This document shows positions 1 to 64,000 of a stretch of DNA of 64,000 nucleotides, piece by piece. The notes under the pieces were generated by a model that did no database searches, had not been told where the DNA came from, and saw only the letters and a program-made list of their open reading frames with translations. The position numbers and the translations under genes were made by a program. Origin of the DNA: Bacteroidales bacterium (lineage in GTDB: Bacteria; Bacteroidota; Bacteroidia; Bacteroidales; UBA3663); assembly GCA_045629225.1 (NCBI GenBank), contig JAZQQU010000016.1, positions 1,447 to 65,446 on the forward strand. The letters are read 5' to 3'. The stretch's first letter is position 1, and each line of letters opens with the position of its first letter.

Positions 1-231
1 CAGCAGGCCGACCTGCGTCCGTCGGACATGAACCGCGTCTATTGTCAGGAGGATGCCATCAACGCCCTGCGCAGCCAGTTGCGCGAGCAGAACATCGCCA
101 GCGTGCAGGCGGGTCACTACACCTATCAGAGTGGCGTGCTCTACATGGATCTGATCAACTGCTGCGAGAAGCTGGGCGACTACATCATCAACGTCATCGA
201 GGCCCATTACAGCCAGTCAGCCGACGTCTGA
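1..231 (+). CDS. Na/Pi cotransporter family protein, C-terminal fragment (gene starts upstream of window)
   Basis: Frame 1 is open from base 1 to the stop at 229-231. The tail ...INCCEKLGDYIINVIEA resembles the PhoU-like ERIGDhaxNIaE helix found at the end of NptA/YjbB-type transporters. Confidence 0.55.
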   Translation, partial: QQADLRPSDMNRVYCQEDAINALRSQLREQNIASVQAGHYTYQSGVLYMDLINCCEKLGDYIINVIEAHYSQSADV

Positions 232-317
232 GCCGGCCTGAAATGCTCGCTCAAGGTGTCTGAACCGATGTCCGGACGCCTGTTTTGACTGTTTTTTTTA
301 CTTTTTCGGCCATAAAA

Positions 318-349
318 TTTGGAAATCTCGTTTTTTTGGCCTATCTTTG
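318..349 (+). promoter_or_regulatory. Bacteroidetes sigma-A type promoter for tRNA-Gln
   Basis: TTTG at 318-321 and TATCTTTG at 342-349 (TAnnTTTG -7 consensus), 20 nt apart, about 40 nt upstream of the tRNA. Confidence 0.6.
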
Positions 350-389
350 CCGCCGATTGAATGGAGGTTACACTACTTTCCTTCGTTTT

Positions 390-460
390 TGCCCCATGGT
401 GTAATGGTAGCACACCAGATTTTGGTTCTGTTTGACTGAGTTCGAGTCTCGGTGGGGCAA
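390..460 (+). tRNA. tRNA-Gln (anticodon UUG)
   Basis: Hand-folded cloverleaf: acceptor TGCCCCA/TGGGGCA with the U1-A72 pair typical of tRNA-Gln, D arm GTGT/GCAC, anticodon loop TTTTGGT (UUG), T arm CTGAG-TTCGAGT-CTCGG, discriminator A. CCA is not encoded. Confidence 0.9.
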
Positions 461-466
461 CAGACA

Positions 467-508
467 TTCACCCTCGTTACAGATATTTGTAGCGAGGGTG
501 AACTTTTT
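467..508 (+). terminator. Rho-independent terminator after tRNA-Gln
   Basis: TTCACCCTCG (467-476) pairs with CGAGGGTGAA (493-502) and is followed by CTTTTT. Confidence 0.6.
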
Positions 509-589
509 GCCCCAATATCCAGATGGTCAACAACGACAGCGGCAAGCAGTTCTCTATGATCATTCCTCGTAATAGTGGGTCGACAGAAA

Positions 590-825
590 CGCACGAAAGT
601 TCGCCAGCGCTTCTGACAGGAAATCTTGCACGCACGAAAGCTTGCCAGAGTTTCTGGCGAGAAATCTTGCACGCACGAAAGCTTGCCAGAGTTTCTGACA
701 AGAAATCTTGCACGCACGAAGGCTTGCCAGAGTTTCTGGCGAGAAATCTTGCACGCACGAAAGCTTGCCAGAGTTTCTGGCAAGAAATCTTGTATGCACG
801 AAAGCTTGCCAGCGCTGTGGGCAGG
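590..825. repeat. 41-bp tandem repeat, about 5.5 copies, each unit containing a small hairpin
   Basis: The unit GAAATCTTGCACGCACGAAAGCTTGCCAGAGTTTCTGGCGA starts at 620, 661, 702, 743 and 784, with degenerate edges. It has an internal GCCAGA-gtt-TCTGGC stem-loop. Confidence 0.9.
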
Positions 826-866
826 CTTTTGTGTGTCCACAATTCATCTTTGACCGTCACAGCGTC

Positions 867-918
867 CTTGATACGACACCTGATAGTACACCTGATACGA
901 CACCTGATAGTGCACCTG
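867..918. repeat. 12-bp tandem repeat x4
   Basis: CTTGATACGACA CCTGATAGTACA CCTGATACGACA CCTGATAGTGCA CCTG. Confidence 0.85.
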
Positions 919-950
919 TTCCGTTCTCCAACGCGCGTGCGTAATATATT

Positions 951-1017
951 AGATAAAGAATAAGAATAGAGAAAGAAAAAGAGATAAAGAAAAGAAAATA
1001 GAAAGAAAAAGTGAGTG
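951..1017. repeat. C-free purine-rich low-complexity tract
   Basis: 67 bp made of A, G and occasional T with no C (agataaagaataagaatagagaaagaaaaagag...). Confidence 0.8.
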
Positions 1018-1131
1018 AATATATGCGAGCGATGGGGCAAAAACGCTCTATTTTTGCCGAAAATCAGGTCAAACGACCGTTTTTTACTTGCAAAACATTC
1101 AAATTTCGGGCTTTTTTTAAGAATCGAAGGT

Positions 1132-1168
1132 TTTGCAAGCTATTATTAGAATTTTTTTTGTATCTTTG
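1132..1168 (+). promoter_or_regulatory. Candidate promoter of the surface-protein operon
   Basis: TATCTTTG at 1161-1168. The nearest upstream TTTG (1132-1135) is 25 nt away, which is longer than ideal. Confidence 0.4.
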
Positions 1169-1253
1169 CACGCATTATTTTGAAGTCCTGATAAGGATAA
1201 ATAATCACGCTCGAAAAAAAAGTATAATAAATAACACTAAAAACAATTACTAT

Positions 1254-1385
1254 TATGACAACAAAGAAAAACTATGTCAAGCCATCTCTCGAGGTAGAGA
1301 TGTTCCAGAAAAGTGACTTGATAGCCACAAGTGGAGTAACGCTCGGCCTAAGTCCGGTGCCAGAAGAAGAAGGTTTTGGCGACTA
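1254..1385 (+). CDS. Micro-ORF A, 43 aa, acidic tail (MTTKKNYVKPSLEVEMFQKSDLIATSGVTLGLSPVPEEEGFGD)
   Basis: An ATG...TAA ORF below the track cutoff. It sits between the candidate promoter and the first large gene and is paralogous to micro-ORF B at 10891. Confidence 0.45.
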
Positions 1386-1423
1386 AGTCCGTGCAAGTAT
1401 TATCAAAGAACAAATAAATCAAG

Positions 1424-4400
1424 ATGAAAAAGATTCTATTTACTCTTTTCCTGCTGCTGACCACGATGGCAGCATGGGCAGAAGGAACTGGCGACGGGAC
1501 CAAGGAACATCCGTATTCTGGCGAATGGAAGGATACAGAAGTGATGAGTAGCCTGTTCGAAATTGGTGAACATTATCTGGCCTACGATTTTACGTTAGTA
1601 GGCGAAGGTAGTGTTACCACCAGTGTTATTGATGACAAACTCGATACCCAGGTTGCTACAGACTTGAGCGTCTGGCATGTGGGAGATGATCTGATAGGCG
1701 ACAATCCTAACGAAGCTTATATCCAATACTGCTCTTTCAATCCAGACAGAAAGAACCATATTTTCATCGTGACAGATGCCACTGCTCATGGAAATATAAT
1801 CATAACTGGTCATTTCAGCGGAACTTACCCACAATATGATGGGTACATCCCTGTTACAACCGCTGCTGAACTCCAGTCGGTAATCCGTAATGACATCGCC
1901 GCCAAGGTGCTTCTATGCGCAGACATCGACGTCAGCGGTATCGGCAAAATCCGCGATAACTTCAAGGGTACCATCTCAGGTATATACAGCAAGGTAGATC
2001 CTGAAACCAACAAAACGGTAACTGCCTATCACATTTTGAAAGGCAGAAATACCAAGGAGCATGACGGCGATAGACTTCAGCTCCATCTGTTCGACAATGT
2101 AGATGGTGCAACATTCGAGAACATCGTTTTCTCTAACTTCATGGTTCACGCCGATGATGATAATCTGGGCATTATTGCCCAAACAGCCAAAAACAGCAAG
2201 TTCAAGAACCTCATATTCAACTCATGCTCGATGTTTAACAATGATGACTATGTAGGCGTTGTTGCAGGCACTGCCTCGAACTGTAGCTTCGAAATTGTGA
2301 TGATGCAGGGGTGCGACGTCACCACAGATGGGGAGTATGCTGGCGCTATTGTCGGAAAATCAGATCACTGCCAGTTCAATAGAGTTATGTGTGGTACTGG
2401 TGTCTATGTCTTTGCCGACGGTAACGTAAGCAATGCTTGGAGTGGAGGCATCACCGGCTATTCTGAAAACGACAATTTCACTCACTGCATACACATGGGC
2501 TTAGTGGGTGCCAACAGTGACTATGTTGGTGGTATGGCTGGTAGTAGTAAAGACTCCAACTTCCTGTCTTGTAGCAACGCCGCAATGGTAGCCCACTGCC
2601 AAGGTGAAAAGTTTAGTGAAATACAAGAGCAGCGAGAAGAGGAGTTGAAGAAACTGGATGAGACCACATTAAAGACTATGTTTAGTAATATTTATGTGGG
2701 GGGTGCAACAACCATTGTTGGCACTGGAGTATTTGGTATTGTTTCGTATTTGACATATATAGCTGAAGCGGAAGAATTCCTTCAAGGATATTCGATGTGG
2801 GGAGGAATGGAAGGAGTAACGCTAGAATTTCTTGGAGGAGCGCCAGAGGCAAGTCCATTTATCGGATATATTCTACCTGCAATTATGCTCGGCTTAACCA
2901 TTTGGTATGTCTACTATGATGGCACAGGCGATTGCTATGCGGGTGGTATCGTAGGCCTTGCAGAAAATGGCACCATAGAACAATGTGCAAACTACGGTCT
3001 TGTCAATTCTATCAAATCATTTGTCGGAGGTATAGTCGGTGACGCAGTTGGTGTGGTGATTAACAACTGCCTGAATGGCGGCACCGTGCATCAGGATCGC
3101 GATAATCATTGGTTTGATGGTCCTTATAGAGTTGGTGGTATTGTTGGTCGAGGAAGAGAAAATACGAAAGTCACCAACTGCCTTACTGCCAATGGTTATC
3201 CTATCAGTGGCTCAAGAACTAAGTCTGATATTAGACTCGACCAGGCTTCGGGCAATAACTTTAGCATTGGCCGAACAGATCACGACTCAGAGCTTGACTT
3301 CCTTGAGTTGTCTGTAAGCCAGGAAATTGTCAAGAATGGCTTGGTGGCATTCTGGCTCAACAACGGCACTGAGAACGTAGAGAAGGGAATCAGGCCTTGG
3401 CATCAGAACCTTTGGGCACGCCAGATTGATGGTCAGGAAGTCAAGCGCGACGATTTCCCAATCTTAGATGCTGCACATGATGAAGTCACTGCTGACCTCT
3501 TCTACGACGATCACAATCGCGACTCTGAACACTTCTATTATATTAATGACGCGAACGGACTGCAGGCATTTGCAGATGCGGTCAACAAAGACAACAAGGA
3601 GTTCGCTATTGGCTTCCTCGAAAGCGACATCGACTTTGAAGGCAAGACTTGGAACCCTATCGGTATGTGCGCAGACCACAAGCGTTTCCGTGGCTTCTTC
3701 GATGGCCGTGGTCACACCATCAAGGGCATCGTCAGTGAAACTGACAGAGACGACACGGGATCAGGACTCTTCGGCACAGTCGATGCGCTTGCTTACATCT
3801 GCAACGTCACTGTCGATGCAACCTCTTATCTCACCAATGCTGGTATGGGAGGTGCTGCGGGCATTGTAGGTAACCTGCATTCAGGTTCGAAGTGGGGTAA
3901 CTTATTCATAGTGAACTGCGGAAGCAACGCCCATGTCATCGTAAATGAGCATGGAGGCGGCATTATCGGTCGCATCTGGGCACCTTCGGCAGGTGACGAA
4001 CATGTCAGGGTGTATATCAACAACTGCTACAGCACTGGCGACGTCACAGCTACTAATGGCAACAGCGGTCTCCTTTGTGGCTATGCTCAGAACTACGCCC
4101 ACGTCAGCGACTGCTGGAGTTCTGGTAATCTGCTGTCAAAAACAGATGGAAAGAAACCTTACGACGATAGCCACGGTGAGTACTTCGTGGGTTATCATGA
4201 GAAAGTCAACATCAAGGACTGCTATACCCTCGACCCAACAATACACGTACAGAATGCAAGCTCTGATCTGAAGCAGAATGGTGTAGAAGTCTTCGATGCC
4301 GGTTATCTGAACAATGGCCTGTTCACCCTTATGCTCAATGGCAACACCAACGATGTGACCCAGTCACTCAGCTGGCAGCAGAACCTTGGCACGGATGCCT

Positions 4401-5038
4401 CTCCAGTCCCTGGCCCGAAGGGTGTTTATCACGCTCGTGAAATCAGTAACCAGTACGGTACCGTATGTCTGCCATACGCGTTGAAGTCTGACGATACTAT
4501 CAGCTACTATACTTTCCAGGAGTCAACAGATGACAATGGAGAGGTTAAACTCCACTTTGATTATGTCGAAACTGTGGCTCCATTCACTCCTGTCTTGTTC
4601 AAGGCAGCTGAAACGGGTGAAATTACCATCTGCGACACTAATAATGGTTGGGCAGACAGCCCAGTTCCTCCAACTCCTGGTGATTGGATGCTCATTGGAT
4701 TGGACGAAGAGAAGGTTTACACAGGTGAGACTGCCAAAATAGTCTATTACGTTTCTGACGGTCAAATCAAGAACGCCCAGAAGGTCACCATCAAGCCTTA
4801 CCGTGCCCACTTTATGGGTCCAAACTTCGACGATCTCACTAACAACGGAACCAGCAGTGCCCGCATCAGCATCGTGCTTGACGGTGAGGAGGACGAGACC
4901 ACGGCTCTGGAGTTCGTAGGCAATGATCTCCACCCAGCACAGAACGCCAAGAGCTACACCCTCTTCGGCACCGAGGCTGGCGAAGGCTACAGCGGCATCG
5001 TGATCCGTGGCGGCAAGAAGGTGGCTGTGAACATGTAA
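1424..5038 (+). CDS. GLUG-repeat cell-surface protein, putative T9SS cargo
   Basis: Signal peptide MKKILFTLFLLLTTMAAWA. It carries many GGIVG/GGMAG...NC...G repeats typical of the GLUG motif, and F(D)G.GHTI head modules. The C-terminal tail ...YTLFGTEAGEGYSGIVIRGGKKVAVNM resembles Por-type sorting domains. Confidence 0.7.
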   Translation: MKKILFTLFLLLTTMAAWAEGTGDGTKEHPYSGEWKDTEVMSSLFEIGEHYLAYDFTLVGEGSVTTSVIDDKLDTQVATDLSVWHVGDDLIGDNPNEAYIQYCSFNPDRKNHIFIVTDATAHGNIIITGHFSGTYPQYDGYIPVTTAAELQSVIRNDIAAKVLLCADIDVSGIGKIRDNFKGTISGIYSKVDPETNKTVTAYHILKGRNTKEHDGDRLQLHLFDNVDGATFENIVFSNFMVHADDDNLGIIAQTAKNSKFKNLIFNSCSMFNNDDYVGVVAGTASNCSFEIVMMQGCDVTTDGEYAGAIVGKSDHCQFNRVMCGTGVYVFADGNVSNAWSGGITGYSENDNFTHCIHMGLVGANSDYVGGMAGSSKDSNFLSCSNAAMVAHCQGEKFSEIQEQREEELKKLDETTLKTMFSNIYVGGATTIVGTGVFGIVSYLTYIAEAEEFLQGYSMWGGMEGVTLEFLGGAPEASPFIGYILPAIMLGLTIWYVYYDGTGDCYAGGIVGLAENGTIEQCANYGLVNSIKSFVGGIVGDAVGVVINNCLNGGTVHQDRDNHWFDGPYRVGGIVGRGRENTKVTNCLTANGYPISGSRTKSDIRLDQASGNNFSIGRTDHDSELDFLELSVSQEIVKNGLVAFWLNNGTENVEKGIRPWHQNLWARQIDGQEVKRDDFPILDAAHDEVTADLFYDDHNRDSEHFYYINDANGLQAFADAVNKDNKEFAIGFLESDIDFEGKTWNPIGMCADHKRFRGFFDGRGHTIKGIVSETDRDDTGSGLFGTVDALAYICNVTVDATSYLTNAGMGGAAGIVGNLHSGSKWGNLFIVNCGSNAHVIVNEHGGGIIGRIWAPSAGDEHVRVYINNCYSTGDVTATNGNSGLLCGYAQNYAHVSDCWSSGNLLSKTDGKKPYDDSHGEYFVGYHEKVNIKDCYTLDPTIHVQNASSDLKQNGVEVFDAGYLNNGLFTLMLNGNTNDVTQSLSWQQNLGTDASPVPGPKGVYHAREISNQYGTVCLPYALKSDDTISYYTFQESTDDNGEVKLHFDYVETVAPFTPVLFKAAETGEITICDTNNGWADSPVPPTPGDWMLIGLDEEKVYTGETAKIVYYVSDGQIKNAQKVTIKPYRAHFMGPNFDDLTNNGTSSARISIVLDGEEDETTALEFVGNDLHPAQNAKSYTLFGTEAGEGYSGIVIRGGKKVAVNM

Positions 5039-5058
5039 CAGTTGACTAACAAAAATAA

Positions 5059-5095
5059 TTAATGTCCGATTAATGTCTCATTAGTCGGACATTAA
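5059..5095 (+). terminator. Intercistronic hairpin (attenuator or partial terminator)
   Basis: TTAATGTCCGA (5059-5069) pairs with TCGGACATTAA (5085-5095) around a 15-nt loop. There is no clear T-run. Confidence 0.4.
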
Positions 5096-5141
5096 TGGTA
5101 CAAGTAAACAACAACAATAAACAATCATTTTTGGGATAATA

Positions 5142-8100
5142 ATGAAACGAAACAAACTTTTGCAATCGTTGGTAATGACACTGCTGGGTTTTGCCACTAC
5201 GATGACAGCGCAGGTCAGACTGCTTCCGAACAGCGCAGGCTGTTATGAGATTGCTACGGACGAGGACTACGAGGAGTTCCGTCAGTTGGTAGCAACCGGT
5301 AATCCTTATGCCAACGCGGTGCTGACAGACAACATCACCGTGCATGATGCCATTGGCAAGGGCGACGTGCAGTTCCACTACCGTGGCACATTCGACGGTC
5401 AGGGCTATACCATCACCCTGGATAGCTTGACCAACGATGTCAATAATCAACCTTGGGGTTTGTTTCAATATACTGAGCCTGGATGTGTGATTAAGAACCT
5501 GAAGGTTACGGGTTATGCCGAAAACCAAAACAACAAGTCACTGGGCTCGATAGTAGGCAATGCCATGGGAACCAGAATTGAGAACTGCATCAGTTTTGCA
5601 AAGCTGAAAGCCACAGATGGCTACACTGGCGGTATCGTCGGTGCCGGCTACGGGGTTAACTTCATCGAGAACTGCGCTTTTGTGGGCAGTATTGATGCAC
5701 CAGAGTCTTATGGCATCATCGGATTTGTAAACAATAACGTAGAGATCAAGAGCTGCTATGTGGATGCAACATTCAGTGATCCTGACAATAGCAAGCAGTT
5801 CTTGAAAAAGAATGACGATGGGCAGATACTCCTGAACAACTATTACTGCAACCGTGCTGGGGCTGTGGATGCAGGTTATTCTGATGCAATTCCAGTTGAA
5901 GAGAGTAAAATACAAGAAGGACAATTATGCCTTGATCTCAATGTCAACGGTCGCAAGGGCCGTGTGTGGTATCAACATGGCGATTATCCCTATCCTTTCA
6001 AGGGTTCAGCCGTCAGCACAACATGCGACAATCACGATTTCATTGAGCATATTTGCCAGAATTGTGGCGAGATCGAGAGCGGAAAAACGGTCGATCCATT
6101 GCAAAAAAGTGGTGCTGACAACATGTATGAGGATAATGCAACCTACGTGAACAATCTTCGTTACACGCTTAATCCCGACAGTACAGCGATTGTAAGAGGT
6201 ACACATAAGGAGAATATGGATATTGATAACGTGACTGCTGTCCACATTCCTGATACCATTTGTTACAATAACCAGAAATACGCCGTAAAAACCATTGGAG
6301 ACAATGCTTTCAATAAAAGCGTAATGGAGTATTGTTATATCCCCGGCACGGTGAAAAAACTTGAAAACAATGCTTTCAATAGATGTGAGAAACTGACGTA
6401 TCTGCATATAGCCGACTCTCCGAGCAATTCAGCAGTCAGGTTCGGAACTTATGCTGCGGGTGCGCTGTTCAAAGACTGTCCGTTGAAGACCCTCTATATA
6501 GGCTGTAACGTAAGGTGGAATGCCGACGATCCAGCTCCTTTTGAAGGTAGGACGGATCTGAAGAGTGTGTTCTTTGGCCCGCTTGTTACACGTATTTCCA
6601 ATGTTGACGATGGCAATGACCCAAGAGCTGGTTCGTACGTTGAGCTTTTCGATGGTTGCACAATCAATAAACTGTACTTCCTGGGCACTGAGCAATCGTA
6701 TGAAGATGCTGATCTGAAATCCTATATGGAGGAGGGTTTGAACTGCGCTACCGACATTTACGTGAACCGCACCTTCTTGGTTGATAGCGACACTAAAGAT
6801 TACACGACCTATTATAAAGAAGGTATCTTCAGAAGTTGCGTCAACGTGGCATTTGGCCCATTCGTAAAATATATCGGAGAGGATTTGTTCGGTGGTGCTT
6901 ATTTTATTTCTCCTTTGCCTAATAGTCCTAACGAGACGCTTAAGACTGTCGATTTCACCAATGCTATCCGTCTTGAGCGTATTGACTACGAGGCATTCAA
7001 ATTATGTACCAATGCTGTTTTCTTGGGATTGGAGGGTCAATATCCTTTGAAGAGCATTGGCGAGGATGCATTCTACGAATGCGACAAACTCGAGTTTATC
7101 AATTTCGGTACTCAGTTGGTGTCTATTGGTAAGACCGCATTCAAAAAATGTGACGAGCTGATTTTCCTCTCGATTCCTGGCACCGTGACCACTATCGGTA
7201 GTGCTGCCTTCGACGATTGCCCTAAACTGCAGGGTGTGTCAATCGAATCGAGCTCCCAAGCCCTTGACTGGGAACAGCTGAAAGGTCGCTTTGATGGTGA
7301 TACAAAGAACATTGCTACTCTGTACTTAGGCCGTAATATATCAAATGTTCCTGAGACCCTTCCTGCAGGTACCGATAGTCCGTTCGATGCCAGCGACGGT
7401 TCTCTCACCAGCCTTACTGTCGGTCCGGAAGTGACTAATCTGCATCGTAGCCTGTTCTATAGCATGAATGCCATCAGTTCGGTCGTCTTCGAACATTCTG
7501 ATATGGCCCTCAGGTTTGAGAAAACTCCTGAATACACCTTTGATATCGGAAAATCAGGTATGGTGATAGATAACAATCCGATTTCATCATTGTTTATTGA
7601 CCGTGATTTACTTAATGGTGATAACCAGAGATCAAAGGGCGATGATTGGGGAATGGCGAAAGAACTCGTCCGAGACATTACTTTCGGCGAGCATGTCAAG
7701 CAGATTTTCGAGAGCCAGTTTGAAGGGTTCGAAGGTCTGCAGACGCTGCTTATCTCTCCTACCATCGATTATATCAGCGAAAAAGCATTCTGGGGTGCCC
7801 TCAGCCTCGAGCAAGTGACTTTCCTCGGACATGCGGACATCAGGGAAGAGGCATTTGCCAATTGTTTCAATTTGAAAACCATCGTTTTTAGTGATGACAA
7901 ATTTTACCTCTCATCAGGTGCATTCATGAACTGTTATGATATTGAGGAAATCATCATCAACTCGGAAGGTAATGCTTGGGAAGGCCCCTGGGATGCTTTT
8001 TGCGAAAATGCTTACTCCAGAACCAAACTGTACTCTACATACGATACAAGCGTAGAGAAAGTAGAATTCTCGAATATGCCATGGAACCTGTTCCAGAATC

Positions 8101-9353
8101 GTCCTTTCAAGCCGACTAATGATTATGTTGCCAATGTAAGCGAGCTTTCGGGCATCTACGAGCATGCCATGATGCCTCGCGAGGTGGAGGAAGGCCAGTT
8201 CGATTTGTTCTACATTCCTTTCCAGTGGGATTCATATTACTTCGGCTCCGACGCTGAAATCTTTGCACTGCAGACCGATAAGGACGACCCTGAAGATGAA
8301 CGATATGAAGAGATATTCGAGAACATCGATGAACAAAAAGCCTTAGGCTCATACAATGCTGCTCTGGATCCGGTTGACATACAGTCTGTCTGGAGGCTGC
8401 CTGCCGGCATCTATGCTGTCAGGACCAATTATCCGGCATCTGAGATTCATGCCACCAGAAATCAGTTCTTTGAATCGGAAATCGAGGTTAACAATGCCCT
8501 GCATTCCATCAGGACCTCAGATATTGAAGCAGCAGGCACACAGCTTATGGTCGGCGGCAATGACAGCAACGTTGAGCCTGATGACGATAGAGCTAACTAT
8601 GTATTTGAGGATGGCGTAATCAAGATGGTCAATGGGACTCACGCTGTCAAAACGGGTGATGTCGTTCTCAGTGGTTCATTCATTGCAGATCTTCAGGTTT
8701 ACAATGTAAAGCTCGGAAGCAATTATACCTATTCTTCAAAACTGACAGTGCCTTTCCACGAACTGCTTGAGGGCTATGCTACCTTCTACAACGAGACGTA
8801 CAATGTGCTGGCTCCTGCATGGTGTACTGTCTATGTCATCACAGGCGAGCAAGACGGTCTGGTTCAGATGGTCGAAGTCGAAGACCGCGTGATTACTGCG
8901 GGTCAGGCAGTCGTGATCAAGACGGACTATCCGGCTGCCATCGGAGCTGTTGACTTCGTGACTTACGTGACTGATGGCAGTAGCGCTAAGGAACTTTACG
9001 AGCAGAACCTCCTCCATGGTGTAAGCCAGGACACCCAGGTAGCTGACATCTCTAATGGCGAAGGCTATGTGTACGTGCTTAGCTGCAACCAGCAGAAACA
9101 GAACACCGGTTTCTACAAGTTCAGTGATACCAAGACTCTCGGTGCTGGCAAGGCATACCTCCTGCCTTCGGACTTCAGTTCGGCAGCCAGGGCTTGTCTC
9201 TTTGCGTTCAATGAAGTTGCAAATGGCATCAGCGATGTTACCATTACTGACAACAACGGCGATGCTTACGACCTCACCGGCAAGCGCATCGATGCGAACC
9301 AGACAGACGCCAAGGGCATCTTCATCGTTGACAACAAGAAGGTAATCAAGTAA
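5142..9353 (+). CDS. GLUG + BspA-type leucine-rich-repeat cell-surface protein, putative T9SS cargo
   Basis: Signal peptide. The N-terminal region has the FDGQGYTI head and GGIVG..NC repeats. The central region has LRR_5/BspA-like repeats (IP.TV..IG..AF..C..L). The C-terminal tail is AYDLTGKRIDANQTDAKGIFIVDNKKVIK. Confidence 0.75.
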   Translation: MKRNKLLQSLVMTLLGFATTMTAQVRLLPNSAGCYEIATDEDYEEFRQLVATGNPYANAVLTDNITVHDAIGKGDVQFHYRGTFDGQGYTITLDSLTNDVNNQPWGLFQYTEPGCVIKNLKVTGYAENQNNKSLGSIVGNAMGTRIENCISFAKLKATDGYTGGIVGAGYGVNFIENCAFVGSIDAPESYGIIGFVNNNVEIKSCYVDATFSDPDNSKQFLKKNDDGQILLNNYYCNRAGAVDAGYSDAIPVEESKIQEGQLCLDLNVNGRKGRVWYQHGDYPYPFKGSAVSTTCDNHDFIEHICQNCGEIESGKTVDPLQKSGADNMYEDNATYVNNLRYTLNPDSTAIVRGTHKENMDIDNVTAVHIPDTICYNNQKYAVKTIGDNAFNKSVMEYCYIPGTVKKLENNAFNRCEKLTYLHIADSPSNSAVRFGTYAAGALFKDCPLKTLYIGCNVRWNADDPAPFEGRTDLKSVFFGPLVTRISNVDDGNDPRAGSYVELFDGCTINKLYFLGTEQSYEDADLKSYMEEGLNCATDIYVNRTFLVDSDTKDYTTYYKEGIFRSCVNVAFGPFVKYIGEDLFGGAYFISPLPNSPNETLKTVDFTNAIRLERIDYEAFKLCTNAVFLGLEGQYPLKSIGEDAFYECDKLEFINFGTQLVSIGKTAFKKCDELIFLSIPGTVTTIGSAAFDDCPKLQGVSIESSSQALDWEQLKGRFDGDTKNIATLYLGRNISNVPETLPAGTDSPFDASDGSLTSLTVGPEVTNLHRSLFYSMNAISSVVFEHSDMALRFEKTPEYTFDIGKSGMVIDNNPISSLFIDRDLLNGDNQRSKGDDWGMAKELVRDITFGEHVKQIFESQFEGFEGLQTLLISPTIDYISEKAFWGALSLEQVTFLGHADIREEAFANCFNLKTIVFSDDKFYLSSGAFMNCYDIEEIIINSEGNAWEGPWDAFCENAYSRTKLYSTYDTSVEKVEFSNMPWNLFQNRPFKPTNDYVANVSELSGIYEHAMMPREVEEGQFDLFYIPFQWDSYYFGSDAEIFALQTDKDDPEDERYEEIFENIDEQKALGSYNAALDPVDIQSVWRLPAGIYAVRTNYPASEIHATRNQFFESEIEVNNALHSIRTSDIEAAGTQLMVGGNDSNVEPDDDRANYVFEDGVIKMVNGTHAVKTGDVVLSGSFIADLQVYNVKLGSNYTYSSKLTVPFHELLEGYATFYNETYNVLAPAWCTVYVITGEQDGLVQMVEVEDRVITAGQAVVIKTDYPAAIGAVDFVTYVTDGSSAKELYEQNLLHGVSQDTQVADISNGEGYVYVLSCNQQKQNTGFYKFSDTKTLGAGKAYLLPSDFSSAARACLFAFNEVANGISDVTITDNNGDAYDLTGKRIDANQTDAKGIFIVDNKKVIK

Positions 9354-9385
9354 ACAACACCACCAGAATAAATAATCGTAACAAA

Positions 9386-10852
9386 ATGAAAAAGATATTA
9401 TTCATGCTGACAACGCTCTTGCTGATGGCTAGTTTTTCGGCCATAGCACAAGAGAGGTCAGGCTACACTGCCGAGGAAAAGAACAGAATGATTGCGGCCT
9501 GGCAAAAGAAGCTCGATGAGGACGGAAACCCTTTGCGTGTCAGAATTGAAGGCTACGAAGAGTTGTATTTCGAACCTATGGGCATAGATACCGTGATGAT
9601 TGACGGCAGTAATTCCTCTGGTCCGAACCGGTCTTCTGCTTTGTTGTGGCCCGGTGCAGACAGACACTTCTATTCATACATGAGCGTGGACGGAAAGAAT
9701 GACTCTATCCGTCTTTCAGCGGTATTATATACTCAGTCGCATACGTTTCACCACAGCTATTTCAACAAGCTTCTGATCAACTGTCATCCTACCGTCACCT
9801 CCCTCTACGAGGCTCCCTCGGGCGGCAAGCCTGTTGACGGAGATATTAAGCGTATCGTCGATGACGAGTATATGGTGGTGTGCCCCGACTATTGTGGCTA
9901 TGGCGTAAGCGCCTATAAGCAGCACCCGTACCTCGTGCACGACATTACGGCACGCAACTGTGTGGATGCAGCCATGGCAGCCAAGGCGTTGGGAAAGTTA
10001 CTGGCCGGTTCGATACCAGATGGCTTTAATACGTCTATTGTGGGTTATTCGCAGGGTGGCGCCACTGCTTTGGCTTGTGCAAAATACCTTGAGAGTGATG
10101 CCTGCCCCGAAAACTATAAGAAAGAGCTTAACCTTAAGGAGACTGCATGCGGTGATGGTCCATACTCTACGCGGGCTACTGTCAATAGGTATCTCGAATG
10201 GGGCAAACAGGGCAAGAACCTTGAGTACCCATGTGTATTGCCCCTCATCATAATGGCTGCCAAAGAGGCATACGGCAACGGCTGTATGCGCACCGTTGAC
10301 GTGAAGAGCTATTTCTCCGAAAAGTTCCTGAATACTGACGTATTTGAATTGCTCCAGAATAAGTCTCTGACAACCGTTGACCTGAATGAGATAATCATGG
10401 AACAGATGGAAAATCATCTGCTGCCTATTGACATCTTCTCTGATAAGCTCATCGACACGGATACAGGCGACTTCATTACCACCTCGAACGAATACAAGTG
10501 TCTGATGCGTGCCATGGAAATCAACGACCTGACCAAAGGTTGGGAGCCACAGCACCCTATCACCTTCTTCCATCTCAAAAATGATGGCGTTGTGCCATAC
10601 GACAACTACGAGGAAGTGATAAAGGAGGATGGCATCCAGTACAAGAAGGATGGATCCCCGAATAACAATGTTCGAAGCGTTGACCCTGGTATCATCATGT
10701 TGAATGTGCCAAGAGTGGCTCTGTGGAAAGCTTCACTTCCTTGGATTAATTTGGTTGGTTCGGCAAGAATGGATCTGGATAAGCTTAACCATGCATCTGG
10801 TGGTACATACTTTTACATACTATATCTTTTCGAGAATAATTACTTGCGCTAA
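9386..10852 (+). CDS. Secreted alpha/beta hydrolase (lipase-like)
   Basis: Signal peptide MKKILFMLTTLLLMASFSAIAQ and a nucleophile elbow VGYSQGG. Confidence 0.65.
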   Translation: MKKILFMLTTLLLMASFSAIAQERSGYTAEEKNRMIAAWQKKLDEDGNPLRVRIEGYEELYFEPMGIDTVMIDGSNSSGPNRSSALLWPGADRHFYSYMSVDGKNDSIRLSAVLYTQSHTFHHSYFNKLLINCHPTVTSLYEAPSGGKPVDGDIKRIVDDEYMVVCPDYCGYGVSAYKQHPYLVHDITARNCVDAAMAAKALGKLLAGSIPDGFNTSIVGYSQGGATALACAKYLESDACPENYKKELNLKETACGDGPYSTRATVNRYLEWGKQGKNLEYPCVLPLIIMAAKEAYGNGCMRTVDVKSYFSEKFLNTDVFELLQNKSLTTVDLNEIIMEQMENHLLPIDIFSDKLIDTDTGDFITTSNEYKCLMRAMEINDLTKGWEPQHPITFFHLKNDGVVPYDNYEEVIKEDGIQYKKDGSPNNNVRSVDPGIIMLNVPRVALWKASLPWINLVGSARMDLDKLNHASGGTYFYILYLFENNYLR

Positions 10853-10890
10853 TCCCAGTATTCCAATTGTCTAATTTCAATCGAAATAAT

Positions 10891-11040
10891 ATGAATCACA
10901 AGAAACAATTCACCATACCACAGATCGAGGTGGAAGAGATTAGTGGAGCAGACCTGATATGCACAAGCCTGAGACGCTATGATGATGAAGCGGATTTCGC
11001 CGGAGCCAGAGGTAGTGTTTTTGACGACTTTGATGAATAA
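10891..11040 (+). CDS. Micro-ORF B, 49 aa, acidic tail (MNHKKQFTIPQIEVEEISGADLICTSLRRYDDEADFAGARGSVFDDFDE)
   Basis: An ATG...TAA ORF below the track cutoff, positioned as the last cistron before the terminator. It shares M..KK.[YF]..P.[LI]EVE.....DLI.TS with micro-ORF A. Confidence 0.45.
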   Translation: MNHKKQFTIPQIEVEEISGADLICTSLRRYDDEADFAGARGSVFDDFDE

Positions 11041-11110
11041 TACGATTTAAGTTTCGCAAGTCCTTAACTTGCGAGAAACTTGAGTAATACTATACTTATA
11101 GCTGAGGGAA

Positions 11111-11150
11111 AAAAAGAGAGGATGCGCCGGACTGCGTATCCTCTCTTTTT
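11111..11150. terminator. Bidirectional rho-independent terminator
   Basis: AGAGAGGATGCG (11115-11126) pairs with CGTATCCTCTCT (11135-11146), including one G.U pair, around the 8-nt loop ccggactg (11127-11134). An A-run precedes it and a T-run follows, and it lies between convergent genes. Confidence 0.8.
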
Positions 11151-11156
11151 ATTGAG

Positions 11157-11192
11157 TGTCGTCGTTGTTGTGTCGTCGTTGTTGTGTCGTCG
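11157..11192. repeat. 14-bp tandem repeat x2.6 (TGTCGTCGTTGTTG)
   Basis: Direct reading of the sequence. It sits between the terminator and the GH31 stop codon. Confidence 0.8.
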
Positions 11193-11200
11193 CTGATAGG

Positions 11201-13666
11201 TCAAAGCTTCACTACAGTCTTGCGCCCATGGTAATCAACTGTTTTCGAACCCTGCGGCGTCCACACTTCGAACACGCGGTCGGCCATCATGCCGGGGAAG
11301 GAGCCCTGGCGAGGGTGAATGGTGAGGGTGCGCTTGCGGTCGTTCCAGGTGAAGCGGATGGTGCTACAGATGCCCTGCTCATAGTTGAGGTTGTCGCCCT
11401 CGTCCTCATAAAGGGTGAAGGAGGCATCTGCACCAGGATAGATTCGCACCTGGAGCTGCTGCCAGTCGGCAATGTCGGCGTGCATCACCTGCTGGGTGCA
11501 GAGTGGCACGATGCTGCCAGCACGGACATAGAGGGGACAGTGCTGCAGCGTGCCGTCGGCCTGGATGGTCTGGCCACCAGTTAAAGGCTCGTTGGTCCAG
11601 AAGTCGTACCATGTGCAGAGGGAGTCGGGCAGATAGACGTCGTAGGTCTTCGGAGCAGACCAGTCGGCATGGAAGTCCGCGTTGAAGAGGGACTTGCGGC
11701 CATCGACGTTCCAGCCCGACATCTCGTCGGTGTCGTTCACAGTCTCGGGTGTGAAGAGGGCATTGACCACAGGGGCCACGAGCAGTGAGTGTCCGAACAG
11801 GAACTCTCGGCCCACATCCCATGTGCGGCGGTCGTGTCTGAAGTCCATCATCAGGGCGCGCATGAAGGAGTCGTCGTTCTGGCTCACCTGCCAGCTGGTA
11901 CTATATATATAAGGTAAGAGCTGGTAGCGCAGGCGGACTGCTGCGAGCAGGGCGTCATAGACGGGTTCGCCAGGCTTGCCGTAGTGGTAGAGCTCGCGAT
12001 AGACCTCAGTGCCATGGCTGCGCATCATGGTCGAGAAGGTGCCGAACTGCATCCAGCGCACATAGAGTTCCTGATAGAGCGGATTGCGGGTGGCAGAGTT
12101 GTCCTGCGAGTGTTGGTTGTAGGCATTGGCAAAGAAGCCGCCCAGGTCGGTATTGACCATGGGGTTGGCAGTGAGTGTGTAGTTCAGGCAGAGGGGGACC
12201 TGCTTGCGGAAGGAGTCCCAGCTTGACGACACGTCGCCGCTCCACGTCTGCGCACCCGTGCGCTGCTGGCCTGCAAAGTAGCTGCGGGTCAGGATGAAGG
12301 GGCGTCGGGTGCTGTCGGCAGCACGCTGTGCATCGTAAACGCCCTCGACGGTGCAGAGGGGGAAGGCATTGCGCACTGAACGCCATGAGGCCATGAAGTC
12401 CTGGCCTGTGGCGGGGTCGGTCACCGGCTTCACCTCGTCGAGGTCGGAGTCTGGCCAATAGAGGTGGTCGGGGTCGGTGGAATCCATCCACCAGGCATCA
12501 ATGCCAGCTTGGTGCAGGCGCGAGAGGTTCGCCCAGTAGATGTCGCGTGCCGTCTGGCTATAGGGATCGTAGCAACGCACTCCACTGGGGTAATCCATGT
12601 TGGGCGGCCATGCGCTCAGTCCGCTCATGGGCCAGGTCTGGAAACTGTAGAGCAGGCCTTGCTCGTCGAGCTGACGGTAAGCCTTGGTCTTAGGACCGAA
12701 GCTGGCCCAGATGCTGATGGTGATGTGTTTGCCGAGTGAATGCACGTGGTCAATCATGTGGCGATAGTCGCTGAAGTCCTCGTTGAGGAACTCCATGGCG
12801 TTCCAGAGGTAGTTGTTGCCCCAATACTGCCAGTCCTGGATGATGCCGTCGAGGGGTACACCCGTCTGCTGGTAGGTTTCGACCACGTCGAGCAGCTCGC
12901 GGCTTGTCTTGTAGCGTTCGCGGCTCTGGTGGAAGCCGTAGGTCCATAGGGGCAGCATGGGCACATGGCCTGACAGGTCGCGCATCTCATGGATCACGCC
13001 ATCGGCATCGCCTCCGTAGATAAAGTAGTAGTCCACCTTGGTGCCCACCTGTGACTCGAGGGTCAGCTCACCCGTTGGCTGGGTGTCGTTGTTATGGACA
13101 TAAGTGGTGTCGGTAATCTGTGTGGGCGAATAGTTATCCCAATAGATGCCATAGCCTTTGATGCTCTGGAAGAAGTTGGCGTAATCCTCCAGGTTGGTCT
13201 GAATCATCAGTCGGTTCTCACCGCGCTGGTTCATCTTCGCGTTCTGCAACATACCGAGGCCATAGATGGGTTCATCGGCATCGAGTTGCCACGCCTGGCT
13301 CACCTTGTAGCGCCCTTTGTCCGGACCGGATGCAATGGGGGTGAAGCCGAAGCCGCTGGCCTCCTCGCGGAGCAGGACGCGGCCAGAGCGGTCGGCGAAG
13401 GTAACCTGACCGTTCTGCTCATTGACGATGACTTGGATTTTTGACGAGGTATAGATGCGCTTGTTGCCCTGCTGCTCGACTTTGGCCACATTGGGCTGTG
13501 GCTGGGCGGTCACCACGAGCGACAGGTTGTCGCCAGGCATGGGCTTATGATCAGGTGCCTCCTTGAGGATGCGCACTGTGCCAGGCGAATAGAACTCGAC
13601 CGTCTGCGCTTTTGCCATTGTGGCAAGAAGGGCGAGTGTTAGGGTTGTGAGGGGGCGAGTGTTCAT
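11201..13666 (-). CDS. Glycoside hydrolase family 31 (alpha-glucosidase/alpha-xylosidase)
   Basis: GH31-like motifs KGYGIYWDNYS, GIIQDWQYWG and DAWWMDSTDPD. I place the start at MNTRPLTTLTLALLATMAKAQ (ATG at 13666), which gives a signal peptide. The longer track ORF reads through a CA-rich leader. Confidence 0.85.
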   Translation of the reverse strand: MNTRPLTTLTLALLATMAKAQTVEFYSPGTVRILKEAPDHKPMPGDNLSLVVTAQPQPNVAKVEQQGNKRIYTSSKIQVIVNEQNGQVTFADRSGRVLLREEASGFGFTPIASGPDKGRYKVSQAWQLDADEPIYGLGMLQNAKMNQRGENRLMIQTNLEDYANFFQSIKGYGIYWDNYSPTQITDTTYVHNNDTQPTGELTLESQVGTKVDYYFIYGGDADGVIHEMRDLSGHVPMLPLWTYGFHQSRERYKTSRELLDVVETYQQTGVPLDGIIQDWQYWGNNYLWNAMEFLNEDFSDYRHMIDHVHSLGKHITISIWASFGPKTKAYRQLDEQGLLYSFQTWPMSGLSAWPPNMDYPSGVRCYDPYSQTARDIYWANLSRLHQAGIDAWWMDSTDPDHLYWPDSDLDEVKPVTDPATGQDFMASWRSVRNAFPLCTVEGVYDAQRAADSTRRPFILTRSYFAGQQRTGAQTWSGDVSSSWDSFRKQVPLCLNYTLTANPMVNTDLGGFFANAYNQHSQDNSATRNPLYQELYVRWMQFGTFSTMMRSHGTEVYRELYHYGKPGEPVYDALLAAVRLRYQLLPYIYSTSWQVSQNDDSFMRALMMDFRHDRRTWDVGREFLFGHSLLVAPVVNALFTPETVNDTDEMSGWNVDGRKSLFNADFHADWSAPKTYDVYLPDSLCTWYDFWTNEPLTGGQTIQADGTLQHCPLYVRAGSIVPLCTQQVMHADIADWQQLQVRIYPGADASFTLYEDEGDNLNYEQGICSTIRFTWNDRKRTLTIHPRQGSFPGMMADRVFEVWTPQGSKTVDYHGRKTVVKL

Positions 13667-13746
13667 GGGGTGATGAGTTTGTTTCGTTGTTTTCGGTGAT
13701 TTGTTGTTTGGTTGTTGTGTTGTTTTGTTGTTTTGTTCTTTTGTTG

Positions 13747-15102
13747 TTATTGGAACTGCCAATAGTCGAAGTCGAACATCTCTTCGTTTTGGTCACGGAA
13801 GATGACGTACAGGTCGTGCTTGCCCTTAGTCTCGCCTTTCACCTCCACGGTGATGGGCTGTGAGGCATTGTTGGCGTTGACCTCGAAGCGGGCGATGGGG
13901 CGGCCCTCGCGTCGGTCAAGGTAGAATTCTACGATGCCTGCGTTCTTGAAGTTGCGCACGCCGATGGTGCAGCGGGTGGCGCCTTCGCCAAAGTCCACCT
14001 CACGCACACGGATCCAGTCGCCATTGTGCACCGAGGTCACCCAGTGCTCGCGCCCATCCAGATGATCCAGACTCACGCCCCAGCTCTGCGACATAGTCTC
14101 ACCCTCCACACGACGGTAAGGATTGATGGTGCCCACGGGCTTCACGCCTTCGCGGGTAAAGGGGATGAAGGGAATCGAGCCGTCGGCATTGAACCAGAAC
14201 TCCTCGATCGATGTGGAGCGACGGAAGCCGCCACCATTGGGCAGAAGTCCGTCGTGGTAGAACATGTAGTCGTTGCCCTTGTAGTGCACGTTGCCGCCAT
14301 GGATGGTGAACGAGTTCGGAGCTTCGTCCATGATGCGGCCGTGGAAGGTCCAAGGACCGTCGATGGTGGGAGCGGTGGAATAGGCCATGTATTCGGGTAC
14401 ACCACCAGCAGGATAGACGGCGTAATAGAGGTCGCCGCGACGGGTCACCCAGGGTCCCTCTTCATACTGTGTCATCAGGCGTTCCTTGCCGATGCTCCAA
14501 TCCATCTTCGACTGCAGCGGACCGAAGCTCTCAGGGTCGGTGTAGCCTGGTACCTGCTTATAGCCGTCGGCAAACGAGATCATGTCATCGTTGAGCTTGC
14601 CATACCAGAAGCCTTTGTTGCCCCAGAACAGGTAGGGTGTGCTGTCGTTGTCGATGAAGACTGTGGGGTCGATGAAGCCGAAGCCTGTGGCAAGAGGCGC
14701 ACCGATGGCGTCGCTGTAGGGGCCTTGGGGATTGTCGGCCACAGCTACTGCCAGGGCATCTTTGCCGTCAGCGGTGTTGCAGCACACATACCAGTACCAC
14801 TTGCCTTTGTGTTCCACGGCTTGAGCGGCCCACGCACGGTCGCCCTGTGCTGCCCATTTGAAGGTGGCGGTGGTGACAGGTGTGCCAAGGTAGGTCCAGT
14901 TGACCATGTCTTCGGTCTCGAACAGGATCCAGTCTTTCATCTTGAAGTAGAGGGCATCGTCCTCGTCATGATCCACAAAGAGGTAGAGCTTGTCGCCGTG
15001 CACGTAGGGCGCAGGATCGGGTGTGTACATGGCGCTGATGGCGGGGTTCTGGGCCATGGCCAGGGTGGGCCAGGCTAGGAGGGTAAGTAATGGTGTTTTC
15101 AT
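13747..15102 (-). CDS. Glycoside hydrolase family 43 with C-terminal CBM6-like domain
   Basis: MYTPDPAPYVHGDKLYLF, IDPTVFIDNDSTPYLFWGN and YEEGPWVTRRGDLYY. The C-terminus has GDWIRVREVDFGEG...DFDYWQF. I place the start at MKTPLLTLLAWPTLAMAQ (ATG at 15102). Confidence 0.85.
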   Translation of the reverse strand: MKTPLLTLLAWPTLAMAQNPAISAMYTPDPAPYVHGDKLYLFVDHDEDDALYFKMKDWILFETEDMVNWTYLGTPVTTATFKWAAQGDRAWAAQAVEHKGKWYWYVCCNTADGKDALAVAVADNPQGPYSDAIGAPLATGFGFIDPTVFIDNDSTPYLFWGNKGFWYGKLNDDMISFADGYKQVPGYTDPESFGPLQSKMDWSIGKERLMTQYEEGPWVTRRGDLYYAVYPAGGVPEYMAYSTAPTIDGPWTFHGRIMDEAPNSFTIHGGNVHYKGNDYMFYHDGLLPNGGGFRRSTSIEEFWFNADGSIPFIPFTREGVKPVGTINPYRRVEGETMSQSWGVSLDHLDGREHWVTSVHNGDWIRVREVDFGEGATRCTIGVRNFKNAGIVEFYLDRREGRPIARFEVNANNASQPITVEVKGETKGKHDLYVIFRDQNEEMFDFDYWQFQ

Positions 15103-15109
15103 ATTTTGG

Positions 15110-15173
15110 GTTGTTTTGTTGATTTGTTGTTGTGTTCTTTTGTTGTTTTGTTGTTTTGTTGGTTGGTTATATC
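15110..15173. repeat. Octamer array GTTGTTTT x8 (AAAACAAC on the coding strand), forming the 5' leader of the GH43 gene
   Basis: Eight consecutive 8-bp units each begin with GTT. Similar arrays lie at 13667-13745, 17739-17820 and 29362-29421. Confidence 0.85.
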
Positions 15174-15209
15174 TTCTTTGCTGCATGGAGAATATGGAAG
15201 GATGCATCA

Positions 15210-15249
15210 GTATCGAAAGACTGGACAAAGTATCGAAAGACTGGACAAA
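15210..15249. repeat. Perfect 20-bp tandem duplication GTATCGAAAGACTGGACAAA x2
   Basis: Direct reading of the sequence, upstream of the GH43/GH31 pair. It overlaps a TAAGTTTG box on the minus strand (15246-15253). Confidence 0.85.
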
Positions 15250-15288
15250 CTTAAGTTGTTCACAATAAAAGAACTCAACTATACTCGT

Positions 15289-16422
15289 TTAGATGGTAGA
15301 GTCTGTCCGCTGCATGTTGCGGGCGAAACCCTGAGGAGTGTAGTAGATGAGCACCACGTGGTAGCTCTTGTCAAGGGGAGAGTAGGTGATGGCTACCTTG
15401 AATGCATGGTTGTCATAACGGTTAAGCAAGAGCGTCTGGAGGTTGAAGTTGCCGCTGCGTATGGCCTGCAGGGCCTGTTGGTCGTCCACTGCCTCCAACT
15501 GTTCGCTGACACCTGCCACCTCGTCTGTGTTGACGTAGATAGAACCATATTTATTGACCAGAGCCAGGCGGACATCGGTGTAGAGCTGGTAGAGTTTGCT
15601 CCAGCTGGTGACTGCGGGGAAGCGGACGTTGACCACATCCACACGGCTTCGGCCTGAAAGAGTGAACTCGCAGTTGTGATGACCGAAATAGTCACCACGG
15701 AGTTTCGTTACATCGCTCTGCTGCTGCAGGTAGCGTTCGATGAACGAAGTGGCCTCTGTGAGACCCAGATTCTTCAGGTCGGCCACAACCTCGGTCATGG
15801 GCCGATCGATGTCAACGCCCAACAGACGGGTAGGCTCGATGGCCTGGTTCTCCTCGATGGTGATGCCCTCGAGAGGGGTGGTTTCAGGCAAGGTGTGGTC
15901 GCTGAACACCACGAAGACACCCAGACCTGTGACAGGATGCGTGTCGATCGAGACGCTGATCAGACCCTGTGGCGTCTGGAATGCAGTGTAGAGCGACGCC
16001 ATGCCATAGCGGGTGGCTTCGATGCGATCCTCGATGGGCGAGAAGTCGTTCATCTGGTCATCGTCATAGTAGTTCTGCTCCTTGCCATAGATGCCGTATT
16101 TCTCGGTCACGGTGGCCCTCACTTTGTTGTAGGTGGCAAAGAGCTTCTGTGGCGTGCCCGGGTCAGGCACGATCATCATGACCGAATAGCAGGAGTCGCC
16201 AGTGCGCAAAGGGACGGCAGCCGTAGGTTTGTAGCCCCAGAATTTGCCTAAGAGCAAGGTGGCATCCTGCACGTCGCTCTTGCGCACGTAGCCCTGTTTC
16301 TGGAAGTCGGCCACCACCTGTTCGAACGGACGAGCCAGTCCGATGCCCTCCACCTGAAGATGGGTCTCGGCTTGTGCAGACAGCACGCTGAGCAGGGTCA
16401 GAATCAGCAGAAAGGTTCTCAT
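15289..16422 (-). CDS. Secreted hypothetical protein with an internal two-domain duplication
   Basis: Signal peptide MRTFLLILTLLSVLSAQA. The two halves align: GIGLARPFEQVVADFQKQGY with GVDIDRPMTEVVADLKNLGL, and LFATYNKVRATVTEKYG with LYQLYTDVRLALVNKYG. Confidence 0.6.
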   Translation of the reverse strand: MRTFLLILTLLSVLSAQAETHLQVEGIGLARPFEQVVADFQKQGYVRKSDVQDATLLLGKFWGYKPTAAVPLRTGDSCYSVMMIVPDPGTPQKLFATYNKVRATVTEKYGIYGKEQNYYDDDQMNDFSPIEDRIEATRYGMASLYTAFQTPQGLISVSIDTHPVTGLGVFVVFSDHTLPETTPLEGITIEENQAIEPTRLLGVDIDRPMTEVVADLKNLGLTEATSFIERYLQQQSDVTKLRGDYFGHHNCEFTLSGRSRVDVVNVRFPAVTSWSKLYQLYTDVRLALVNKYGSIYVNTDEVAGVSEQLEAVDDQQALQAIRSGNFNLQTLLLNRYDNHAFKVAITYSPLDKSYHVVLIYYTPQGFARNMQRTDSTI

Positions 16423-17738
16423 AAGCTAGCTTGTCTGTGAGAGTTGTGGAACCATGCGATGCGCTCTTCGAACAAAGGCTCCAGCTCCGGTTGGAAGAAC
16501 GAGGTGCAGATGCGCACTCCCTGTTCCAGACTGCCCATGGTGTCGAGCGGATAGACAGCAATACCATAATACATGAGTGCGCGTGTGAGTTCGAGGTCGG
16601 TCATGCCGGGGTACTGCACCGTGAAGTAGAAACCATCGGCTAAAGGAGCACCCTGATCGTTGTCATAGACGAGGTAGAAACCATTGGCGAGAAGCACACG
16701 CTTGAGGAAGGCGGCACGTCGGCCGTACTCTCGCACCTCCGAAACGAAGTCGAAGCGACCGTCGCACGCTGCCTCCATCATGGCAGCCATGGCATGCTGC
16801 ACGCTGTGGCAACAACCACTGGAAAGGGTATAGATGATGCGGGCATCGATGAAGCGGCCGAATTCGCCCACACCGAACTTCTGCTCGAGGGCAGGATAGG
16901 TGCGGTGGTACAACTGGTTGCTGATGCAGCACACACCAATGCGCTGGCCGGCATAGGAGAAGGCCTTCGAGCCGGAGATGGTCATGACGTAGTTGTCGGT
17001 GTAGTTGGCCACCGATGCCTGATAGGGAGGCTCGAACGGACGCGACAGGTCGTGACGGAAGTCCATGGCAAAGTAGGCGAGGTCCTCGAGGATGATCACG
17101 TCGTGACGCGTGGCTAATTCGCCAATGCCACGTAGCTCCTCGTCGGTAAAACATACCCACGAAGGGTTGTTCGGATTGGAATAGACAATGCTGCAGATAT
17201 GGCCCTCGCAGAGTATCTCATCGAGCTTGGCGATGAGCTGAGGTCCGCGATAGTCGTGTATGTCAAGACCTTGGTGACGGAGACCGATGACGTCGCACTG
17301 AGTGGTCTGCACAGGGAAACCAGGATGGATGAAGAGTACGGTGTCACGCTCCGGGTCGGCCAGCTTTAGCGCAGTGAAGACTGCAAAGGTGCCTTGCATA
17401 GAGCCTACAGTGGCAATGCAGCCCTGTGGAGCCACATCTACGCCAATGAAGGCTTTGATGAAACGCGAGGCAGCCTGCTTCAGCCGGTCAATGCCTGCGT
17501 TGGGCGGATAGATGGCAGCGCAGCCTTCGTCCAAAGCTTGCTTCTCGGCCTCAATGCCTATGTGCGATGGCTTCAGGCCTGGCACGCCCATCTCCAGATG
17601 GATGAAGGGTTGACCTGTGCGTTGCTCGATGTGCTTGCTCAGTGTGGCGATGTCACGGATGGTGGCTCCGCTGAAGTCGCCCAATTGCATCTGCTCAATT
17701 TCCTGCGTTACGATTTGGTGGTCAAGGGGAGTGTTCAT
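16419..17738 (-). CDS. Class I/II PLP-dependent aminotransferase
   Basis: The SGSKAFSYAGQRIG motif contains the PLP lysine. I place the start at MNTPLDHQ (ATG at 17738). The gene overlaps the downstream gene by 4 bp. Confidence 0.8.
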   Translation of the reverse strand: MNTPLDHQIVTQEIEQMQLGDFSGATIRDIATLSKHIEQRTGQPFIHLEMGVPGLKPSHIGIEAEKQALDEGCAAIYPPNAGIDRLKQAASRFIKAFIGVDVAPQGCIATVGSMQGTFAVFTALKLADPERDTVLFIHPGFPVQTTQCDVIGLRHQGLDIHDYRGPQLIAKLDEILCEGHICSIVYSNPNNPSWVCFTDEELRGIGELATRHDVIILEDLAYFAMDFRHDLSRPFEPPYQASVANYTDNYVMTISGSKAFSYAGQRIGVCCISNQLYHRTYPALEQKFGVGEFGRFIDARIIYTLSSGCCHSVQHAMAAMMEAACDGRFDFVSEVREYGRRAAFLKRVLLANGFYLVYDNDQGAPLADGFYFTVQYPGMTDLELTRALMYYGIAVYPLDTMGSLEQGVRICTSFFQPELEPLFEERIAWFHNSHRQASL

Positions 17739-17830
17739 GGTGAGGGAGGGATTGGTTGATTTATTGATTTGTTCTTTTGTTAATTTGTTGTTTTGTTGAT
17801 TTGTTGTTTTGCTGTATTTTAGACTATAGG

Positions 17831-17926
17831 ACCTCAAAACCTTAAGACCTTAAAACCTTAAAACCTCAAGACCTCAAAACCTTAGGACCTCAAGACCTCA
17901 AAACCTCAAAACCTCAAAACCTCGTT
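17831..17926. repeat. Octamer array ACCTYARR x12
   Basis: acctcaaa accttaag accttaaa accttaaa acctcaag acctcaaa accttagg acctcaag acctcaaa acctcaaa acctcaaa acctcgtt. The array runs into the stop codon of the OMP gene. Confidence 0.9.
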
Positions 17927-19655
17927 ACAACTTATAGCTTAGTGTGATGCTTGCTGCCTGGCGGTCATCGGGCCTATGGAATAGGGTGCCCACGTAGGCA
18001 CCTTGCGTGAGAATGGTGCGGGCATATTCACGATAGGTGTAGGCCAGCGTGGCGGTCAGCTTGTCATGACAGAAAGCTCGGCTGAGCTCGGCGCCCATAT
18101 CCATGCTGCGCCCGGCGTGCGAATAGAGGTCGATGGTGTTGCCCTCAGAGTAGTCGGCATGCAGCGCCATGCGGATGCCAGCTGCTAACTGTTGGTCGAG
18201 CCGAGCCTCCGTGGTGATGCCCCAGTGCTCTTTGGCCATGTTGATGGCGTAAGCAATGCGCTTGTCCCAGAGCAAGGTAGCCTTGGCAGTGACCTTGGTG
18301 CCAGCGACGGGTGTCCACTGCACCTCGGGAGCCACCGACCAGGCGCGACGTACGCCCTGATTGCCCCAGGTCGAGACACGCATGGGGTGTGGCAGTTCGC
18401 TCACATCGCTCTCGTTTACCATCCAGATGGCATTGAACCCGTCCTCCACGCGGATGTGCTGAGCTGTGGCGGTGAAAGTGGCGTGCTCTGCCCTGTGCTG
18501 ATAGACGAGCGACATGAGGTTGACGTGTGTGCCTTCGAGGTTCGGATTGCCGTAGTCTACCGTGTAGGGACCAATCACCCGGGCGGGGTTCAGAACCTCC
18601 AGGTAAGGACGTATTATGCGACGCACATACATGGCTGTGAGTGAGTTGCTCGGATTGATGTTCCATTGCAAGCGTGCCTGTGGTACGAAGTCGTGCAGTT
18701 TCTTGTCCCACATCTCGGTGTAGTCATACTCCAGACGGGCATTGGCTGTCAATGGTCCGATCTTGAGCAGGTAGCCTGCATAGAGGCCAGAGGTCTGGGT
18801 TGTGTGGCGGAATTGCTCGTCCATGTTCGTCAGACCATTCCACTGCTGGCGGTCATCGCTCTTGATGCGCTTATCTTCGTAGCGTGCGCCCAGCGTCAGT
18901 GACTGGCCTGAGACGAGTGGACGCAGCCATTCGAGTGTAGCAGAGTGCGTCTGTGTGCTGGCCTTGGTATGGAGTGAGTTGTCTGGCAAAGGCTTCTCGC
19001 CTGACGCGAAGTACTGATGCATTTCCCTTTCGTTTGCCACACGTTCGTAGCCATAGCGCAGGGTGAAGCTCTCGCCAGGTCGCTGTGTCGTGATTTGCCA
19101 TGCAGCCTCAGCTTTCACCTCATTGGCATCCCGAACGGGCATCAGCAGGCTCGAACTCAGCGGTACTGATGACTTGGAACTTATGGGGTTCGGCACAAAG
19201 CCTTCGATCATCTCTCCTGCACTCTCCATGTCGCGATGCAGGGCGTCAAGAGAGAGCGATAGGGAGTTGTGGGTGTCGATGCTTAGTTTTAGCTCTGTTC
19301 CGTAGGTGAGTGTGTAGCCTTTGCTCTGAAGGTCGGTGTGCGATGTGAAACTTTGACCAGAGCGATAGGTGTAGTCCAGAGTCTCAAGCTCTTCGGACGC
19401 GTCCTTGGTAATGCCCTTGATGCCTACATAGGGCTTCAACTGGAGCTTGTCATTCTTGATGTCTAAACTTACGTCAGCACCCCAAGGAGTGGCTGTGCCC
19501 AGGCCTCCGCCCAAAGCGGCCACACCCTGCACCTCTGTCTGAGCTGAAGCCACTGCGCTCACAAAGGCCATTGAAGCCAGCAGCGCCTCTCTCAAACCTT
19601 TCGAACCTTTCGATACCTTCAAACCCTTCAGGCTTCTCAAACAATGCTCTCTCAT
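17925..19655 (-). CDS. Outer-membrane beta-barrel protein (TonB-receptor-like barrel)
   Basis: YGNPNLEGTH motif, an alternating beta-strand pattern, and the signal peptide ...ALLASMAFVSAVASAQ. The N-terminal n-region is encoded by a nonamer repeat. Confidence 0.65.
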   Translation of the reverse strand: MREHCLRSLKGLKVSKGSKGLREALLASMAFVSAVASAQTEVQGVAALGGGLGTATPWGADVSLDIKNDKLQLKPYVGIKGITKDASEELETLDYTYRSGQSFTSHTDLQSKGYTLTYGTELKLSIDTHNSLSLSLDALHRDMESAGEMIEGFVPNPISSKSSVPLSSSLLMPVRDANEVKAEAAWQITTQRPGESFTLRYGYERVANEREMHQYFASGEKPLPDNSLHTKASTQTHSATLEWLRPLVSGQSLTLGARYEDKRIKSDDRQQWNGLTNMDEQFRHTTQTSGLYAGYLLKIGPLTANARLEYDYTEMWDKKLHDFVPQARLQWNINPSNSLTAMYVRRIIRPYLEVLNPARVIGPYTVDYGNPNLEGTHVNLMSLVYQHRAEHATFTATAQHIRVEDGFNAIWMVNESDVSELPHPMRVSTWGNQGVRRAWSVAPEVQWTPVAGTKVTAKATLLWDKRIAYAINMAKEHWGITTEARLDQQLAAGIRMALHADYSEGNTIDLYSHAGRSMDMGAELSRAFCHDKLTATLAYTYREYARTILTQGAYVGTLFHRPDDRQAASITLSYKL

Positions 19656-20503
19656 TTCTTTGCGTACTTGATGATTCCTACATAACAGAGCAGCACCACA
19701 TTCATCATCAGTGCGTAGAGGATGGCAGGGATGGCAAAGCGTCCGTCATTGAATACAAATGGGCTCGAAGCGATGGCGATGGCCTGAGCGGCATTCTGCA
19801 TGCCCACCTCGATGTTGATAGTGCGACGTTCCTGAGTGTTCAAGCGGAACAACACGCCCAATAGAGCGGCCAGACCGATGGCGCACAGTAGCAGGATGGT
19901 TACGGCCGAGCCAAGTGACAGCAGATTGTCGGCTATCGTCTGGCGGTGCTGTACGAAGAAGACACCTGCCAGCAGCATCAGTGCAGGGAAGGCCAGCTTG
20001 GACAATACGCGCTCCGTGCGGGCAGCAGCCTTAGGCCACCAGTGGCGAACGCCTATGCCTAATAGGATGGGCAACAACATGGTGACCAGATTCTGCATCA
20101 GCAGGTTGCCTACAGGCAGCGTGATGCTCGACGCCTCGCCCACCGCTGTGGTCACCCACTGCATGATCATGGGTACAGTAACGAGCGTGATGAGGCTGCT
20201 AAGTGCCGTGAGCGAAACGGAGAGGGCCACGTCGCCCTTGGCAAGCATCGAGAAGATGTTGCTTGAACTGCCACCAGGGCAGCAGGCTATCAGAACCAGA
20301 CCGATGGTGAAAATGGGCGGCAGGTCCATCATGTCGGCTACGAGCCAGGCCAATACGGGTAAAATCACAAGTTGGCCAAGCATGCCAGCCAGCACTGCTT
20401 TGAAACGGTGCAGTACCAAGACGAAATCCTTGCCCTCAAGCGTCAGTCCGAGGTCGAACATCAGGATAGTGAGAATGGGCAGGACAATAAAAATACTGTT
20501 CAT
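19652..20503 (-). CDS. Bile acid:sodium symporter (BASS/SBF) family transporter
   Basis: ACCPGGSSSNIFSMLAKGDVALSVSLTA motif and a polytopic membrane profile. Confidence 0.8.
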   Translation of the reverse strand: MNSIFIVLPILTILMFDLGLTLEGKDFVLVLHRFKAVLAGMLGQLVILPVLAWLVADMMDLPPIFTIGLVLIACCPGGSSSNIFSMLAKGDVALSVSLTALSSLITLVTVPMIMQWVTTAVGEASSITLPVGNLLMQNLVTMLLPILLGIGVRHWWPKAAARTERVLSKLAFPALMLLAGVFFVQHRQTIADNLLSLGSAVTILLLCAIGLAALLGVLFRLNTQERRTINIEVGMQNAAQAIAIASSPFVFNDGRFAIPAILYALMMNVVLLCYVGIIKYAKK

Positions 20504-20508
20504 ATCAG

Positions 20509-21867
20509 TTAAAAGTTGTGAGTAGTTGCTTTGAAGTTAGTCCCTCCGCTCACTCGCAGGAAGCGCCACAGATAGAGCAGCGCAGCCGTGGTGAGACCAA
20601 AGGGGAAGCCCATCCATACACCGAAGGCCCCCCAGCCGAGGGTAACGCCCAGCAGGTAGCTGAGAGGTAGTGAGATGATGAGGTAGGCAATGGTGGAGTA
20701 TTTCATCAGCTTCTTCACGTCGCCCAAGCCGCGCAGGGCATTGGCAAAGGTGCACTGCATGCCATCGCCGAACTGATAGAGTACCAGTGGGATGGCCAGC
20801 GTGGCCACAATCGTAGCCACCTCCTCGCTGTCAGTGAAGAGTACTGAGATGTCGTGCCTGAAGCTGAATGCAACCACACTGAGCACCAAGCCAAGCACTG
20901 CAATCATCTCGTAGCCCGCAAAGGCAGCGTGACGCACGCCTCGCATGTCGTTCAGTCCATTGTAGTTGCTCACGCGTATAGACACCGCTGTCGAAACGCC
21001 GATGTAGAACATGAAGATCAGGTTGGCCATATTGATCATCACCTGATGGGCAGCCAACGTATTGGTGCCCATCCAGCCCAAGAAGATTGCTACCAGGGCG
21101 AACGAGGCTGTCTCCACACCCATCTGGAAGGCAATGGGCCAGCCCAGACGATTGAGCAACAGACAGTCGCGCATGTTGGCATGCGCCTTGCCCCATTCGG
21201 ATACATACTCCCGATATTTGGGACGATAGAAGAAGATCAACGCGCTCAGCACCAGTATCACCACCCTCGACGAGAAGGTCGCCCATGCTGCTCCCTCAAT
21301 GCCCATCTCAGGAAAACCCAGGTGACCGAAGATCAGCACCCAGTTGAAGAAAATGTTCCACACGTTGCCTATGAGCATCGTGGTCATGGCCACAGAGGTG
21401 TCGTTGATGCTGTCCGTGAACTGCTTGAAGGCACCGCTGCATGCCATCAGGGGGAGCGAAAGCAGCTGAATGACCAGGTAAGGCTTCATCAGAGGCAGTA
21501 GCTCCTCAGGTTGCCCCATGTAGGGCAGGGCGAAGTACAGTCCCACCAGTACTGAGGCTATGAGCAGACCCTGCAGTGTGTCGGTGATGAGCGAGCTCTT
21601 CAGTACCGAGGCTATGCGGTCCTTGCGCCCTTGGGTGTAGAGCGAACCGATCACAGGCATGGCACCCGTTGAGAAACCGATGGTGAGTAGCAGCGCCAGG
21701 ATGAAAAGATTGTTGACAAAGCCTGCTGCAGCCAGCTCCTCAGTGGAGTGTTGTCCCACCATGATGTTGTCGGCCAGATTCTGTAGCGTGATGCCTACTT
21801 GACCGATGGTGATGGGGATGCCCAGTCGCACCAGTGCTTTGTATTCTTGTGGATAATATAGTCGCAT
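20509..21867 (-). CDS. MATE family efflux transporter
   Basis: N-terminus YKALVRLGIPITIGQVGITLQNLADNIMVG and a 12-TM profile. Confidence 0.85.
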   Translation of the reverse strand: MRLYYPQEYKALVRLGIPITIGQVGITLQNLADNIMVGQHSTEELAAAGFVNNLFILALLLTIGFSTGAMPVIGSLYTQGRKDRIASVLKSSLITDTLQGLLIASVLVGLYFALPYMGQPEELLPLMKPYLVIQLLSLPLMACSGAFKQFTDSINDTSVAMTTMLIGNVWNIFFNWVLIFGHLGFPEMGIEGAAWATFSSRVVILVLSALIFFYRPKYREYVSEWGKAHANMRDCLLLNRLGWPIAFQMGVETASFALVAIFLGWMGTNTLAAHQVMINMANLIFMFYIGVSTAVSIRVSNYNGLNDMRGVRHAAFAGYEMIAVLGLVLSVVAFSFRHDISVLFTDSEEVATIVATLAIPLVLYQFGDGMQCTFANALRGLGDVKKLMKYSTIAYLIISLPLSYLLGVTLGWGAFGVWMGFPFGLTTAALLYLWRFLRVSGGTNFKATTHNF

Positions 21868-22341
21868 ACGAAGGAGATATATTTATGCAGACGCGAAGAT
21901 ACTCATTTTCCTTCATATTTCCTACACTTGCCATCCTTTTGTTGCAAATTATCCAATCTTTTCTTCACAATCATTGGCAAATGCCATCTTTGCCGTGCGA
22001 TTGACAGCTCGTTGTGCGTCCACATTAACTTGCCGGCAATCTTGTCACGCTTCTGTGCGTCCATAGTATTCTGCTCAGGATGTTGGTGCGTCATTTTGTC
22101 TGCTCGGAGGTCTGTCTGACGTCCAGGAGGCTGTTCGTGCGGAGTGACCGGATAATTATATTAGGTTCGCCTGCACCAATGGGTACACAGATGGGCTCGC
22201 GCACATATTAAGTCGATAACAGGCTATTGTTTGCTGGAGCTCGACATTGGGTATTGTCCAACGTCATTATGTCATTTTCCGCGCATTTGATACTCTCTGT
22301 CACCAAAAGCGTAGATTTTTCTTTGCTTTTTGGGTCGAAAA

Positions 22342-22373
22342 TTTGTTTTTTTCGGTATAAAGCAGTATCTTTG
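22342..22373 (+). promoter_or_regulatory. Consensus promoter of the peptidase-PqqD-kinase-ABC operon
   Basis: TTTG at 22342-22345 and TATCTTTG at 22366-22373, with a 20-nt spacer. Confidence 0.65.
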
Positions 22374-22441
22374 CAGCATTAAAAACGAAAACTGAGACGA
22401 AGACGAAAACGCTAGAGGAGATCCTGCAGGAGCAGGGAAAG

Positions 22442-22900
22442 TTGGTTTATACCAATGTGGGCACCAGTATGATGCCCCTGTTGCGTGAGCGCCGTGACTT
22501 GCTGATCATCGCTCCGAAGCCGGAGGGTAGGCTGCGGTTGTGGGACGTGCCGCTATACAAACGCGACAACGGACAGTATATCATGCACCGTGTGCTCTGG
22601 GTGCGTCGCGATGACTACTTGATATGTGGCGACAACCAGTGGCACATTGAGCGTGGCATACAGGACCGCCACATCATTGGTGTGCTCGAAGCTGTGCAAC
22701 GCGATGGCCGAGTACTGCCCGTTCGACCAACGCCTGAGTATCCTCATGTGCCCCTCAGATACCGATTGTATGTGGCGTTGTGGTGTCTGGGATTCCCTGT
22801 GCGTTGTCCGCTGTTGTTCCTGACACAGAGCTGGCAGAGGGCAAGGTGGTACTACAGACACGGGTTGCTGGGTAAGAAGTTGAGGCAGAAGTTTTCTTGA
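22442..22900 (+). CDS. S24/S26-family serine peptidase (LexA/SipW-like)
   Basis: GTSMMP (nucleophile Ser), PLYKR...YIMHRV (Lys or His general base) and CGDN. The only plausible start that keeps the Ser is TTG at 22442. The frame is open from 22361 but contains no ATG. Confidence 0.65.
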   Translation: MVYTNVGTSMMPLLRERRDLLIIAPKPEGRLRLWDVPLYKRDNGQYIMHRVLWVRRDDYLICGDNQWHIERGIQDRHIIGVLEAVQRDGRVLPVRPTPEYPHVPLRYRLYVALWCLGFPVRCPLLFLTQSWQRARWYYRHGLLGKKLRQKFS

Positions 22901-22941
22901 AAAAACAATTCGAGTACAAGCAAAAACATAAACACGAAGAT

Positions 22942-23208
22942 ATGAAACTGAAATACAAGATGGGTGTGCAGCACATCCTTGATTTTTGGGCAGCTGTGCC
23001 TGTGGGAGCGGATGCCAAGCGCTATAGTGGTGTGATGTCGCTTAACGAGACTGCTAAGGATATGATTGAGATGCTCAACGATGAGATCACTGAGGACGAG
23101 ATGGTCAGACGTCTGCTGGCTGAGTATGATGTGACCGAGGAAGAGCTTCGTCCACATGTGCGCGAGTTGCTGGACAAACTGAGGGCTGAGAATTTGCTGG
23201 TGGAGTGA
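22942..23208 (+). CDS. PqqD-family protein (RiPP recognition element-like)
   Basis: About 88 aa. LNETAKDMIEMLNDEITEDEMVRRLLAEYDVTEEELRPHVRELLDKLRAENLL matches the PqqD pattern. I use ATG at 22942; the track ORF begins at TTG 22897. Confidence 0.7.
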   Translation: MKLKYKMGVQHILDFWAAVPVGADAKRYSGVMSLNETAKDMIEMLNDEITEDEMVRRLLAEYDVTEEELRPHVRELLDKLRAENLLVE

Positions 23209-23951
23209 TGAGAACAGGCACTTACCTCCTTGCCGACGTCCCTGTCGAAATCACCTCACTCCACGACGAGGTGCACCTGATGTGTGCTGACTACCGCACA
23301 GACCGATCTGCCGAACTGACCATTGTGACTACACAGGACGACATCGAGGAGGAATGTCGTCAGAGCGATGAGCAGCGCCAGGCAGAAGGCTTGCCTCCCT
23401 ATCACTACGATGATGCCTATCTGGAGACGCTGGCCGTGTATCGCAAGCTGGCTGCACAGCTGATGCAGCAGGGTGTGCTGCTGATGCATGGCTCGGTGAT
23501 AGCTGTGGATGGCGAGGGCTACCTCTTCACGGCATTGAGCGGCACAGGAAAGAGTACTCATGTGCGCCTATGGCGTCGTCTGTTCGGTGAGCGTGCAGTG
23601 ATGGTGAACGATGATAAGCCTTTGGTGCGAGTCGTGTCGGATGCAGCAAGCCCTCTGGTCTATGGCACTCCCTGGGACGGCAAGCATCACCTGAGTAACA
23701 ACATTGCAGTGCCACTGAAGTCTATCGTATATCTGGAGCGTGGCGAGCAGAACGAGATTCACCGCGTGGATGTGCGCACTATCTTCCCAGTTCTGATGCA
23801 GCAGACCTATCATGGCGAAACTTCGTCGGGCACGCTACAGGCTATGGCGCTGCTTGGCGAGTTGGTCAAGAAGGTGAAATTCTACGATTTGCACTGCAAT
23901 ATGAACCCTGAAGCTGCCCGTGTGGCCTACGAGGGCATGCAGACTGATTGA
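23208..23951 (+). CDS. HPr kinase C-terminal-domain-like P-loop protein (HprK-related kinase)
   Basis: MHGSVIAVDGEGYLFTALSGTGKSTHV...AVMVNDD parallels HprK's HG..v...g.GvLi.G.SG.GKS...LvaDD. The ATG overlaps the PqqD stop (TGATG). Confidence 0.6.
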   Translation: MRTGTYLLADVPVEITSLHDEVHLMCADYRTDRSAELTIVTTQDDIEEECRQSDEQRQAEGLPPYHYDDAYLETLAVYRKLAAQLMQQGVLLMHGSVIAVDGEGYLFTALSGTGKSTHVRLWRRLFGERAVMVNDDKPLVRVVSDAASPLVYGTPWDGKHHLSNNIAVPLKSIVYLERGEQNEIHRVDVRTIFPVLMQQTYHGETSSGTLQAMALLGELVKKVKFYDLHCNMNPEAARVAYEGMQTD

Positions 23952-23956
23952 ACATA

Positions 23957-25540
23957 ATGAAAAAACAACTCCTTTGGTTATACAGCCAGACCCGAGGTCA
24001 TCGTGTGCAGCTCTTCTTAGGCGTGGCGCTGGGCTTGATACATATCGTGTTAGGCCTGCTTTTTATCTACGTTAGCAAGGGGTTGGTGGACATCGCCACC
24101 GGGCTGAGGCAGGGTGATATGTGGCAGCAGGTGGGCTTGCTGGCCGCCATGCTGGTGCTGCGGCTGGGCGTCACCGCCTGGCGTCACTGGGTGAGCGAAC
24201 GCGTCACAATCCGGCTCACCAACGCGCTTCGTCATCGCCTCTTCTTGCGGGTGATGAGTGGCCAGTGGCAGGGGCGTGAATCGATGGCTTCGGGCGACGT
24301 TATGAGCCGTCTGGGCGAGGACCTGCGCGTGGTGGTGTCGTGCATCTGTAGCGATATACCATCGATCGTGATGTCGCTCTTCCAGGTGCTGGCTGCCTCG
24401 TGGTTTCTCTTCACCATGCAGCCTATGCTGCTGTGGGTGCTGCTCTGTATCTTCCCTATAGCACTGCTGATCAGCAAGGTCTACTATCGCACCATGCGCA
24501 GGCTGACCAAGGTGTATCGCCAACAGGAGGCCGACATACAGAGCCAGATGCAGGAGTCGGTGCAGAACCGTCCGCTGCTGCTTTCGCTGCAACGCGTGGG
24601 ACTGATGGGAGAGAAACTGGCCAAACTGCAACAGCTGCTTTATGGCACCAGCATCGAACGTCTGCATTTCAACATTCGTACCCGATTCCTTATACAGGCT
24701 GGTTTCAGTGCAGGCTACTACACAGCCTTCGTATGGGGTGCGCACGGCATCATGACGGGTGTGGTGACCTACGGCATGATGACCGCCTTTCTGCAACTGG
24801 TGGCCCAGGTGCAGCGACCTATCCTTGACCTGAGTTCCTTATTGCCAGGCCTGGTCCAGAGTCTCACAGCCGTGGAGCGCCTGCAACTGTTGGCCTCGAT
24901 GCCTCAGGAGAGGGATATTGACAACAGCACGCAGGTCAAGGAGATTGTGCTCAAGGACGTGTGCTACCACTATCCGGGCGATGATCGCTTGGTCCTTGAC
25001 CACCTCAGCGTTCGCTTCCCTGCAGGTAGCAGCACCGCCATTGTGGGGCCTACAGGGTCGGGCAAGAGTACCTTGATTCGACTGTTGCTCCAGCTGCTGC
25101 AACCTACGAGTGGCACCATCCAGACGTCGCGTAGTTCCATCTGTTATGTGCCTCAGGGCAACAGCCTGCTGCGCGGTACCATACGCGAAAACCTGCTGCT
25201 TGGCAAACTCGATGCTACTGAGGAGGAGATGCGCGATGCCCTGCACCGAGCCTCGGCGGATTTCGTCTATGACCTGGCACGCGGCCTCGATACTCGTTGC
25301 GGTGAGAAGGGCAGTGGCCTCTCCGAAGGACAGGCACAGCGCATAGCTATAGCCCGTGCTCTATTGCAGCCAGGTTCGGTGCTGATCATGGACGAGGCTT
25401 CGTCGGCTCTCGACCCTGACACCGAGCATCAGATACTCGAAGAGCTACAACAGCACGATCTGGGCAAGACGCTGATCTGGGTGACTCACCATGACATTGT
25501 GCGGCAATACATGCAGCATTGTCTGGAGATCAATTCGTAA
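23957..25540 (+). CDS. ABC exporter, fused permease/ATPase
   Basis: N-terminal TM domain, Walker A GPTGSGKST, signature LSEGQAQR and Walker B LIMDEASSALD. The ATG lies 6 nt after the kinase stop. Confidence 0.85.
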   Translation: MKKQLLWLYSQTRGHRVQLFLGVALGLIHIVLGLLFIYVSKGLVDIATGLRQGDMWQQVGLLAAMLVLRLGVTAWRHWVSERVTIRLTNALRHRLFLRVMSGQWQGRESMASGDVMSRLGEDLRVVVSCICSDIPSIVMSLFQVLAASWFLFTMQPMLLWVLLCIFPIALLISKVYYRTMRRLTKVYRQQEADIQSQMQESVQNRPLLLSLQRVGLMGEKLAKLQQLLYGTSIERLHFNIRTRFLIQAGFSAGYYTAFVWGAHGIMTGVVTYGMMTAFLQLVAQVQRPILDLSSLLPGLVQSLTAVERLQLLASMPQERDIDNSTQVKEIVLKDVCYHYPGDDRLVLDHLSVRFPAGSSTAIVGPTGSGKSTLIRLLLQLLQPTSGTIQTSRSSICYVPQGNSLLRGTIRENLLLGKLDATEEEMRDALHRASADFVYDLARGLDTRCGEKGSGLSEGQAQRIAIARALLQPGSVLIMDEASSALDPDTEHQILEELQQHDLGKTLIWVTHHDIVRQYMQHCLEINS

Positions 25541-25561
25541 GATATCTTCAGATTCCACAAC

Positions 25562-25651
25562 CCCTTCAAACTCCTCGAACTCCTCGAACTCCTTAAACTC
25601 TTCGAATTTCTCAAACTTTTCGAACTCATCAAACCCCTTAAACTCAATACC
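25562..25651. repeat. Nonamer array CTCYTCRAA x10, forming the 5' leader of the LOG-family gene
   Basis: Units start at 25562, 25571, 25580, 25589, 25598, 25607, 25616, 25625, 25634 and 25643. The array ends 3 nt before the ATG at 25654. Confidence 0.9.
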
Positions 25652-25653
25652 CT

Positions 25654-26607
25654 ATGCTTGACCTTGATCTCTATTACAAGATTCATAAGACAGGCCTTAA
25701 GGACTACCTGCAGGGCGTGCCCTTCCATGTGCTTCGCTCCCGGCTCTATACTCCTATAGAACTGTTCGAGGCATACGTGCTTGGTAGCCCCGAGAGTTTC
25801 GAACAATGTGCTGACACCGTAATCTACCGCCACATGGTGGCTTCGGGCAAGATTACGCCCGATCCTATGGTGCAGAGTGCTCGCTCGATGCACGACTGCT
25901 CGATACGTAACGCCATGCAGCAATTCCTGGCCGACTATGAGCAGCGACAGGTGGTGGGTGTGATGGGCGGTCATGCTTTGCCTCGCACCGATGCTGCCTA
26001 CCGTCAGGTGGTGGAGGTGAGCAAGCAACTGACCGAGATGGGCTACCTCATGATCAGCGGCGGTGGACCTGGTGCCATGGAGGCTACACATCTTGGTGCC
26101 TGGTTGGCAGGACGTACGGACGAAGAGGTCGATGCTGCTCTCGCCATCCTTGCCCAAGCACCATGCTTCGAAGATGCAGGATGGTTTGATACTGCCTTCC
26201 GCGTCACCATGCTCTATCCACAGAAGAAGCATTACCAGAGCCTTGCCATCCCTACCTGGTTTTATGGCCATGAGCCCCCGACCATCTTTGCTACGCAGAT
26301 AGCCAAGTTCTTCGATAACAGCATTCGCGAAGATGTAATCCTCACCGAGGCCTACGGAGGTTTGATCTTTATGCCCGGCAGTGCAGGCACGCTTCAGGAG
26401 GTGTTCCAGGAGATTGTGCAAAACCACTATGTCTCGCTCGGTTTCCCCAGTCCGATGGTTTTTGTGGGTACCAAGTTCTGGAGCGAGGATGTGCCTGTCT
26501 ATCCTTTCATTCAGCACATGGTGCGCGAGGGACGTTACAAGAATCTTCTCATAGACCTGGTAGATGACAACGATGCCATCATCCAGAGCATTATTTCACG
26601 GCAATAG
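25654..26607 (+). CDS. LOG-family (TIGR00730-like) Rossmann-fold nucleotide-binding protein
   Basis: VVGVMGGHA...ISGGGPGAMEA...PGSAGTLQE motifs. Confidence 0.7.
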   Translation: MLDLDLYYKIHKTGLKDYLQGVPFHVLRSRLYTPIELFEAYVLGSPESFEQCADTVIYRHMVASGKITPDPMVQSARSMHDCSIRNAMQQFLADYEQRQVVGVMGGHALPRTDAAYRQVVEVSKQLTEMGYLMISGGGPGAMEATHLGAWLAGRTDEEVDAALAILAQAPCFEDAGWFDTAFRVTMLYPQKKHYQSLAIPTWFYGHEPPTIFATQIAKFFDNSIREDVILTEAYGGLIFMPGSAGTLQEVFQEIVQNHYVSLGFPSPMVFVGTKFWSEDVPVYPFIQHMVREGRYKNLLIDLVDDNDAIIQSIISRQ

Positions 26608-26641
26608 AACTCAATTAGTCATTACCTAAATTAATACGATT

Positions 26642-27523
26642 ATGAAAATCTTGAAATTACTTGCTTTAGCAGTACTCATGACGATGAGTATCTCAGTCAC
26701 TGCCCAGCCTCGCAATTCTCAGATGCCCAAAGGTCCTGTAGCTAAGGGCGAGACTATCCTGCTCTATCCCGACGGAGTGCCCAATGCCTATGAGATGCCA
26801 GAGAACCGGTTTGGAGACTACTCTATTCCCAAAGTGACTATCTATCGTCCAGAGAAGCCCAATGGTGTGTGCATCATGGAGTGCCCAGGTGGCGGTTACT
26901 ACATGCTGTCGGACAGCCATGAGGGGCACCTGATGGCCGACTGGTTTGTGGAGCGAGGCTACACCTTCTGCGTAGTCAGCTACCGTATGCCATGCGGTCA
27001 CACCTACGCTCCGCTCAGTGACGTGGAGCAGGCAGTTAAAATTGTGCGTAGCAAGGCCACTGAACTCGGTATCGACGTGAACAAGATTGGCATCATGGGT
27101 ACCTCGGCAGGCGGTCATCTGGCTTCGACCCTGGCCACCCACTATTCGAGCGACGAGACCAAGCCAGCCTTCCAGATTCTGTTCTATCCTGTGATCAGCA
27201 TGGATCCAACCATCACCCATGCCGGCTCGCGTGAGTTCTTGATCGGAAAAGATGCAGGACCAGAGCTCACCGACCTCTTCAGCAATCACAAGCAGGTCAA
27301 GGAAACTACCAGTCCTGCTTTCATCGTGCTTTCAGCCGACGATGCCTTGGTGCCACCCGTCAACAGCCTCCTTTATTTCCAGGCCCTGTTGGACAAAGGT
27401 GTGAAGGGTAACCAGCTGATGATCTTCCCTACAGGCAACCACGGCTGGGGCATCCTCGACCTGCCATTCAAGCCACAGTGGACAGCAGGTCTCGAACTTT
27501 GGCTCAAAGGTTTTATAGAGTGA
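26642..27523 (+). CDS. Secreted alpha/beta hydrolase (acetyl esterase/lipase type)
   Basis: Signal peptide, oxyanion-hole-like CPGGGY, and GxSxG nucleophile MGTSAGGHLA. Confidence 0.75.
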   Translation: MKILKLLALAVLMTMSISVTAQPRNSQMPKGPVAKGETILLYPDGVPNAYEMPENRFGDYSIPKVTIYRPEKPNGVCIMECPGGGYYMLSDSHEGHLMADWFVERGYTFCVVSYRMPCGHTYAPLSDVEQAVKIVRSKATELGIDVNKIGIMGTSAGGHLASTLATHYSSDETKPAFQILFYPVISMDPTITHAGSREFLIGKDAGPELTDLFSNHKQVKETTSPAFIVLSADDALVPPVNSLLYFQALLDKGVKGNQLMIFPTGNHGWGILDLPFKPQWTAGLELWLKGFIE

Positions 27524-27556
27524 GCATTACGCTGCAGCATTGTAGTCTGCTGACAT

Positions 27557-27618
27557 AAAAGAGATCATACGAAATCAATGGCTTCATCTAGAAACCTGAT
27601 TTCGTATGATCTCTTTTA
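27557..27618. terminator. Bidirectional terminator, 21-bp perfect inverted repeat
   Basis: AAAAGAGATCATACGAAATCA (27557-27577) pairs with TGATTTCGTATGATCTCTTTT (27598-27618). It lies between convergent genes. Confidence 0.75.
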
Positions 27619-27684
27619 TGGAACAATAATGAGTGCTATAAGGAGGGAGCCTTGTCCTTAGTACTACTGCTGTGTGCCGAAGGA

Positions 27685-29385
<1,701 letters not shown>

Positions 29386-29421
29386 TTATTTTTATTTCGT
29401 ATTGTTTTTTGTTTCGCAATG

Positions 29422-31254
29422 TTATTTTTTGTCGTACCAATTGAGGAATGACTCGAGCGCCAGACGTAAGCCTCCAGGGGTGGGGTAGAGGCCGGTGAAG
29501 TACCAGTCGCCCGGATGGTTGGGTATGGCTTGGTGCAGGCCCTCAATGCTTTGATAGACGAGTTCGATGGGGGTTACTACATCCTCGGGTCGCAACAGTT
29601 GCACCATCTTCTGATTGAGATCTTCTGGAGTGAAGGGGGCGTAGAGCTGGCGAAGAGGATTAGGACATGCGTCAATTGTCGAACTGTTTGCCCATTGGCT
29701 TGCTGACGAACTGTTTGCCCACTGATCGGCAGTCGAAAGCAGGGTGCGACACTGGTCGGCTACCTCGTCGATGATGTGCTGCATGCCATGATCGCGGAGC
29801 AGGGCGATGGTGGCTTGGAATGCGATGAAGTCGGAGATACGACTCATGTCGATGCCATAGAAGTCTGGATAGCGGATCTGCGGGGCCGAAGAGACGATGA
29901 CGATGCGACGGGGATGCAGTCGGTTAAGTATCTTGATGATGCTTTCGCGCAAGGTAGTGCCACGCACAATGCTGTCATCGATCACCACGAGGTTGTCAAC
30001 ACCTGGACGTACAATGCCGTAGGTGATGTCATAGATGTGTGCTGCCAGGTCGTTGCGTGAGCCTCCCTCAGTGATGAAGGTGCGAAGTTTGATGTCCTTG
30101 GCGACAATCTTTTCGGCACGTACTCGGGGTGAGAGCTCGCGCATGCCGTCGAGCATACCCATGTAGGCCACTTCGGCAGTGTTGGGGATATAGCTGAACA
30201 CGGTGTTGTGTATGTCACCATCGATGGCTCTAAGAATGGCAGGCTTGAGCTGATGTCCCAGTGTCTTGCGCTCCTGGTGGATATCGCGGTCGTTGCCTCG
30301 GCTGAAGTAGATACGCTCGAAACTGCAAGCAGCGTTCTGTCGGGGTTCGATGATCTGCTGTAGCTTCCATTGAGCAGCGCGATTTACGATGAGGGCTTGA
30401 CCTGGCTTCAGTTCATGCACCTGTTCGCATTCGATGGCGAAGGTTGTCTGCAGCACGGGACGTTCGGAGGCAATGGCTACAACCTCGTCGTCGGCATAAT
30501 AGAAAGCCGGACGGATGCCCCAGGGATCACGCATCGAGAAGAGCTCACCGCTGCCTGTAATTCCGCACATCACGTATCCGCCATCGAAGTGGGGCATGGT
30601 GGAGCTGAGTACGTTGGCAACATCGACATGGTTGTCAATGTACTGTGTCACCTCCAGGCCCTCGAGTCCTTGGGCTTTGGCCTCGTCGAAGAGACGCTCC
30701 ACCTCGCGATCCAGACGGTGACCCATCAGCTCAAGCAGTATATACGAGTCGCTGTAGATACGAGGCGACTGGCCCTGGCTGGTGAGGAACTCGAAGACCT
30801 CGGCGATATTGGTCATGTTGAAGTTGCCACACAGACAGAGGTTCTTGGCACGCCAGTTGTTGCGTCGCAGGAAGGGATGCACATACTTTAAGCCACCCTT
30901 GCCTGTGGTAGAATAACGCAGATGACCCATGTACAGCTCGCCGTGGAAGGCAGGGCCGGCACAAGGGTCATCGGGGTCGATGGCTGTGGATTGTTGATGC
31001 ACGCTGGCGAAGATGCGGTCGATGGCATCCTTGCCCTCGGCCTTTTCGCGATACATGTATTCGTGACCAGGCGCCTGGTCGAGGCGGACGCAGGCTATAC
31101 CTGCGCCCTCCTGACCGCGGTTGTGCTGTTTCTCCATCATCAGATAGAGCTTGCCCAACGCCCAGTTGTCAGTACCGTACTTCTGACGGTAGTACTCCAG
31201 CGGCTTGAGCAATCGGATCATTGCAATGCCGCATTCGTGTTTCAGTTGTTCCAT
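29422..31254 (-). CDS. purF: Amidophosphoribosyltransferase (long Bacteroidetes form)
   Basis: N-terminal propeptide followed by CGIAM (Ntn Cys), and the PRTase motif VVIDDSIVRGTT. Confidence 0.85.
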   Translation of the reverse strand: MEQLKHECGIAMIRLLKPLEYYRQKYGTDNWALGKLYLMMEKQHNRGQEGAGIACVRLDQAPGHEYMYREKAEGKDAIDRIFASVHQQSTAIDPDDPCAGPAFHGELYMGHLRYSTTGKGGLKYVHPFLRRNNWRAKNLCLCGNFNMTNIAEVFEFLTSQGQSPRIYSDSYILLELMGHRLDREVERLFDEAKAQGLEGLEVTQYIDNHVDVANVLSSTMPHFDGGYVMCGITGSGELFSMRDPWGIRPAFYYADDEVVAIASERPVLQTTFAIECEQVHELKPGQALIVNRAAQWKLQQIIEPRQNAACSFERIYFSRGNDRDIHQERKTLGHQLKPAILRAIDGDIHNTVFSYIPNTAEVAYMGMLDGMRELSPRVRAEKIVAKDIKLRTFITEGGSRNDLAAHIYDITYGIVRPGVDNLVVIDDSIVRGTTLRESIIKILNRLHPRRIVIVSSAPQIRYPDFYGIDMSRISDFIAFQATIALLRDHGMQHIIDEVADQCRTLLSTADQWANSSSASQWANSSTIDACPNPLRQLYAPFTPEDLNQKMVQLLRPEDVVTPIELVYQSIEGLHQAIPNHPGDWYFTGLYPTPGGLRLALESFLNWYDKK

Positions 31255-31277
31255 TAGTTAGTGTTAGAAACGAAATC

Positions 31278-32468
31278 TTAGTTGTAGGCAGCCTCTCCAT
31301 GCTCATAGATATCCAATCCCTCCTCTTCGATACGCTTCTCAACGCGGAGACCATGGGTATGCTTGATGATATAGAAGATAGCAAAACCTACGATGAAAGC
31401 AAAGCCAGCCACGGTGAGGGCACCGAGTGTCTGCACGCCTACTGAAGCCTCGACACCGTCGATCTCAGGATTGCAGAACACACCTGTGAGGATGGTACCC
31501 AGCAAGCCGCCCACACCGTGTACAGAAACGGCACCGACGGGATCGTCTACGTGGCAAACCTTGTCGATGAAGCTGACACTCCAGCACATCACTACGCTGA
31601 CGATAAGACCGATCAGAGCTGCTGCCCAGATATCGACACAATCGCAACCTGCGGTGATGCCCACAAGGCCTGCCAGCACACCATTGCACACCATTGAGAG
31701 CGATGGCTTGCCATCGACCAGCCAGGTGTAAACCAGCGCTGCAATGCCGCCTACGGCAGCAGCCATATTGGTGGTGACGAAGACGTGAGCTGCTGAGATG
31801 GCCGAAGCCTCGTCGGCAATGGCTACCGTAGAACAGGGGTTGAAACCGAACCAGCCGAGCCAGAGGATGAAGACGCCCAGGGCTGCCAGCGTGAGGTTAT
31901 GGCCAGGGATAGCACGGCTCTGTCCGTCCTTGCCATACTTGCCGATACGTGGGCCGAGTACGATGGCACCAGCCAGGGCCAGTGCACCGCCACAGAGGTG
32001 AACCACAGTGGAACCTGCAAAGTCGTGGAAACCCATTTCAGAAAGCCAGCCGCCGCCCCATGACCAGTGGCCCTCGATAGGGTAGATGAAGAGGCTGATC
32101 AGGATGGAGTAAATCAGGTACATTGAGAATTTGGTGCGCTCGGCCATAGAACCTGACACGATGGTGGCAGTAGTAGCACAGAACACCGTTTGGAAGATAA
32201 ATGTAGCCTCGGCAGGAACGTTAGAGTCTTCGCCAATAAAGCAGAAGCCACTCCAGCCCAACAGACCGTGGTCAGAGCCATACATCATAGAGAAGCCCAC
32301 AACCCAAAAGATGACGGTGCCTGCCATGAAGTCACAGAAGTTCTTCATCAGGATGTTGGCTGTATTCTTGGCACGGGTCATGCCTGCCTCAACAAGTGCA
32401 AAGCCTGGCTGCATCCAGAACACGAGCATCGCACCTAAAAGTACCCAAAGAGTATCAATACCATTCAT
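31278..32468 (-). CDS. amt: Ammonium transporter
   Basis: MQPGFALVEAG, and HGVGGLLGTILTG near the C-terminus. I place the start at MNGIDTLWVLL (ATG at 32468). Confidence 0.95.
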   Translation of the reverse strand: MNGIDTLWVLLGAMLVFWMQPGFALVEAGMTRAKNTANILMKNFCDFMAGTVIFWVVGFSMMYGSDHGLLGWSGFCFIGEDSNVPAEATFIFQTVFCATTATIVSGSMAERTKFSMYLIYSILISLFIYPIEGHWSWGGGWLSEMGFHDFAGSTVVHLCGGALALAGAIVLGPRIGKYGKDGQSRAIPGHNLTLAALGVFILWLGWFGFNPCSTVAIADEASAISAAHVFVTTNMAAAVGGIAALVYTWLVDGKPSLSMVCNGVLAGLVGITAGCDCVDIWAAALIGLIVSVVMCWSVSFIDKVCHVDDPVGAVSVHGVGGLLGTILTGVFCNPEIDGVEASVGVQTLGALTVAGFAFIVGFAIFYIIKHTHGLRVEKRIEEEGLDIYEHGEAAYN

Positions 32469-32681
32469 AATAAATGAACCCTCCCTTACCCCTCCCAACA
32501 AGGCAGAGGATATAATATTAATGCTGCGGAGGGTTTGCAGCTATATGGATTATATATTTATGAACCCTATCATTGGCTCTCCCGTGTAGGGAGTGTAATA
32601 CTGGGGAGGTTTCTTTACATCACCCAATAACCATCGAATGTAATCACACTCACCCCTCAACGTAGGGGCCAGAGGAGGGTT

Positions 32682-33029
32682 CTATTTCTTATCTCTCAAT
32701 ACCACATCTCCGTGCTCTCCTGTGCGGATAGAATAGCAGTCGAGCACATCGCTGATGAACACACGTCCGTCACCCACCTCTCCGGTGTGAGCCACGTCGA
32801 GGAACACCTGTACGGTGCTTTCTACGAACTGCTCGCGGCAGATGATAGTGATGTGCATACGTTCGATCATATCGGTGGAATAGACAACACCACGATAGAT
32901 GCGTTCCTGACGGCTCTGCCCGATGCCGTGACAATCGTGGTACTCAAACCAGTCGATGTCTGCAGCCAACAAGGCCTCTTTGACCTCTTCGAACTTGGTT
33001 CGGCGGATGATAGCTTCAATCTTTTTCAT
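32682..33029 (-). CDS. glnB: P-II family nitrogen regulatory protein
   Basis: MKKIEAIIRRTKFEEVKEAL...GEVGDGRVFISDV, 115 aa, directly upstream of amt. Confidence 0.9.
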   Translation of the reverse strand: MKKIEAIIRRTKFEEVKEALLAADIDWFEYHDCHGIGQSRQERIYRGVVYSTDMIERMHITIICREQFVESTVQVFLDVAHTGEVGDGRVFISDVLDCYSIRTGEHGDVVLRDKK

Positions 33030-33182
33030 TGTTCTCTTGTCTTTTGATAAAAGCAGGCGTCAGTAGAAGACAGACGCACTTACAGAATGAGATACTGATG
33101 CAAATAAAGTTATTATAATACTATCCAGAATACTTTTTCTATCTGGCGCCTGCTGTATTAATTTATGTCAGAAAGTCGATAA

Positions 33183-33216
33183 CTGATTCAAGCTTGGCAA
33201 ACTCTGCTTGAATCAG
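33183..33216 (-). terminator. Hairpin terminator after the porin gene
   Basis: CTGATTCAAGC (33183-33193) pairs with GCTTGAATCAG (33206-33216) around a 12-nt loop. Confidence 0.55.
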
Positions 33217-33238
33217 AGATAAACTGCATTCTCCTGCC

Positions 33239-33964
33239 TCAGAAACTGATGCCCAGCACGAAGAACGTCTTGTCGCTTTGAGGATTGGTAATCACTGAGG
33301 CCGAAAGTGGTATGCCAGCCACCTCTTTGGTGGCGGTCAACGCGATGTTGCAGACGTTGAAACCTTCGTTGCCTGGTGCAGAGAATGTGTCGTCCCAAAG
33401 CGAAGCTCCGACGGCTACCGAGCCTTCAAGTCCGCCTAACTTCCAAGGGGCGGAGAGCTCAACGTAGGTCGAGTAGCAGCGATCCTTTGTGCCATCTTCG
33501 TCGAAGGTGTGGTCGGGACCAGCCAAAAGAGTGTTCCATGCCAGAGCCAGTGGTCCGAAGTCGTATGCGATGTTTGCTTCAAGAAAGTGCGTGCCACTGT
33601 CATTCCAGCGCCAGCCTGACCAATACTTGCCCGAACAGAAGTTATAGTCCGTCAGGCCTAAAGTCAATCCTTCGATGTTCCATGCCAGCACCAAGTCGAA
33701 TTCGCTCATGTTGGCCCACTCGTGTCCATCCATCAGTTCGACCGAGGCCCAAGCCCCGAGGCTTATGCCAGCCTTTTGCCATGTGATTGTGGCTTCTGGC
33801 TGGATGCTGAATCCGGCACAATCCATGCCACGCCATACATAACTGCTCACAACATCTGCACCTACCTCCAATGTCACTGACTTCTCGGGCTCTTCGGCCC
33901 TTGCCTCATTGCCCAGACACATAGCGGTCAGGGCCATTCCCATAACTAACGATACCTTTTTCAT
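33239..33964 (-). CDS. TorF/Gcw_chp-family putative outer-membrane porin
   Basis: Signal peptide, SSYVWRGMD...GISLGAWASVEL pattern, ends in F, in an amt-linked context. Confidence 0.65.
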   Translation of the reverse strand: MKKVSLVMGMALTAMCLGNEARAEEPEKSVTLEVGADVVSSYVWRGMDCAGFSIQPEATITWQKAGISLGAWASVELMDGHEWANMSEFDLVLAWNIEGLTLGLTDYNFCSGKYWSGWRWNDSGTHFLEANIAYDFGPLALAWNTLLAGPDHTFDEDGTKDRCYSTYVELSAPWKLGGLEGSVAVGASLWDDTFSAPGNEGFNVCNIALTATKEVAGIPLSASVITNPQSDKTFFVLGISF

Positions 33965-34154
33965 TTTTTTTGTCTAGAGTTTTTGGTTTAGAGTTTATGG
34001 TGGTTCAATGTTTAGAGTTTAGGGTGGACAGTAGATCTTTCGTTTTTTATTAGTCCGTGTTTTTATTTGCTTTTGTTTGATTGCATTTATTCACTACTTT
34101 GACTAATAACGATTTGACTACTCTCAACCCTAAACTCTCAACTCTATACTCTCA

Positions 34155-36341
34155 TCAACGGATCCACAAGAGCTCGCGATACTTTGGCATTGGCCAGAGG
34201 TTGTCATCGACGATCTCCTCCAACTTGTCGATTGGACGACGGATGGCTGCAAACGACTCGGCAATCTCATAGTAAGCCAGAGCCTTCTCGTAGCCGTCCT
34301 CCAGGCGGTTGGCCACCTTGCGCTTCTCTACCATGGCATCGACCTTGTTCTTGATGTCGGCGTTGAAAGCTGCAATCTTCTTGATGATGGCGATCTCTGG
34401 TGCCGAGAACTCCTCCCATGTGGTTGGGAACAGCGACTTCATCATAGCCACGTTCTTCAGGAGCATTGACTGATAGGTGGTGGCAGCAGGGATGATGTGG
34501 TTAATGGCCAGGTCGCCCAGCACGCGTGCCTCGATCTGCACGAGCTTCACGTAGGTCTCGAACTTCACCTCGTTGCGTGCATGGAGCTCGTCCTGAGTGA
34601 AGATGCCGAGCTTGGTGAACATCTCTACAGCATCAGGCTTCACGTTCTCGAGGAACATCTTAGGTACACAACGCTCGATGTCCAAGCCGCGCTTCTGAGC
34701 CTCCTTTGGCCACTCCTCAGAGTAACCGTTGCCGTCGAAGCAGACAGTATCGATGATCTCAGCGATGATAGGCTTGAGGCACTTCATCACGGCCACCTTC
34801 ACGCTGGCACCAGCGGCCATCTCCTTATCAACAGCAGCCTTGAAGTCGATGAGCTGCTCGGCCACCATGGCGTTGAGCGTGGTCATGGCCGAAGAGCAGT
34901 TGGCCTTGGAACCTACAGCACGGAACTCGAAGCGGTTGCCGGTGAAGGCGAATGGTGAGGTGCGGTTGCGGTCGGTGTTGTCGACGAAGATTTCTGGAAT
35001 CTCCACCAATCCGAGGTCATAGGCCTGCTTGCCTGCAATCACGATGTCGGTGTCATCAGGCACGGTGGCGAGCTTGTGGAGCACGTCGGTCATGGTCTTG
35101 CCCAGGAAGGCTGAAACGATGGCAGGTGGTGCCTCGTTGGCGCCCAGACGGTGTGCATTGGTGGCCGAAGCGATGCTGGCCTTGAGCAGGGCACCATGAC
35201 GCTTCACGGCCATGAGGATGTTGACGAAGAAGGTCACGAACTGCAGGTTCGACATCGGATCCTTGCCAGGAGCGAGGAGGATGACGCCAGTGTCGGTCGA
35301 GAGTGACCAGTTGTTATGCTTGCCCGAACCATTGATGCCGTCGAATGGCTTCTCATGCAGCAGCACGCGGAATCCGTGGCGACGAGCAACCTTCTTCATT
35401 ACGCCCATGATGAGCATGTTCTGATCTACTGCCAAGTTGGTTTCGCCGAAGATAGGTGCGAACTCGAACTGGTTAGGTGCCACCTCATTGTGGCGGGTCT
35501 TCATTGGGATGCCGAGGCGATGGCCCTGGATCTCGAGGTCCTTCATAAAGGCCTGTACGCGGGTAGGAATCTGGCCGAAATAGTGGTCGTCCATCTGCTG
35601 GTTCTTGCTCGAACCATGGCCCATCAGGGTGCGGCCTGTAGCAATAAGGTCGGGACGTGCGCTGTAGAGAGCGTCATCAACGAGGAAGTACTCCTGCTCC
35701 CAACCCAGGTTGCTGGTTACGTGTTTTACAGCTGGGTCAAACAGCTGGCAGACGGGAACTGCAGCGTCACTCACAGCCTTGAGTGCCTTCTTCAATGGTG
35801 CCTTGTAGTCGAGAGCCTCGCCCGTGTACGAAATAAATACGGTAGGAATGCAGAGGCAGTCGTCGAGGATGAATACAGGAGAGGTTGGGTCCCATGCGGT
35901 ATAGCCACGGGCCTCGAAGGTGGCGCGGATGCCGCCTGATGGGAAGCTCGAAGCATCTGGCTCCTGCTGAACCAGCGACTTGCCTTCGAATTCCTCAATC
36001 ATGCCACCCTTCCAGTCATACTCCATAAATGAGTCGTGCTTCTCGGCAGTGGTCTCGGTCAGTGGCTGGAACCAGTGGCAGCAGTGTGTCACACCATGCT
36101 CCATAGCCCACTGCTTCATGCCTGCAGCCACGCCGTCAGCTATCTTGCGATCCAGGTGCTTGCCATTGTCAATGCAGTCGAGCAATGCTTTGAGGGTCTT
36201 CGAATCAAGATACTTCTGCATCTTCTCACGATTGAATACCAGCTCACCGAAATACTCAGAAGGACGACCGGCTGGTGCCTCCACTTCCACTGCATGCTTT
36301 TTGAATGCCTGTTCAATGGCATCGAATCTTAACTTGCTCAT
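34155..36341 (-). CDS. glnN: Glutamine synthetase type III
   Basis: 728 aa with an N-terminus typical of Bacteroides GSIII (MSKLRFDAIE...PSEYFGELVFNREKMQKYL), and NGSGKHNNWS. Confidence 0.95.
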   Translation of the reverse strand: MSKLRFDAIEQAFKKHAVEVEAPAGRPSEYFGELVFNREKMQKYLDSKTLKALLDCIDNGKHLDRKIADGVAAGMKQWAMEHGVTHCCHWFQPLTETTAEKHDSFMEYDWKGGMIEEFEGKSLVQQEPDASSFPSGGIRATFEARGYTAWDPTSPVFILDDCLCIPTVFISYTGEALDYKAPLKKALKAVSDAAVPVCQLFDPAVKHVTSNLGWEQEYFLVDDALYSARPDLIATGRTLMGHGSSKNQQMDDHYFGQIPTRVQAFMKDLEIQGHRLGIPMKTRHNEVAPNQFEFAPIFGETNLAVDQNMLIMGVMKKVARRHGFRVLLHEKPFDGINGSGKHNNWSLSTDTGVILLAPGKDPMSNLQFVTFFVNILMAVKRHGALLKASIASATNAHRLGANEAPPAIVSAFLGKTMTDVLHKLATVPDDTDIVIAGKQAYDLGLVEIPEIFVDNTDRNRTSPFAFTGNRFEFRAVGSKANCSSAMTTLNAMVAEQLIDFKAAVDKEMAAGASVKVAVMKCLKPIIAEIIDTVCFDGNGYSEEWPKEAQKRGLDIERCVPKMFLENVKPDAVEMFTKLGIFTQDELHARNEVKFETYVKLVQIEARVLGDLAINHIIPAATTYQSMLLKNVAMMKSLFPTTWEEFSAPEIAIIKKIAAFNADIKNKVDAMVEKRKVANRLEDGYEKALAYYEIAESFAAIRRPIDKLEEIVDDNLWPMPKYRELLWIR

Positions 36342-36464
36342 AACACAATGTTTTTAGAATACCTTTATATATTATATTTACAGAATTTCGTTTTGAAATT
36401 ACTTTTTGTTTGTCAAACTAAGAAAACTGTGGAAAAAATCCATGTTTTCTATTGTTTGACGCTG

Positions 36465-36496
36465 CAAATGTACGGAGTTTTGTTTTTTATTCCAAA
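36465..36496 (-). promoter_or_regulatory. Promoter of the GSIII gene
   Basis: On the minus strand, TTTG (36496-36493) and TACATTTG (36472-36465) with a 20-nt spacer. The leader is about 115 nt. Confidence 0.55.
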
Positions 36497-36507
36497 TTTT
36501 TGCTCAG

Positions 36508-36534
36508 GAAAATGACGATGTCCTGTCATTTTTC
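36508..36534. terminator. Hairpin with flanking A/T runs
   Basis: GAAAATGAC-gatgtcct-GTCATTTTC. It separates the upstream minus-strand operon from the GSIII promoter. Confidence 0.5.
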
Positions 36535-36810
36535 TTTATTTCGGATTATAAAAATATAAAAATGTCAATCAAAAGTGACAAAAGAATGGAGTAATGCTCG
36601 TTGTTGGTTGGTGTTTTTGGTAATATGTATCTATGTGGAGATTTGTGCGAGCAAAATGTTCTTGAATAATGATGATGTCTGTCAAAATGCTTTTACATTG
36701 GTCGGCTTTTCTGGCTAAATGTGTCGTTGCAGTACGCCAGAGGGTTGTCCCGAAGCTTGTTTATGTCAGCGAAGTCTTACAAAGGTACGAACACATACCC
36801 GTTGATACCT

Positions 36811-37062
36811 CTGTGTCTCCTTGCAGGGGCAAAAGTTGCATGTTTTGCCCCTCTGTGCTTCTGTGCAGGGGCAAAAGCTGCATATTTTGCCCCTCTGTGC
36901 TTCCGTGTAGGGGCAAAAGCTGCATGTTTTGCCCCTCTGTGCTTCCATGTAGGGGCAAAAGCTGCATATTTTGCCCCTCTGTGCTTCCGTGGAGGGGCAA
37001 AAGCTGCATGTTTCGCCCCTCTGTGCTTCCATGCAGGGGCAAAACATGCAAGTTTTACCCCT
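36811..37062. repeat. 42-bp tandem repeat x6, each unit a 10-bp-stem hairpin
   Basis: AGGGGCAAAA-n8-TTTTGCCCCT begins at 36825, 36867, 36909, 36951, 36993 and 37035. The 14-bp linkers are near-identical (CTGTGCTTCCGTGT). Confidence 0.95.
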
Positions 37063-37073
37063 CTTTACGCCAA

Positions 37074-37107
37074 CGAAGGTGCAAACGGGTATACGTTTGC
37101 ACCTTCG
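37074..37107 (-). terminator. 14-bp perfect hairpin downstream of the methyltransferase gene
   Basis: CGAAGGTGCAAACG-ggtata-CGTTTGCACCTTCG. There is no strong T-run. Confidence 0.45.
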
Positions 37108-37130
37108 TGAGTTTACAGTTGCTTTTTCGG

Positions 37131-37853
37131 TCAAAAAGCCGCAATATAGTGTTGTTTGAAGAAGCGTGGCTTCAGGATGGCGAGACCATTGTTGTAGAGA
37201 TCCATGGTGATCGAGACGTCGTCGCGGTCGCATAGCAGATCCCAGAATTGTTCCAGCTTTTGACGTGGCTGGATGCCATTGACAAAGACCAGAGAGTCCT
37301 CTTTGGTGTGGGTCATGACCCATTGCACAAGCATCTCGGCCTCCACATCTAAATTATTATTGGGCTTGTCAGGGGCAAATGGGTTCTGATTGATGACAAT
37401 CATGTCGTACTTATCAGCGGGTTCAATCATTGAGATGTCCTCGGTGAATGCTATTCGCTCAGCTGAAATCTTGAAAAGCGAAAGGCGTGAGGTTATTTCA
37501 TGCTGTATCTGGTCGGGTGCCTGTGTGCTGATATGGTTTCGGCTGTCGGACAGGAGCAGTGGGAGCATTGTGTAGCCACCGTCGCAACCTAGTTCTGCAA
37601 TTGTGCGGCACTTGAAGCGATTGGCCAGACGGAAGAGCAGACAGGCTACTTTGAAAGAGACGGGGGCCTGCTTCCTGTAGAGGGTCTGCATCCTGTGGTA
37701 GGCATAGTATGGCAGTTTCTCCTCAATCACTTGTGTGATGATTGAGAAAGCAAAGGGCGAATGCACGCCGAAACCTTTGCGATGCTTCAGCTTGCGCATG
37801 CCCAGATTGAAGTAGTCTTTTAGTTTTTTTTTGTTTGTCATGGGGCGATTCAA
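37131..37853 (-). CDS. Class I SAM-dependent methyltransferase
   Basis: Motif I IAELGCDGGYT. The gene overlaps the upstream gene by 4 bp. Confidence 0.6.
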   Translation of the reverse strand: MNRPMTNKKKLKDYFNLGMRKLKHRKGFGVHSPFAFSIITQVIEEKLPYYAYHRMQTLYRKQAPVSFKVACLLFRLANRFKCRTIAELGCDGGYTMLPLLLSDSRNHISTQAPDQIQHEITSRLSLFKISAERIAFTEDISMIEPADKYDMIVINQNPFAPDKPNNNLDVEAEMLVQWVMTHTKEDSLVFVNGIQPRQKLEQFWDLLCDRDDVSITMDLYNNGLAILKPRFFKQHYIAAF

Positions 37854-38986
37854 TAAAGTTCCAGGCCATCCAGAATGCTCATATAGAGTTCAATGGCCTC
37901 TTGTATCTCTTGCGGACAGATGTATTCGTCGGCTGTGTGGCTGCGTGCTGATTGGCCTGGCCCCATCTTAAGGCTGGGGAACCGCATCAGGGCCTGATCG
38001 CTGAGTGTGGGTGAACCAAAGGGCTGACGTCCGGCCTGTATGATACGTTGCAACAGTGGATGGCGGCTGTCGATGCCGGAGGGTTGCAGTCGGGTGCTTC
38101 GTGGCGTCAGCGTGAGATTGGGCAATGGCGTTCCTGCCTCTGTGGATGGTGGAATGGCTCCAATGACCTGTTGCAATCGTTCCACAACCTCTTCGTTGCT
38201 GTAGGCATCGGTGGTGCGGCAATCGACCATGAAGGTGCAGGTGTCTGGTATAACGTTGTGCACCGTTCCTGCCTGGAGGCCGGTGACCGTCACCTTGACA
38301 GGACCGAGTGTGGGCGATTCCTTCTCGAAACGGTAGTCGCGCAACTTGGCGACGGCATCGATGGCTGTGTAGAGTGCGTTGATGCCCTCGTTGCGTGCTG
38401 CATGACCCGACTTGCCCGTGGCTTTGCCGTCGAGCACCACCAGACCCTTTTCGGCAATGGCTGGCTGCATGCCCGTAGGTTCGCCCACCAGTGCGGTGTG
38501 GATGGGTGGCAACAGGGGCAATACGCACTCGATGCCCTGCCGGCCTGATACCTCCTCTTCGGCCGAAGCCAGGAAGATGAGGTTATAGCTTTGCTCCCGT
38601 TCCACCAGCATCAGATACGTGTGCAACAGGCTCACAAGCGAGGCTCCGTCGTCGTTGGCCCCCAGGCCATACAGACGTGTCTCCTGGCTGCCATCGGGCA
38701 GGGTAACTGTCTCTTCCGTGGGTTCGAAAGGGTTGTGCTGCCAGGTGGCTACAGGCTTAACCGTGTCGATGTGGGCATTGAGCAGCAGCGTGGGACGTGT
38801 GGGCGAGAACCGAGGGTCAATGAGCCATAGGTTGTTGTGCTCGCGCTGCACCTTCTGGCCGCTTGCCTGGGCCATATAGGCCTGCAGATAGTCGGCTGAA
38901 GCCTGTTCGTCGCGGCTTACTGAGGGGATGGCGATCAGCTCCTTCAGAAGGTTGTAGGCTCGGATGTGTGCTCGTGCAATGTCCAT
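37850..38986 (-). CDS. M20-family metallopeptidase (ArgE/DapE-like deacylase)
   Basis: LIAIPSVSRDE, LLNAHIDTVKP and SAEEE motifs. Confidence 0.8.
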   Translation of the reverse strand: MDIARAHIRAYNLLKELIAIPSVSRDEQASADYLQAYMAQASGQKVQREHNNLWLIDPRFSPTRPTLLLNAHIDTVKPVATWQHNPFEPTEETVTLPDGSQETRLYGLGANDDGASLVSLLHTYLMLVEREQSYNLIFLASAEEEVSGRQGIECVLPLLPPIHTALVGEPTGMQPAIAEKGLVVLDGKATGKSGHAARNEGINALYTAIDAVAKLRDYRFEKESPTLGPVKVTVTGLQAGTVHNVIPDTCTFMVDCRTTDAYSNEEVVERLQQVIGAIPPSTEAGTPLPNLTLTPRSTRLQPSGIDSRHPLLQRIIQAGRQPFGSPTLSDQALMRFPSLKMGPGQSARSHTADEYICPQEIQEAIELYMSILDGLELY

Positions 38987-39076
38987 CGTGGTGCAATAGT
39001 TTTTGGCAGGTATAAATTAAATTCGGGTGCGAAGATACGCTTTTTTCCTTAAAATTGTTTTTTTTGAGGAGAGATT

Positions 39077-39108
39077 TTTGTTATTTTGACGTTTTTTTTC
39101 TATCTTTG
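39077..39108 (+). promoter_or_regulatory. Promoter of prfB
   Basis: TTTG at 39077-39080 and TATCTTTG at 39101-39108, with a 20-nt spacer. Confidence 0.6.
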
Positions 39109-39128
39109 TCCAAAAAATATAAATATTT

Positions 39129-40238
39129 ATGATTACAATTGAGCAGTTAAAAGCCACCCAGGACCGCCTGGCTGACCTCCATCGCTATCTGGATATCGAC
39201 AACAAACTGATACAGCTTGAGGAGGAAGAGTTGCGAACCCAAGTGCCCGGTTTCTGGGAGGACCAGAAGGCCGCAGAGGCACAGATGAAAGTCGTGAAGG
39301 GCATTCGAAACTGGATTGAAGCCTACAACACCGCCAAAGGAAACGTCGAAGAACTGGCTACAGCCTTCGAGTTCTACAAGGAAGAGGTAGTAACAGAAGA
39401 GGAGGTCGATGAGCAGTATGATAAGACCATCAGTCACTTTGAGGATATCGAGCTCAAGAACATGCTTCAGGGCGAGGAGGATCATCTGCCTTGTGTCCTC
39501 AAGATCAACGCTGGTGCAGGTGGCACTGAGGCCAACGACTGGGCTCAGCAGCTGATGCGTCTATACATGCGCTATGCAGAGGACCATGGCTACAAGGTCA
39601 CTGTGCAGGATCTCGTCGAGGGTGACGATGCCGGCATCAAGTCGTGCACTTTGGAGATCGAAGGCGATATGGCCTTCGGATACCTCAAGTCAGAGAATGG
39701 AGTGCATCGTCTGGTTCGTGTTTCGCCTTACAATGCACAAGGCAAGCGAATGACTTCGTTCGCCTCTGTCTTTGCCTTCCCTATGATTGATGATTCCATA
39801 GAGATCACCATCGATCCGGGCCGATTGACTTGGGATACATTCCGCTCGGGCGGTGCAGGTGGACAGAACGTCAATAAGGTAGAGTCTGGTGTCCGTGCCC
39901 GCTACATGTATCTTGATCCTTACACAGGTGTCGAAACTGAGCTCCTGCAGGCCTGTACCGTAACTCGCGACCAACCTAAGAACCGAGAGATGGCTCTGCA
40001 GCTCCTGAAGTCGCAGATTTACAACATCGAGCTTGAGCATCGTCGTGAGAAGCAGGCAGCCATCGAGGCAGGCAAAAAGAAGATTGAGTGGGGTTCGCAG
40101 ATTCGCTCATACGTCTTCGATGATCGTCGTGTCAAGGATCATCGCACTGGTTTCCAGACCTCTGATGTCAATGGTGTGATGGACGGTAAGATCGATGGCT
40201 TCATCAAGGCCTATCTGATGGAGTTTGGTGGCGAATAA
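39129..40238 (+). CDS. prfB: Peptide chain release factor 2 (single uninterrupted frame)
   Basis: SGGAGGQNVNKVESGVR (GGQ motif) and an RF2-like N-terminus. Confidence 0.95.
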   Translation: MITIEQLKATQDRLADLHRYLDIDNKLIQLEEEELRTQVPGFWEDQKAAEAQMKVVKGIRNWIEAYNTAKGNVEELATAFEFYKEEVVTEEEVDEQYDKTISHFEDIELKNMLQGEEDHLPCVLKINAGAGGTEANDWAQQLMRLYMRYAEDHGYKVTVQDLVEGDDAGIKSCTLEIEGDMAFGYLKSENGVHRLVRVSPYNAQGKRMTSFASVFAFPMIDDSIEITIDPGRLTWDTFRSGGAGGQNVNKVESGVRARYMYLDPYTGVETELLQACTVTRDQPKNREMALQLLKSQIYNIELEHRREKQAAIEAGKKKIEWGSQIRSYVFDDRRVKDHRTGFQTSDVNGVMDGKIDGFIKAYLMEFGGE

Positions 40239-40311
40239 CCTTTGGCTGATGTAGTTCGACATGTGTTGAATCGTTTCACAATAAATTCATACTATTCTTC
40301 TATATAGAAAT

Positions 40312-42735
40312 ATGAGGAAATATCTCTCTTTTCTCTTCTTCGTCCTGCTATCTGTGGTAGCAATGGCGCAAAGTACGATGACCGACCAGCAGGTTCTCGA
40401 TTATCTGAAGGAGGGTCTGGCATCGGGCAAGACTCAGCGTGTGATGATGCAGGAGCTTGTGGCTCGAGGCGTAGATCGTGCTCAAGCTATGCGAGTGCGT
40501 CAATTGTATCAGACACAGATGGGGGGTGGCGAACAGAATTCCTCTCAGTCTCAGACGTCAAGCGATGCTTCGCGAGAGCATACGTCAAGCGTTGAGTCGG
40601 TCGAGGTGAATGACAAGGTGATTGGAGCTGAGGTTATGGAGCATACGGCACTCGAAGAGAGTAATTCGCGTACGGCAGCGTCCGACGAGATCTATGGACA
40701 TAGCTTGCTGAGCACTTCGAACCTGACATTTGCCCCCAGCACCAACATGCCTACTCCCAAGAACTATACCTTGGGACCGGGTGATGAGGTGATTGTCGAT
40801 ATTTTTGGTGTCAACCAGAGTACCATACGCAGCATCATCAGTCCTGAGGGTAGTATCAAGGTCGATATCTTGGGACCTGTCTATCTGAATGGCAAGACAA
40901 TAGCAGAGGCCAACACCTACCTTAAAAAACGATTGGCATCCATCTATGAGGGTCTGAATAACGACGAGGAAAAAGAGACTACAGACATTCAGCTCTCTTT
41001 GGGCCAAATCCGCAGCATCCAGATCAACATTGTGGGCGAGGTTCCTAATCCCGGCACCTTCATGGTGTCGTCCCTCTCTTCGGTTTTCCATGCTATGCAT
41101 CGAGCTGGTGGCGTGAATGATGATGCTACGGTTCGAGCCATTAAAGTGATTCGAAACAATCGTATTATTGCCACAATCGACATCTATGACTTCCTGATGA
41201 CGGGAAGCCGCGAGAATGATGTCCGTCTGGAGGAAGGTGACGTCATCCTCGTTGAACCTTATCAGCAGATTGTCAAACTCAATGGGTTCGTGAAACGACC
41301 GATGAACTTCGAACTGAAGAGAGGCGAGACGGTTAACGACCTTTTGAAGTATTCTGGAGGTTTTGGACGAGGAGCTTTTACGGGCAGTGTCACGGTGATA
41401 CGTCAGTCTGAGCGTGAGTATGAAGTGCGTACTGTCGAGTCGAGTGACTTCTCATCATTCCAGCTTAATGATGGAGATGAGGTTGAGGTTTCGAAAATGT
41501 TCACTCGTTTCGAGAATCGTATTGCCATTCGTGGTGCAGTCCTGTTGCCAGGTCTCTATGAGTTGGGCGACATCCGTACAGTTCGTCAGTTGATTGAGAA
41601 AGCTGGTGGTCTGCAACCTGATGCCTACACTGAGCGTGTTATGCTGCATCGCGAGAACGATGATCGCAGTCTTGAGACCATGGGCATCGACTTGGATGCT
41701 ATCCTTAAGGGCGACAAGCAGGATGTCGTGTTGCGCAAGAACGATGAACTCTACATTCCAAGTGTTTTTGATCTCAAAGATCAGGGCACGTTGACCATCC
41801 GTGGCGAGGTGGCATCGCCTGGTTCCTTCCCTTATGCAGCCAATACTACTATCCAGGACCTGATTATTCAGGCGGGTGGCATGCGGCGTAGTGCATCAGT
41901 GGTTCGCATAGATGTGGATCGTATGGTTGAGGATAGCGAAAGCTCTGTTGCGCAGAGCGATATTTCTGAGCATTTTACTTTCAACCTTAAAGATGGTTAT
42001 GCTCTTGACAACGCAGCATCCTTTGTGCTCGAGCCTTACGATGTGGTCACTGTTCGTCGTTCACCTTCTTATGTGCCAAGCAAGATTGTGACTGTCGTTG
42101 GTGAAGCTAATTTCCCTGGCCAGTATAACATGAACAAGCGTGAAGATCGCGTCAGTGACTTGGTTTCTCGTGCGGGAGATCTTACTGACTTCGCTTATGC
42201 CAAGGGAGCACATCTCTCTCGATTGATGACCAATGAAGAGCGTGATTTGGTCCAAACAGCAATTAAGGCTATGATTAGTTCTGGTGATAGCCTCAATGGC
42301 TTGTCGACCGACCGCTATATGGTTGCTCTCGACCTCGAGTCAGCTTTAGCGCATCCAGGTGGTGAGAGTGATTTAGTGTTGCGCGAAGGAGACAGACTTG
42401 AAATTCCTGTTTATAACAATACTGTATCTATCCGAGGAGCTGTTCAGATGGAGACTATTGTCACCTACCAGAAAGGCTTGACAAAGAAAAAACTGGTCGA
42501 TATGGCAGGTGGTTATCTAAAGCGGGCATACAAATCGAAGGCTTTCATTGTGTATATGAATGGTCGGGTGGCTCGTTTGAAACGTAATACGACCATCGAG
42601 CCAGGTAGTCAGGTATTTGTTCCGATCAAGGCAAAGAAGAACAATTCTGCAGCTGTTTCACAGGGATTAAGCATTGCTACATCGGCTGCATCCTTGGGTA
42701 TGATGGGAGTTTCTATTGCTAACCTTCTAAAATAA
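40312..42735 (+). CDS. Polysaccharide export outer-membrane protein (Wza/BexD-like, multiple SLBB domains)
   Basis: Signal peptide, YTLGPGDEVIVDIFG (Poly_export motif) and repeated SLBB-like segments. Confidence 0.85.
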   Translation: MRKYLSFLFFVLLSVVAMAQSTMTDQQVLDYLKEGLASGKTQRVMMQELVARGVDRAQAMRVRQLYQTQMGGGEQNSSQSQTSSDASREHTSSVESVEVNDKVIGAEVMEHTALEESNSRTAASDEIYGHSLLSTSNLTFAPSTNMPTPKNYTLGPGDEVIVDIFGVNQSTIRSIISPEGSIKVDILGPVYLNGKTIAEANTYLKKRLASIYEGLNNDEEKETTDIQLSLGQIRSIQINIVGEVPNPGTFMVSSLSSVFHAMHRAGGVNDDATVRAIKVIRNNRIIATIDIYDFLMTGSRENDVRLEEGDVILVEPYQQIVKLNGFVKRPMNFELKRGETVNDLLKYSGGFGRGAFTGSVTVIRQSEREYEVRTVESSDFSSFQLNDGDEVEVSKMFTRFENRIAIRGAVLLPGLYELGDIRTVRQLIEKAGGLQPDAYTERVMLHRENDDRSLETMGIDLDAILKGDKQDVVLRKNDELYIPSVFDLKDQGTLTIRGEVASPGSFPYAANTTIQDLIIQAGGMRRSASVVRIDVDRMVEDSESSVAQSDISEHFTFNLKDGYALDNAASFVLEPYDVVTVRRSPSYVPSKIVTVVGEANFPGQYNMNKREDRVSDLVSRAGDLTDFAYAKGAHLSRLMTNEERDLVQTAIKAMISSGDSLNGLSTDRYMVALDLESALAHPGGESDLVLREGDRLEIPVYNNTVSIRGAVQMETIVTYQKGLTKKKLVDMAGGYLKRAYKSKAFIVYMNGRVARLKRNTTIEPGSQVFVPIKAKKNNSAAVSQGLSIATSAASLGMMGVSIANLLK

Positions 42736-42743
42736 GAGTAGAT

Positions 42744-43910
42744 ATGAGTGAATCCTTTCAAAATCAATTTATGGGGGATCCTGAGTTTGAGGAAGACGAT
42801 TCTATTGATTGGGGGAAGTATCTGTCTCTCATCATAAAAAACTGGAAAAGAATTATACTGATTTCCATCATCTTTGGTATTGTTGGTGTTGGTGTGGCTT
42901 TGATGCAGAAAAAAAAGTATCAGGTCAACATTACTCTTGCTCCCGAAATCCAGACTTCTTCTCGAACTGGAGGCTCTTTAGGTAGCTTGGCGAGCATGCT
43001 TGGCATGAATATGAACTTGGCTGCTTCATCTTCTGATGCCTTTAATATAATGGTTTTTCCGGAGATTATCGGCAGTACCCCCTTCCTTACCCAGCTGTTC
43101 GAAGTAGAACTGACTCCTATGCCTCAATTGCCTAAAGATGCTTCAGAGGCAAGGAACGTGTTGAATGGACCTCTTCCTACAGTAAAACTCTATGATCATC
43201 TTACTGGCAGGGACAAAGAGAAAAGTTGGTTATCAAAAACTATGCATAGCTTGTTGGGTATTCCTTATCGCGACGATCCCAATTACCTTGAGACTCATGT
43301 GAATCTGCTGACAAGTGAACAGAATCGTGTAGTGAACTTTATGCGTTCGGCTATGGTATCTGCTGCGGTTGATAAGAAAACGGCTATGACTACGATTTCT
43401 GTCAGGTTAGATGATCCACTGATGTGTATGCAACTGGCAGATACCGTTTGTCAGCGTTTGCGAAATTTCGTCTTTGCTTATCGAACTGAGAAGGAACGGA
43501 AGAATTTCGACTATTACGATGCCTTATGTGATAGTACATTAAAGAAGATGACTGATGCTCAGGCTGCTTATGCCGCCTCAATGGATAACAATCACAGTGT
43601 TATTATGCAATCAGTAGCAGTTCGTCGTGAACGATTGCAACAGGAGGTTAGTATGTCGAGCCAGATATATCAGCAGATGGTTCAACAAAGAGAGCTTTCA
43701 CGTGCTCGTCTGCAGGAACTGAAACCTGTGTTTGCTGTAGTTGAACCAGCTACATTCCCGTTCAAGCCTGTCAATAGCCGTAGAAAAACTGTTATGCTGT
43801 TTGGTATATTTGGATTTTTTGCAGCTTCAATTTGGTATTTGTTTGCCAAAGGTTTCTGTGAAAAATGCTCTTCAAAACTGAAAGAACTGACTGCTTCAAA
43901 AGAGGAATGA
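42744..43910 (+). CDS. Wzz-type chain-length determinant protein (no kinase domain)
   Basis: N-terminal IDWGKYLSLIIKNWKRIILISIIFGIVGVGVAL TM segment, a coiled middle region and a C-terminal TM segment. Confidence 0.75.
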   Translation: MSESFQNQFMGDPEFEEDDSIDWGKYLSLIIKNWKRIILISIIFGIVGVGVALMQKKKYQVNITLAPEIQTSSRTGGSLGSLASMLGMNMNLAASSSDAFNIMVFPEIIGSTPFLTQLFEVELTPMPQLPKDASEARNVLNGPLPTVKLYDHLTGRDKEKSWLSKTMHSLLGIPYRDDPNYLETHVNLLTSEQNRVVNFMRSAMVSAAVDKKTAMTTISVRLDDPLMCMQLADTVCQRLRNFVFAYRTEKERKNFDYYDALCDSTLKKMTDAQAAYAASMDNNHSVIMQSVAVRRERLQQEVSMSSQIYQQMVQQRELSRARLQELKPVFAVVEPATFPFKPVNSRRKTVMLFGIFGFFAASIWYLFAKGFCEKCSSKLKELTASKEE

Positions 43911-44203
43911 AACACTTTTGCTTCAACATTGATACACATTATAATATTTTATCCAATACTGACCATAGTTTGCCCTTTTTGAATAATTTCCACCAGCTTT
44001 TATGGGTAATAGAAACTCCGTGGATTGACCGTTCTGTACTTGGCTGGCATTGCCTCACGTTTCGGTCACCAGATGGCTGCTCGGGGCATTGATTAAGATT
44101 ATGGAGAGGGGACAACAGCGTTCAGAATTGTTGGAGGTGACAGAGTTAATGATTCTTAGATTCAAAGTATAGGATTATTTTGGTTGTCATTTATAAGTAT
44201 TGC

Positions 44204-44411
44204 AAAGAGGGTGTGTCAAAAGTCTTGTGAGTATAAAACATGCTAGCAAAATGTAAGTTGACATTATCCTACACTCATCGAAAAACCCGTTTTAGAGTTT
44301 ATGAACATGGATTTCAGTCCATATTCTTCTCTAAAACGGCTTCCTTTATTGTAGGTAGTATCAAAATGACAGCACTAATAGAGTACTTCGGACTTTTGAT
44401 ACTGCCTCTTT
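44204..44411. repeat. 208-bp element bounded by 21-bp imperfect inverted repeats with a nested 11-bp inverted repeat (MITE-like or structured RNA)
   Basis: AAAGAGGGTGTGTCAAAAGTC (44204-44224) against GACTTTTGATACTGCCTCTTT (44391-44411) matches 18 of 21. The inner pair is CCGTTTTAGAG (44287-44297) and CTCTAAAACGG (44329-44339). Confidence 0.4.
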
Positions 44412-44412
44412 A

Positions 44413-45717
44413 TTAATTCTTCAGGAAGGTAATCAGTACACCTGCTGCAACAGCCGAACCGATAACACCTGAGATGTTAGCCGACATACAGTAGTTGAGA
44501 ATGTTGTTCTTTGGGTTGATCTTAGTAGCGATGTCGTTGGCTACACGGCTGGCCATCGGTACAGCAGAGAGACCACAAGCTCCTACGAGTGGGTTGATCT
44601 TTTTCTTAGAGAAGAGATTGAACAGCTTGACCAGATAGATACCACCGGCGATAGAGACTGCGAATGCGCAGAAACCGCCAGCTACGATGCCAATGGTCTG
44701 CCAGTTGAGGAATGACTGCACGGTCATGGTAGCACCTACTGAGAGGCCCAGGAAGATGGTGGCAATGTTCATCAAAGCGTTAGATGCAGTATCGGCAATA
44801 CGAGAGGTGTCGGCACCAATCTCCTTGATGAGGTTACCGAACATAAGCATGCCGATGAGCGAAACTGCTGAAGGCACGATGATGGCAACAAGGATAGTAA
44901 CGAAGATTGGGAACACAATCTTAGCTACGCGCATATTCTTAATCTGAAGAGTATTTGGATAGAGCTTATCCTGCTCCTTCATGTTAATCTCGCGCTCAGC
45001 CTTAGTGGTGCAAAGCTTCACTACGAATGGGATGATCACTGGAACAAGGGCCATGTAAGAATAAGCTGCAATGGCGATTGGGCCGAGGAGGTGAGGAGCG
45101 AGCTTGATGGTAGTATAAATGGCGGTAGGGCCGTCAGCACCACCAATGATGCCCAGTGCGCCAGCTTCCTGTGGAGTGAATTGGCCAGAACCAACAGCTA
45201 CGAGAATTACACCGAAGATGCCCACCTGAGCAGCAGCACCGAAGATGGCAAGCTTGAGGTTACGAAGCATTGGACCGAAGTCGGTCATAGCACCTACACC
45301 CATGAAGATTACCGGTGGGATGAAGCCAGTCTTGATGAGCCAGTAGTAGATCATGTTCATCAAGCCCAAATCGTGGGCAATCATTGGGAGTGAGCAATGG
45401 TAGATGTCGTAAGGAATGCCATTAGCATCCTTCCAGATTGTTCCATCAGCCAGTGTGATAGCGTTGTGGTAGAGGATGCCAGTAACTGGATCTGTCCAGT
45501 CTGCAGCACCGAAGACACCCATCTCGCCGCCAGGGAAGTTGGCCAATAGGATTCCCATAGCGATAGGAATGAGCAGCAGTGGTTCGTAGTGCTTGGCGAT
45601 GCCAAGGTAGAGGAATAGCAGGCCAAGCGCATACATGATGAGGAAGGTCGGTTCAGCAGCAATGTTGCTGAATGCCGTCATCTCATATAGTTTTTCGAAA
45701 ATAGTTGTAATATCCAT
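44413..45717 (-). CDS. oadB: Na+-translocating decarboxylase beta subunit
   Basis: 434-aa polytopic protein with an N-terminal region typical of OadB/MmdB. Confidence 0.9.
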   Translation of the reverse strand: MDITTIFEKLYEMTAFSNIAAEPTFLIMYALGLLFLYLGIAKHYEPLLLIPIAMGILLANFPGGEMGVFGAADWTDPVTGILYHNAITLADGTIWKDANGIPYDIYHCSLPMIAHDLGLMNMIYYWLIKTGFIPPVIFMGVGAMTDFGPMLRNLKLAIFGAAAQVGIFGVILVAVGSGQFTPQEAGALGIIGGADGPTAIYTTIKLAPHLLGPIAIAAYSYMALVPVIIPFVVKLCTTKAEREINMKEQDKLYPNTLQIKNMRVAKIVFPIFVTILVAIIVPSAVSLIGMLMFGNLIKEIGADTSRIADTASNALMNIATIFLGLSVGATMTVQSFLNWQTIGIVAGGFCAFAVSIAGGIYLVKLFNLFSKKKINPLVGACGLSAVPMASRVANDIATKINPKNNILNYCMSANISGVIGSAVAAGVLITFLKN

Positions 45718-45722
45718 TTCTT

Positions 45723-45814
45723 GAGGTTTTTAGGTTTTGCGGTTTTAAGGTTTTGCGGTTCGTGGACATCGGGATGCCTCATGACCTCACAACCTCGTAA
45801 CCTTATGACCTTAG
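45723..45814. repeat. Two opposed octamer arrays (NNGGTTTT x5, then NNNACCTY x4) in the oadA-oadB spacer
   Basis: gaggtttt taggtttt gcggtttt aaggtttt gcggttcg ... atgacctc acaacctc gtaacctt atgacctt. Confidence 0.75.
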
Positions 45815-45818
45815 AAAT

Positions 45819-47654
45819 TTACTTGATCTTGAAGATAGGATCATCCTCAAATACCTTGTCGCCAGGGTTAGCGAGGATGGCAGTAATCTGACCATCTGCA
45901 TCAGCAGCAACGGCATTATAGGTCTTCATAGCCTCGATGTAACCGATGGTCTGGCCTTTCTTTACCATGTCTCCAACTTTGACAGGAGCCTCAGAGGCAT
46001 TCTTCACGAGGAAGAACTTACCCTCAAGAGGAGCAAGCACGTCAGCACCCTCACCAGCGGCTACTGGAGCTGCTGCGGCAGAGGCTGCAGCAGGTGCAGA
46101 GCCGTCGTTAGGAGCAATGCTTACGGTGTAGGTCTCGCCGTTGACTACGACCTTGAGGTCCTGTGCCTTGATTTCGCCGCCCTTAGGAGCATTCTTCTTG
46201 GCCTTGCGCTCAGCGAGGTCTGCTTCGAAGTCAGCCTTAGCCTTACCGCTCTTGTAAGCCTCATACTGTGATGGGTGCATTGCATACTCAAAGAGTTCCT
46301 CGTCGTCCTGACCAAGCTCCCAGCCATTGGCCTTCATCTTAGCACGGAATTCATCGAGGCAGTCTGGAGCATAAACCTGAGGATCCTCTGTCTCGAACTT
46401 CAGACCCTTCTCCTCTGCCATCTTGACGAGCTCTGGAGCTACTGGACCAGGCAGCTGACCTGATTTGCCGAGCAACATGTCCCAGTGGTTGTCGGCTATG
46501 ATGCTCCAGCGCTCCTTGCCCTTCTCCATCTGGAGTACGTTCATAAGCGCCTGATTCTTGACATACTGTGAGAATGGAGTTACAAGGCATGGGTAACCCA
46601 TTTTTGGCCAAACGTAAGCAACTTCGTCGAAGAGCTTGATGAGAATCTGGTCGGTAGTAAGCTTGGGCTGACCATTCTTCTCCTTCCAACGGTTCAGACC
46701 TTCAAGGTTCTCCTCAAGGTCAGTCATCAATGAACCCATCATGCCACCAGGGAGACCAGGCTTAACGAGGAGAGAGTTGTTGAGGTGGTTGAGTGCTGGG
46801 ATGTAGTAGCCCAGGAAGTCGTCCATCATTTCCTGAATCATAGTACGCACCTCCATGTAGGCAGCCATGTTGACATCCTTAACCTTGAAGCCAGCGTCCT
46901 TGAGGGTCTCGATAACGGTGATTACGTCAGCGTGACCGGTACCCCAAGAGAGTGGAGACATACCGCAGTCGATGTAGTCGCAGCCTGCCTCTGCAACAGC
47001 GAGGATAGATGCCATGTTGAAGCCAGGGCCAGCGTGAGAGTGGTACTGGATGACGATGTCCTTATATGCCTTGATGCCCTTGACAATTTCGCCGAGACTC
47101 TTTGGACGACCGATACCTGCCATATCCTTCAAGCAGATTTCGTCAGCACCAGCATCGATGAACTTCTTGGCGAGGTTGACGTAGTATTCAACAGTGTGGA
47201 TAGGAGAGAAAGTGATGCAGAGCGAAGCCTGAGCAATCATGCCAGCCTCCTTAGCATACTGGATCGATGGGATTACGTTGCGTGCATCGTTCAAGCCGCA
47301 GAAGATACGGGTGATGTCGGTACCCTGCTTCTTCTTGACTACGTAGAAAAGCTTACGCAGATCCTTTGAGCAGGGGAACATGCGGAGGCCGTTGAGGGCA
47401 CGGTCGAGCATGTGAGTCTGAATGCCAGCCTCGTGGAAAGGCTTAGTCCACTCACGGACAGACTTGTTGGGGTTTTCACCATAGAGCAGATTTACCTGCT
47501 CGAAACCACCACCATTGGTTTCAACACGATCAAAGCAACCCATCTCGATAATTTTGGGTGCTACCTTAACGAGCTGGTCAACACGAGGCTGGTACTTGCC
47601 AGCACTCTGCCACATATCGCGGAAGACCAGAGACAATTTTACTTCTTTTGCCAT
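45819..47654 (-). CDS. oadA: Oxaloacetate decarboxylase alpha subunit (5S carboxyltransferase + biotinyl domain)
   Basis: ETNGGGFEQ, HSHAGPG and the biotinylation motif EAMKT. The preferred start is MAKEVKLSLVFRDMWQS; the alternative ATG is at 47678. Confidence 0.9.
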   Translation of the reverse strand: MAKEVKLSLVFRDMWQSAGKYQPRVDQLVKVAPKIIEMGCFDRVETNGGGFEQVNLLYGENPNKSVREWTKPFHEAGIQTHMLDRALNGLRMFPCSKDLRKLFYVVKKKQGTDITRIFCGLNDARNVIPSIQYAKEAGMIAQASLCITFSPIHTVEYYVNLAKKFIDAGADEICLKDMAGIGRPKSLGEIVKGIKAYKDIVIQYHSHAGPGFNMASILAVAEAGCDYIDCGMSPLSWGTGHADVITVIETLKDAGFKVKDVNMAAYMEVRTMIQEMMDDFLGYYIPALNHLNNSLLVKPGLPGGMMGSLMTDLEENLEGLNRWKEKNGQPKLTTDQILIKLFDEVAYVWPKMGYPCLVTPFSQYVKNQALMNVLQMEKGKERWSIIADNHWDMLLGKSGQLPGPVAPELVKMAEEKGLKFETEDPQVYAPDCLDEFRAKMKANGWELGQDDEELFEYAMHPSQYEAYKSGKAKADFEADLAERKAKKNAPKGGEIKAQDLKVVVNGETYTVSIAPNDGSAPAAASAAAAPVAAGEGADVLAPLEGKFFLVKNASEAPVKVGDMVKKGQTIGYIEAMKTYNAVAADADGQITAILANPGDKVFEDDPIFKIK

Positions 47655-47703
47655 AATTCTATTTTGACTATTTAACATTTACAGTTTGACTATTAAGCCC
47701 TGA

Positions 47704-47970
47704 TTAGCCCTTTTTGATGTTGGTTACCATTGCACCTGGTGCTATCTGCTTCACTGCAGCCTCGATAGCCGCCTTGATGTTGGCAGGGATGGCTGCGGGA
47801 GCCGCGGATGCAGCCTTCTTAGGTGCAACCTCCTCTTCTGGAGCAAATTTGTTGACTGCCATAATCATCAGCTTTGAGAGGTTGATGATCAGGATGAGAA
47901 TGACGAATACCGTGCCCATGCCGACGATCATCAGCAGCAGGGCGGTCTCCATGTTTGTTAATCCTTCCAT
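47704..47970 (-). CDS. oadG: Oxaloacetate decarboxylase gamma subunit
   Basis: A single N-terminal TM segment (LLLMIVGMGTVFVILILI) and an Ala/Pro-rich tail, first gene of the oad operon. Confidence 0.8.
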   Translation of the reverse strand: MEGLTNMETALLLMIVGMGTVFVILILIINLSKLMIMAVNKFAPEEEVAPKKAASAAPAAIPANIKAAIEAAVKQIAPGAMVTNIKKG

Positions 47971-48116
47971 ATAATTTTGATTTTATAACTATACCTTGAA
48001 TAATCCTCGACTTGTGAGTTCAGAACGCAACCCTCATCTCTTTTTCATACCTTTGGTATGCTGTAAAGGGCTTCATATCTGGCCATGTAGGGCTTTTGAA
48101 TAACCCAAATTTGGTG

Positions 48117-48148
48117 CAAAATTACAATTTTTTTTCAACATCTCCAAA
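48117..48148 (-). promoter_or_regulatory. Promoter of oadGAB
   Basis: On the minus strand, TTTG (48148-48145) and TAATTTTG (48124-48117) with a 20-nt spacer. Confidence 0.5.
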
Positions 48149-48186
48149 AAAAGGAGGCAAAAAACATAGTTTTGTCTCCTTTTTTG
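48146..48186. terminator. Terminator after the GH3 fusion gene
   Basis: AAAAAGGAGGCAAAA-aacatag-TTTTGTCTCCTTTTT with one mismatch. Confidence 0.65.
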
Positions 48187-48231
48187 TTCGATAGTTGCTA
48201 TTACGAGCAATAATATGCAGTTAATATGTAG

Positions 48232-50724
48232 TTATTTCTTGATTGCCTCATATATTATATCCTGTATGCGCGTGCGGTAACTTTCCTTGGCTAAAGTGTT
48301 TGGCGTGCGGCTGGGACATACGCGGTTCGACAGGAAAATATAGATGAGTTCGTACTTAGGATCGACCCAGAAACAAGAGCCTGTGAACCCTGTATGTCCC
48401 CAAGTTTGAGGACTACAACGCTCGGACATGTTTGGGTTCTTATCACCCTTGGCTGTCTGCCGATCGAAGCCTAAGCCACGACGTGAGTGCGTGGAACGTT
48501 GGGTGGTGAATTGTCGGCAAACGTCGTGGTCTATCCATTGCTTCCCGTCCTCAGTTCCACCGTTGGCTATCATCAAAAGCAGGCGAGCTAGAGCTGTGGC
48601 CGAGCCGAAAAGTCCGGAGTTGCCCTCCACGCCCATGGCCCAAGCCCCAGTCTCATCATGCACCGTACCATGTATCAAACGCTGACGCACCGTCTCGTCC
48701 ACTTCGGTAGGGGCAATCAGACTGAGTTGCACGCCGTGATCCAGTGGGTTGTAACAGAGTTGGTCGTCATAGAAAGGTGCGAGACGTTGCTGCAGATATT
48801 GGTCAAGACGTTGACCTGACAGTCGTTCCACAATGTATCGCAGCAGTACGAAGTTGAGGTCTGAGTAGAGGTATTGCCCCAGTTTTTTCTTTGTCTTGAG
48901 GCCAGCAATGACCTGTAGCATCTCTTTGTCTCGCAATTGGAGTGAAGGCTGCTCGTAGTATTTCCAGAACTGGTATCCGTCGCGCAGTCCAGACTCGTGA
49001 TAGAGCAGATCCTGTAAGGTGACGTTGGCGTATGGCGTTTTCTTTAGCTCTGGCAGCCATTTGGTAACCTTGTCCTTGAGGCTGAGCTTGTATTCCTTCA
49101 CAGCTAGCATCATGGCTGGTGTGGTAGCGGCGGCCTTGCTGAGCGAGGCCAGATCGTAGCGTGTCTGGTAGTTGACAGGTATCTGGGAGAAGGCGTCGAG
49201 GTCTGCATTCACCCCCTGGGGGGCGAGTGTGCCAAAGCATTTGTTGTAGATCACTTTGCCACGACGAGCCACTAACACCTGGCAGCCAGGGGTTGCTCCC
49301 CTACCGATAGCATCACGTACAAGAGCATCGATGCCGTCCAGCATCTTGGCGTTCATACCCACCTCCTCGGGTTCGAAAATCTTGGGCGCAGGCATAAGCT
49401 GCTGGGATATCACGGATGCTGCAGTGACCGAGGATTCAGCTATGGCGAGCGAGGCGTTTGCTTCGGTGGGATCTACATAGTTGCTAGCCACTAATGAGGC
49501 GTTCTTTGCATCACCCTTCTTGACCCATGCGTATAAGCTTTCTGCCATCTGGGAGGGCGTAGTGGCAGACCGAGTCACGGGGTAGAGTAATTTGTTGCGC
49601 TTTGGGGCGATAATGAGGGCGTACTTCCACTGCAACACACGACGGCATTTCTCGTCGATGGTCTTGCGCTTCAAGGTGCCCTTTTGTATAGCTTTCTTGA
49701 GCGAAGCCCAGCAGTCCGCTATCGGTGTGGGCTGCAGCAGGATATCCACGCCAGCATTGAGCGCCTTGACACAGATGTCTGGGTACTTGCGAGCCCCCTC
49801 CATGGCCAGGCCATCAGTGAAGACGAGACCCCGGAAGCCTATGCGCTCGCGCAACTCTTCTGTCAGAATCTTCTTCGAGGCTGTGGCAGGCATCCCCTTT
49901 GTGGGTTCGAGCGAAGGAACCTCTAAGTGAGCAGTCATGATGCCGCCATAACCGGCACGGCTGAAGTTTTCGAAAGGCATCATCTCGAAGGTACGCATGC
50001 GCTCGGTACTATGTTTTAGGAGGGGTAGGGTCTTGTGCGAGTCTTGGTCTGTGTCACCATGTCCGGGGAAATGCTTGGCTACAGCCATCACACCACCATC
50101 CTCCAAACCTGCTGCATACGACAATCCGCAACTGACCACTACCGAAGGATCCGCACCGAACGAACGTGTTCCTATCACCGGATTCTTGGGGTTTGAATTG
50201 ATATCCATCACCGGGGCAAAACTTACGTGTATGCCCAGTTCATGACATTCCTGTGCCATGGCCACACCATATTGGTACATCAGACTATCTCGTACTGAAG
50301 GGTCGATGGTGGCCAGCTCTGCATTCTTGGGGAAACGTACACCGTCCTTCAGACGCATTGCCGACCCCCACTCAGCGTCGGCAGCTATGAGCAGAGGCAG
50401 GTGATTGACGCGCTGGCTCTGCTTCTGCGCGTAGTCGACAAACTGTTGCTGGCTGCGACGAGTACCTTTGCTGAAGAGGACTCCCCCCAGATGGTATTGT
50501 TTCATCTCTCGCTCGATGGTCGCCTTATTGGCAGAGTTGAATTCGGGCATGTAGTAGAGGGGCATCACAAGCTGTCCGAGTTTTTCGTCATCGGTCATCT
50601 GTTCCATCACGCTGTCAACCCAGTGTTCCATATCGGCCGCAGCCACATACCCGAGCAGATTCTGGGCTGTGGCTGTGGTAAATAATACTATGGTAACAAC
50701 GGCTGTGAATAAGAGTCGTTTCAT
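48232..50724 (-). CDS. GH3 (NagZ-like beta-N-acetylhexosaminidase) / class C beta-lactamase-like serine hydrolase fusion
   Basis: Signal peptide. The N-terminal half has KHFPGHGDTDQDSHK. The C-terminal half has the SxxK motif ASLSKAA. Confidence 0.85.
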   Translation of the reverse strand: MKRLLFTAVVTIVLFTTATAQNLLGYVAAADMEHWVDSVMEQMTDDEKLGQLVMPLYYMPEFNSANKATIEREMKQYHLGGVLFSKGTRRSQQQFVDYAQKQSQRVNHLPLLIAADAEWGSAMRLKDGVRFPKNAELATIDPSVRDSLMYQYGVAMAQECHELGIHVSFAPVMDINSNPKNPVIGTRSFGADPSVVVSCGLSYAAGLEDGGVMAVAKHFPGHGDTDQDSHKTLPLLKHSTERMRTFEMMPFENFSRAGYGGIMTAHLEVPSLEPTKGMPATASKKILTEELRERIGFRGLVFTDGLAMEGARKYPDICVKALNAGVDILLQPTPIADCWASLKKAIQKGTLKRKTIDEKCRRVLQWKYALIIAPKRNKLLYPVTRSATTPSQMAESLYAWVKKGDAKNASLVASNYVDPTEANASLAIAESSVTAASVISQQLMPAPKIFEPEEVGMNAKMLDGIDALVRDAIGRGATPGCQVLVARRGKVIYNKCFGTLAPQGVNADLDAFSQIPVNYQTRYDLASLSKAAATTPAMMLAVKEYKLSLKDKVTKWLPELKKTPYANVTLQDLLYHESGLRDGYQFWKYYEQPSLQLRDKEMLQVIAGLKTKKKLGQYLYSDLNFVLLRYIVERLSGQRLDQYLQQRLAPFYDDQLCYNPLDHGVQLSLIAPTEVDETVRQRLIHGTVHDETGAWAMGVEGNSGLFGSATALARLLLMIANGGTEDGKQWIDHDVCRQFTTQRSTHSRRGLGFDRQTAKGDKNPNMSERCSPQTWGHTGFTGSCFWVDPKYELIYIFLSNRVCPSRTPNTLAKESYRTRIQDIIYEAIKK

Positions 50725-50772
50725 GTAGTCTTAAGTAATCTGTAATTTGAAATCTGTAATCTGGCAATCCGA

Positions 50773-52371
50773 TTACAATCGCTTGGGCTCGTCCGAAATT
50801 GCACCCTTGGCTTTGTCAATCACACGATCATCCAGCTTGGCTTCGATGACCTTACCCTTGGCGGTGAGTTCCTTTACGTAGTTAATCATGCAGTCGCGCA
50901 GTATGAGACCAGTTTTCAACCGGCTGGTGCATCGGGTCAGAGCGGTCATGCCATCGTTGCCTTCTGCCAGATAGTCAATGGTGGCGATGGAGTAGATGCG
51001 CTCAGGGTCGATGGGCTGTTCGTTCACCAGAATTTGGGTAGCCACAGCCTTAGTACCCTCCAGCTCGAGGGTCACCTTCACACCGCTCATCGATTCGAGC
51101 TTCTTGCCAGCAAGTGCGTGTATCAATTCATCGAGGTCGCTACCCTTGAGCTCCAATATCTCGAAGGCATTCTCGAAGGGGTAGATCTTGTATAGGTCTC
51201 CCAGAGTTACGTCACCTGCGGGCATGTCATTGCGCAGACCTCCTACGTTCATGATGCTGATGTCTATGGGCTTGCCGTAATATTGTTGTCCTAGGTCACG
51301 CATGGCATCGGCAGTGAAGTTGCCCAACAGACATTGAGGACGACCACGTGTCAGAAAGTCAGTCGAGGTGCCCATGCGTTCGCTCATCTGTGTCTTGAGC
51401 TGGTCGATGTATGGGGTAATGAACTGTTTCATTTCCTCCCCGCATCCCGTGAGGTCATAGTCCTCGGGATGCAACTTGCTGCACACGATGCTGTCCACAC
51501 TATATGCGCACTTCGGATAGCGACTGCCGCGCTTCATCTTGATTTGCAGGTATCCGATGGGCGACTGCTTGGCACCCGTTTGGGTGATGAGCACAGGGTG
51601 CCCCTCCTTATCGTTCACCCAGACGCCCTCCTCCAGGTTGGTGTGGGTGTGCGCTCCGATGATGATGTCCACACCCTGGGTGTTGAGCACTGTGAGTCGG
51701 TCACCAATAGTATCAGCGGGCGAATAGCCTACATGGCTGAGTACGATGACCAGATCGCAGCCCTGGTCACGCAGCAGCTGTGCCTCACGATTTACGGCAA
51801 GTATAGGATCTTCATAGCGGATGCCCTTCCAGTTTTTTGCAAAGATGAGTCCCTCGGGGTCGCAGGTCACACCGGTAATGCCGATTTTTACGTCATGGTT
51901 CTTCACAATGAGGTGAGGCTTGATGAGGTCAGTAAGCAAGGTGCTGTCGCAGTGGTAGTTGCACGAAATGAAGGGGAAATCGGCTATGCGAAGCATGGAG
52001 TCGAGCATAGCAATACCGTTGTCAAACTCATGGTTGCCAAAGGTAGAACATACCAGGTCCTGCTGGTTCATGCAGTACATCTCGAGCATGCCGTCAAACA
52101 CGTTGTAAAAAGGTGAGCCTTGCACCATGTCGCCAGCGTCGAGATAGAGCAAGTCTGGATCTTGCTGACGGAAGTAGTCTAGCATTGAGGCACGTTCCAC
52201 CACGCCACCCGACTGGGTGCCATCTTTGGCAGTGGCAGGTTCGATTTGCGAATGAGTGTCGTTGGTATGGATGATGGTGATGACCGGATTGTCCACACCC
52301 TTGTGGCACGAGGACATAATACTGAGCATCGACGCTATCAATATAGCACTAATTGAGATATTTCGTTTCAT
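50773..52371 (-). CDS. Bifunctional metallophosphatase/5'-nucleotidase
   Basis: HTNDTHS, DAGD, GNHEFD and GAHTH motifs, plus a lipoprotein-like signal (SIMSSC). Confidence 0.9.
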   Translation of the reverse strand: MKRNISISAILIASMLSIMSSCHKGVDNPVITIIHTNDTHSQIEPATAKDGTQSGGVVERASMLDYFRQQDPDLLYLDAGDMVQGSPFYNVFDGMLEMYCMNQQDLVCSTFGNHEFDNGIAMLDSMLRIADFPFISCNYHCDSTLLTDLIKPHLIVKNHDVKIGITGVTCDPEGLIFAKNWKGIRYEDPILAVNREAQLLRDQGCDLVIVLSHVGYSPADTIGDRLTVLNTQGVDIIIGAHTHTNLEEGVWVNDKEGHPVLITQTGAKQSPIGYLQIKMKRGSRYPKCAYSVDSIVCSKLHPEDYDLTGCGEEMKQFITPYIDQLKTQMSERMGTSTDFLTRGRPQCLLGNFTADAMRDLGQQYYGKPIDISIMNVGGLRNDMPAGDVTLGDLYKIYPFENAFEILELKGSDLDELIHALAGKKLESMSGVKVTLELEGTKAVATQILVNEQPIDPERIYSIATIDYLAEGNDGMTALTRCTSRLKTGLILRDCMINYVKELTAKGKVIEAKLDDRVIDKAKGAISDEPKRL

Positions 52372-52411
52372 CGTGAAGGTAATGTATGTGTTAGTATTTA
52401 TTTTAGTGTTG

Positions 52412-52443
52412 CAAATTTACAGTTTTTTTCATAATAGTCCAAA
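52412..52443 (-). promoter_or_regulatory. Promoter of the 5'-nucleotidase gene
   Basis: On the minus strand, TTTG (52443-52440) and TAAATTTG (52419-52412) with a 20-nt spacer. Confidence 0.55.
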
Positions 52444-52521
52444 TTCTTAGGCATAAAAATACTGCTGCATAGCTTTTTTTCTGCCATTTCATGTCGGTTT
52501 TGGTTTCTGATAAGCTTTTTT

Positions 52522-55083
52522 TCACTCCATCATGTCAAGCAATGTGGCATAGATGGGGCTTTGTAGCAACAGCTTGCGGTTTCCTACGATAAAAAGATGT
52601 TTGCGAGCGCGTGTGAGAGCTACGTTGAGCTTCCGATCAATGAGTTGCCCGTCGAGGTAGATAGGGGCAGAGAGAAGGTCAAGTTGGTCCGGGGTGCTGA
52701 CGGTGGTGGTGAAGATGATGATGTCGCGTTGTGAGCCTTGGTAACGTTCGACGGTATCGATGTTGATGGCTTGTGCCATGTCGCATTGTTGCTCCATCTC
52801 CCTGCGGATGGCCGCTATCTGCTGGCGGTAGGGCACGATGATGCCGAGGGTGTGGTCATCCCACTCTAAGCCGTGCTGCTGGTAGATTTCGGCAATGCGT
52901 AACACGAGTCGGGCCACCATGTGGGCTTCGGCAGGGTTGGCCTTGGTGCCGAGAGGGGCGCTGGGTACATCAATAAAGGCGTACCGGGGCATAAGAGCTT
53001 CCTGCTCTAACTGGTGGGGGAGTCCGACGGGTTGGAGCTGGCTGCTATAGAACATCTCGTTGGCAAAGCGTGCGATTTCGGGGTGCATGCGACCTTGGCG
53101 AGAAAGGAGGGTTATTGAGGAGTGTGGGCTTTGATGGGTTAGAGAGGTTCGTGGAGTTGGCCCATTCGAACATTTGAACCTTTCTGACTTTTCAGACTCT
53201 TCAAACTTTTCACATTTCTCAACCTTTCTATATAACTGCTCGAAGAGCGACTGTGCTCCCTCTTGCAGAGTGACAGCAGGGAGTTGTTTGGGGTCGCCAA
53301 TGAGGATGCATTCTTTGCGAGCGTGCTTGAGGATTCCGATGACTTGGTGGTCGAGGAGCTGGCTGGCTTCATCGACAATGATGGTGTCGAAGTCTAGTAG
53401 GTCAAAGAGATGGGGCATGGCCAGGAGTCGAGCCGAGGTGCCGACATAGAATCGTTCAGCATCAAGACGTCTGCGCAGTTCTGTGCGTTGGCTGCATTGG
53501 TCAATGATCTGTTGCAGGAGGCGCGGACGGAAGGCCTCAGGTGTGTCAGTCAGAGAGCCTAGTCGGACATAGGGGCATACGTTGTCGAGCGTGGCACAGA
53601 TCTCATCGACCGCACGATGAGTGAAGGCGAGGAGCAGGACGCGCTGAGTGGTGTTGTCATAAAGGTCTTGCACGATGTTGCGCAGAGTGACAGAAGTCTT
53701 TCCCGTGCCCGGAGGACCAACGATAAGGCGATAGTTGCTGGGGAATGAGGAATTAGGAATGAGGATTGAAGAATACAGGCTGCGACACACTTGGGCGATG
53801 GAGCTGTTGATTGTGTCGTGCTCAAGGGCGAAGGGAGGGGTTGAGTTTAGAGGGGAGGGTTCAGAGTCAAGGGTGGAGAGTTTAGGGGTTAGAGCAGTTT
53901 GAAGGGAGAAGTGACAGGGACGCTCGGGGTGACGCAAACGGATGGTGATGGAGGCCTCGGTGATGTCGGCTATGCTGCCACGCAGGATGATGACATTCTG
54001 TCGTTGAGTGTTGGGCGATAGCATAGGGTAGAGGATGACGGGGTCTCCCAAGCGGAAATCGTGTTCTTCAGACCTCTCAAGCTCTTCACACTTCAGCGAA
54101 AGCACAAAGTCTGTAATCTCTTCCTTTTCATTGACTTGCAACGCAATCAATGGAAGGCTGCGAAGCGATAGCGCCTCGGGCTGTTGGGCCTGTAGTTCCT
54201 CCTCACGCAAGATGAATTCGAGGCGTGTGAAGAACCAGTCTCGCACATCGGCAGGTGCTGCTTCGATAGGTGCAATGAGCTCGAGGAGCCTGGGTTTGTC
54301 GTACTGCTGCCACAGCTTGCCATTCGCTCCTGGGTACATCTCTTCGATGGCTTGTCGCGTGAAGAAATGTCGTCCATTACCCGTGGCAATCTGGTGCAGG
54401 ATGTCTTGAATCTCGTCGCGTAGCTGGAGAGCCTGCTCACAGAGCTCGTCGGGGAAAGGTTGAGCTTCGAGCAGAGGGTAAGTGTTGTAGTGCAGATAGG
54501 AGTGTATCTGATTATGCGGTATGCCCATGCAGCGGTGAAGAACTTCGGCATAGAGCATCGTCTGTACTCGGTGAGCCTGCTTGGCATGGCCTTGCCATTC
54601 GTTGCGTTTGCCTGACTTGAGTTCCACGATGCTAGCATGGTCAGGCTGTAGGTCGAGCAGGTCCATACGTCCGCTGAGTCCGAGCTCAGGGCTTACGAAC
54701 GAGGGCTCGAGCCAGGCCTGTGAGGCATCGATCTGCTGTCGGGCAAAGTCTTGACCCACTATCTGCCGAACGTTGTCATACTGCTGCTGCACGGTGTTGA
54801 AATAGACCTTGCGCAGCTGCTCGTCATCTACATCAAGGTAGAGCAGAGCATCGTCATGCCAGGAGGACTGGAGGATGTCGTTCAGTGACGATTGTGGAGC
54901 TTGTGGGGAAGCATCGGTAGTGGATGAGACCACCGCATCGAACATATTATTGACTGCATTACCCAGCAGGTTGTAGGCCGACGGAGTGACGGGCTGCAGC
55001 AGTCTGAAGATGTAATGCAGTGGGTGAGGACCGTACTCCTTGAAGCAGGAGGCGAGCGCGGAGATGTCGATGAGTTGAGGCAT
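52522..55083 (-). CDS. PD-(D/E)XK nuclease / SF1 (Dna2-Upf1-like) helicase fusion
   Basis: GRMDLLD...IVELKSGK nuclease motif. Helicase motifs are GPPGTGKTS, IIVDEASQ, GDPKQLP, GRMHPEI, VERYQGSQRD and LNVALTRARK. It contains low-complexity insertions. Confidence 0.85.
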   Translation of the reverse strand: MPQLIDISALASCFKEYGPHPLHYIFRLLQPVTPSAYNLLGNAVNNMFDAVVSSTTDASPQAPQSSLNDILQSSWHDDALLYLDVDDEQLRKVYFNTVQQQYDNVRQIVGQDFARQQIDASQAWLEPSFVSPELGLSGRMDLLDLQPDHASIVELKSGKRNEWQGHAKQAHRVQTMLYAEVLHRCMGIPHNQIHSYLHYNTYPLLEAQPFPDELCEQALQLRDEIQDILHQIATGNGRHFFTRQAIEEMYPGANGKLWQQYDKPRLLELIAPIEAAPADVRDWFFTRLEFILREEELQAQQPEALSLRSLPLIALQVNEKEEITDFVLSLKCEELERSEEHDFRLGDPVILYPMLSPNTQRQNVIILRGSIADITEASITIRLRHPERPCHFSLQTALTPKLSTLDSEPSPLNSTPPFALEHDTINSSIAQVCRSLYSSILIPNSSFPSNYRLIVGPPGTGKTSVTLRNIVQDLYDNTTQRVLLLAFTHRAVDEICATLDNVCPYVRLGSLTDTPEAFRPRLLQQIIDQCSQRTELRRRLDAERFYVGTSARLLAMPHLFDLLDFDTIIVDEASQLLDHQVIGILKHARKECILIGDPKQLPAVTLQEGAQSLFEQLYRKVEKCEKFEESEKSERFKCSNGPTPRTSLTHQSPHSSITLLSRQGRMHPEIARFANEMFYSSQLQPVGLPHQLEQEALMPRYAFIDVPSAPLGTKANPAEAHMVARLVLRIAEIYQQHGLEWDDHTLGIIVPYRQQIAAIRREMEQQCDMAQAINIDTVERYQGSQRDIIIFTTTVSTPDQLDLLSAPIYLDGQLIDRKLNVALTRARKHLFIVGNRKLLLQSPIYATLLDMME

Positions 55084-55149
55084 AGCCAGTGTGGGTGATT
55101 GGGTGTTAAGCTCGATGCTTTATGGGTTGAAATGAGGCTAAAAACGATG

Positions 55150-55157
55150 CAAAGATA
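55150..55157 (-). promoter_or_regulatory. -7 box (TATCTTTG) for the helicase gene
   Basis: CAAAGATA on the plus strand, about 65 nt upstream of the ATG at 55083. There is no clear -33 element. Confidence 0.4.
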
Positions 55158-55241
55158 GCCTCTGGGGCGTGAAAATGCAAGTTTTGAGGCGAATTTTAGA
55201 CAAATTAATAGCAGTTTTTTCCGCATTTCGACTTTTTGATG

Positions 55242-55249
55242 TATCTTTG
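55242..55249 (+). promoter_or_regulatory. -7 box (TATCTTTG) for tamB
   Basis: Exact consensus octamer, divergent from the helicase promoter. Confidence 0.45.
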
Positions 55250-55362
55250 CGCGAAAATATATAATGTAGACAGGGATCGACACCATGCCAGAAACCACTG
55301 GACCCATAGTGAAGCCTACGCCTAAACTCCAAGACATTCGTAGGTCTAAGAGGGGCGGCTCG

Positions 55363-58300
55363 ATGAAGCGACGCGTCATCGGGACGTTCGTCGTTGCGCT
55401 GCTGTTGCTGGTGATGATGCCTCTGTCGCTCTACATCCCGCAGGTACAGGACTTCGTGAGTCACCGGGTGGTAGAGTGGATGAATGTAAAGTCTGACGAC
55501 TACACGTTCGGTCTGGAATCAGTCCGCATAGACTTCCCATTGCGTCTGCGTGTGAATGGTGTGGACGTGGTTCGGCGAGATCAGGGCGATACAATATTGC
55601 ATGTGGGCAGCTTGCGCACCGGGCTCGATGACTTGCCTCTTCATCAGCCCTACTTCGTGATGAACCGCCTTCTTGTTCAGGACGTACGTGTCGCCATGGA
55701 TTCACTCACTCAGTCGTTGGGCTTGATGGGCCGGCTGCAGGAACTGGAGGCAAAGGGTATAGAACTCGATCCTTCCAATGCCCAGTTGCGTCTGGCTGAT
55801 GTAGTGGTCTTTGGGCCCGACCTGCGTCTCTGTTTAGGGCCCTCGCAGCCTGAAGAGGAGGATGAGGAGAGTTCCCCTTGGTTTGTGGCTGTGGAGCACG
55901 CTGTCGTACGAGAAGGACACATTTGTTTGGATATGAGCGATGTGAGTCTGAACTATGCCTGCGACAGCGTCCCCTCGCCGACCCGCTACTTCGACTATCA
56001 GCACCTTGACCTGACTGGCTTGAAGGCAACGATGGCTGATGTGCGATACGATGACAACTTTATCCGTGTCAACCTGATGGAACTGGCAGCCCGTGACGAG
56101 CGTTCTGGCCTGGAACTGCAGCATCTTGCCGCACGTTTTGTGATGGAGGAGCAACTGATTGCGGTAAATGCCCTCGACCTCCGTCTGGCAGGCGATGCCC
56201 AGTTGCGGGGCGATGCCCTCCTGGACATGGGCATGCTTGACAGTATCCGCACCGGACAGGCAGAGTTTCATTTGCAGGCCGAACTCGACACTGCCAACCT
56301 CATCCGTCTGGCTGCTCCCTATCTGCCTCGTCTGGTTGGACAGCGGTTGGAGGCCTCTACAGAGCTGCGCCTTGATGCACGCTTGACACCCGATACCCTC
56401 GACCTGCGCAATCTGACCCTGAACCTGCCTGGCTACACATTGCTCAAGGCAGAGGCTTTTGCCGAAGCGCCTTTCGATGCTGCTCAACGCTCACTGGCAG
56501 CGACCTTGCAGGCCGACATGGAGCATTCCGATATCCTGCTATCTTCTCTGCTGACCCCGGGCATACAAAGAGGCTACCGACTGCCAGACTCCTTGCAGCT
56601 CAGTGTAGAGGCCACCCAGCATGGTCCGCTCCTGACAGCCCGAGGCAATGTGCGTCAGCATCAGCAGGAGGTGATGACTGCCGAGGCTCGTTTTGACCAA
56701 AAGACCGACAGTTACCACCTCTCGGCTGCAGCCCGACATCTGGCTGTTTCCGCCTTCCTGCCCCAGGTGGCAGTCGATTCCTTGACTATGCATCTCCAGG
56801 CCGACGGTCGCCACTTCATTTTCCCTGACAAGTGGACAAGGCTGGAGGCCACGATGCAGGTTGATTCGCTGTCCTATCGTCTGGCGGACGGCCAACGAGA
56901 ACAGCTGCAGGGCATCTCGGCGCAGGTCTCGCTGCTTGGAGGTAGCTATGTGGCCGAGGTGCGTTCAGAGCATCCCACCACACAGTTCCATACCTATCTG
57001 GAGGGCCTCTATCTGAAGGACACACTCACCGCACAAGGTCGTCTGGATGTACCGTTGCTCGACCTGGCTCATTTGCCAGGCGGCCTGTCGCAACCCGACT
57101 TGGGCCGGTTGGGCTTCTGCAGCCAGTTGGCCTTGGCCTACAACTGGGGTGATGTGGCCGAAGGTGGTATGCGCATCGACTCGCTGACTTACGAGGACGA
57201 CAACATGACGCAATGTTTCGACCACATCCTGATGACCTTGGAGTCGCGTCCTGGTATGCTCTATGCCGACGTGACGGGTGGCGACGCTACCCTGTGTCTC
57301 AACACCGAGCGAGGCATCAGCGAATTTCCTCAGATGGTGACCACACTCACAACTGAACTGAATCGACAGCTCGACTCGCTGCATCTGGACTTCAGCGCCA
57401 TGCAGCACGCCCTGCCTCAGGGACAGATGGACTTCCACATCGGACAGGACAACCCGTTCTACCCCGCCATAAACCACTTCGGCTTTCAGTTCCACAGCAT
57501 CGATATGGCTGTCTACAACCTCTTCAACCTCAATCTGGATGCCTGCATCGTGGGTTTGAGGAACGAAGATCGCACCATCGATTTCGACTCTATCATCGCA
57601 GAGATCCGTCCCTGCCAGTACCGGCATAAGGGTGCCACGCTGTCCGATAGCCAGGGTTATCGCCTCAATGCTCATGCACTGCATATCGACCCCAAGGCCC
57701 ACGACACCTACGACATCCATGCTAACGGTCTGTTGATGCCTGATAGTGTGATGATGGACGTGCGCTACGTGGATGGCAATTACGTGACCCTCTACGATGT
57801 CTCAGCCTCGCTGGCCATAGGCAATGACACGCTGACGCTCCGTCTGGAGCGCGATCCTGTGCTTTTTGCACAGCCTTTCATGGTGAATCCTGACAACTAC
57901 ATCAGCCTGATGGAGTACCGTAATGCACGTGAGCACCAACGCACCCATACTTCGGCCAAGGTGATGATGAAAGGCCCTCGTGGCATGGCTCTTGACATCT
58001 ATACACGTAAGGCCAGAAACCGAGATATCGGCAATCAGATGCTCGTCAGGTTGCAGAACCTCGATCTGGACTTTGCTTCAAAGACTGTGATGTGGGATGG
58101 CGACGTGCATGGCCGGCTTGACTTCACTGCCATGGCCGATTTCTATCCTGACAGTCTTGGCGGACAGCTGCGTGCAGGCATCAAGACCTTCAGATTAGGC
58201 GATTATGAGGTTGATACACTGTCGTTCGACGGCCGACTGACTCTGGCACCAGACCAGCGCGACATCGCTGGCACACTCACCATTGACAGCATCGTAAAGC

Positions 58301-60000
58301 TGCAACTGGATGCTGCTCTGGCCGACACCGTCCATTTGCGTGCAGGCATCAACGACCTGCCTCTGCCATTGGCCAACCTCTATATGCCCTCAGATATCCG
58401 ACTGGCTGGAACCACCTCTGGCGAACTCATCCTCCAGGGCAAAAGCTTCGATCAGGCGCGCATCGACGCTGCCCTCTGCATGAACGAGGCACGTGTGTGC
58501 ATTAACGACTTGGATGGTTCGTTGACCTTGCCCTCCGACACCCTGCGCATCCGCAACAACCGCATGACCATACAGAACTACAAGATAGGTGGTGTGAATA
58601 GTCAGCCCATTACGTTGCGAGGCTCTCTGGACATGCGTCAGGACCTCACTAATCCTGTAGTAGATCTGCGTATCAGTGGCGAGAACGTGTGGCTGGCTGA
58701 CAATAGTCGTCTGCGTCTGCCCGACCAGTACATCAGTGGCCGTCTGCCCATTACGACCGACATTCGTGTGAAGGGAACCCCTCAGGATCTCAATGTGTCT
58801 GGCAGGCTGCAGGTGCTCTCGGGTACAGATCTCAAATATTATCTGAAGGAAGACCCCTTACAGGCTACAAGTCGTGTAGATCAGCTTGTGGAGTTCGTCA
58901 GCTTCCGTCAGATGGATCGTGAACTGGCCCATTCGGCACTGCGTCCCTTGGTCGATGGCGTTTCGGCTGCCGAGGGCGTGTCGGTGGAGTTACAGCTCGA
59001 CATTGCTCGCGACGTGAAGGTCGATGCCTTCCTGCCAGGCGAGGACAATAACCATGTGGCTATCGTGGGTGGCGGTCCACTGGTGATGCAGTGCGCACCC
59101 AATGGCTCGCTTGCGATGAGTGGCGTGTATGATGTGACGAGTGGCACGGTCGATTATAAACTGCCCATTCTGCCCATGACCAAAAGGTTCAACATCCTGA
59201 ACAGTAGCCTTGTCAGCTGGAATGGCACGGATCCGGGTAGTCCCTCCATCAACATACAGGCCAGCGAGAACGTTCGCACTACAGTAAGTACTGACGAGGG
59301 CTCGCGTCTGGTGCAGTTCTTGGTCACCATCAGCATCACTGGCACACTCGACGCCCTCGATATGGCCTTCACCTGCTCTGCTCCTGACGATGGCTCGATC
59401 AATTCTGAAATTGAAGCCATGACCGACGAGGAGCGCAGCAAGACCGCTCTTATGCTGCTTGTAGCGCAGACCTATATGGGGGGTAGCAACCGTGGCAACG
59501 TGGGTATGGGCACAGCCAACGCAGCCCTCAATTCGGTGCTCAACCGCCAGATGGGCCAGATGCTTGGCTCTGCGCTGAAGAACACCGACGTGGATCTGGG
59601 CATCGACACCTACAGCACCGAGGCAGGCGCTGCCCGTACCGACTATTCAATCAAAGTGTCGCAACGTCTGTTTAACGACCGCATCCGTGCCACCATCGGA
59701 GGTCGTGTGTCGAGTGGTGGTGACCCCTCGATGGGCAATGGAGCCCGCCTGGGCGACATGTCGCTCGAATGGCTCATCAAGAAGGATGGTACTCACTACC
59801 TGAAACTCTATCGTCGCTACAACTACCAGTCTGTGCTCGAAGGCGAAGTGCTCGAGACCGGTGTGGCCTATGCCCAGGAGCGTACTGCCTATAAGTTCAA
59901 ACATCTTCTCATCCCTACCAGCCGTTCGCGTCAGGCGCGCATCATGCAGGCCATCCGCGAGAGGCAGCAGGCTGAGGAGACCGAAATATTCGATCCATGA
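55363..60000 (+). CDS. tamB: Translocation and assembly module protein TamB (DUF490)
   Basis: N-terminal anchor MKRRVIGTFVVALLLLVMMPL, a very long beta-rich body, and a DUF490-like C-terminus. The track ORF starts 78 nt earlier. Confidence 0.85.
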   Translation: MKRRVIGTFVVALLLLVMMPLSLYIPQVQDFVSHRVVEWMNVKSDDYTFGLESVRIDFPLRLRVNGVDVVRRDQGDTILHVGSLRTGLDDLPLHQPYFVMNRLLVQDVRVAMDSLTQSLGLMGRLQELEAKGIELDPSNAQLRLADVVVFGPDLRLCLGPSQPEEEDEESSPWFVAVEHAVVREGHICLDMSDVSLNYACDSVPSPTRYFDYQHLDLTGLKATMADVRYDDNFIRVNLMELAARDERSGLELQHLAARFVMEEQLIAVNALDLRLAGDAQLRGDALLDMGMLDSIRTGQAEFHLQAELDTANLIRLAAPYLPRLVGQRLEASTELRLDARLTPDTLDLRNLTLNLPGYTLLKAEAFAEAPFDAAQRSLAATLQADMEHSDILLSSLLTPGIQRGYRLPDSLQLSVEATQHGPLLTARGNVRQHQQEVMTAEARFDQKTDSYHLSAAARHLAVSAFLPQVAVDSLTMHLQADGRHFIFPDKWTRLEATMQVDSLSYRLADGQREQLQGISAQVSLLGGSYVAEVRSEHPTTQFHTYLEGLYLKDTLTAQGRLDVPLLDLAHLPGGLSQPDLGRLGFCSQLALAYNWGDVAEGGMRIDSLTYEDDNMTQCFDHILMTLESRPGMLYADVTGGDATLCLNTERGISEFPQMVTTLTTELNRQLDSLHLDFSAMQHALPQGQMDFHIGQDNPFYPAINHFGFQFHSIDMAVYNLFNLNLDACIVGLRNEDRTIDFDSIIAEIRPCQYRHKGATLSDSQGYRLNAHALHIDPKAHDTYDIHANGLLMPDSVMMDVRYVDGNYVTLYDVSASLAIGNDTLTLRLERDPVLFAQPFMVNPDNYISLMEYRNAREHQRTHTSAKVMMKGPRGMALDIYTRKARNRDIGNQMLVRLQNLDLDFASKTVMWDGDVHGRLDFTAMADFYPDSLGGQLRAGIKTFRLGDYEVDTLSFDGRLTLAPDQRDIAGTLTIDSIVKLQLDAALADTVHLRAGINDLPLPLANLYMPSDIRLAGTTSGELILQGKSFDQARIDAALCMNEARVCINDLDGSLTLPSDTLRIRNNRMTIQNYKIGGVNSQPITLRGSLDMRQDLTNPVVDLRISGENVWLADNSRLRLPDQYISGRLPITTDIRVKGTPQDLNVSGRLQVLSGTDLKYYLKEDPLQATSRVDQLVEFVSFRQMDRELAHSALRPLVDGVSAAEGVSVELQLDIARDVKVDAFLPGEDNNHVAIVGGGPLVMQCAPNGSLAMSGVYDVTSGTVDYKLPILPMTKRFNILNSSLVSWNGTDPGSPSINIQASENVRTTVSTDEGSRLVQFLVTISITGTLDALDMAFTCSAPDDGSINSEIEAMTDEERSKTALMLLVAQTYMGGSNRGNVGMGTANAALNSVLNRQMGQMLGSALKNTDVDLGIDTYSTEAGAARTDYSIKVSQRLFNDRIRATIGGRVSSGGDPSMGNGARLGDMSLEWLIKKDGTHYLKLYRRYNYQSVLEGEVLETGVAYAQERTAYKFKHLLIPTSRSRQARIMQAIRERQQAEETEIFDP

Positions 60001-62297
60001 GAAGAATGACCTACCTATTGATGCTGTCGCTGCTCGTGCTGACGGGCTGCTCGGTGACTGCGCACCTGCCGGAGCATGAATTGCTCTATATGGGTGTGGA
60101 TCGCATCGGGCGTCATGCGTCGGACACCGTCGATGCTCTCGTCGATGAGGCTATGGCTGTCACCCTCGAGGTGCCGCCTGCCAACTCCCTGCTCGGGTCG
60201 GCCTACACCATGTCGCCTCTGCCCGTCGGCCTCTGGGCCTACAATGCCTTCTACACCGATGCTGGCCATGGCTTGCGTCACTGGCTGTGGAACACGCTCA
60301 AGTCCGAACCCAAGCTGCTGAGTCAGGTCAATCCTCGTCTGCGTGCTCAGGCAGCTGAGGCCATTCTCAAGGACGAGGGCTACTTCGATGCTGAGGTGAC
60401 CTACGACACAATATTTAATAAGAAAGATAGTTTGAAGGCACGTTTGGCCTATGATGTGACCTTCCATCACCAGTCGCGTCTGGGCACCATCAGTCAGCTG
60501 CAGTCGGGCTCGGAGCGAGTGGACAGCATCATCAGCCGCACTTCGTCGCTGAGTCTCCTGCATCCGGGCGATCGCTTCTCGGCTTCTTTGCTCGAGCAGG
60601 AGAAGAACCGCATCTCGTCCACCTTGCGCGATTCGGGCTTTTTCTTCTTCTCGCCCGACTTTATCAAGTACCTTGGCGACAGCACGCTGGCTCGCAACAC
60701 CGTGTCGCTTCGTATGTCTGCTGACCTTCAGGGCGACATCAAGGCTCTGCGCCCTTGTGTCATCGACTCGGTGTTCTACCACCTCGACTATGGCTATGGC
60801 ATGAAGCTGCAGAATCTCGTGCAGCAGGGTTTCATGACCATAGGCTACAACGGACAGCAGACAGTCCGTACCAAGTACCTGCATCGTGCCTTGGGCTTTG
60901 AGCGTGGCGCACTCTACCAGCCCCAGCTCACCGAGCATGTCAAGTACAACCTCAACCGCCTCAACGCCTTCCAGTACACCACTACTGAGTTTCAGGTGCT
61001 CAATCCCGAGCTCGCTGATCCTAAGCTCGACCCAGCGCTCGACACCCTCCGCCTCCTGCTCAAGATACACGCTGTCAACAACATGCCATGGAGTGGTAGT
61101 ACCGAGATGGGTGTGGTTTATAAAGACAATCGTCAGGTAGGACCTGGCGTGACTTTCACAGCTCAGCGTCGCAACCTCTTCGGCGGTGGTGAACTCTTCA
61201 CGGGCGAAGCCACAGGTAGCTACGAGTGGAGCACTGGCGTGGGCAGTGAGTCAGGACGCCTGGTCAACAGTTTCGAGGTCGGCACCAAACTGACCTATGC
61301 CTTGCCCCGTCTGTTTTTCCAACGCTACAGCCTTTCAGTCGATTGGATGCGGCGTGGAGGATTGTTCGAGATGGTCAAGTCGTCAGCTTCGCTCGACTAT
61401 TCATTTAGCCGGGGGAACTGCCACAACTTCACGTTCACCCCCCTTCGGCTCACATACGTCCGAACGCTTTATCAGACAGCTCGTTTCGACTCCATTGTCG
61501 CAGACTATCCCGCCTTGCAGCGTTCGCTTGAGAACCAGTTCATTCCGCAGGTGCAGTTCAGCTGGACATACGACGATTCCGATCGCCCCACCACCCAGGC
61601 TTCACACCGGTATCTTCGCCTCTCATTGTCCGAGGCAGGTGGGATCATCGACCTGTTGGCCGGCCGGTGGGGCAAACATCGTCGTCAGGGCGAGCGTCAG
61701 CTGTGGGGGCAGCGCTTCTCGCAGTTTGTCAAAGCCACAGCCGAGTATTGCCACACCCTGATGCTCACCCCCAGGTCTTCGGTCGTCAGTCGTGTGCTGG
61801 CAGGCGTGGGCTATGCTTACGGCAACTCTAAGACCATGCCCTACTCCGAGCAGTTCTACATCGGTGGACCCAACTCGTTGCGAGGCTTCTCGGTGCGATC
61901 GGTGGGCCCGGGCACGTTCCGGATTCCAGCCCATGCTTCGGGCAGCATGACCAACAATCGTCTCAACAGCGTGGGCGACTATAAGCTCGAAGCTAACTTT
62001 GAGTATCGTTTCCCCATCTCAGGCAGTCTGAATGGTGCCTTGTTCGCTGATGCAGGCAATATTTGGAAGTTTGCGAACAACTACGCACAACCCGCCGAGA
62101 GTATGCAGGACAACATCTTCTCCGAACTGGCAGTCGATGCAGGCGCAGGCCTGCGTTTCGACCTCGGAATGCTCGTGGTACGCTTTGATGTAGGCGTGCC
62201 GTTGCATGACCCCAATAGCGACGGCTCATACTTCAACTGCCGTGAGGCCTTCTTCCGTCATCTCGGCTATAACCTTGCTGTCGGTTACCCCTTCTGA
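59997..62297 (+). CDS. BamA/TamA (Omp85) family outer-membrane protein
   Basis: 4-bp overlap with tamB. The C-terminal surface-antigen barrel has FYIGGPNSLRGF and ends ...NLAVGYPF. Confidence 0.85.
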   Translation: MRRMTYLLMLSLLVLTGCSVTAHLPEHELLYMGVDRIGRHASDTVDALVDEAMAVTLEVPPANSLLGSAYTMSPLPVGLWAYNAFYTDAGHGLRHWLWNTLKSEPKLLSQVNPRLRAQAAEAILKDEGYFDAEVTYDTIFNKKDSLKARLAYDVTFHHQSRLGTISQLQSGSERVDSIISRTSSLSLLHPGDRFSASLLEQEKNRISSTLRDSGFFFFSPDFIKYLGDSTLARNTVSLRMSADLQGDIKALRPCVIDSVFYHLDYGYGMKLQNLVQQGFMTIGYNGQQTVRTKYLHRALGFERGALYQPQLTEHVKYNLNRLNAFQYTTTEFQVLNPELADPKLDPALDTLRLLLKIHAVNNMPWSGSTEMGVVYKDNRQVGPGVTFTAQRRNLFGGGELFTGEATGSYEWSTGVGSESGRLVNSFEVGTKLTYALPRLFFQRYSLSVDWMRRGGLFEMVKSSASLDYSFSRGNCHNFTFTPLRLTYVRTLYQTARFDSIVADYPALQRSLENQFIPQVQFSWTYDDSDRPTTQASHRYLRLSLSEAGGIIDLLAGRWGKHRRQGERQLWGQRFSQFVKATAEYCHTLMLTPRSSVVSRVLAGVGYAYGNSKTMPYSEQFYIGGPNSLRGFSVRSVGPGTFRIPAHASGSMTNNRLNSVGDYKLEANFEYRFPISGSLNGALFADAGNIWKFANNYAQPAESMQDNIFSELAVDAGAGLRFDLGMLVVRFDVGVPLHDPNSDGSYFNCREAFFRHLGYNLAVGYPF

Positions 62298-62396
62298 CGC
62301 CCTATTATGAATCATGAATTCTCAATTATGAATTGTGACGTAGATTTGGCAAAAGATAGAAAAAAACAACGTGTTTCGCATTTTATTGCACACATA

Positions 62397-62428
62397 TTTG
62401 TATAGCCCCTCCTTTTTTATTATCTTTG
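62397..62428 (+). promoter_or_regulatory. Promoter of the NifU-like/GGGtGRT cluster
   Basis: TTTG at 62397-62400 and TATCTTTG at 62421-62428, with a 20-nt spacer. Confidence 0.6.
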
Positions 62429-62497
62429 CACCGATTTAGATAGTTTAACTTTGAACTAGTACTAACTTTCAGTTTCAACTTAATAAAAACAATTCTT

Positions 62498-63190
62498 ATG
62501 GTTTATTCAAAGGAAGTTCAAGAAATGTGCTGCGTCGCCAAGGGCGCAAATCATGAGAATGCACCTATCCCTGAAGAGGGCAAGTGGATTCACGCTAAGG
62601 AAATCAAGGACATTTCTGGTTTCACCCACGGTATTGGCTGGTGTGCTCCGCAGCAGGGTACCTGTAAGCTCAGCCTCAATGTTAAGGACGGCGTTATCGA
62701 GGAGGCTCTCGTCGAGACCGTTGGCTGCTCTGGTATGACTCACTCTGCTGCTATGGCTTCTGAGATTCTCCCAGGCAAGACCATCCTCGAGGCTCTCAAC
62801 ACCGACCTCGTTTGCGATGCCATCAACACCGCCATGCGCGAGCTTTTCCTCCAGATTGTTTACGGTCGCACCCAGTCTGCCTTCTCTGAGGGCGGTCTTG
62901 TTGTGGGCGCTGGCCTCGAGGATCTCGGCAAGGGTCTCGTTTGGCAGGTTGGTACCATGTACGGCACCAAGCTCAAGGGCTCACGTTACCTCCAGATGAC
63001 CGAGGGCTACTGCACCCGCATGGCACTCGACGCTAACAACGAGGTGATCGGCTACGAGTTCGTACACATGGGCAAGCTCATGCAGTGGATCAAGGAGGGT
63101 ATGGATGCTAACGAGGCCGTTAAGAAGGCTACTGGCTGCTATGGCCGCTTCAAGGACGCTGTCAAGTACATCGACCCACGCAAAGAGTGA
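62498..63190 (+). CDS. NifU N-terminal (IscU)-like domain protein
   Basis: GWCAPQQGTCKLSLNVKDGVIEEALVETVGCSGMTHSAAMASE parallels IscU's CGD...L.v.....I.da.f.t.GCg.aiASsS. Confidence 0.55.
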   Translation: MVYSKEVQEMCCVAKGANHENAPIPEEGKWIHAKEIKDISGFTHGIGWCAPQQGTCKLSLNVKDGVIEEALVETVGCSGMTHSAAMASEILPGKTILEALNTDLVCDAINTAMRELFLQIVYGRTQSAFSEGGLVVGAGLEDLGKGLVWQVGTMYGTKLKGSRYLQMTEGYCTRMALDANNEVIGYEFVHMGKLMQWIKEGMDANEAVKKATGCYGRFKDAVKYIDPRKE

Positions 63191-63248
63191 TACTACGAAA
63201 TTAAAAATTAATAATTAAAAATTAAAAATTATTAGTTTCCAGCTTTCT

Positions 63249-63467
63249 ATGCTCGATAAATTCATCCGCATATACACAATAGTGGTCACTATTCTGATTC
63301 TTGCTGCTTTGGTGGGAGCGGGATACTGCTTCTTCGGCATGGACTATCCTGTAGCTGCTGTTGGATGCTTGTTCTTGTCAGTCATATTTGCTCTAATGCT
63401 ATTTGTGACCCGTACATTCGTCCGACGCAATCAGCCTAAGCCCAAAAAGAAAGGTGCACGCTGGTGA
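63249..63467 (+). CDS. Small two-TM membrane protein, 72 aa
   Basis: Two hydrophobic helices and a basic tail RRNQPKPKKKGARW, between two conserved genes. Confidence 0.45.
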   Translation: MLDKFIRIYTIVVTILILAALVGAGYCFFGMDYPVAAVGCLFLSVIFALMLFVTRTFVRRNQPKPKKKGARW

Positions 63468-63509
63468 ACTCTTAACTTTTAACTTTTAACTTTTAACTTA
63501 TAAAATACT

Positions 63510-64000
63510 ATGGCATTATTTGAAAGTTATGATCGCCGTATCGCTCAGGTCAACGCTGCTCTGAACGCTGCTGGCATCAAGGATATCGACGAGGCTAAGG
63601 CTATCTGTGACGCTGCAGGCATCGATCCATATGCAATGTGTGAGTCAACCCAGCCTATCTGCTTCGAGAATGCAAAGTGGGCATACGTAGTAGGTGCTGC
63701 TATCGCTATCAAGAAGGACTGCAAGGTGGCAGCTGATGCTGCTGAGGCTATCGGTCTTGGCCTGCAGGCATTCTGCATCCCTGGTTCTGTAGCAGATCAC
63801 CGTAAGGTAGGTCTTGGCCATGGTAACCTTGGTAAGATGCTCCTCGAGGAAGAGACAGAATGCTTCTGCTTCCTTGCAGGTCATGAATCATTCGCTGCCG
63901 CTGAAGGCGCTATCGGTATCGCAACAAAGGCTAACAAGGTTCGCCAGAAGCCTCTCCGCGTTATCCTTAACGGTCTCGGCAAGGACGCAGCTCAGATTAT
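63510..64000 (+). CDS. GGGtGRT-family protein, N-terminal part (runs off the window)
   Basis: Open frame from ATG at 63510 to the window end. MALFESYDRRIAQVN...PICFENAKWAYVVGAAIAIKK...FLAGHESFAAAEGAIGIA...RVILNGLGKDAAQI matches my memory of the PF14057 family. Confidence 0.65.
   Translation, partial: MALFESYDRRIAQVNAALNAAGIKDIDEAKAICDAAGIDPYAMCESTQPICFENAKWAYVVGAAIAIKKDCKVAADAAEAIGLGLQAFCIPGSVADHRKVGLGHGNLGKMLLEEETECFCFLAGHESFAAAEGAIGIATKANKVRQKPLRVILNGLGKDAAQI

Follow-up and report, generated by a model that had tools for sequence, protein, structure and literature searches.

What does a bacterium make with a recognition protein, a kinase, a peptidase and an exporter encoded side by side, when the adjoining DNA offers neither a precursor peptide nor a cyclase? 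The question is raised by a stretch of 64,000 nucleotides from a Bacteroidales bacterium (the window). An earlier note, made from the sequence alone, had read these genes as a system that recognises, phosphorylates, cleaves and exports a peptide, a reading that now finds support in homology to the experimentally dissected lpp system. The cassette very likely belongs to a class of ribosomal peptide pathways whose products are linear polyphosphorylated peptides (LPPs), and represents that class in Bacteroidales.

Layout of the cassette

Positions 22342-25540 of the + strand hold a Bacteroides-type promoter followed by four tightly coupled genes:

22342-22373, + strand: Bacteroides-type promoter consensus (-33 TTTG, 20-nt spacer, -7 TAtcTTTG), preceding the cassette
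22442-22900, + strand: lppS-like leader peptidase, SipW/archaeal-type signal peptidase I fold (BLASTP, HMM, motifs)
22942-23208, + strand: lppB-like discrete RiPP recognition element (RRE), PqqD domain (PF05402)
23208-23951, + strand: lppK-like HprK/PEPCK-fold P-loop kinase (PF27840, HMM, structural model)
23957-25540, + strand: lppD-like MsbA-type ABC exporter, permease plus ATPase, without a peptidase domain (Pfam, BLASTP, HMM)

The coordinates that the earlier note gave for the four genes all match the sequence. The peptidase frame stops at TGA 22898-22900, and the PqqD gene begins at ATG 22942, with the same start (MKLKY) in relatives. Its stop overlaps the kinase ATG (TGATG, 23206-23210), and the kinase stop at 23949-23951 is closely followed by the ABC gene's ATG at 23957. 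What had been called a consensus promoter is TTTG-N20-TAtcTTTG. The window has 8 matches to the pattern TTTGN{17,23}TANNTTTG where 0.65 would be expected, and 0 of 100 shuffles reach that count; by consensus match, 22342-22373 is the putative promoter.

Homology to the LPP pathway

LPPs are a RiPP family published in May 2026 (Popov et al., Nat Commun 2026;17:6633; PMC13381572) from work on the lppA-K-B-S-D-N cluster of Paenibacillus alginolyticus DSM5050. LppB, a PqqD-type RRE, binds the YxxP leader, and LppK, an HprK-like kinase, adds several phosphates to one Ser. The leader is removed by the SipW-type peptidase LppS in an LppB-dependent manner, and LppD is the predicted export pump. The same authors confine LPPs to Bacillota and liken their clusters to paeninodin-type lasso clusters minus the cyclase and B2 (PMC13381572). 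The earlier note had drawn this very tie for the window; its suggestion of an undescribed system has been overtaken by that publication. As a reference locus, the lpp cluster of Paenibacillus frigoriresistens was used, whose LppS is 97% identical to the published one.

The exporter's ABC_membrane (2.9e-26) and ABC_tran (1e-25) domains bear out the exporter call, no C39 domain was found by the domain search, and it matches the LppD orthologue at 4e-53 by BLASTP and 6.4e-121 by family HMM (Z=1e6).

The kinase carries a Walker A motif, SGTGKST, at 23538-23558 that is invariant among relatives. A search with its structural model (pLDDT 92) finds PEPCK and HprK/P structures with E values of 1e-7 to 1e-5, in line with the HprK-like kinase proposed before. 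The family HMM reaches the LppK orthologue at 5.1e-16 (64.4 bits), as against 4.2e-5 (28.7 bits) for the paeninodin-type kinase of the same Paenibacillus locus (both Z=1e6); BLASTP to the LppK orthologue gives 1e-9. The precomputed Pfam family, PF27840 (ScmC), is also that of LppK. We conclude that the window kinase is an LppK homologue, predicted to act as an HprK-like peptide kinase.

In local profile libraries the kinase finds sub-threshold matches only (ScmC, HprK_rel_A/B, Hpr_kinase_C), and the best NCBIfam match is ScmC (TIGR04249, 1.3e-6). Together with the name of the Pfam family, this might suggest a cassette of the SynChlorMet or HPr-rel-A type, whose P-loop protein would work with radical-SAM or other partners and would not be a peptide kinase. 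Such an assignment is scarcely credible: the scores fall far under the cut-offs (ScmC 27.9 against 125 bits, HprK_rel_A 17.6 against 200), the flanks hold no radical-SAM or SPASM gene, and LppK, a proven kinase, has ScmC as its best match too. The HPr-rel-A system was rejected in its own right, as for TIGR04352 the score is 17.6 bits where 200 are required and for TIGR04353 (PqqD_rel_X) 20.4 where 35 are, and the likeness once seen to PqqD plus HprK-related kinase pairs in databases is thus not sustained.

The PqqD call is secure, with PF05402 matched at E 2.3e-14, above the Pfam cut-off. N35 of this protein is the equivalent of LppB N33, and the Asn is invariant in 49 of 49 relatives. H72 occupies the place of LppB D70, the Asp that binds the leader Tyr (PMC13381572); 38 of the 49 relatives have Asp at this position and the window has His. 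Nothing was found by BLASTP between the window protein and LppB, and the best NCBIfam matches are lasso B1 chaperones, with scores under their cut-offs.

The family HMM of the PqqD protein likewise lies slightly closer to lasso B1 (5e-4) than to LppB (0.03). This, a lasso-like YxxP leader in the candidate precursors described below, and the parts held in common (a B1-like RRE, an HprK-like kinase and an ABC exporter) could mark the cassette as what is left of a paeninodin-type lasso cluster after loss of the cyclase and the B2 protease. Against that history, which we regard as highly improbable, the kinase is much nearer LppK than the lasso kinase, and the cassette with its dedicated SipW-type peptidase is kept in hundreds of species. 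As the earlier note had observed, the cyclase and B2 are missing: tblastn over the 64 kb returned no homologue of either, nor of LppN. It had also raised the prospect that orthologous genes always lie in complete lasso loci; tblastn searches of all fetched loci with the two Paenibacillus proteins found neither, except in the Paenibacillus reference locus.

Within about 9 kb of the cassette there is no radical-SAM (or SPASM), YcaO or LanM domain, as had been noticed before. The genes found there are GH43, aminotransferase, OMP, SBF, MatE, LOG-like and esterase genes, and a flanking CTP synthase and an amidotransferase were assigned by reading the translations.

Distribution of related cassettes

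Relatives occur in 534 species genomes, and 712 of the clusters formed at 50% identity give matches at E<=1e-30. The gene order peptidase-PqqD-kinase-ABC is shared by 13 of 28 Bacteroidales loci, and the order kinase-PqqD-peptidase-ABC-N, which is that of lpp, is found in 17 of 54 Firmicutes loci. An LppN-type gene accompanies 4 of the 28 Bacteroidales and 31 of the 54 Firmicutes loci; the HMM of the relatives' nucleotidyltransferase reaches LppN at 1.2e-13 (Z=1e6). In one Bacteroidales locus (L011), A, N, S, B, K and D all lie within about 7 kb.

The leader peptidase

The catalytic positions of the peptidase are Ser 22466-22468 (GTSMMP) and His 22586-22588 (MHRV), followed by GD at 22628-22633, and the GxSMxP, HR and GD motifs do not vary among 47 relatives. 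LppS has the catalytic residues S29, H68 and D93; in place of the last the window has Glu (22649-22651), a conservative change found in 47 of 47 relatives. BLASTP against LppS (WP_029196374.1) gives 2e-11 with 29% identity over 98 aa, and the family HMM reaches the LppS orthologue at 5.5e-13 (Z=1e6). Pfam and NCBIfam profile searches returned no match, TIGR02228 and the Pfam S24/S26 models included, and the structural model matches SipA, UmuD', LexA and SpsB weakly (E 7e-3 to 5e-2, TM about 0.4-0.5). The earlier description as a LexA/SipW-type Ser-protease agrees with the kinship to LppS and the invariant motifs. Predicted folds fit the LPP assignment of the cassette, that of the peptidase only weakly. 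A problem with the start codon had been missed.

This problem concerns the N-terminus. In the peptidase frame no ATG, GTG or TTG occurs between the in-frame stop at 22358-22360 and TTG 22442, the first usable codon, and the conserved start position has none of the three. The frame does encode the conserved N-terminal helix, from about 22409 on, and a start at TTG 22442 would deprive the window peptidase of it. All 46 relatives begin with M-x(1-6)-[TS]FEE.L where the window reads KTKTLEEIL, and the sequence further upstream is unrelated to theirs. In LppS this helix contacts the RRE-leader sheet, and its E6 and I10 mutants cleave poorly (PMC13381572).

Such features could belong to an LPP-type pathway that is decaying or silent here, with the start and helix of the peptidase lost, the nucleotidyltransferase LppN gone from the 64 kb and no mature product formed. 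We consider decay unlikely, as the peptidase frame is otherwise intact and keeps all catalytic and invariant residues, and the three other genes are intact and tightly coupled. N is also absent from 24 of the 28 Bacteroidales loci, which argues for a lineage trait instead of decay, and deletion of lppN left the published products unchanged (PMC13381572). The missing ATG may itself be a single-base error (ACG at 22409), which is conceivable because the window may derive from a metagenome assembly.

Candidate precursor peptides

The earlier note had seen no precursor beside the cassette and proposed a search of related neighbourhoods for a small ORF. In 20 Clostridia loci 25 small ORFs turned up, most of them immediately before the kinase gene, and a precursor HMM was made from them. 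The family is defined by the motif (Y/F)xxPxhxV...D[LIV]I[ATC]TS and a variable tail, and 71 unnamed small proteins of a public collection match it. No precursor adjoins the cassette, as stated before; two candidates lie elsewhere in the window:

1255-1386, + strand: candidate precursor A1, MTTKKNYVKPSLEVEMFQKSDLIATSGVTLGLSPVPEEEGFGD (precursor HMM)
1424-10852, + strand: three large signal-peptide protein genes between A1 and A2 (Pfam; cassette membership uncertain)
10891-11040, + strand: candidate precursor A2, MNHKKQFTIPQIEVEEISGADLICTSLRRYDDEADFAGARGSVFDDFDE (precursor HMM)

A1 matches the first HMM at E 2.1e-5, improving to 1e-12 after one iteration. It has its own -7 box (TAtcTTTG, 1161-1168), and a near-copy, a 43-aa gene that is 98% identical, is called in another assembly (P0357). 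A2 reaches E 0.08 with the first HMM and 1e-6 with the second, whose training set excluded A2, and is followed by a strong hairpin terminator (11111-11150; -27.1 kcal/mol, z -5.1). The proteins encoded between them have 1204 aa, 1403 aa (with BspA-type LRR) and 488 aa (lipase-like). The pair of A1 and the 1204-aa protein is kept in another locus (L087), with 47% identity over 815 aa.

A1 and A2 are likely substrates of the cassette, a link that is made by family membership and not by adjacency. It might be objected that the cassette is active on precursors outside the window, and that A1 and A2 serve another system or the neighbouring surface-protein genes. They lie 21 and 11 kb upstream, respectively, in a low-GC block of their own, which adjoins a tRNA-Gln gene; in other Bacteroidales, what follows the peptide gene is not the cassette but genes for lipoproteins or secreted proteins, and A2 has Phe in place of Tyr in its recognition motif (FxxP). 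Yet the ORFs that define the family stand mostly just upstream of the Clostridia kinase gene. Clostridia have the precursor gene beside the cassette; Bacteroidales usually have the two unlinked, but even among them the family is found inside some clusters (L011, L015, L019 and L029). The window offers no other RRE, cyclase or B2 that A1 and A2 could serve, and they are its sole two matches in 64 kb at E<1e-3. That they are substrates of something else is accordingly quite improbable.

A proposed pathway

If the cassette is an LPP-type pathway, its chemistry and the order of its steps may be modelled on the Paenibacillus experiments. The small precursors, here A1 and A2, would be translated from their own genes, and the leader strand (Y/F)xxPxhxV would be bound by the PqqD-type recognition protein. 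The HprK-like kinase would use ATP to phosphorylate a Ser near the leader-core junction, possibly several times. The SipW-type Ser/His peptidase, with the leader presented by the recognition protein, would cut at D[LIV]I[ATC]-T-S, and the short, acidic, linear product would be exported by the MsbA-like ABC pump. From the motif, we tentatively place cleavage after the invariant Thr and phosphorylation on the next invariant Ser, a proposal that has somewhat less than an even chance of being right; it is made because the hydrophobic residue at -3 and the Thr at -1 match F-3 and T-1 of LppA.

What appears to be new here, judged from sequence comparison, is the presence of LPP-type cassettes in Bacteroidales and a precursor family distinct from LppA. 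A further, rather doubtful possibility is that the gut and rumen Bacteroidales and Clostridia cassettes form a separate and very large phosphopeptide-RiPP branch with its own precursor family, the Bacteroidales precursors having become detached from their enzymes and co-transcribed with cell-surface proteins. The surface proteins in question are fimbrillin-like lipoproteins, BspA-type LRR proteins and other large secreted proteins. Were this branch real, the exported acidic phosphopeptides would act together with, or signal for, surface structures and would not be antibiotics. Such a role would parallel the Bacilli LPP clusters, which are embedded in capsule loci.

Comparison with known systems

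Parts of the cassette recall several known systems. The peptidase shares the SM.P, HR and GD boxes and the Ser/His pair with the SipW/archaeal-ER-type signal peptidase I (MEROPS S26B; TIGR02228). Unlike that enzyme, it lacks an N-terminal membrane anchor; its N-terminal helix is amphipathic and its C-terminal helices are hydrophobic, and its substrate would be an RRE-presented cytoplasmic leader, as opposed to a Sec signal peptide.

Among named models, SynChlorMet ScmC (TIGR04249/PF27840) gives the kinase its highest score, and both are HprK/PEPCK-fold P-loop proteins adjoining a PqqD-like protein. SCM cassettes, however, contain two radical-SAM/SPASM enzymes (ScmE and ScmF) where the window has none, and the kinase score is far under the equivalog cut-off.

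Paeninodin/pseudomycoidin-type lasso clusters comprise A, C, B1, B2, D, an HprK-like kinase K and a nucleotidyltransferase N. They resemble the window in the logic of leader recognition, where (Y/W)xxPxL is bound by a discrete RRE (B1), in an HprK-like kinase whose target is a precursor Ser, and in an ABC exporter. The window differs in having neither the macrolactam synthetase nor the transglutaminase-like B2, and hence no lasso fold; leader removal would fall to a serine peptidase.

The differences from the LPP clusters are those of lineage, arrangement and precursor. The window belongs to Bacteroidota and not to Bacillota, its gene order is S-B-K-D, and LppN (an NTP transferase, PF14907) is absent from the 64 kb. 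Its RRE has His at the D70 position, and its peptidase, with Glu in place of D93, has diverged too far to be matched by TIGR02228. The precursor genes lie apart from the cassette, and the peptides form another sequence family, with the junction D[LIV]I[ATC]TS in place of FET[AS]QSWNKG, and their cores are acidic and 18-24 aa long, compared with the basic, Gly/Asn/Pro-rich cores of 30-45 aa in LPPs. A profile-profile comparison of the precursor family with 14 Bacilli LppA sequences gave a probability of 0.2%. Of the LppA leader motif YxxPxVLxHQxIxFETxxS (PMC13381572), the candidates share only the YxxP element, as YxxP-x-hydrophobic in A1 and as FxxP in A2; they have neither the FET/xxS spacing nor the SWNKG core.

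The window and the LPP clusters both have a SipW-type Ser/His peptidase, a discrete PqqD-type RRE with its Asn, a PF27840 kinase and an MsbA-like exporter, with neither cyclase nor B2, and the candidate precursors, like LppA, have a YxxP-type leader, a Thr at the junction and an invariant Ser close by. Relatives in Clostridia are closer still to the published arrangement, with the order K-B-S-D-N and the precursor gene upstream of K.

The cassette and its surroundings

The four genes of the cassette follow a match to the Bacteroides-type promoter consensus, a pattern with eight occurrences in the window where 0.65 would be expected, which also suggests a genome from the Bacteroidota. Their junctions, retraced on the sequence, are exactly as the earlier note had described them.

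22342-22373, match to the promoter consensus TTTG-N20-TAtcTTTG, 5' of the cassette
22442-22900, + strand, peptidase
22942-23208, + strand, PqqD protein
23208-23951, + strand, kinase
23957-25540, + strand, ABC exporter

The cassette is a compact island, as the genes flanking it on either side are ordinary (GH43, an aminotransferase, an outer-membrane barrel, an SBF symporter, MatE, a LOG-like protein and an esterase), followed further along by CTP synthase and an amidotransferase that were identified by reading translations. A sigma-70/terminator scan of 21800-26000, of a kind that is uninformative for Bacteroidales genomes, returned no terminator 3' of the ABC gene; in place of a terminator-like site, a 9-nt tandem repeat lies downstream at 25559-25645. 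Intergenic repeats with 8-9-nt units are numerous (also 17831-17923, 13679-13748, 15110-15161 and 28921-28961), and one such array fills the gap from the ABC gene to the next gene. Two further arrays, at 589-812 and 36808-37104, have 41-42-nt units in 5.5 and 6.1 copies with ~90% matches, and in the first the unit holds an inverted repeat, GCCAGA-GTTTC-TGGC, seen by eye. CRISPR was ruled out for both, their units being too alike and too closely spaced.

The four proteins

The PqqD protein passed PF05402 (Pfam, E 2.3e-14), and its top NCBIfam matches were lasso-peptide B1 chaperones, below their cut-offs. The P-loop kinase gave weak matches in local profile libraries, led by ScmC at 1.3e-6, and its precomputed Pfam family is PF27840 'ScmC'. 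Its Walker A motif, SGTGKST, is invariant among relatives, and its confident AlphaFold model (pLDDT 92.4) matches structures of ATP-dependent PEPCK and HprK/P at E 1e-7 to 1e-5. The ABC protein, a half-transporter, combines ABC_membrane and ABC_tran domains, and Pfam found no C39 peptidase domain in it. The 152-aa peptidase has no match in Pfam, NCBIfam, PADLOC or the PDB sequence set; it carries the GxSMxP, HR and GD boxes of ER/archaeal-type signal peptidases, invariant across 47 relatives. The top matches of its model (pLDDT 78) are the signal-peptidase homologue SipA, UmuD', LexA, lambda repressor C-terminal domains and SpsB, all of them weak (E 7e-3 to 5e-2, TM about 0.4-0.5).

Other identities were considered for this gene set. 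Both an SCM cassette and an HPr-rel-A system were rejected on failed family cut-offs and absent partner genes; literature searches for ScmC/SynChlorMet returned unrelated acronyms only. A defence system was likewise set aside, PADLOC reporting nothing specific and only generic ATPase matches for the ABC protein.

Relation to linear polyphosphorylated peptides

A class of linear polyphosphorylated peptides (LPPs) has been described by Popov et al. (Nat Commun 2026;17:6633; PMC13381572), defined in 2026 on 126 Bacillota clusters. The lppA-K-B-S-D-N clusters often lie beside paeninodin-type lasso clusters and capsule loci, and the Paenibacillus alginolyticus cluster was studied by expression in Bacillus subtilis. 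There, Ser3 of the core receives as many as four phosphates from the kinase LppK, and LppS, a SipW-type peptidase whose catalytic residues are S29, H68 and D93, cuts after T-1. LppS requires the recognition element (RRE) LppB, the unphosphorylated precursor is a poor substrate, and deletion of lppN has no visible effect (PMC13381572).

For scoring, the window's protein families were compared at Z=1e6 with a Paenibacillus frigoriresistens locus, L084, with an LppS sharing 97% identity with the published protein. The kinase family matched LppK at 5.1e-16 and the lasso kinase of the same locus at 4.2e-5; the peptidase family matched LppS at 5.5e-13, the ABC family LppD at 6.4e-121, and the nucleotidyltransferase N of the relatives LppN at 1.2e-13. 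The PqqD family scored weakly, with 0.03 against LppB and 5e-4 against the lasso B1 protein, and BLASTP gave no alignment between the window PqqD protein and LppB. Sequence searches of the three small cassette proteins against PDB chains returned nothing useful and left the LppB crystal structure (9X8Z) unmatched. Pairwise BLASTP is consistent with the family scores, and LppK and the window kinase share the same top match, ScmC. Taken together, these homologies mark the cassette as an LPP-type pathway.

The lasso B1 resemblance invites another reading, namely that the cassette is what remains of a decayed lasso cluster. Homologues of the cyclase and B2 protease are absent from the window and from all fetched loci except the Paenibacillus reference locus, which excludes this reading as far as the data go. 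By homology to an LPP-type pathway, the mechanism guessed in the earlier note, in which a leader-bearing peptide is recognized, phosphorylated, cleaved and exported, proves right; its suggestion of an undescribed system is out of date, the LPP family having already been published (PMC13381572). The RiPP mining paper on Bacteroidales from 2023 does not cover the cassette, and a paper on rumen lasso peptides covers complete lasso clusters only.

Distribution of the cassette

The kinase family is very large, with 7,300 matches in a word-indexed search. An exhaustive search gave 712 representatives (50% identity clusters) at E<=1e-30, rising to 3,717 when the threshold was relaxed to E<=1e-10, and relatives are spread over 534 species genomes. 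The 80 top-ranking genome loci belong to Bacteroidales of the rumen and gut (55-72% identity) and to Clostridia (Ruminococcus, Lachnospiraceae, Oscillospiraceae), which share about 50%. ORFs were called in every fetched locus and then clustered. The commonest order in Bacteroidales is peptidase-PqqD-kinase-ABC (13/28 loci), and in Firmicutes kinase-PqqD-peptidase-ABC-N (17/54), where N is a PF14907 nucleotidyltransferase (3.8e-41) carried by 31 of the 54 Firmicutes loci versus 4 of the 28 from Bacteroidales. One contig labelled Alistipes senegalensis, a member of the Bacteroidota (L039), has its genes in the Clostridia-type order, and its precursor is of the type seen in three Ruminococcus loci (L034-L036) and identical to theirs in the core, which suggests mis-binning or recent transfer.

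A precursor family and two candidates in the window

Clustering of every small ORF around the cassettes yielded one family, comprising 25 ORFs from 20 Clostridia loci, mostly directly 5' of the kinase gene (for example, MEKYETPVMEVIEFETEDVITTSGDGDITTPEI). Its N-terminal half is conserved as YxxPEMEVIxFxxEDVITTS, and the tail is short, variable and mostly acidic. Read from sequence, the layout is that of a RiPP precursor whose recognition motif, YxxPxh, resembles those of lasso peptides. In a Ruminococcus MAG (L058, 2215-3223), six tandem precursor genes with differing cores precede a single kinase-PqqD-peptidase cassette. An HMM of the 25 ORFs, run on six-frame translations of all loci and of the whole window, recovered Bacteroidales members and two matches within the window, A1 and A2.

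1161-1168, -7 box of A1's own
1255-1386, A1, MTTKKNYVKPSLEVEMFQKSDLIATSGVTLGLSPVPEEEGFGD, HMM E 2e-5 in the first round and 1e-12 after one iteration
10891-11040, A2, MNHKKQFTIPQIEVEEISGADLICTSLRRYDDEADFAGARGSVFDDFDE, HMM E 0.08 in the first round and 1e-6 with a model whose training set lacked A2

A1 and A2 are candidate substrates of the cassette, assigned by family membership and not by adjacency. No small ORF in the ~570-nt gap 5' of the cassette (21868-22441) fits any precursor profile, and a precursor lies <=3 kb from the kinase in only 3/28 Bacteroidales loci versus 22/54 Firmicutes loci. In one relative, L011, A, N, S, B, K and D all fall within about 7 kb. The precursors have no match in Pfam, NCBIfam or PADLOC. 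A profile of nine Bacteroidales-type peptides retrieved from a public collection 71 small proteins, 33-79 aa long, none with a name or Pfam match and one 98% identical to A1.

The precursors keep company with genes for surface or secreted proteins. After A1 come three genes whose large products carry signal peptides: a secreted protein of 1204 aa, a BspA-type LRR protein of 1403 aa and a lipase-like protein of 488 aa. A2 and a strong hairpin terminator at 11111-11150 follow. This block (390-11150) begins beside a tRNA-Gln gene (390-461) and has a GC content of 0.45-0.49 versus about 0.55; it could represent a single transcription unit or an island that was acquired. Another assembly, L087, has the same pairing of A1 with the 1204-aa protein (47% identity). 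Elsewhere in Bacteroidales, a lipoprotein gene lies directly 3' of the precursor gene (L085 10001-11631; L011 5294-7114; L015 11226-12285; L019 13797-14875; L029 8396-9402; L086 52-1021), and most of these lipoproteins form one family whose sole Pfam hint is a sub-threshold match to Mfa_like_1 (fimbrillin-like). Along with the capsule-locus setting of the Bacilli LPP clusters, this context hints at a cell-surface role, offered as a lead only. Large signal-peptide proteins of one family (600-1500 aa) are often encoded next to the precursor and kinase genes of Clostridia, upstream of the kinase (L034, L035, L036, L039, L063, L066, L068, L069, L074, L081), and weakly match a prenyltransferase/squalene-cyclase-like alpha-alpha toroid.

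The start of the peptidase gene

In 46/46 relatives the peptidase begins M-x(1-6)-[TS]FEE.L; the window reads KTKTLEEILQEQGK at this conserved N-terminus. No ATG, GTG or TTG occurs from the stop at 22358-22360 to TTG 22442, the first usable codon, which lies 3' of the conserved N-terminal helix, so that a start there would cut the helix off the enzyme. The N-terminal helix of LppS packs on the RRE-leader sheet, and mutations in it lower cleavage (PMC13381572). The DNA 5' of 22412 is unrelated to the relatives' sequence, and 22382-22411 is an A/C/G-rich stretch (ACGAAAAC, GAGACGAAGACGAAAACG) unlike theirs. A non-canonical start codon, an assembly error (ACG for ATG at 22409) and a weakened enzyme are the possibilities.

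Implications and comparison with published LPP clusters

With the earlier observation of the cassette confirmed, a months-old RiPP class extends to a second phylum, with an enzyme set common in Bacteroidales and in rumen and gut Clostridia and with a second, unannotated precursor family of short acidic cores. Such precursors can be encoded far from their enzymes, where cluster-based genome mining would miss them. They provide concrete peptide sequences for mass spectrometry in abundant gut anaerobes, and their recurrent link with surface-protein genes is a lead to function.

LPPs are said to be restricted to Bacillota (PMC13381572), whereas this cassette is from Bacteroidales; two Bacteroidota SipW-like proteins fused to ABC transporters appear in the supplementary table of that study and were taken no further. 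The published order is K-B-S-D-N and that of the window S-B-K-D, with no LppN in the 64 kb. Asp93 of LppS is replaced by Glu in the window's peptidase family. In the window RRE the equivalent of LppB N33 is retained, while the Tyr-binding D70 is His, at a position that is Asp in 38/49 relatives. Bacilli LppA and the window precursors have only the YxxP-hydrophobic element in common, and a comparison of their profiles was negative beyond YxxP. The junction reads D[LIV]I[ATC]-T-S in window-type precursors and F-E-T|[AS]-Q-S-W-N-K-G in Bacilli LppA; by analogy with F-3/T-1 of LppA, cleavage is predicted after the invariant Thr and phosphorylation on the invariant Ser that follows.
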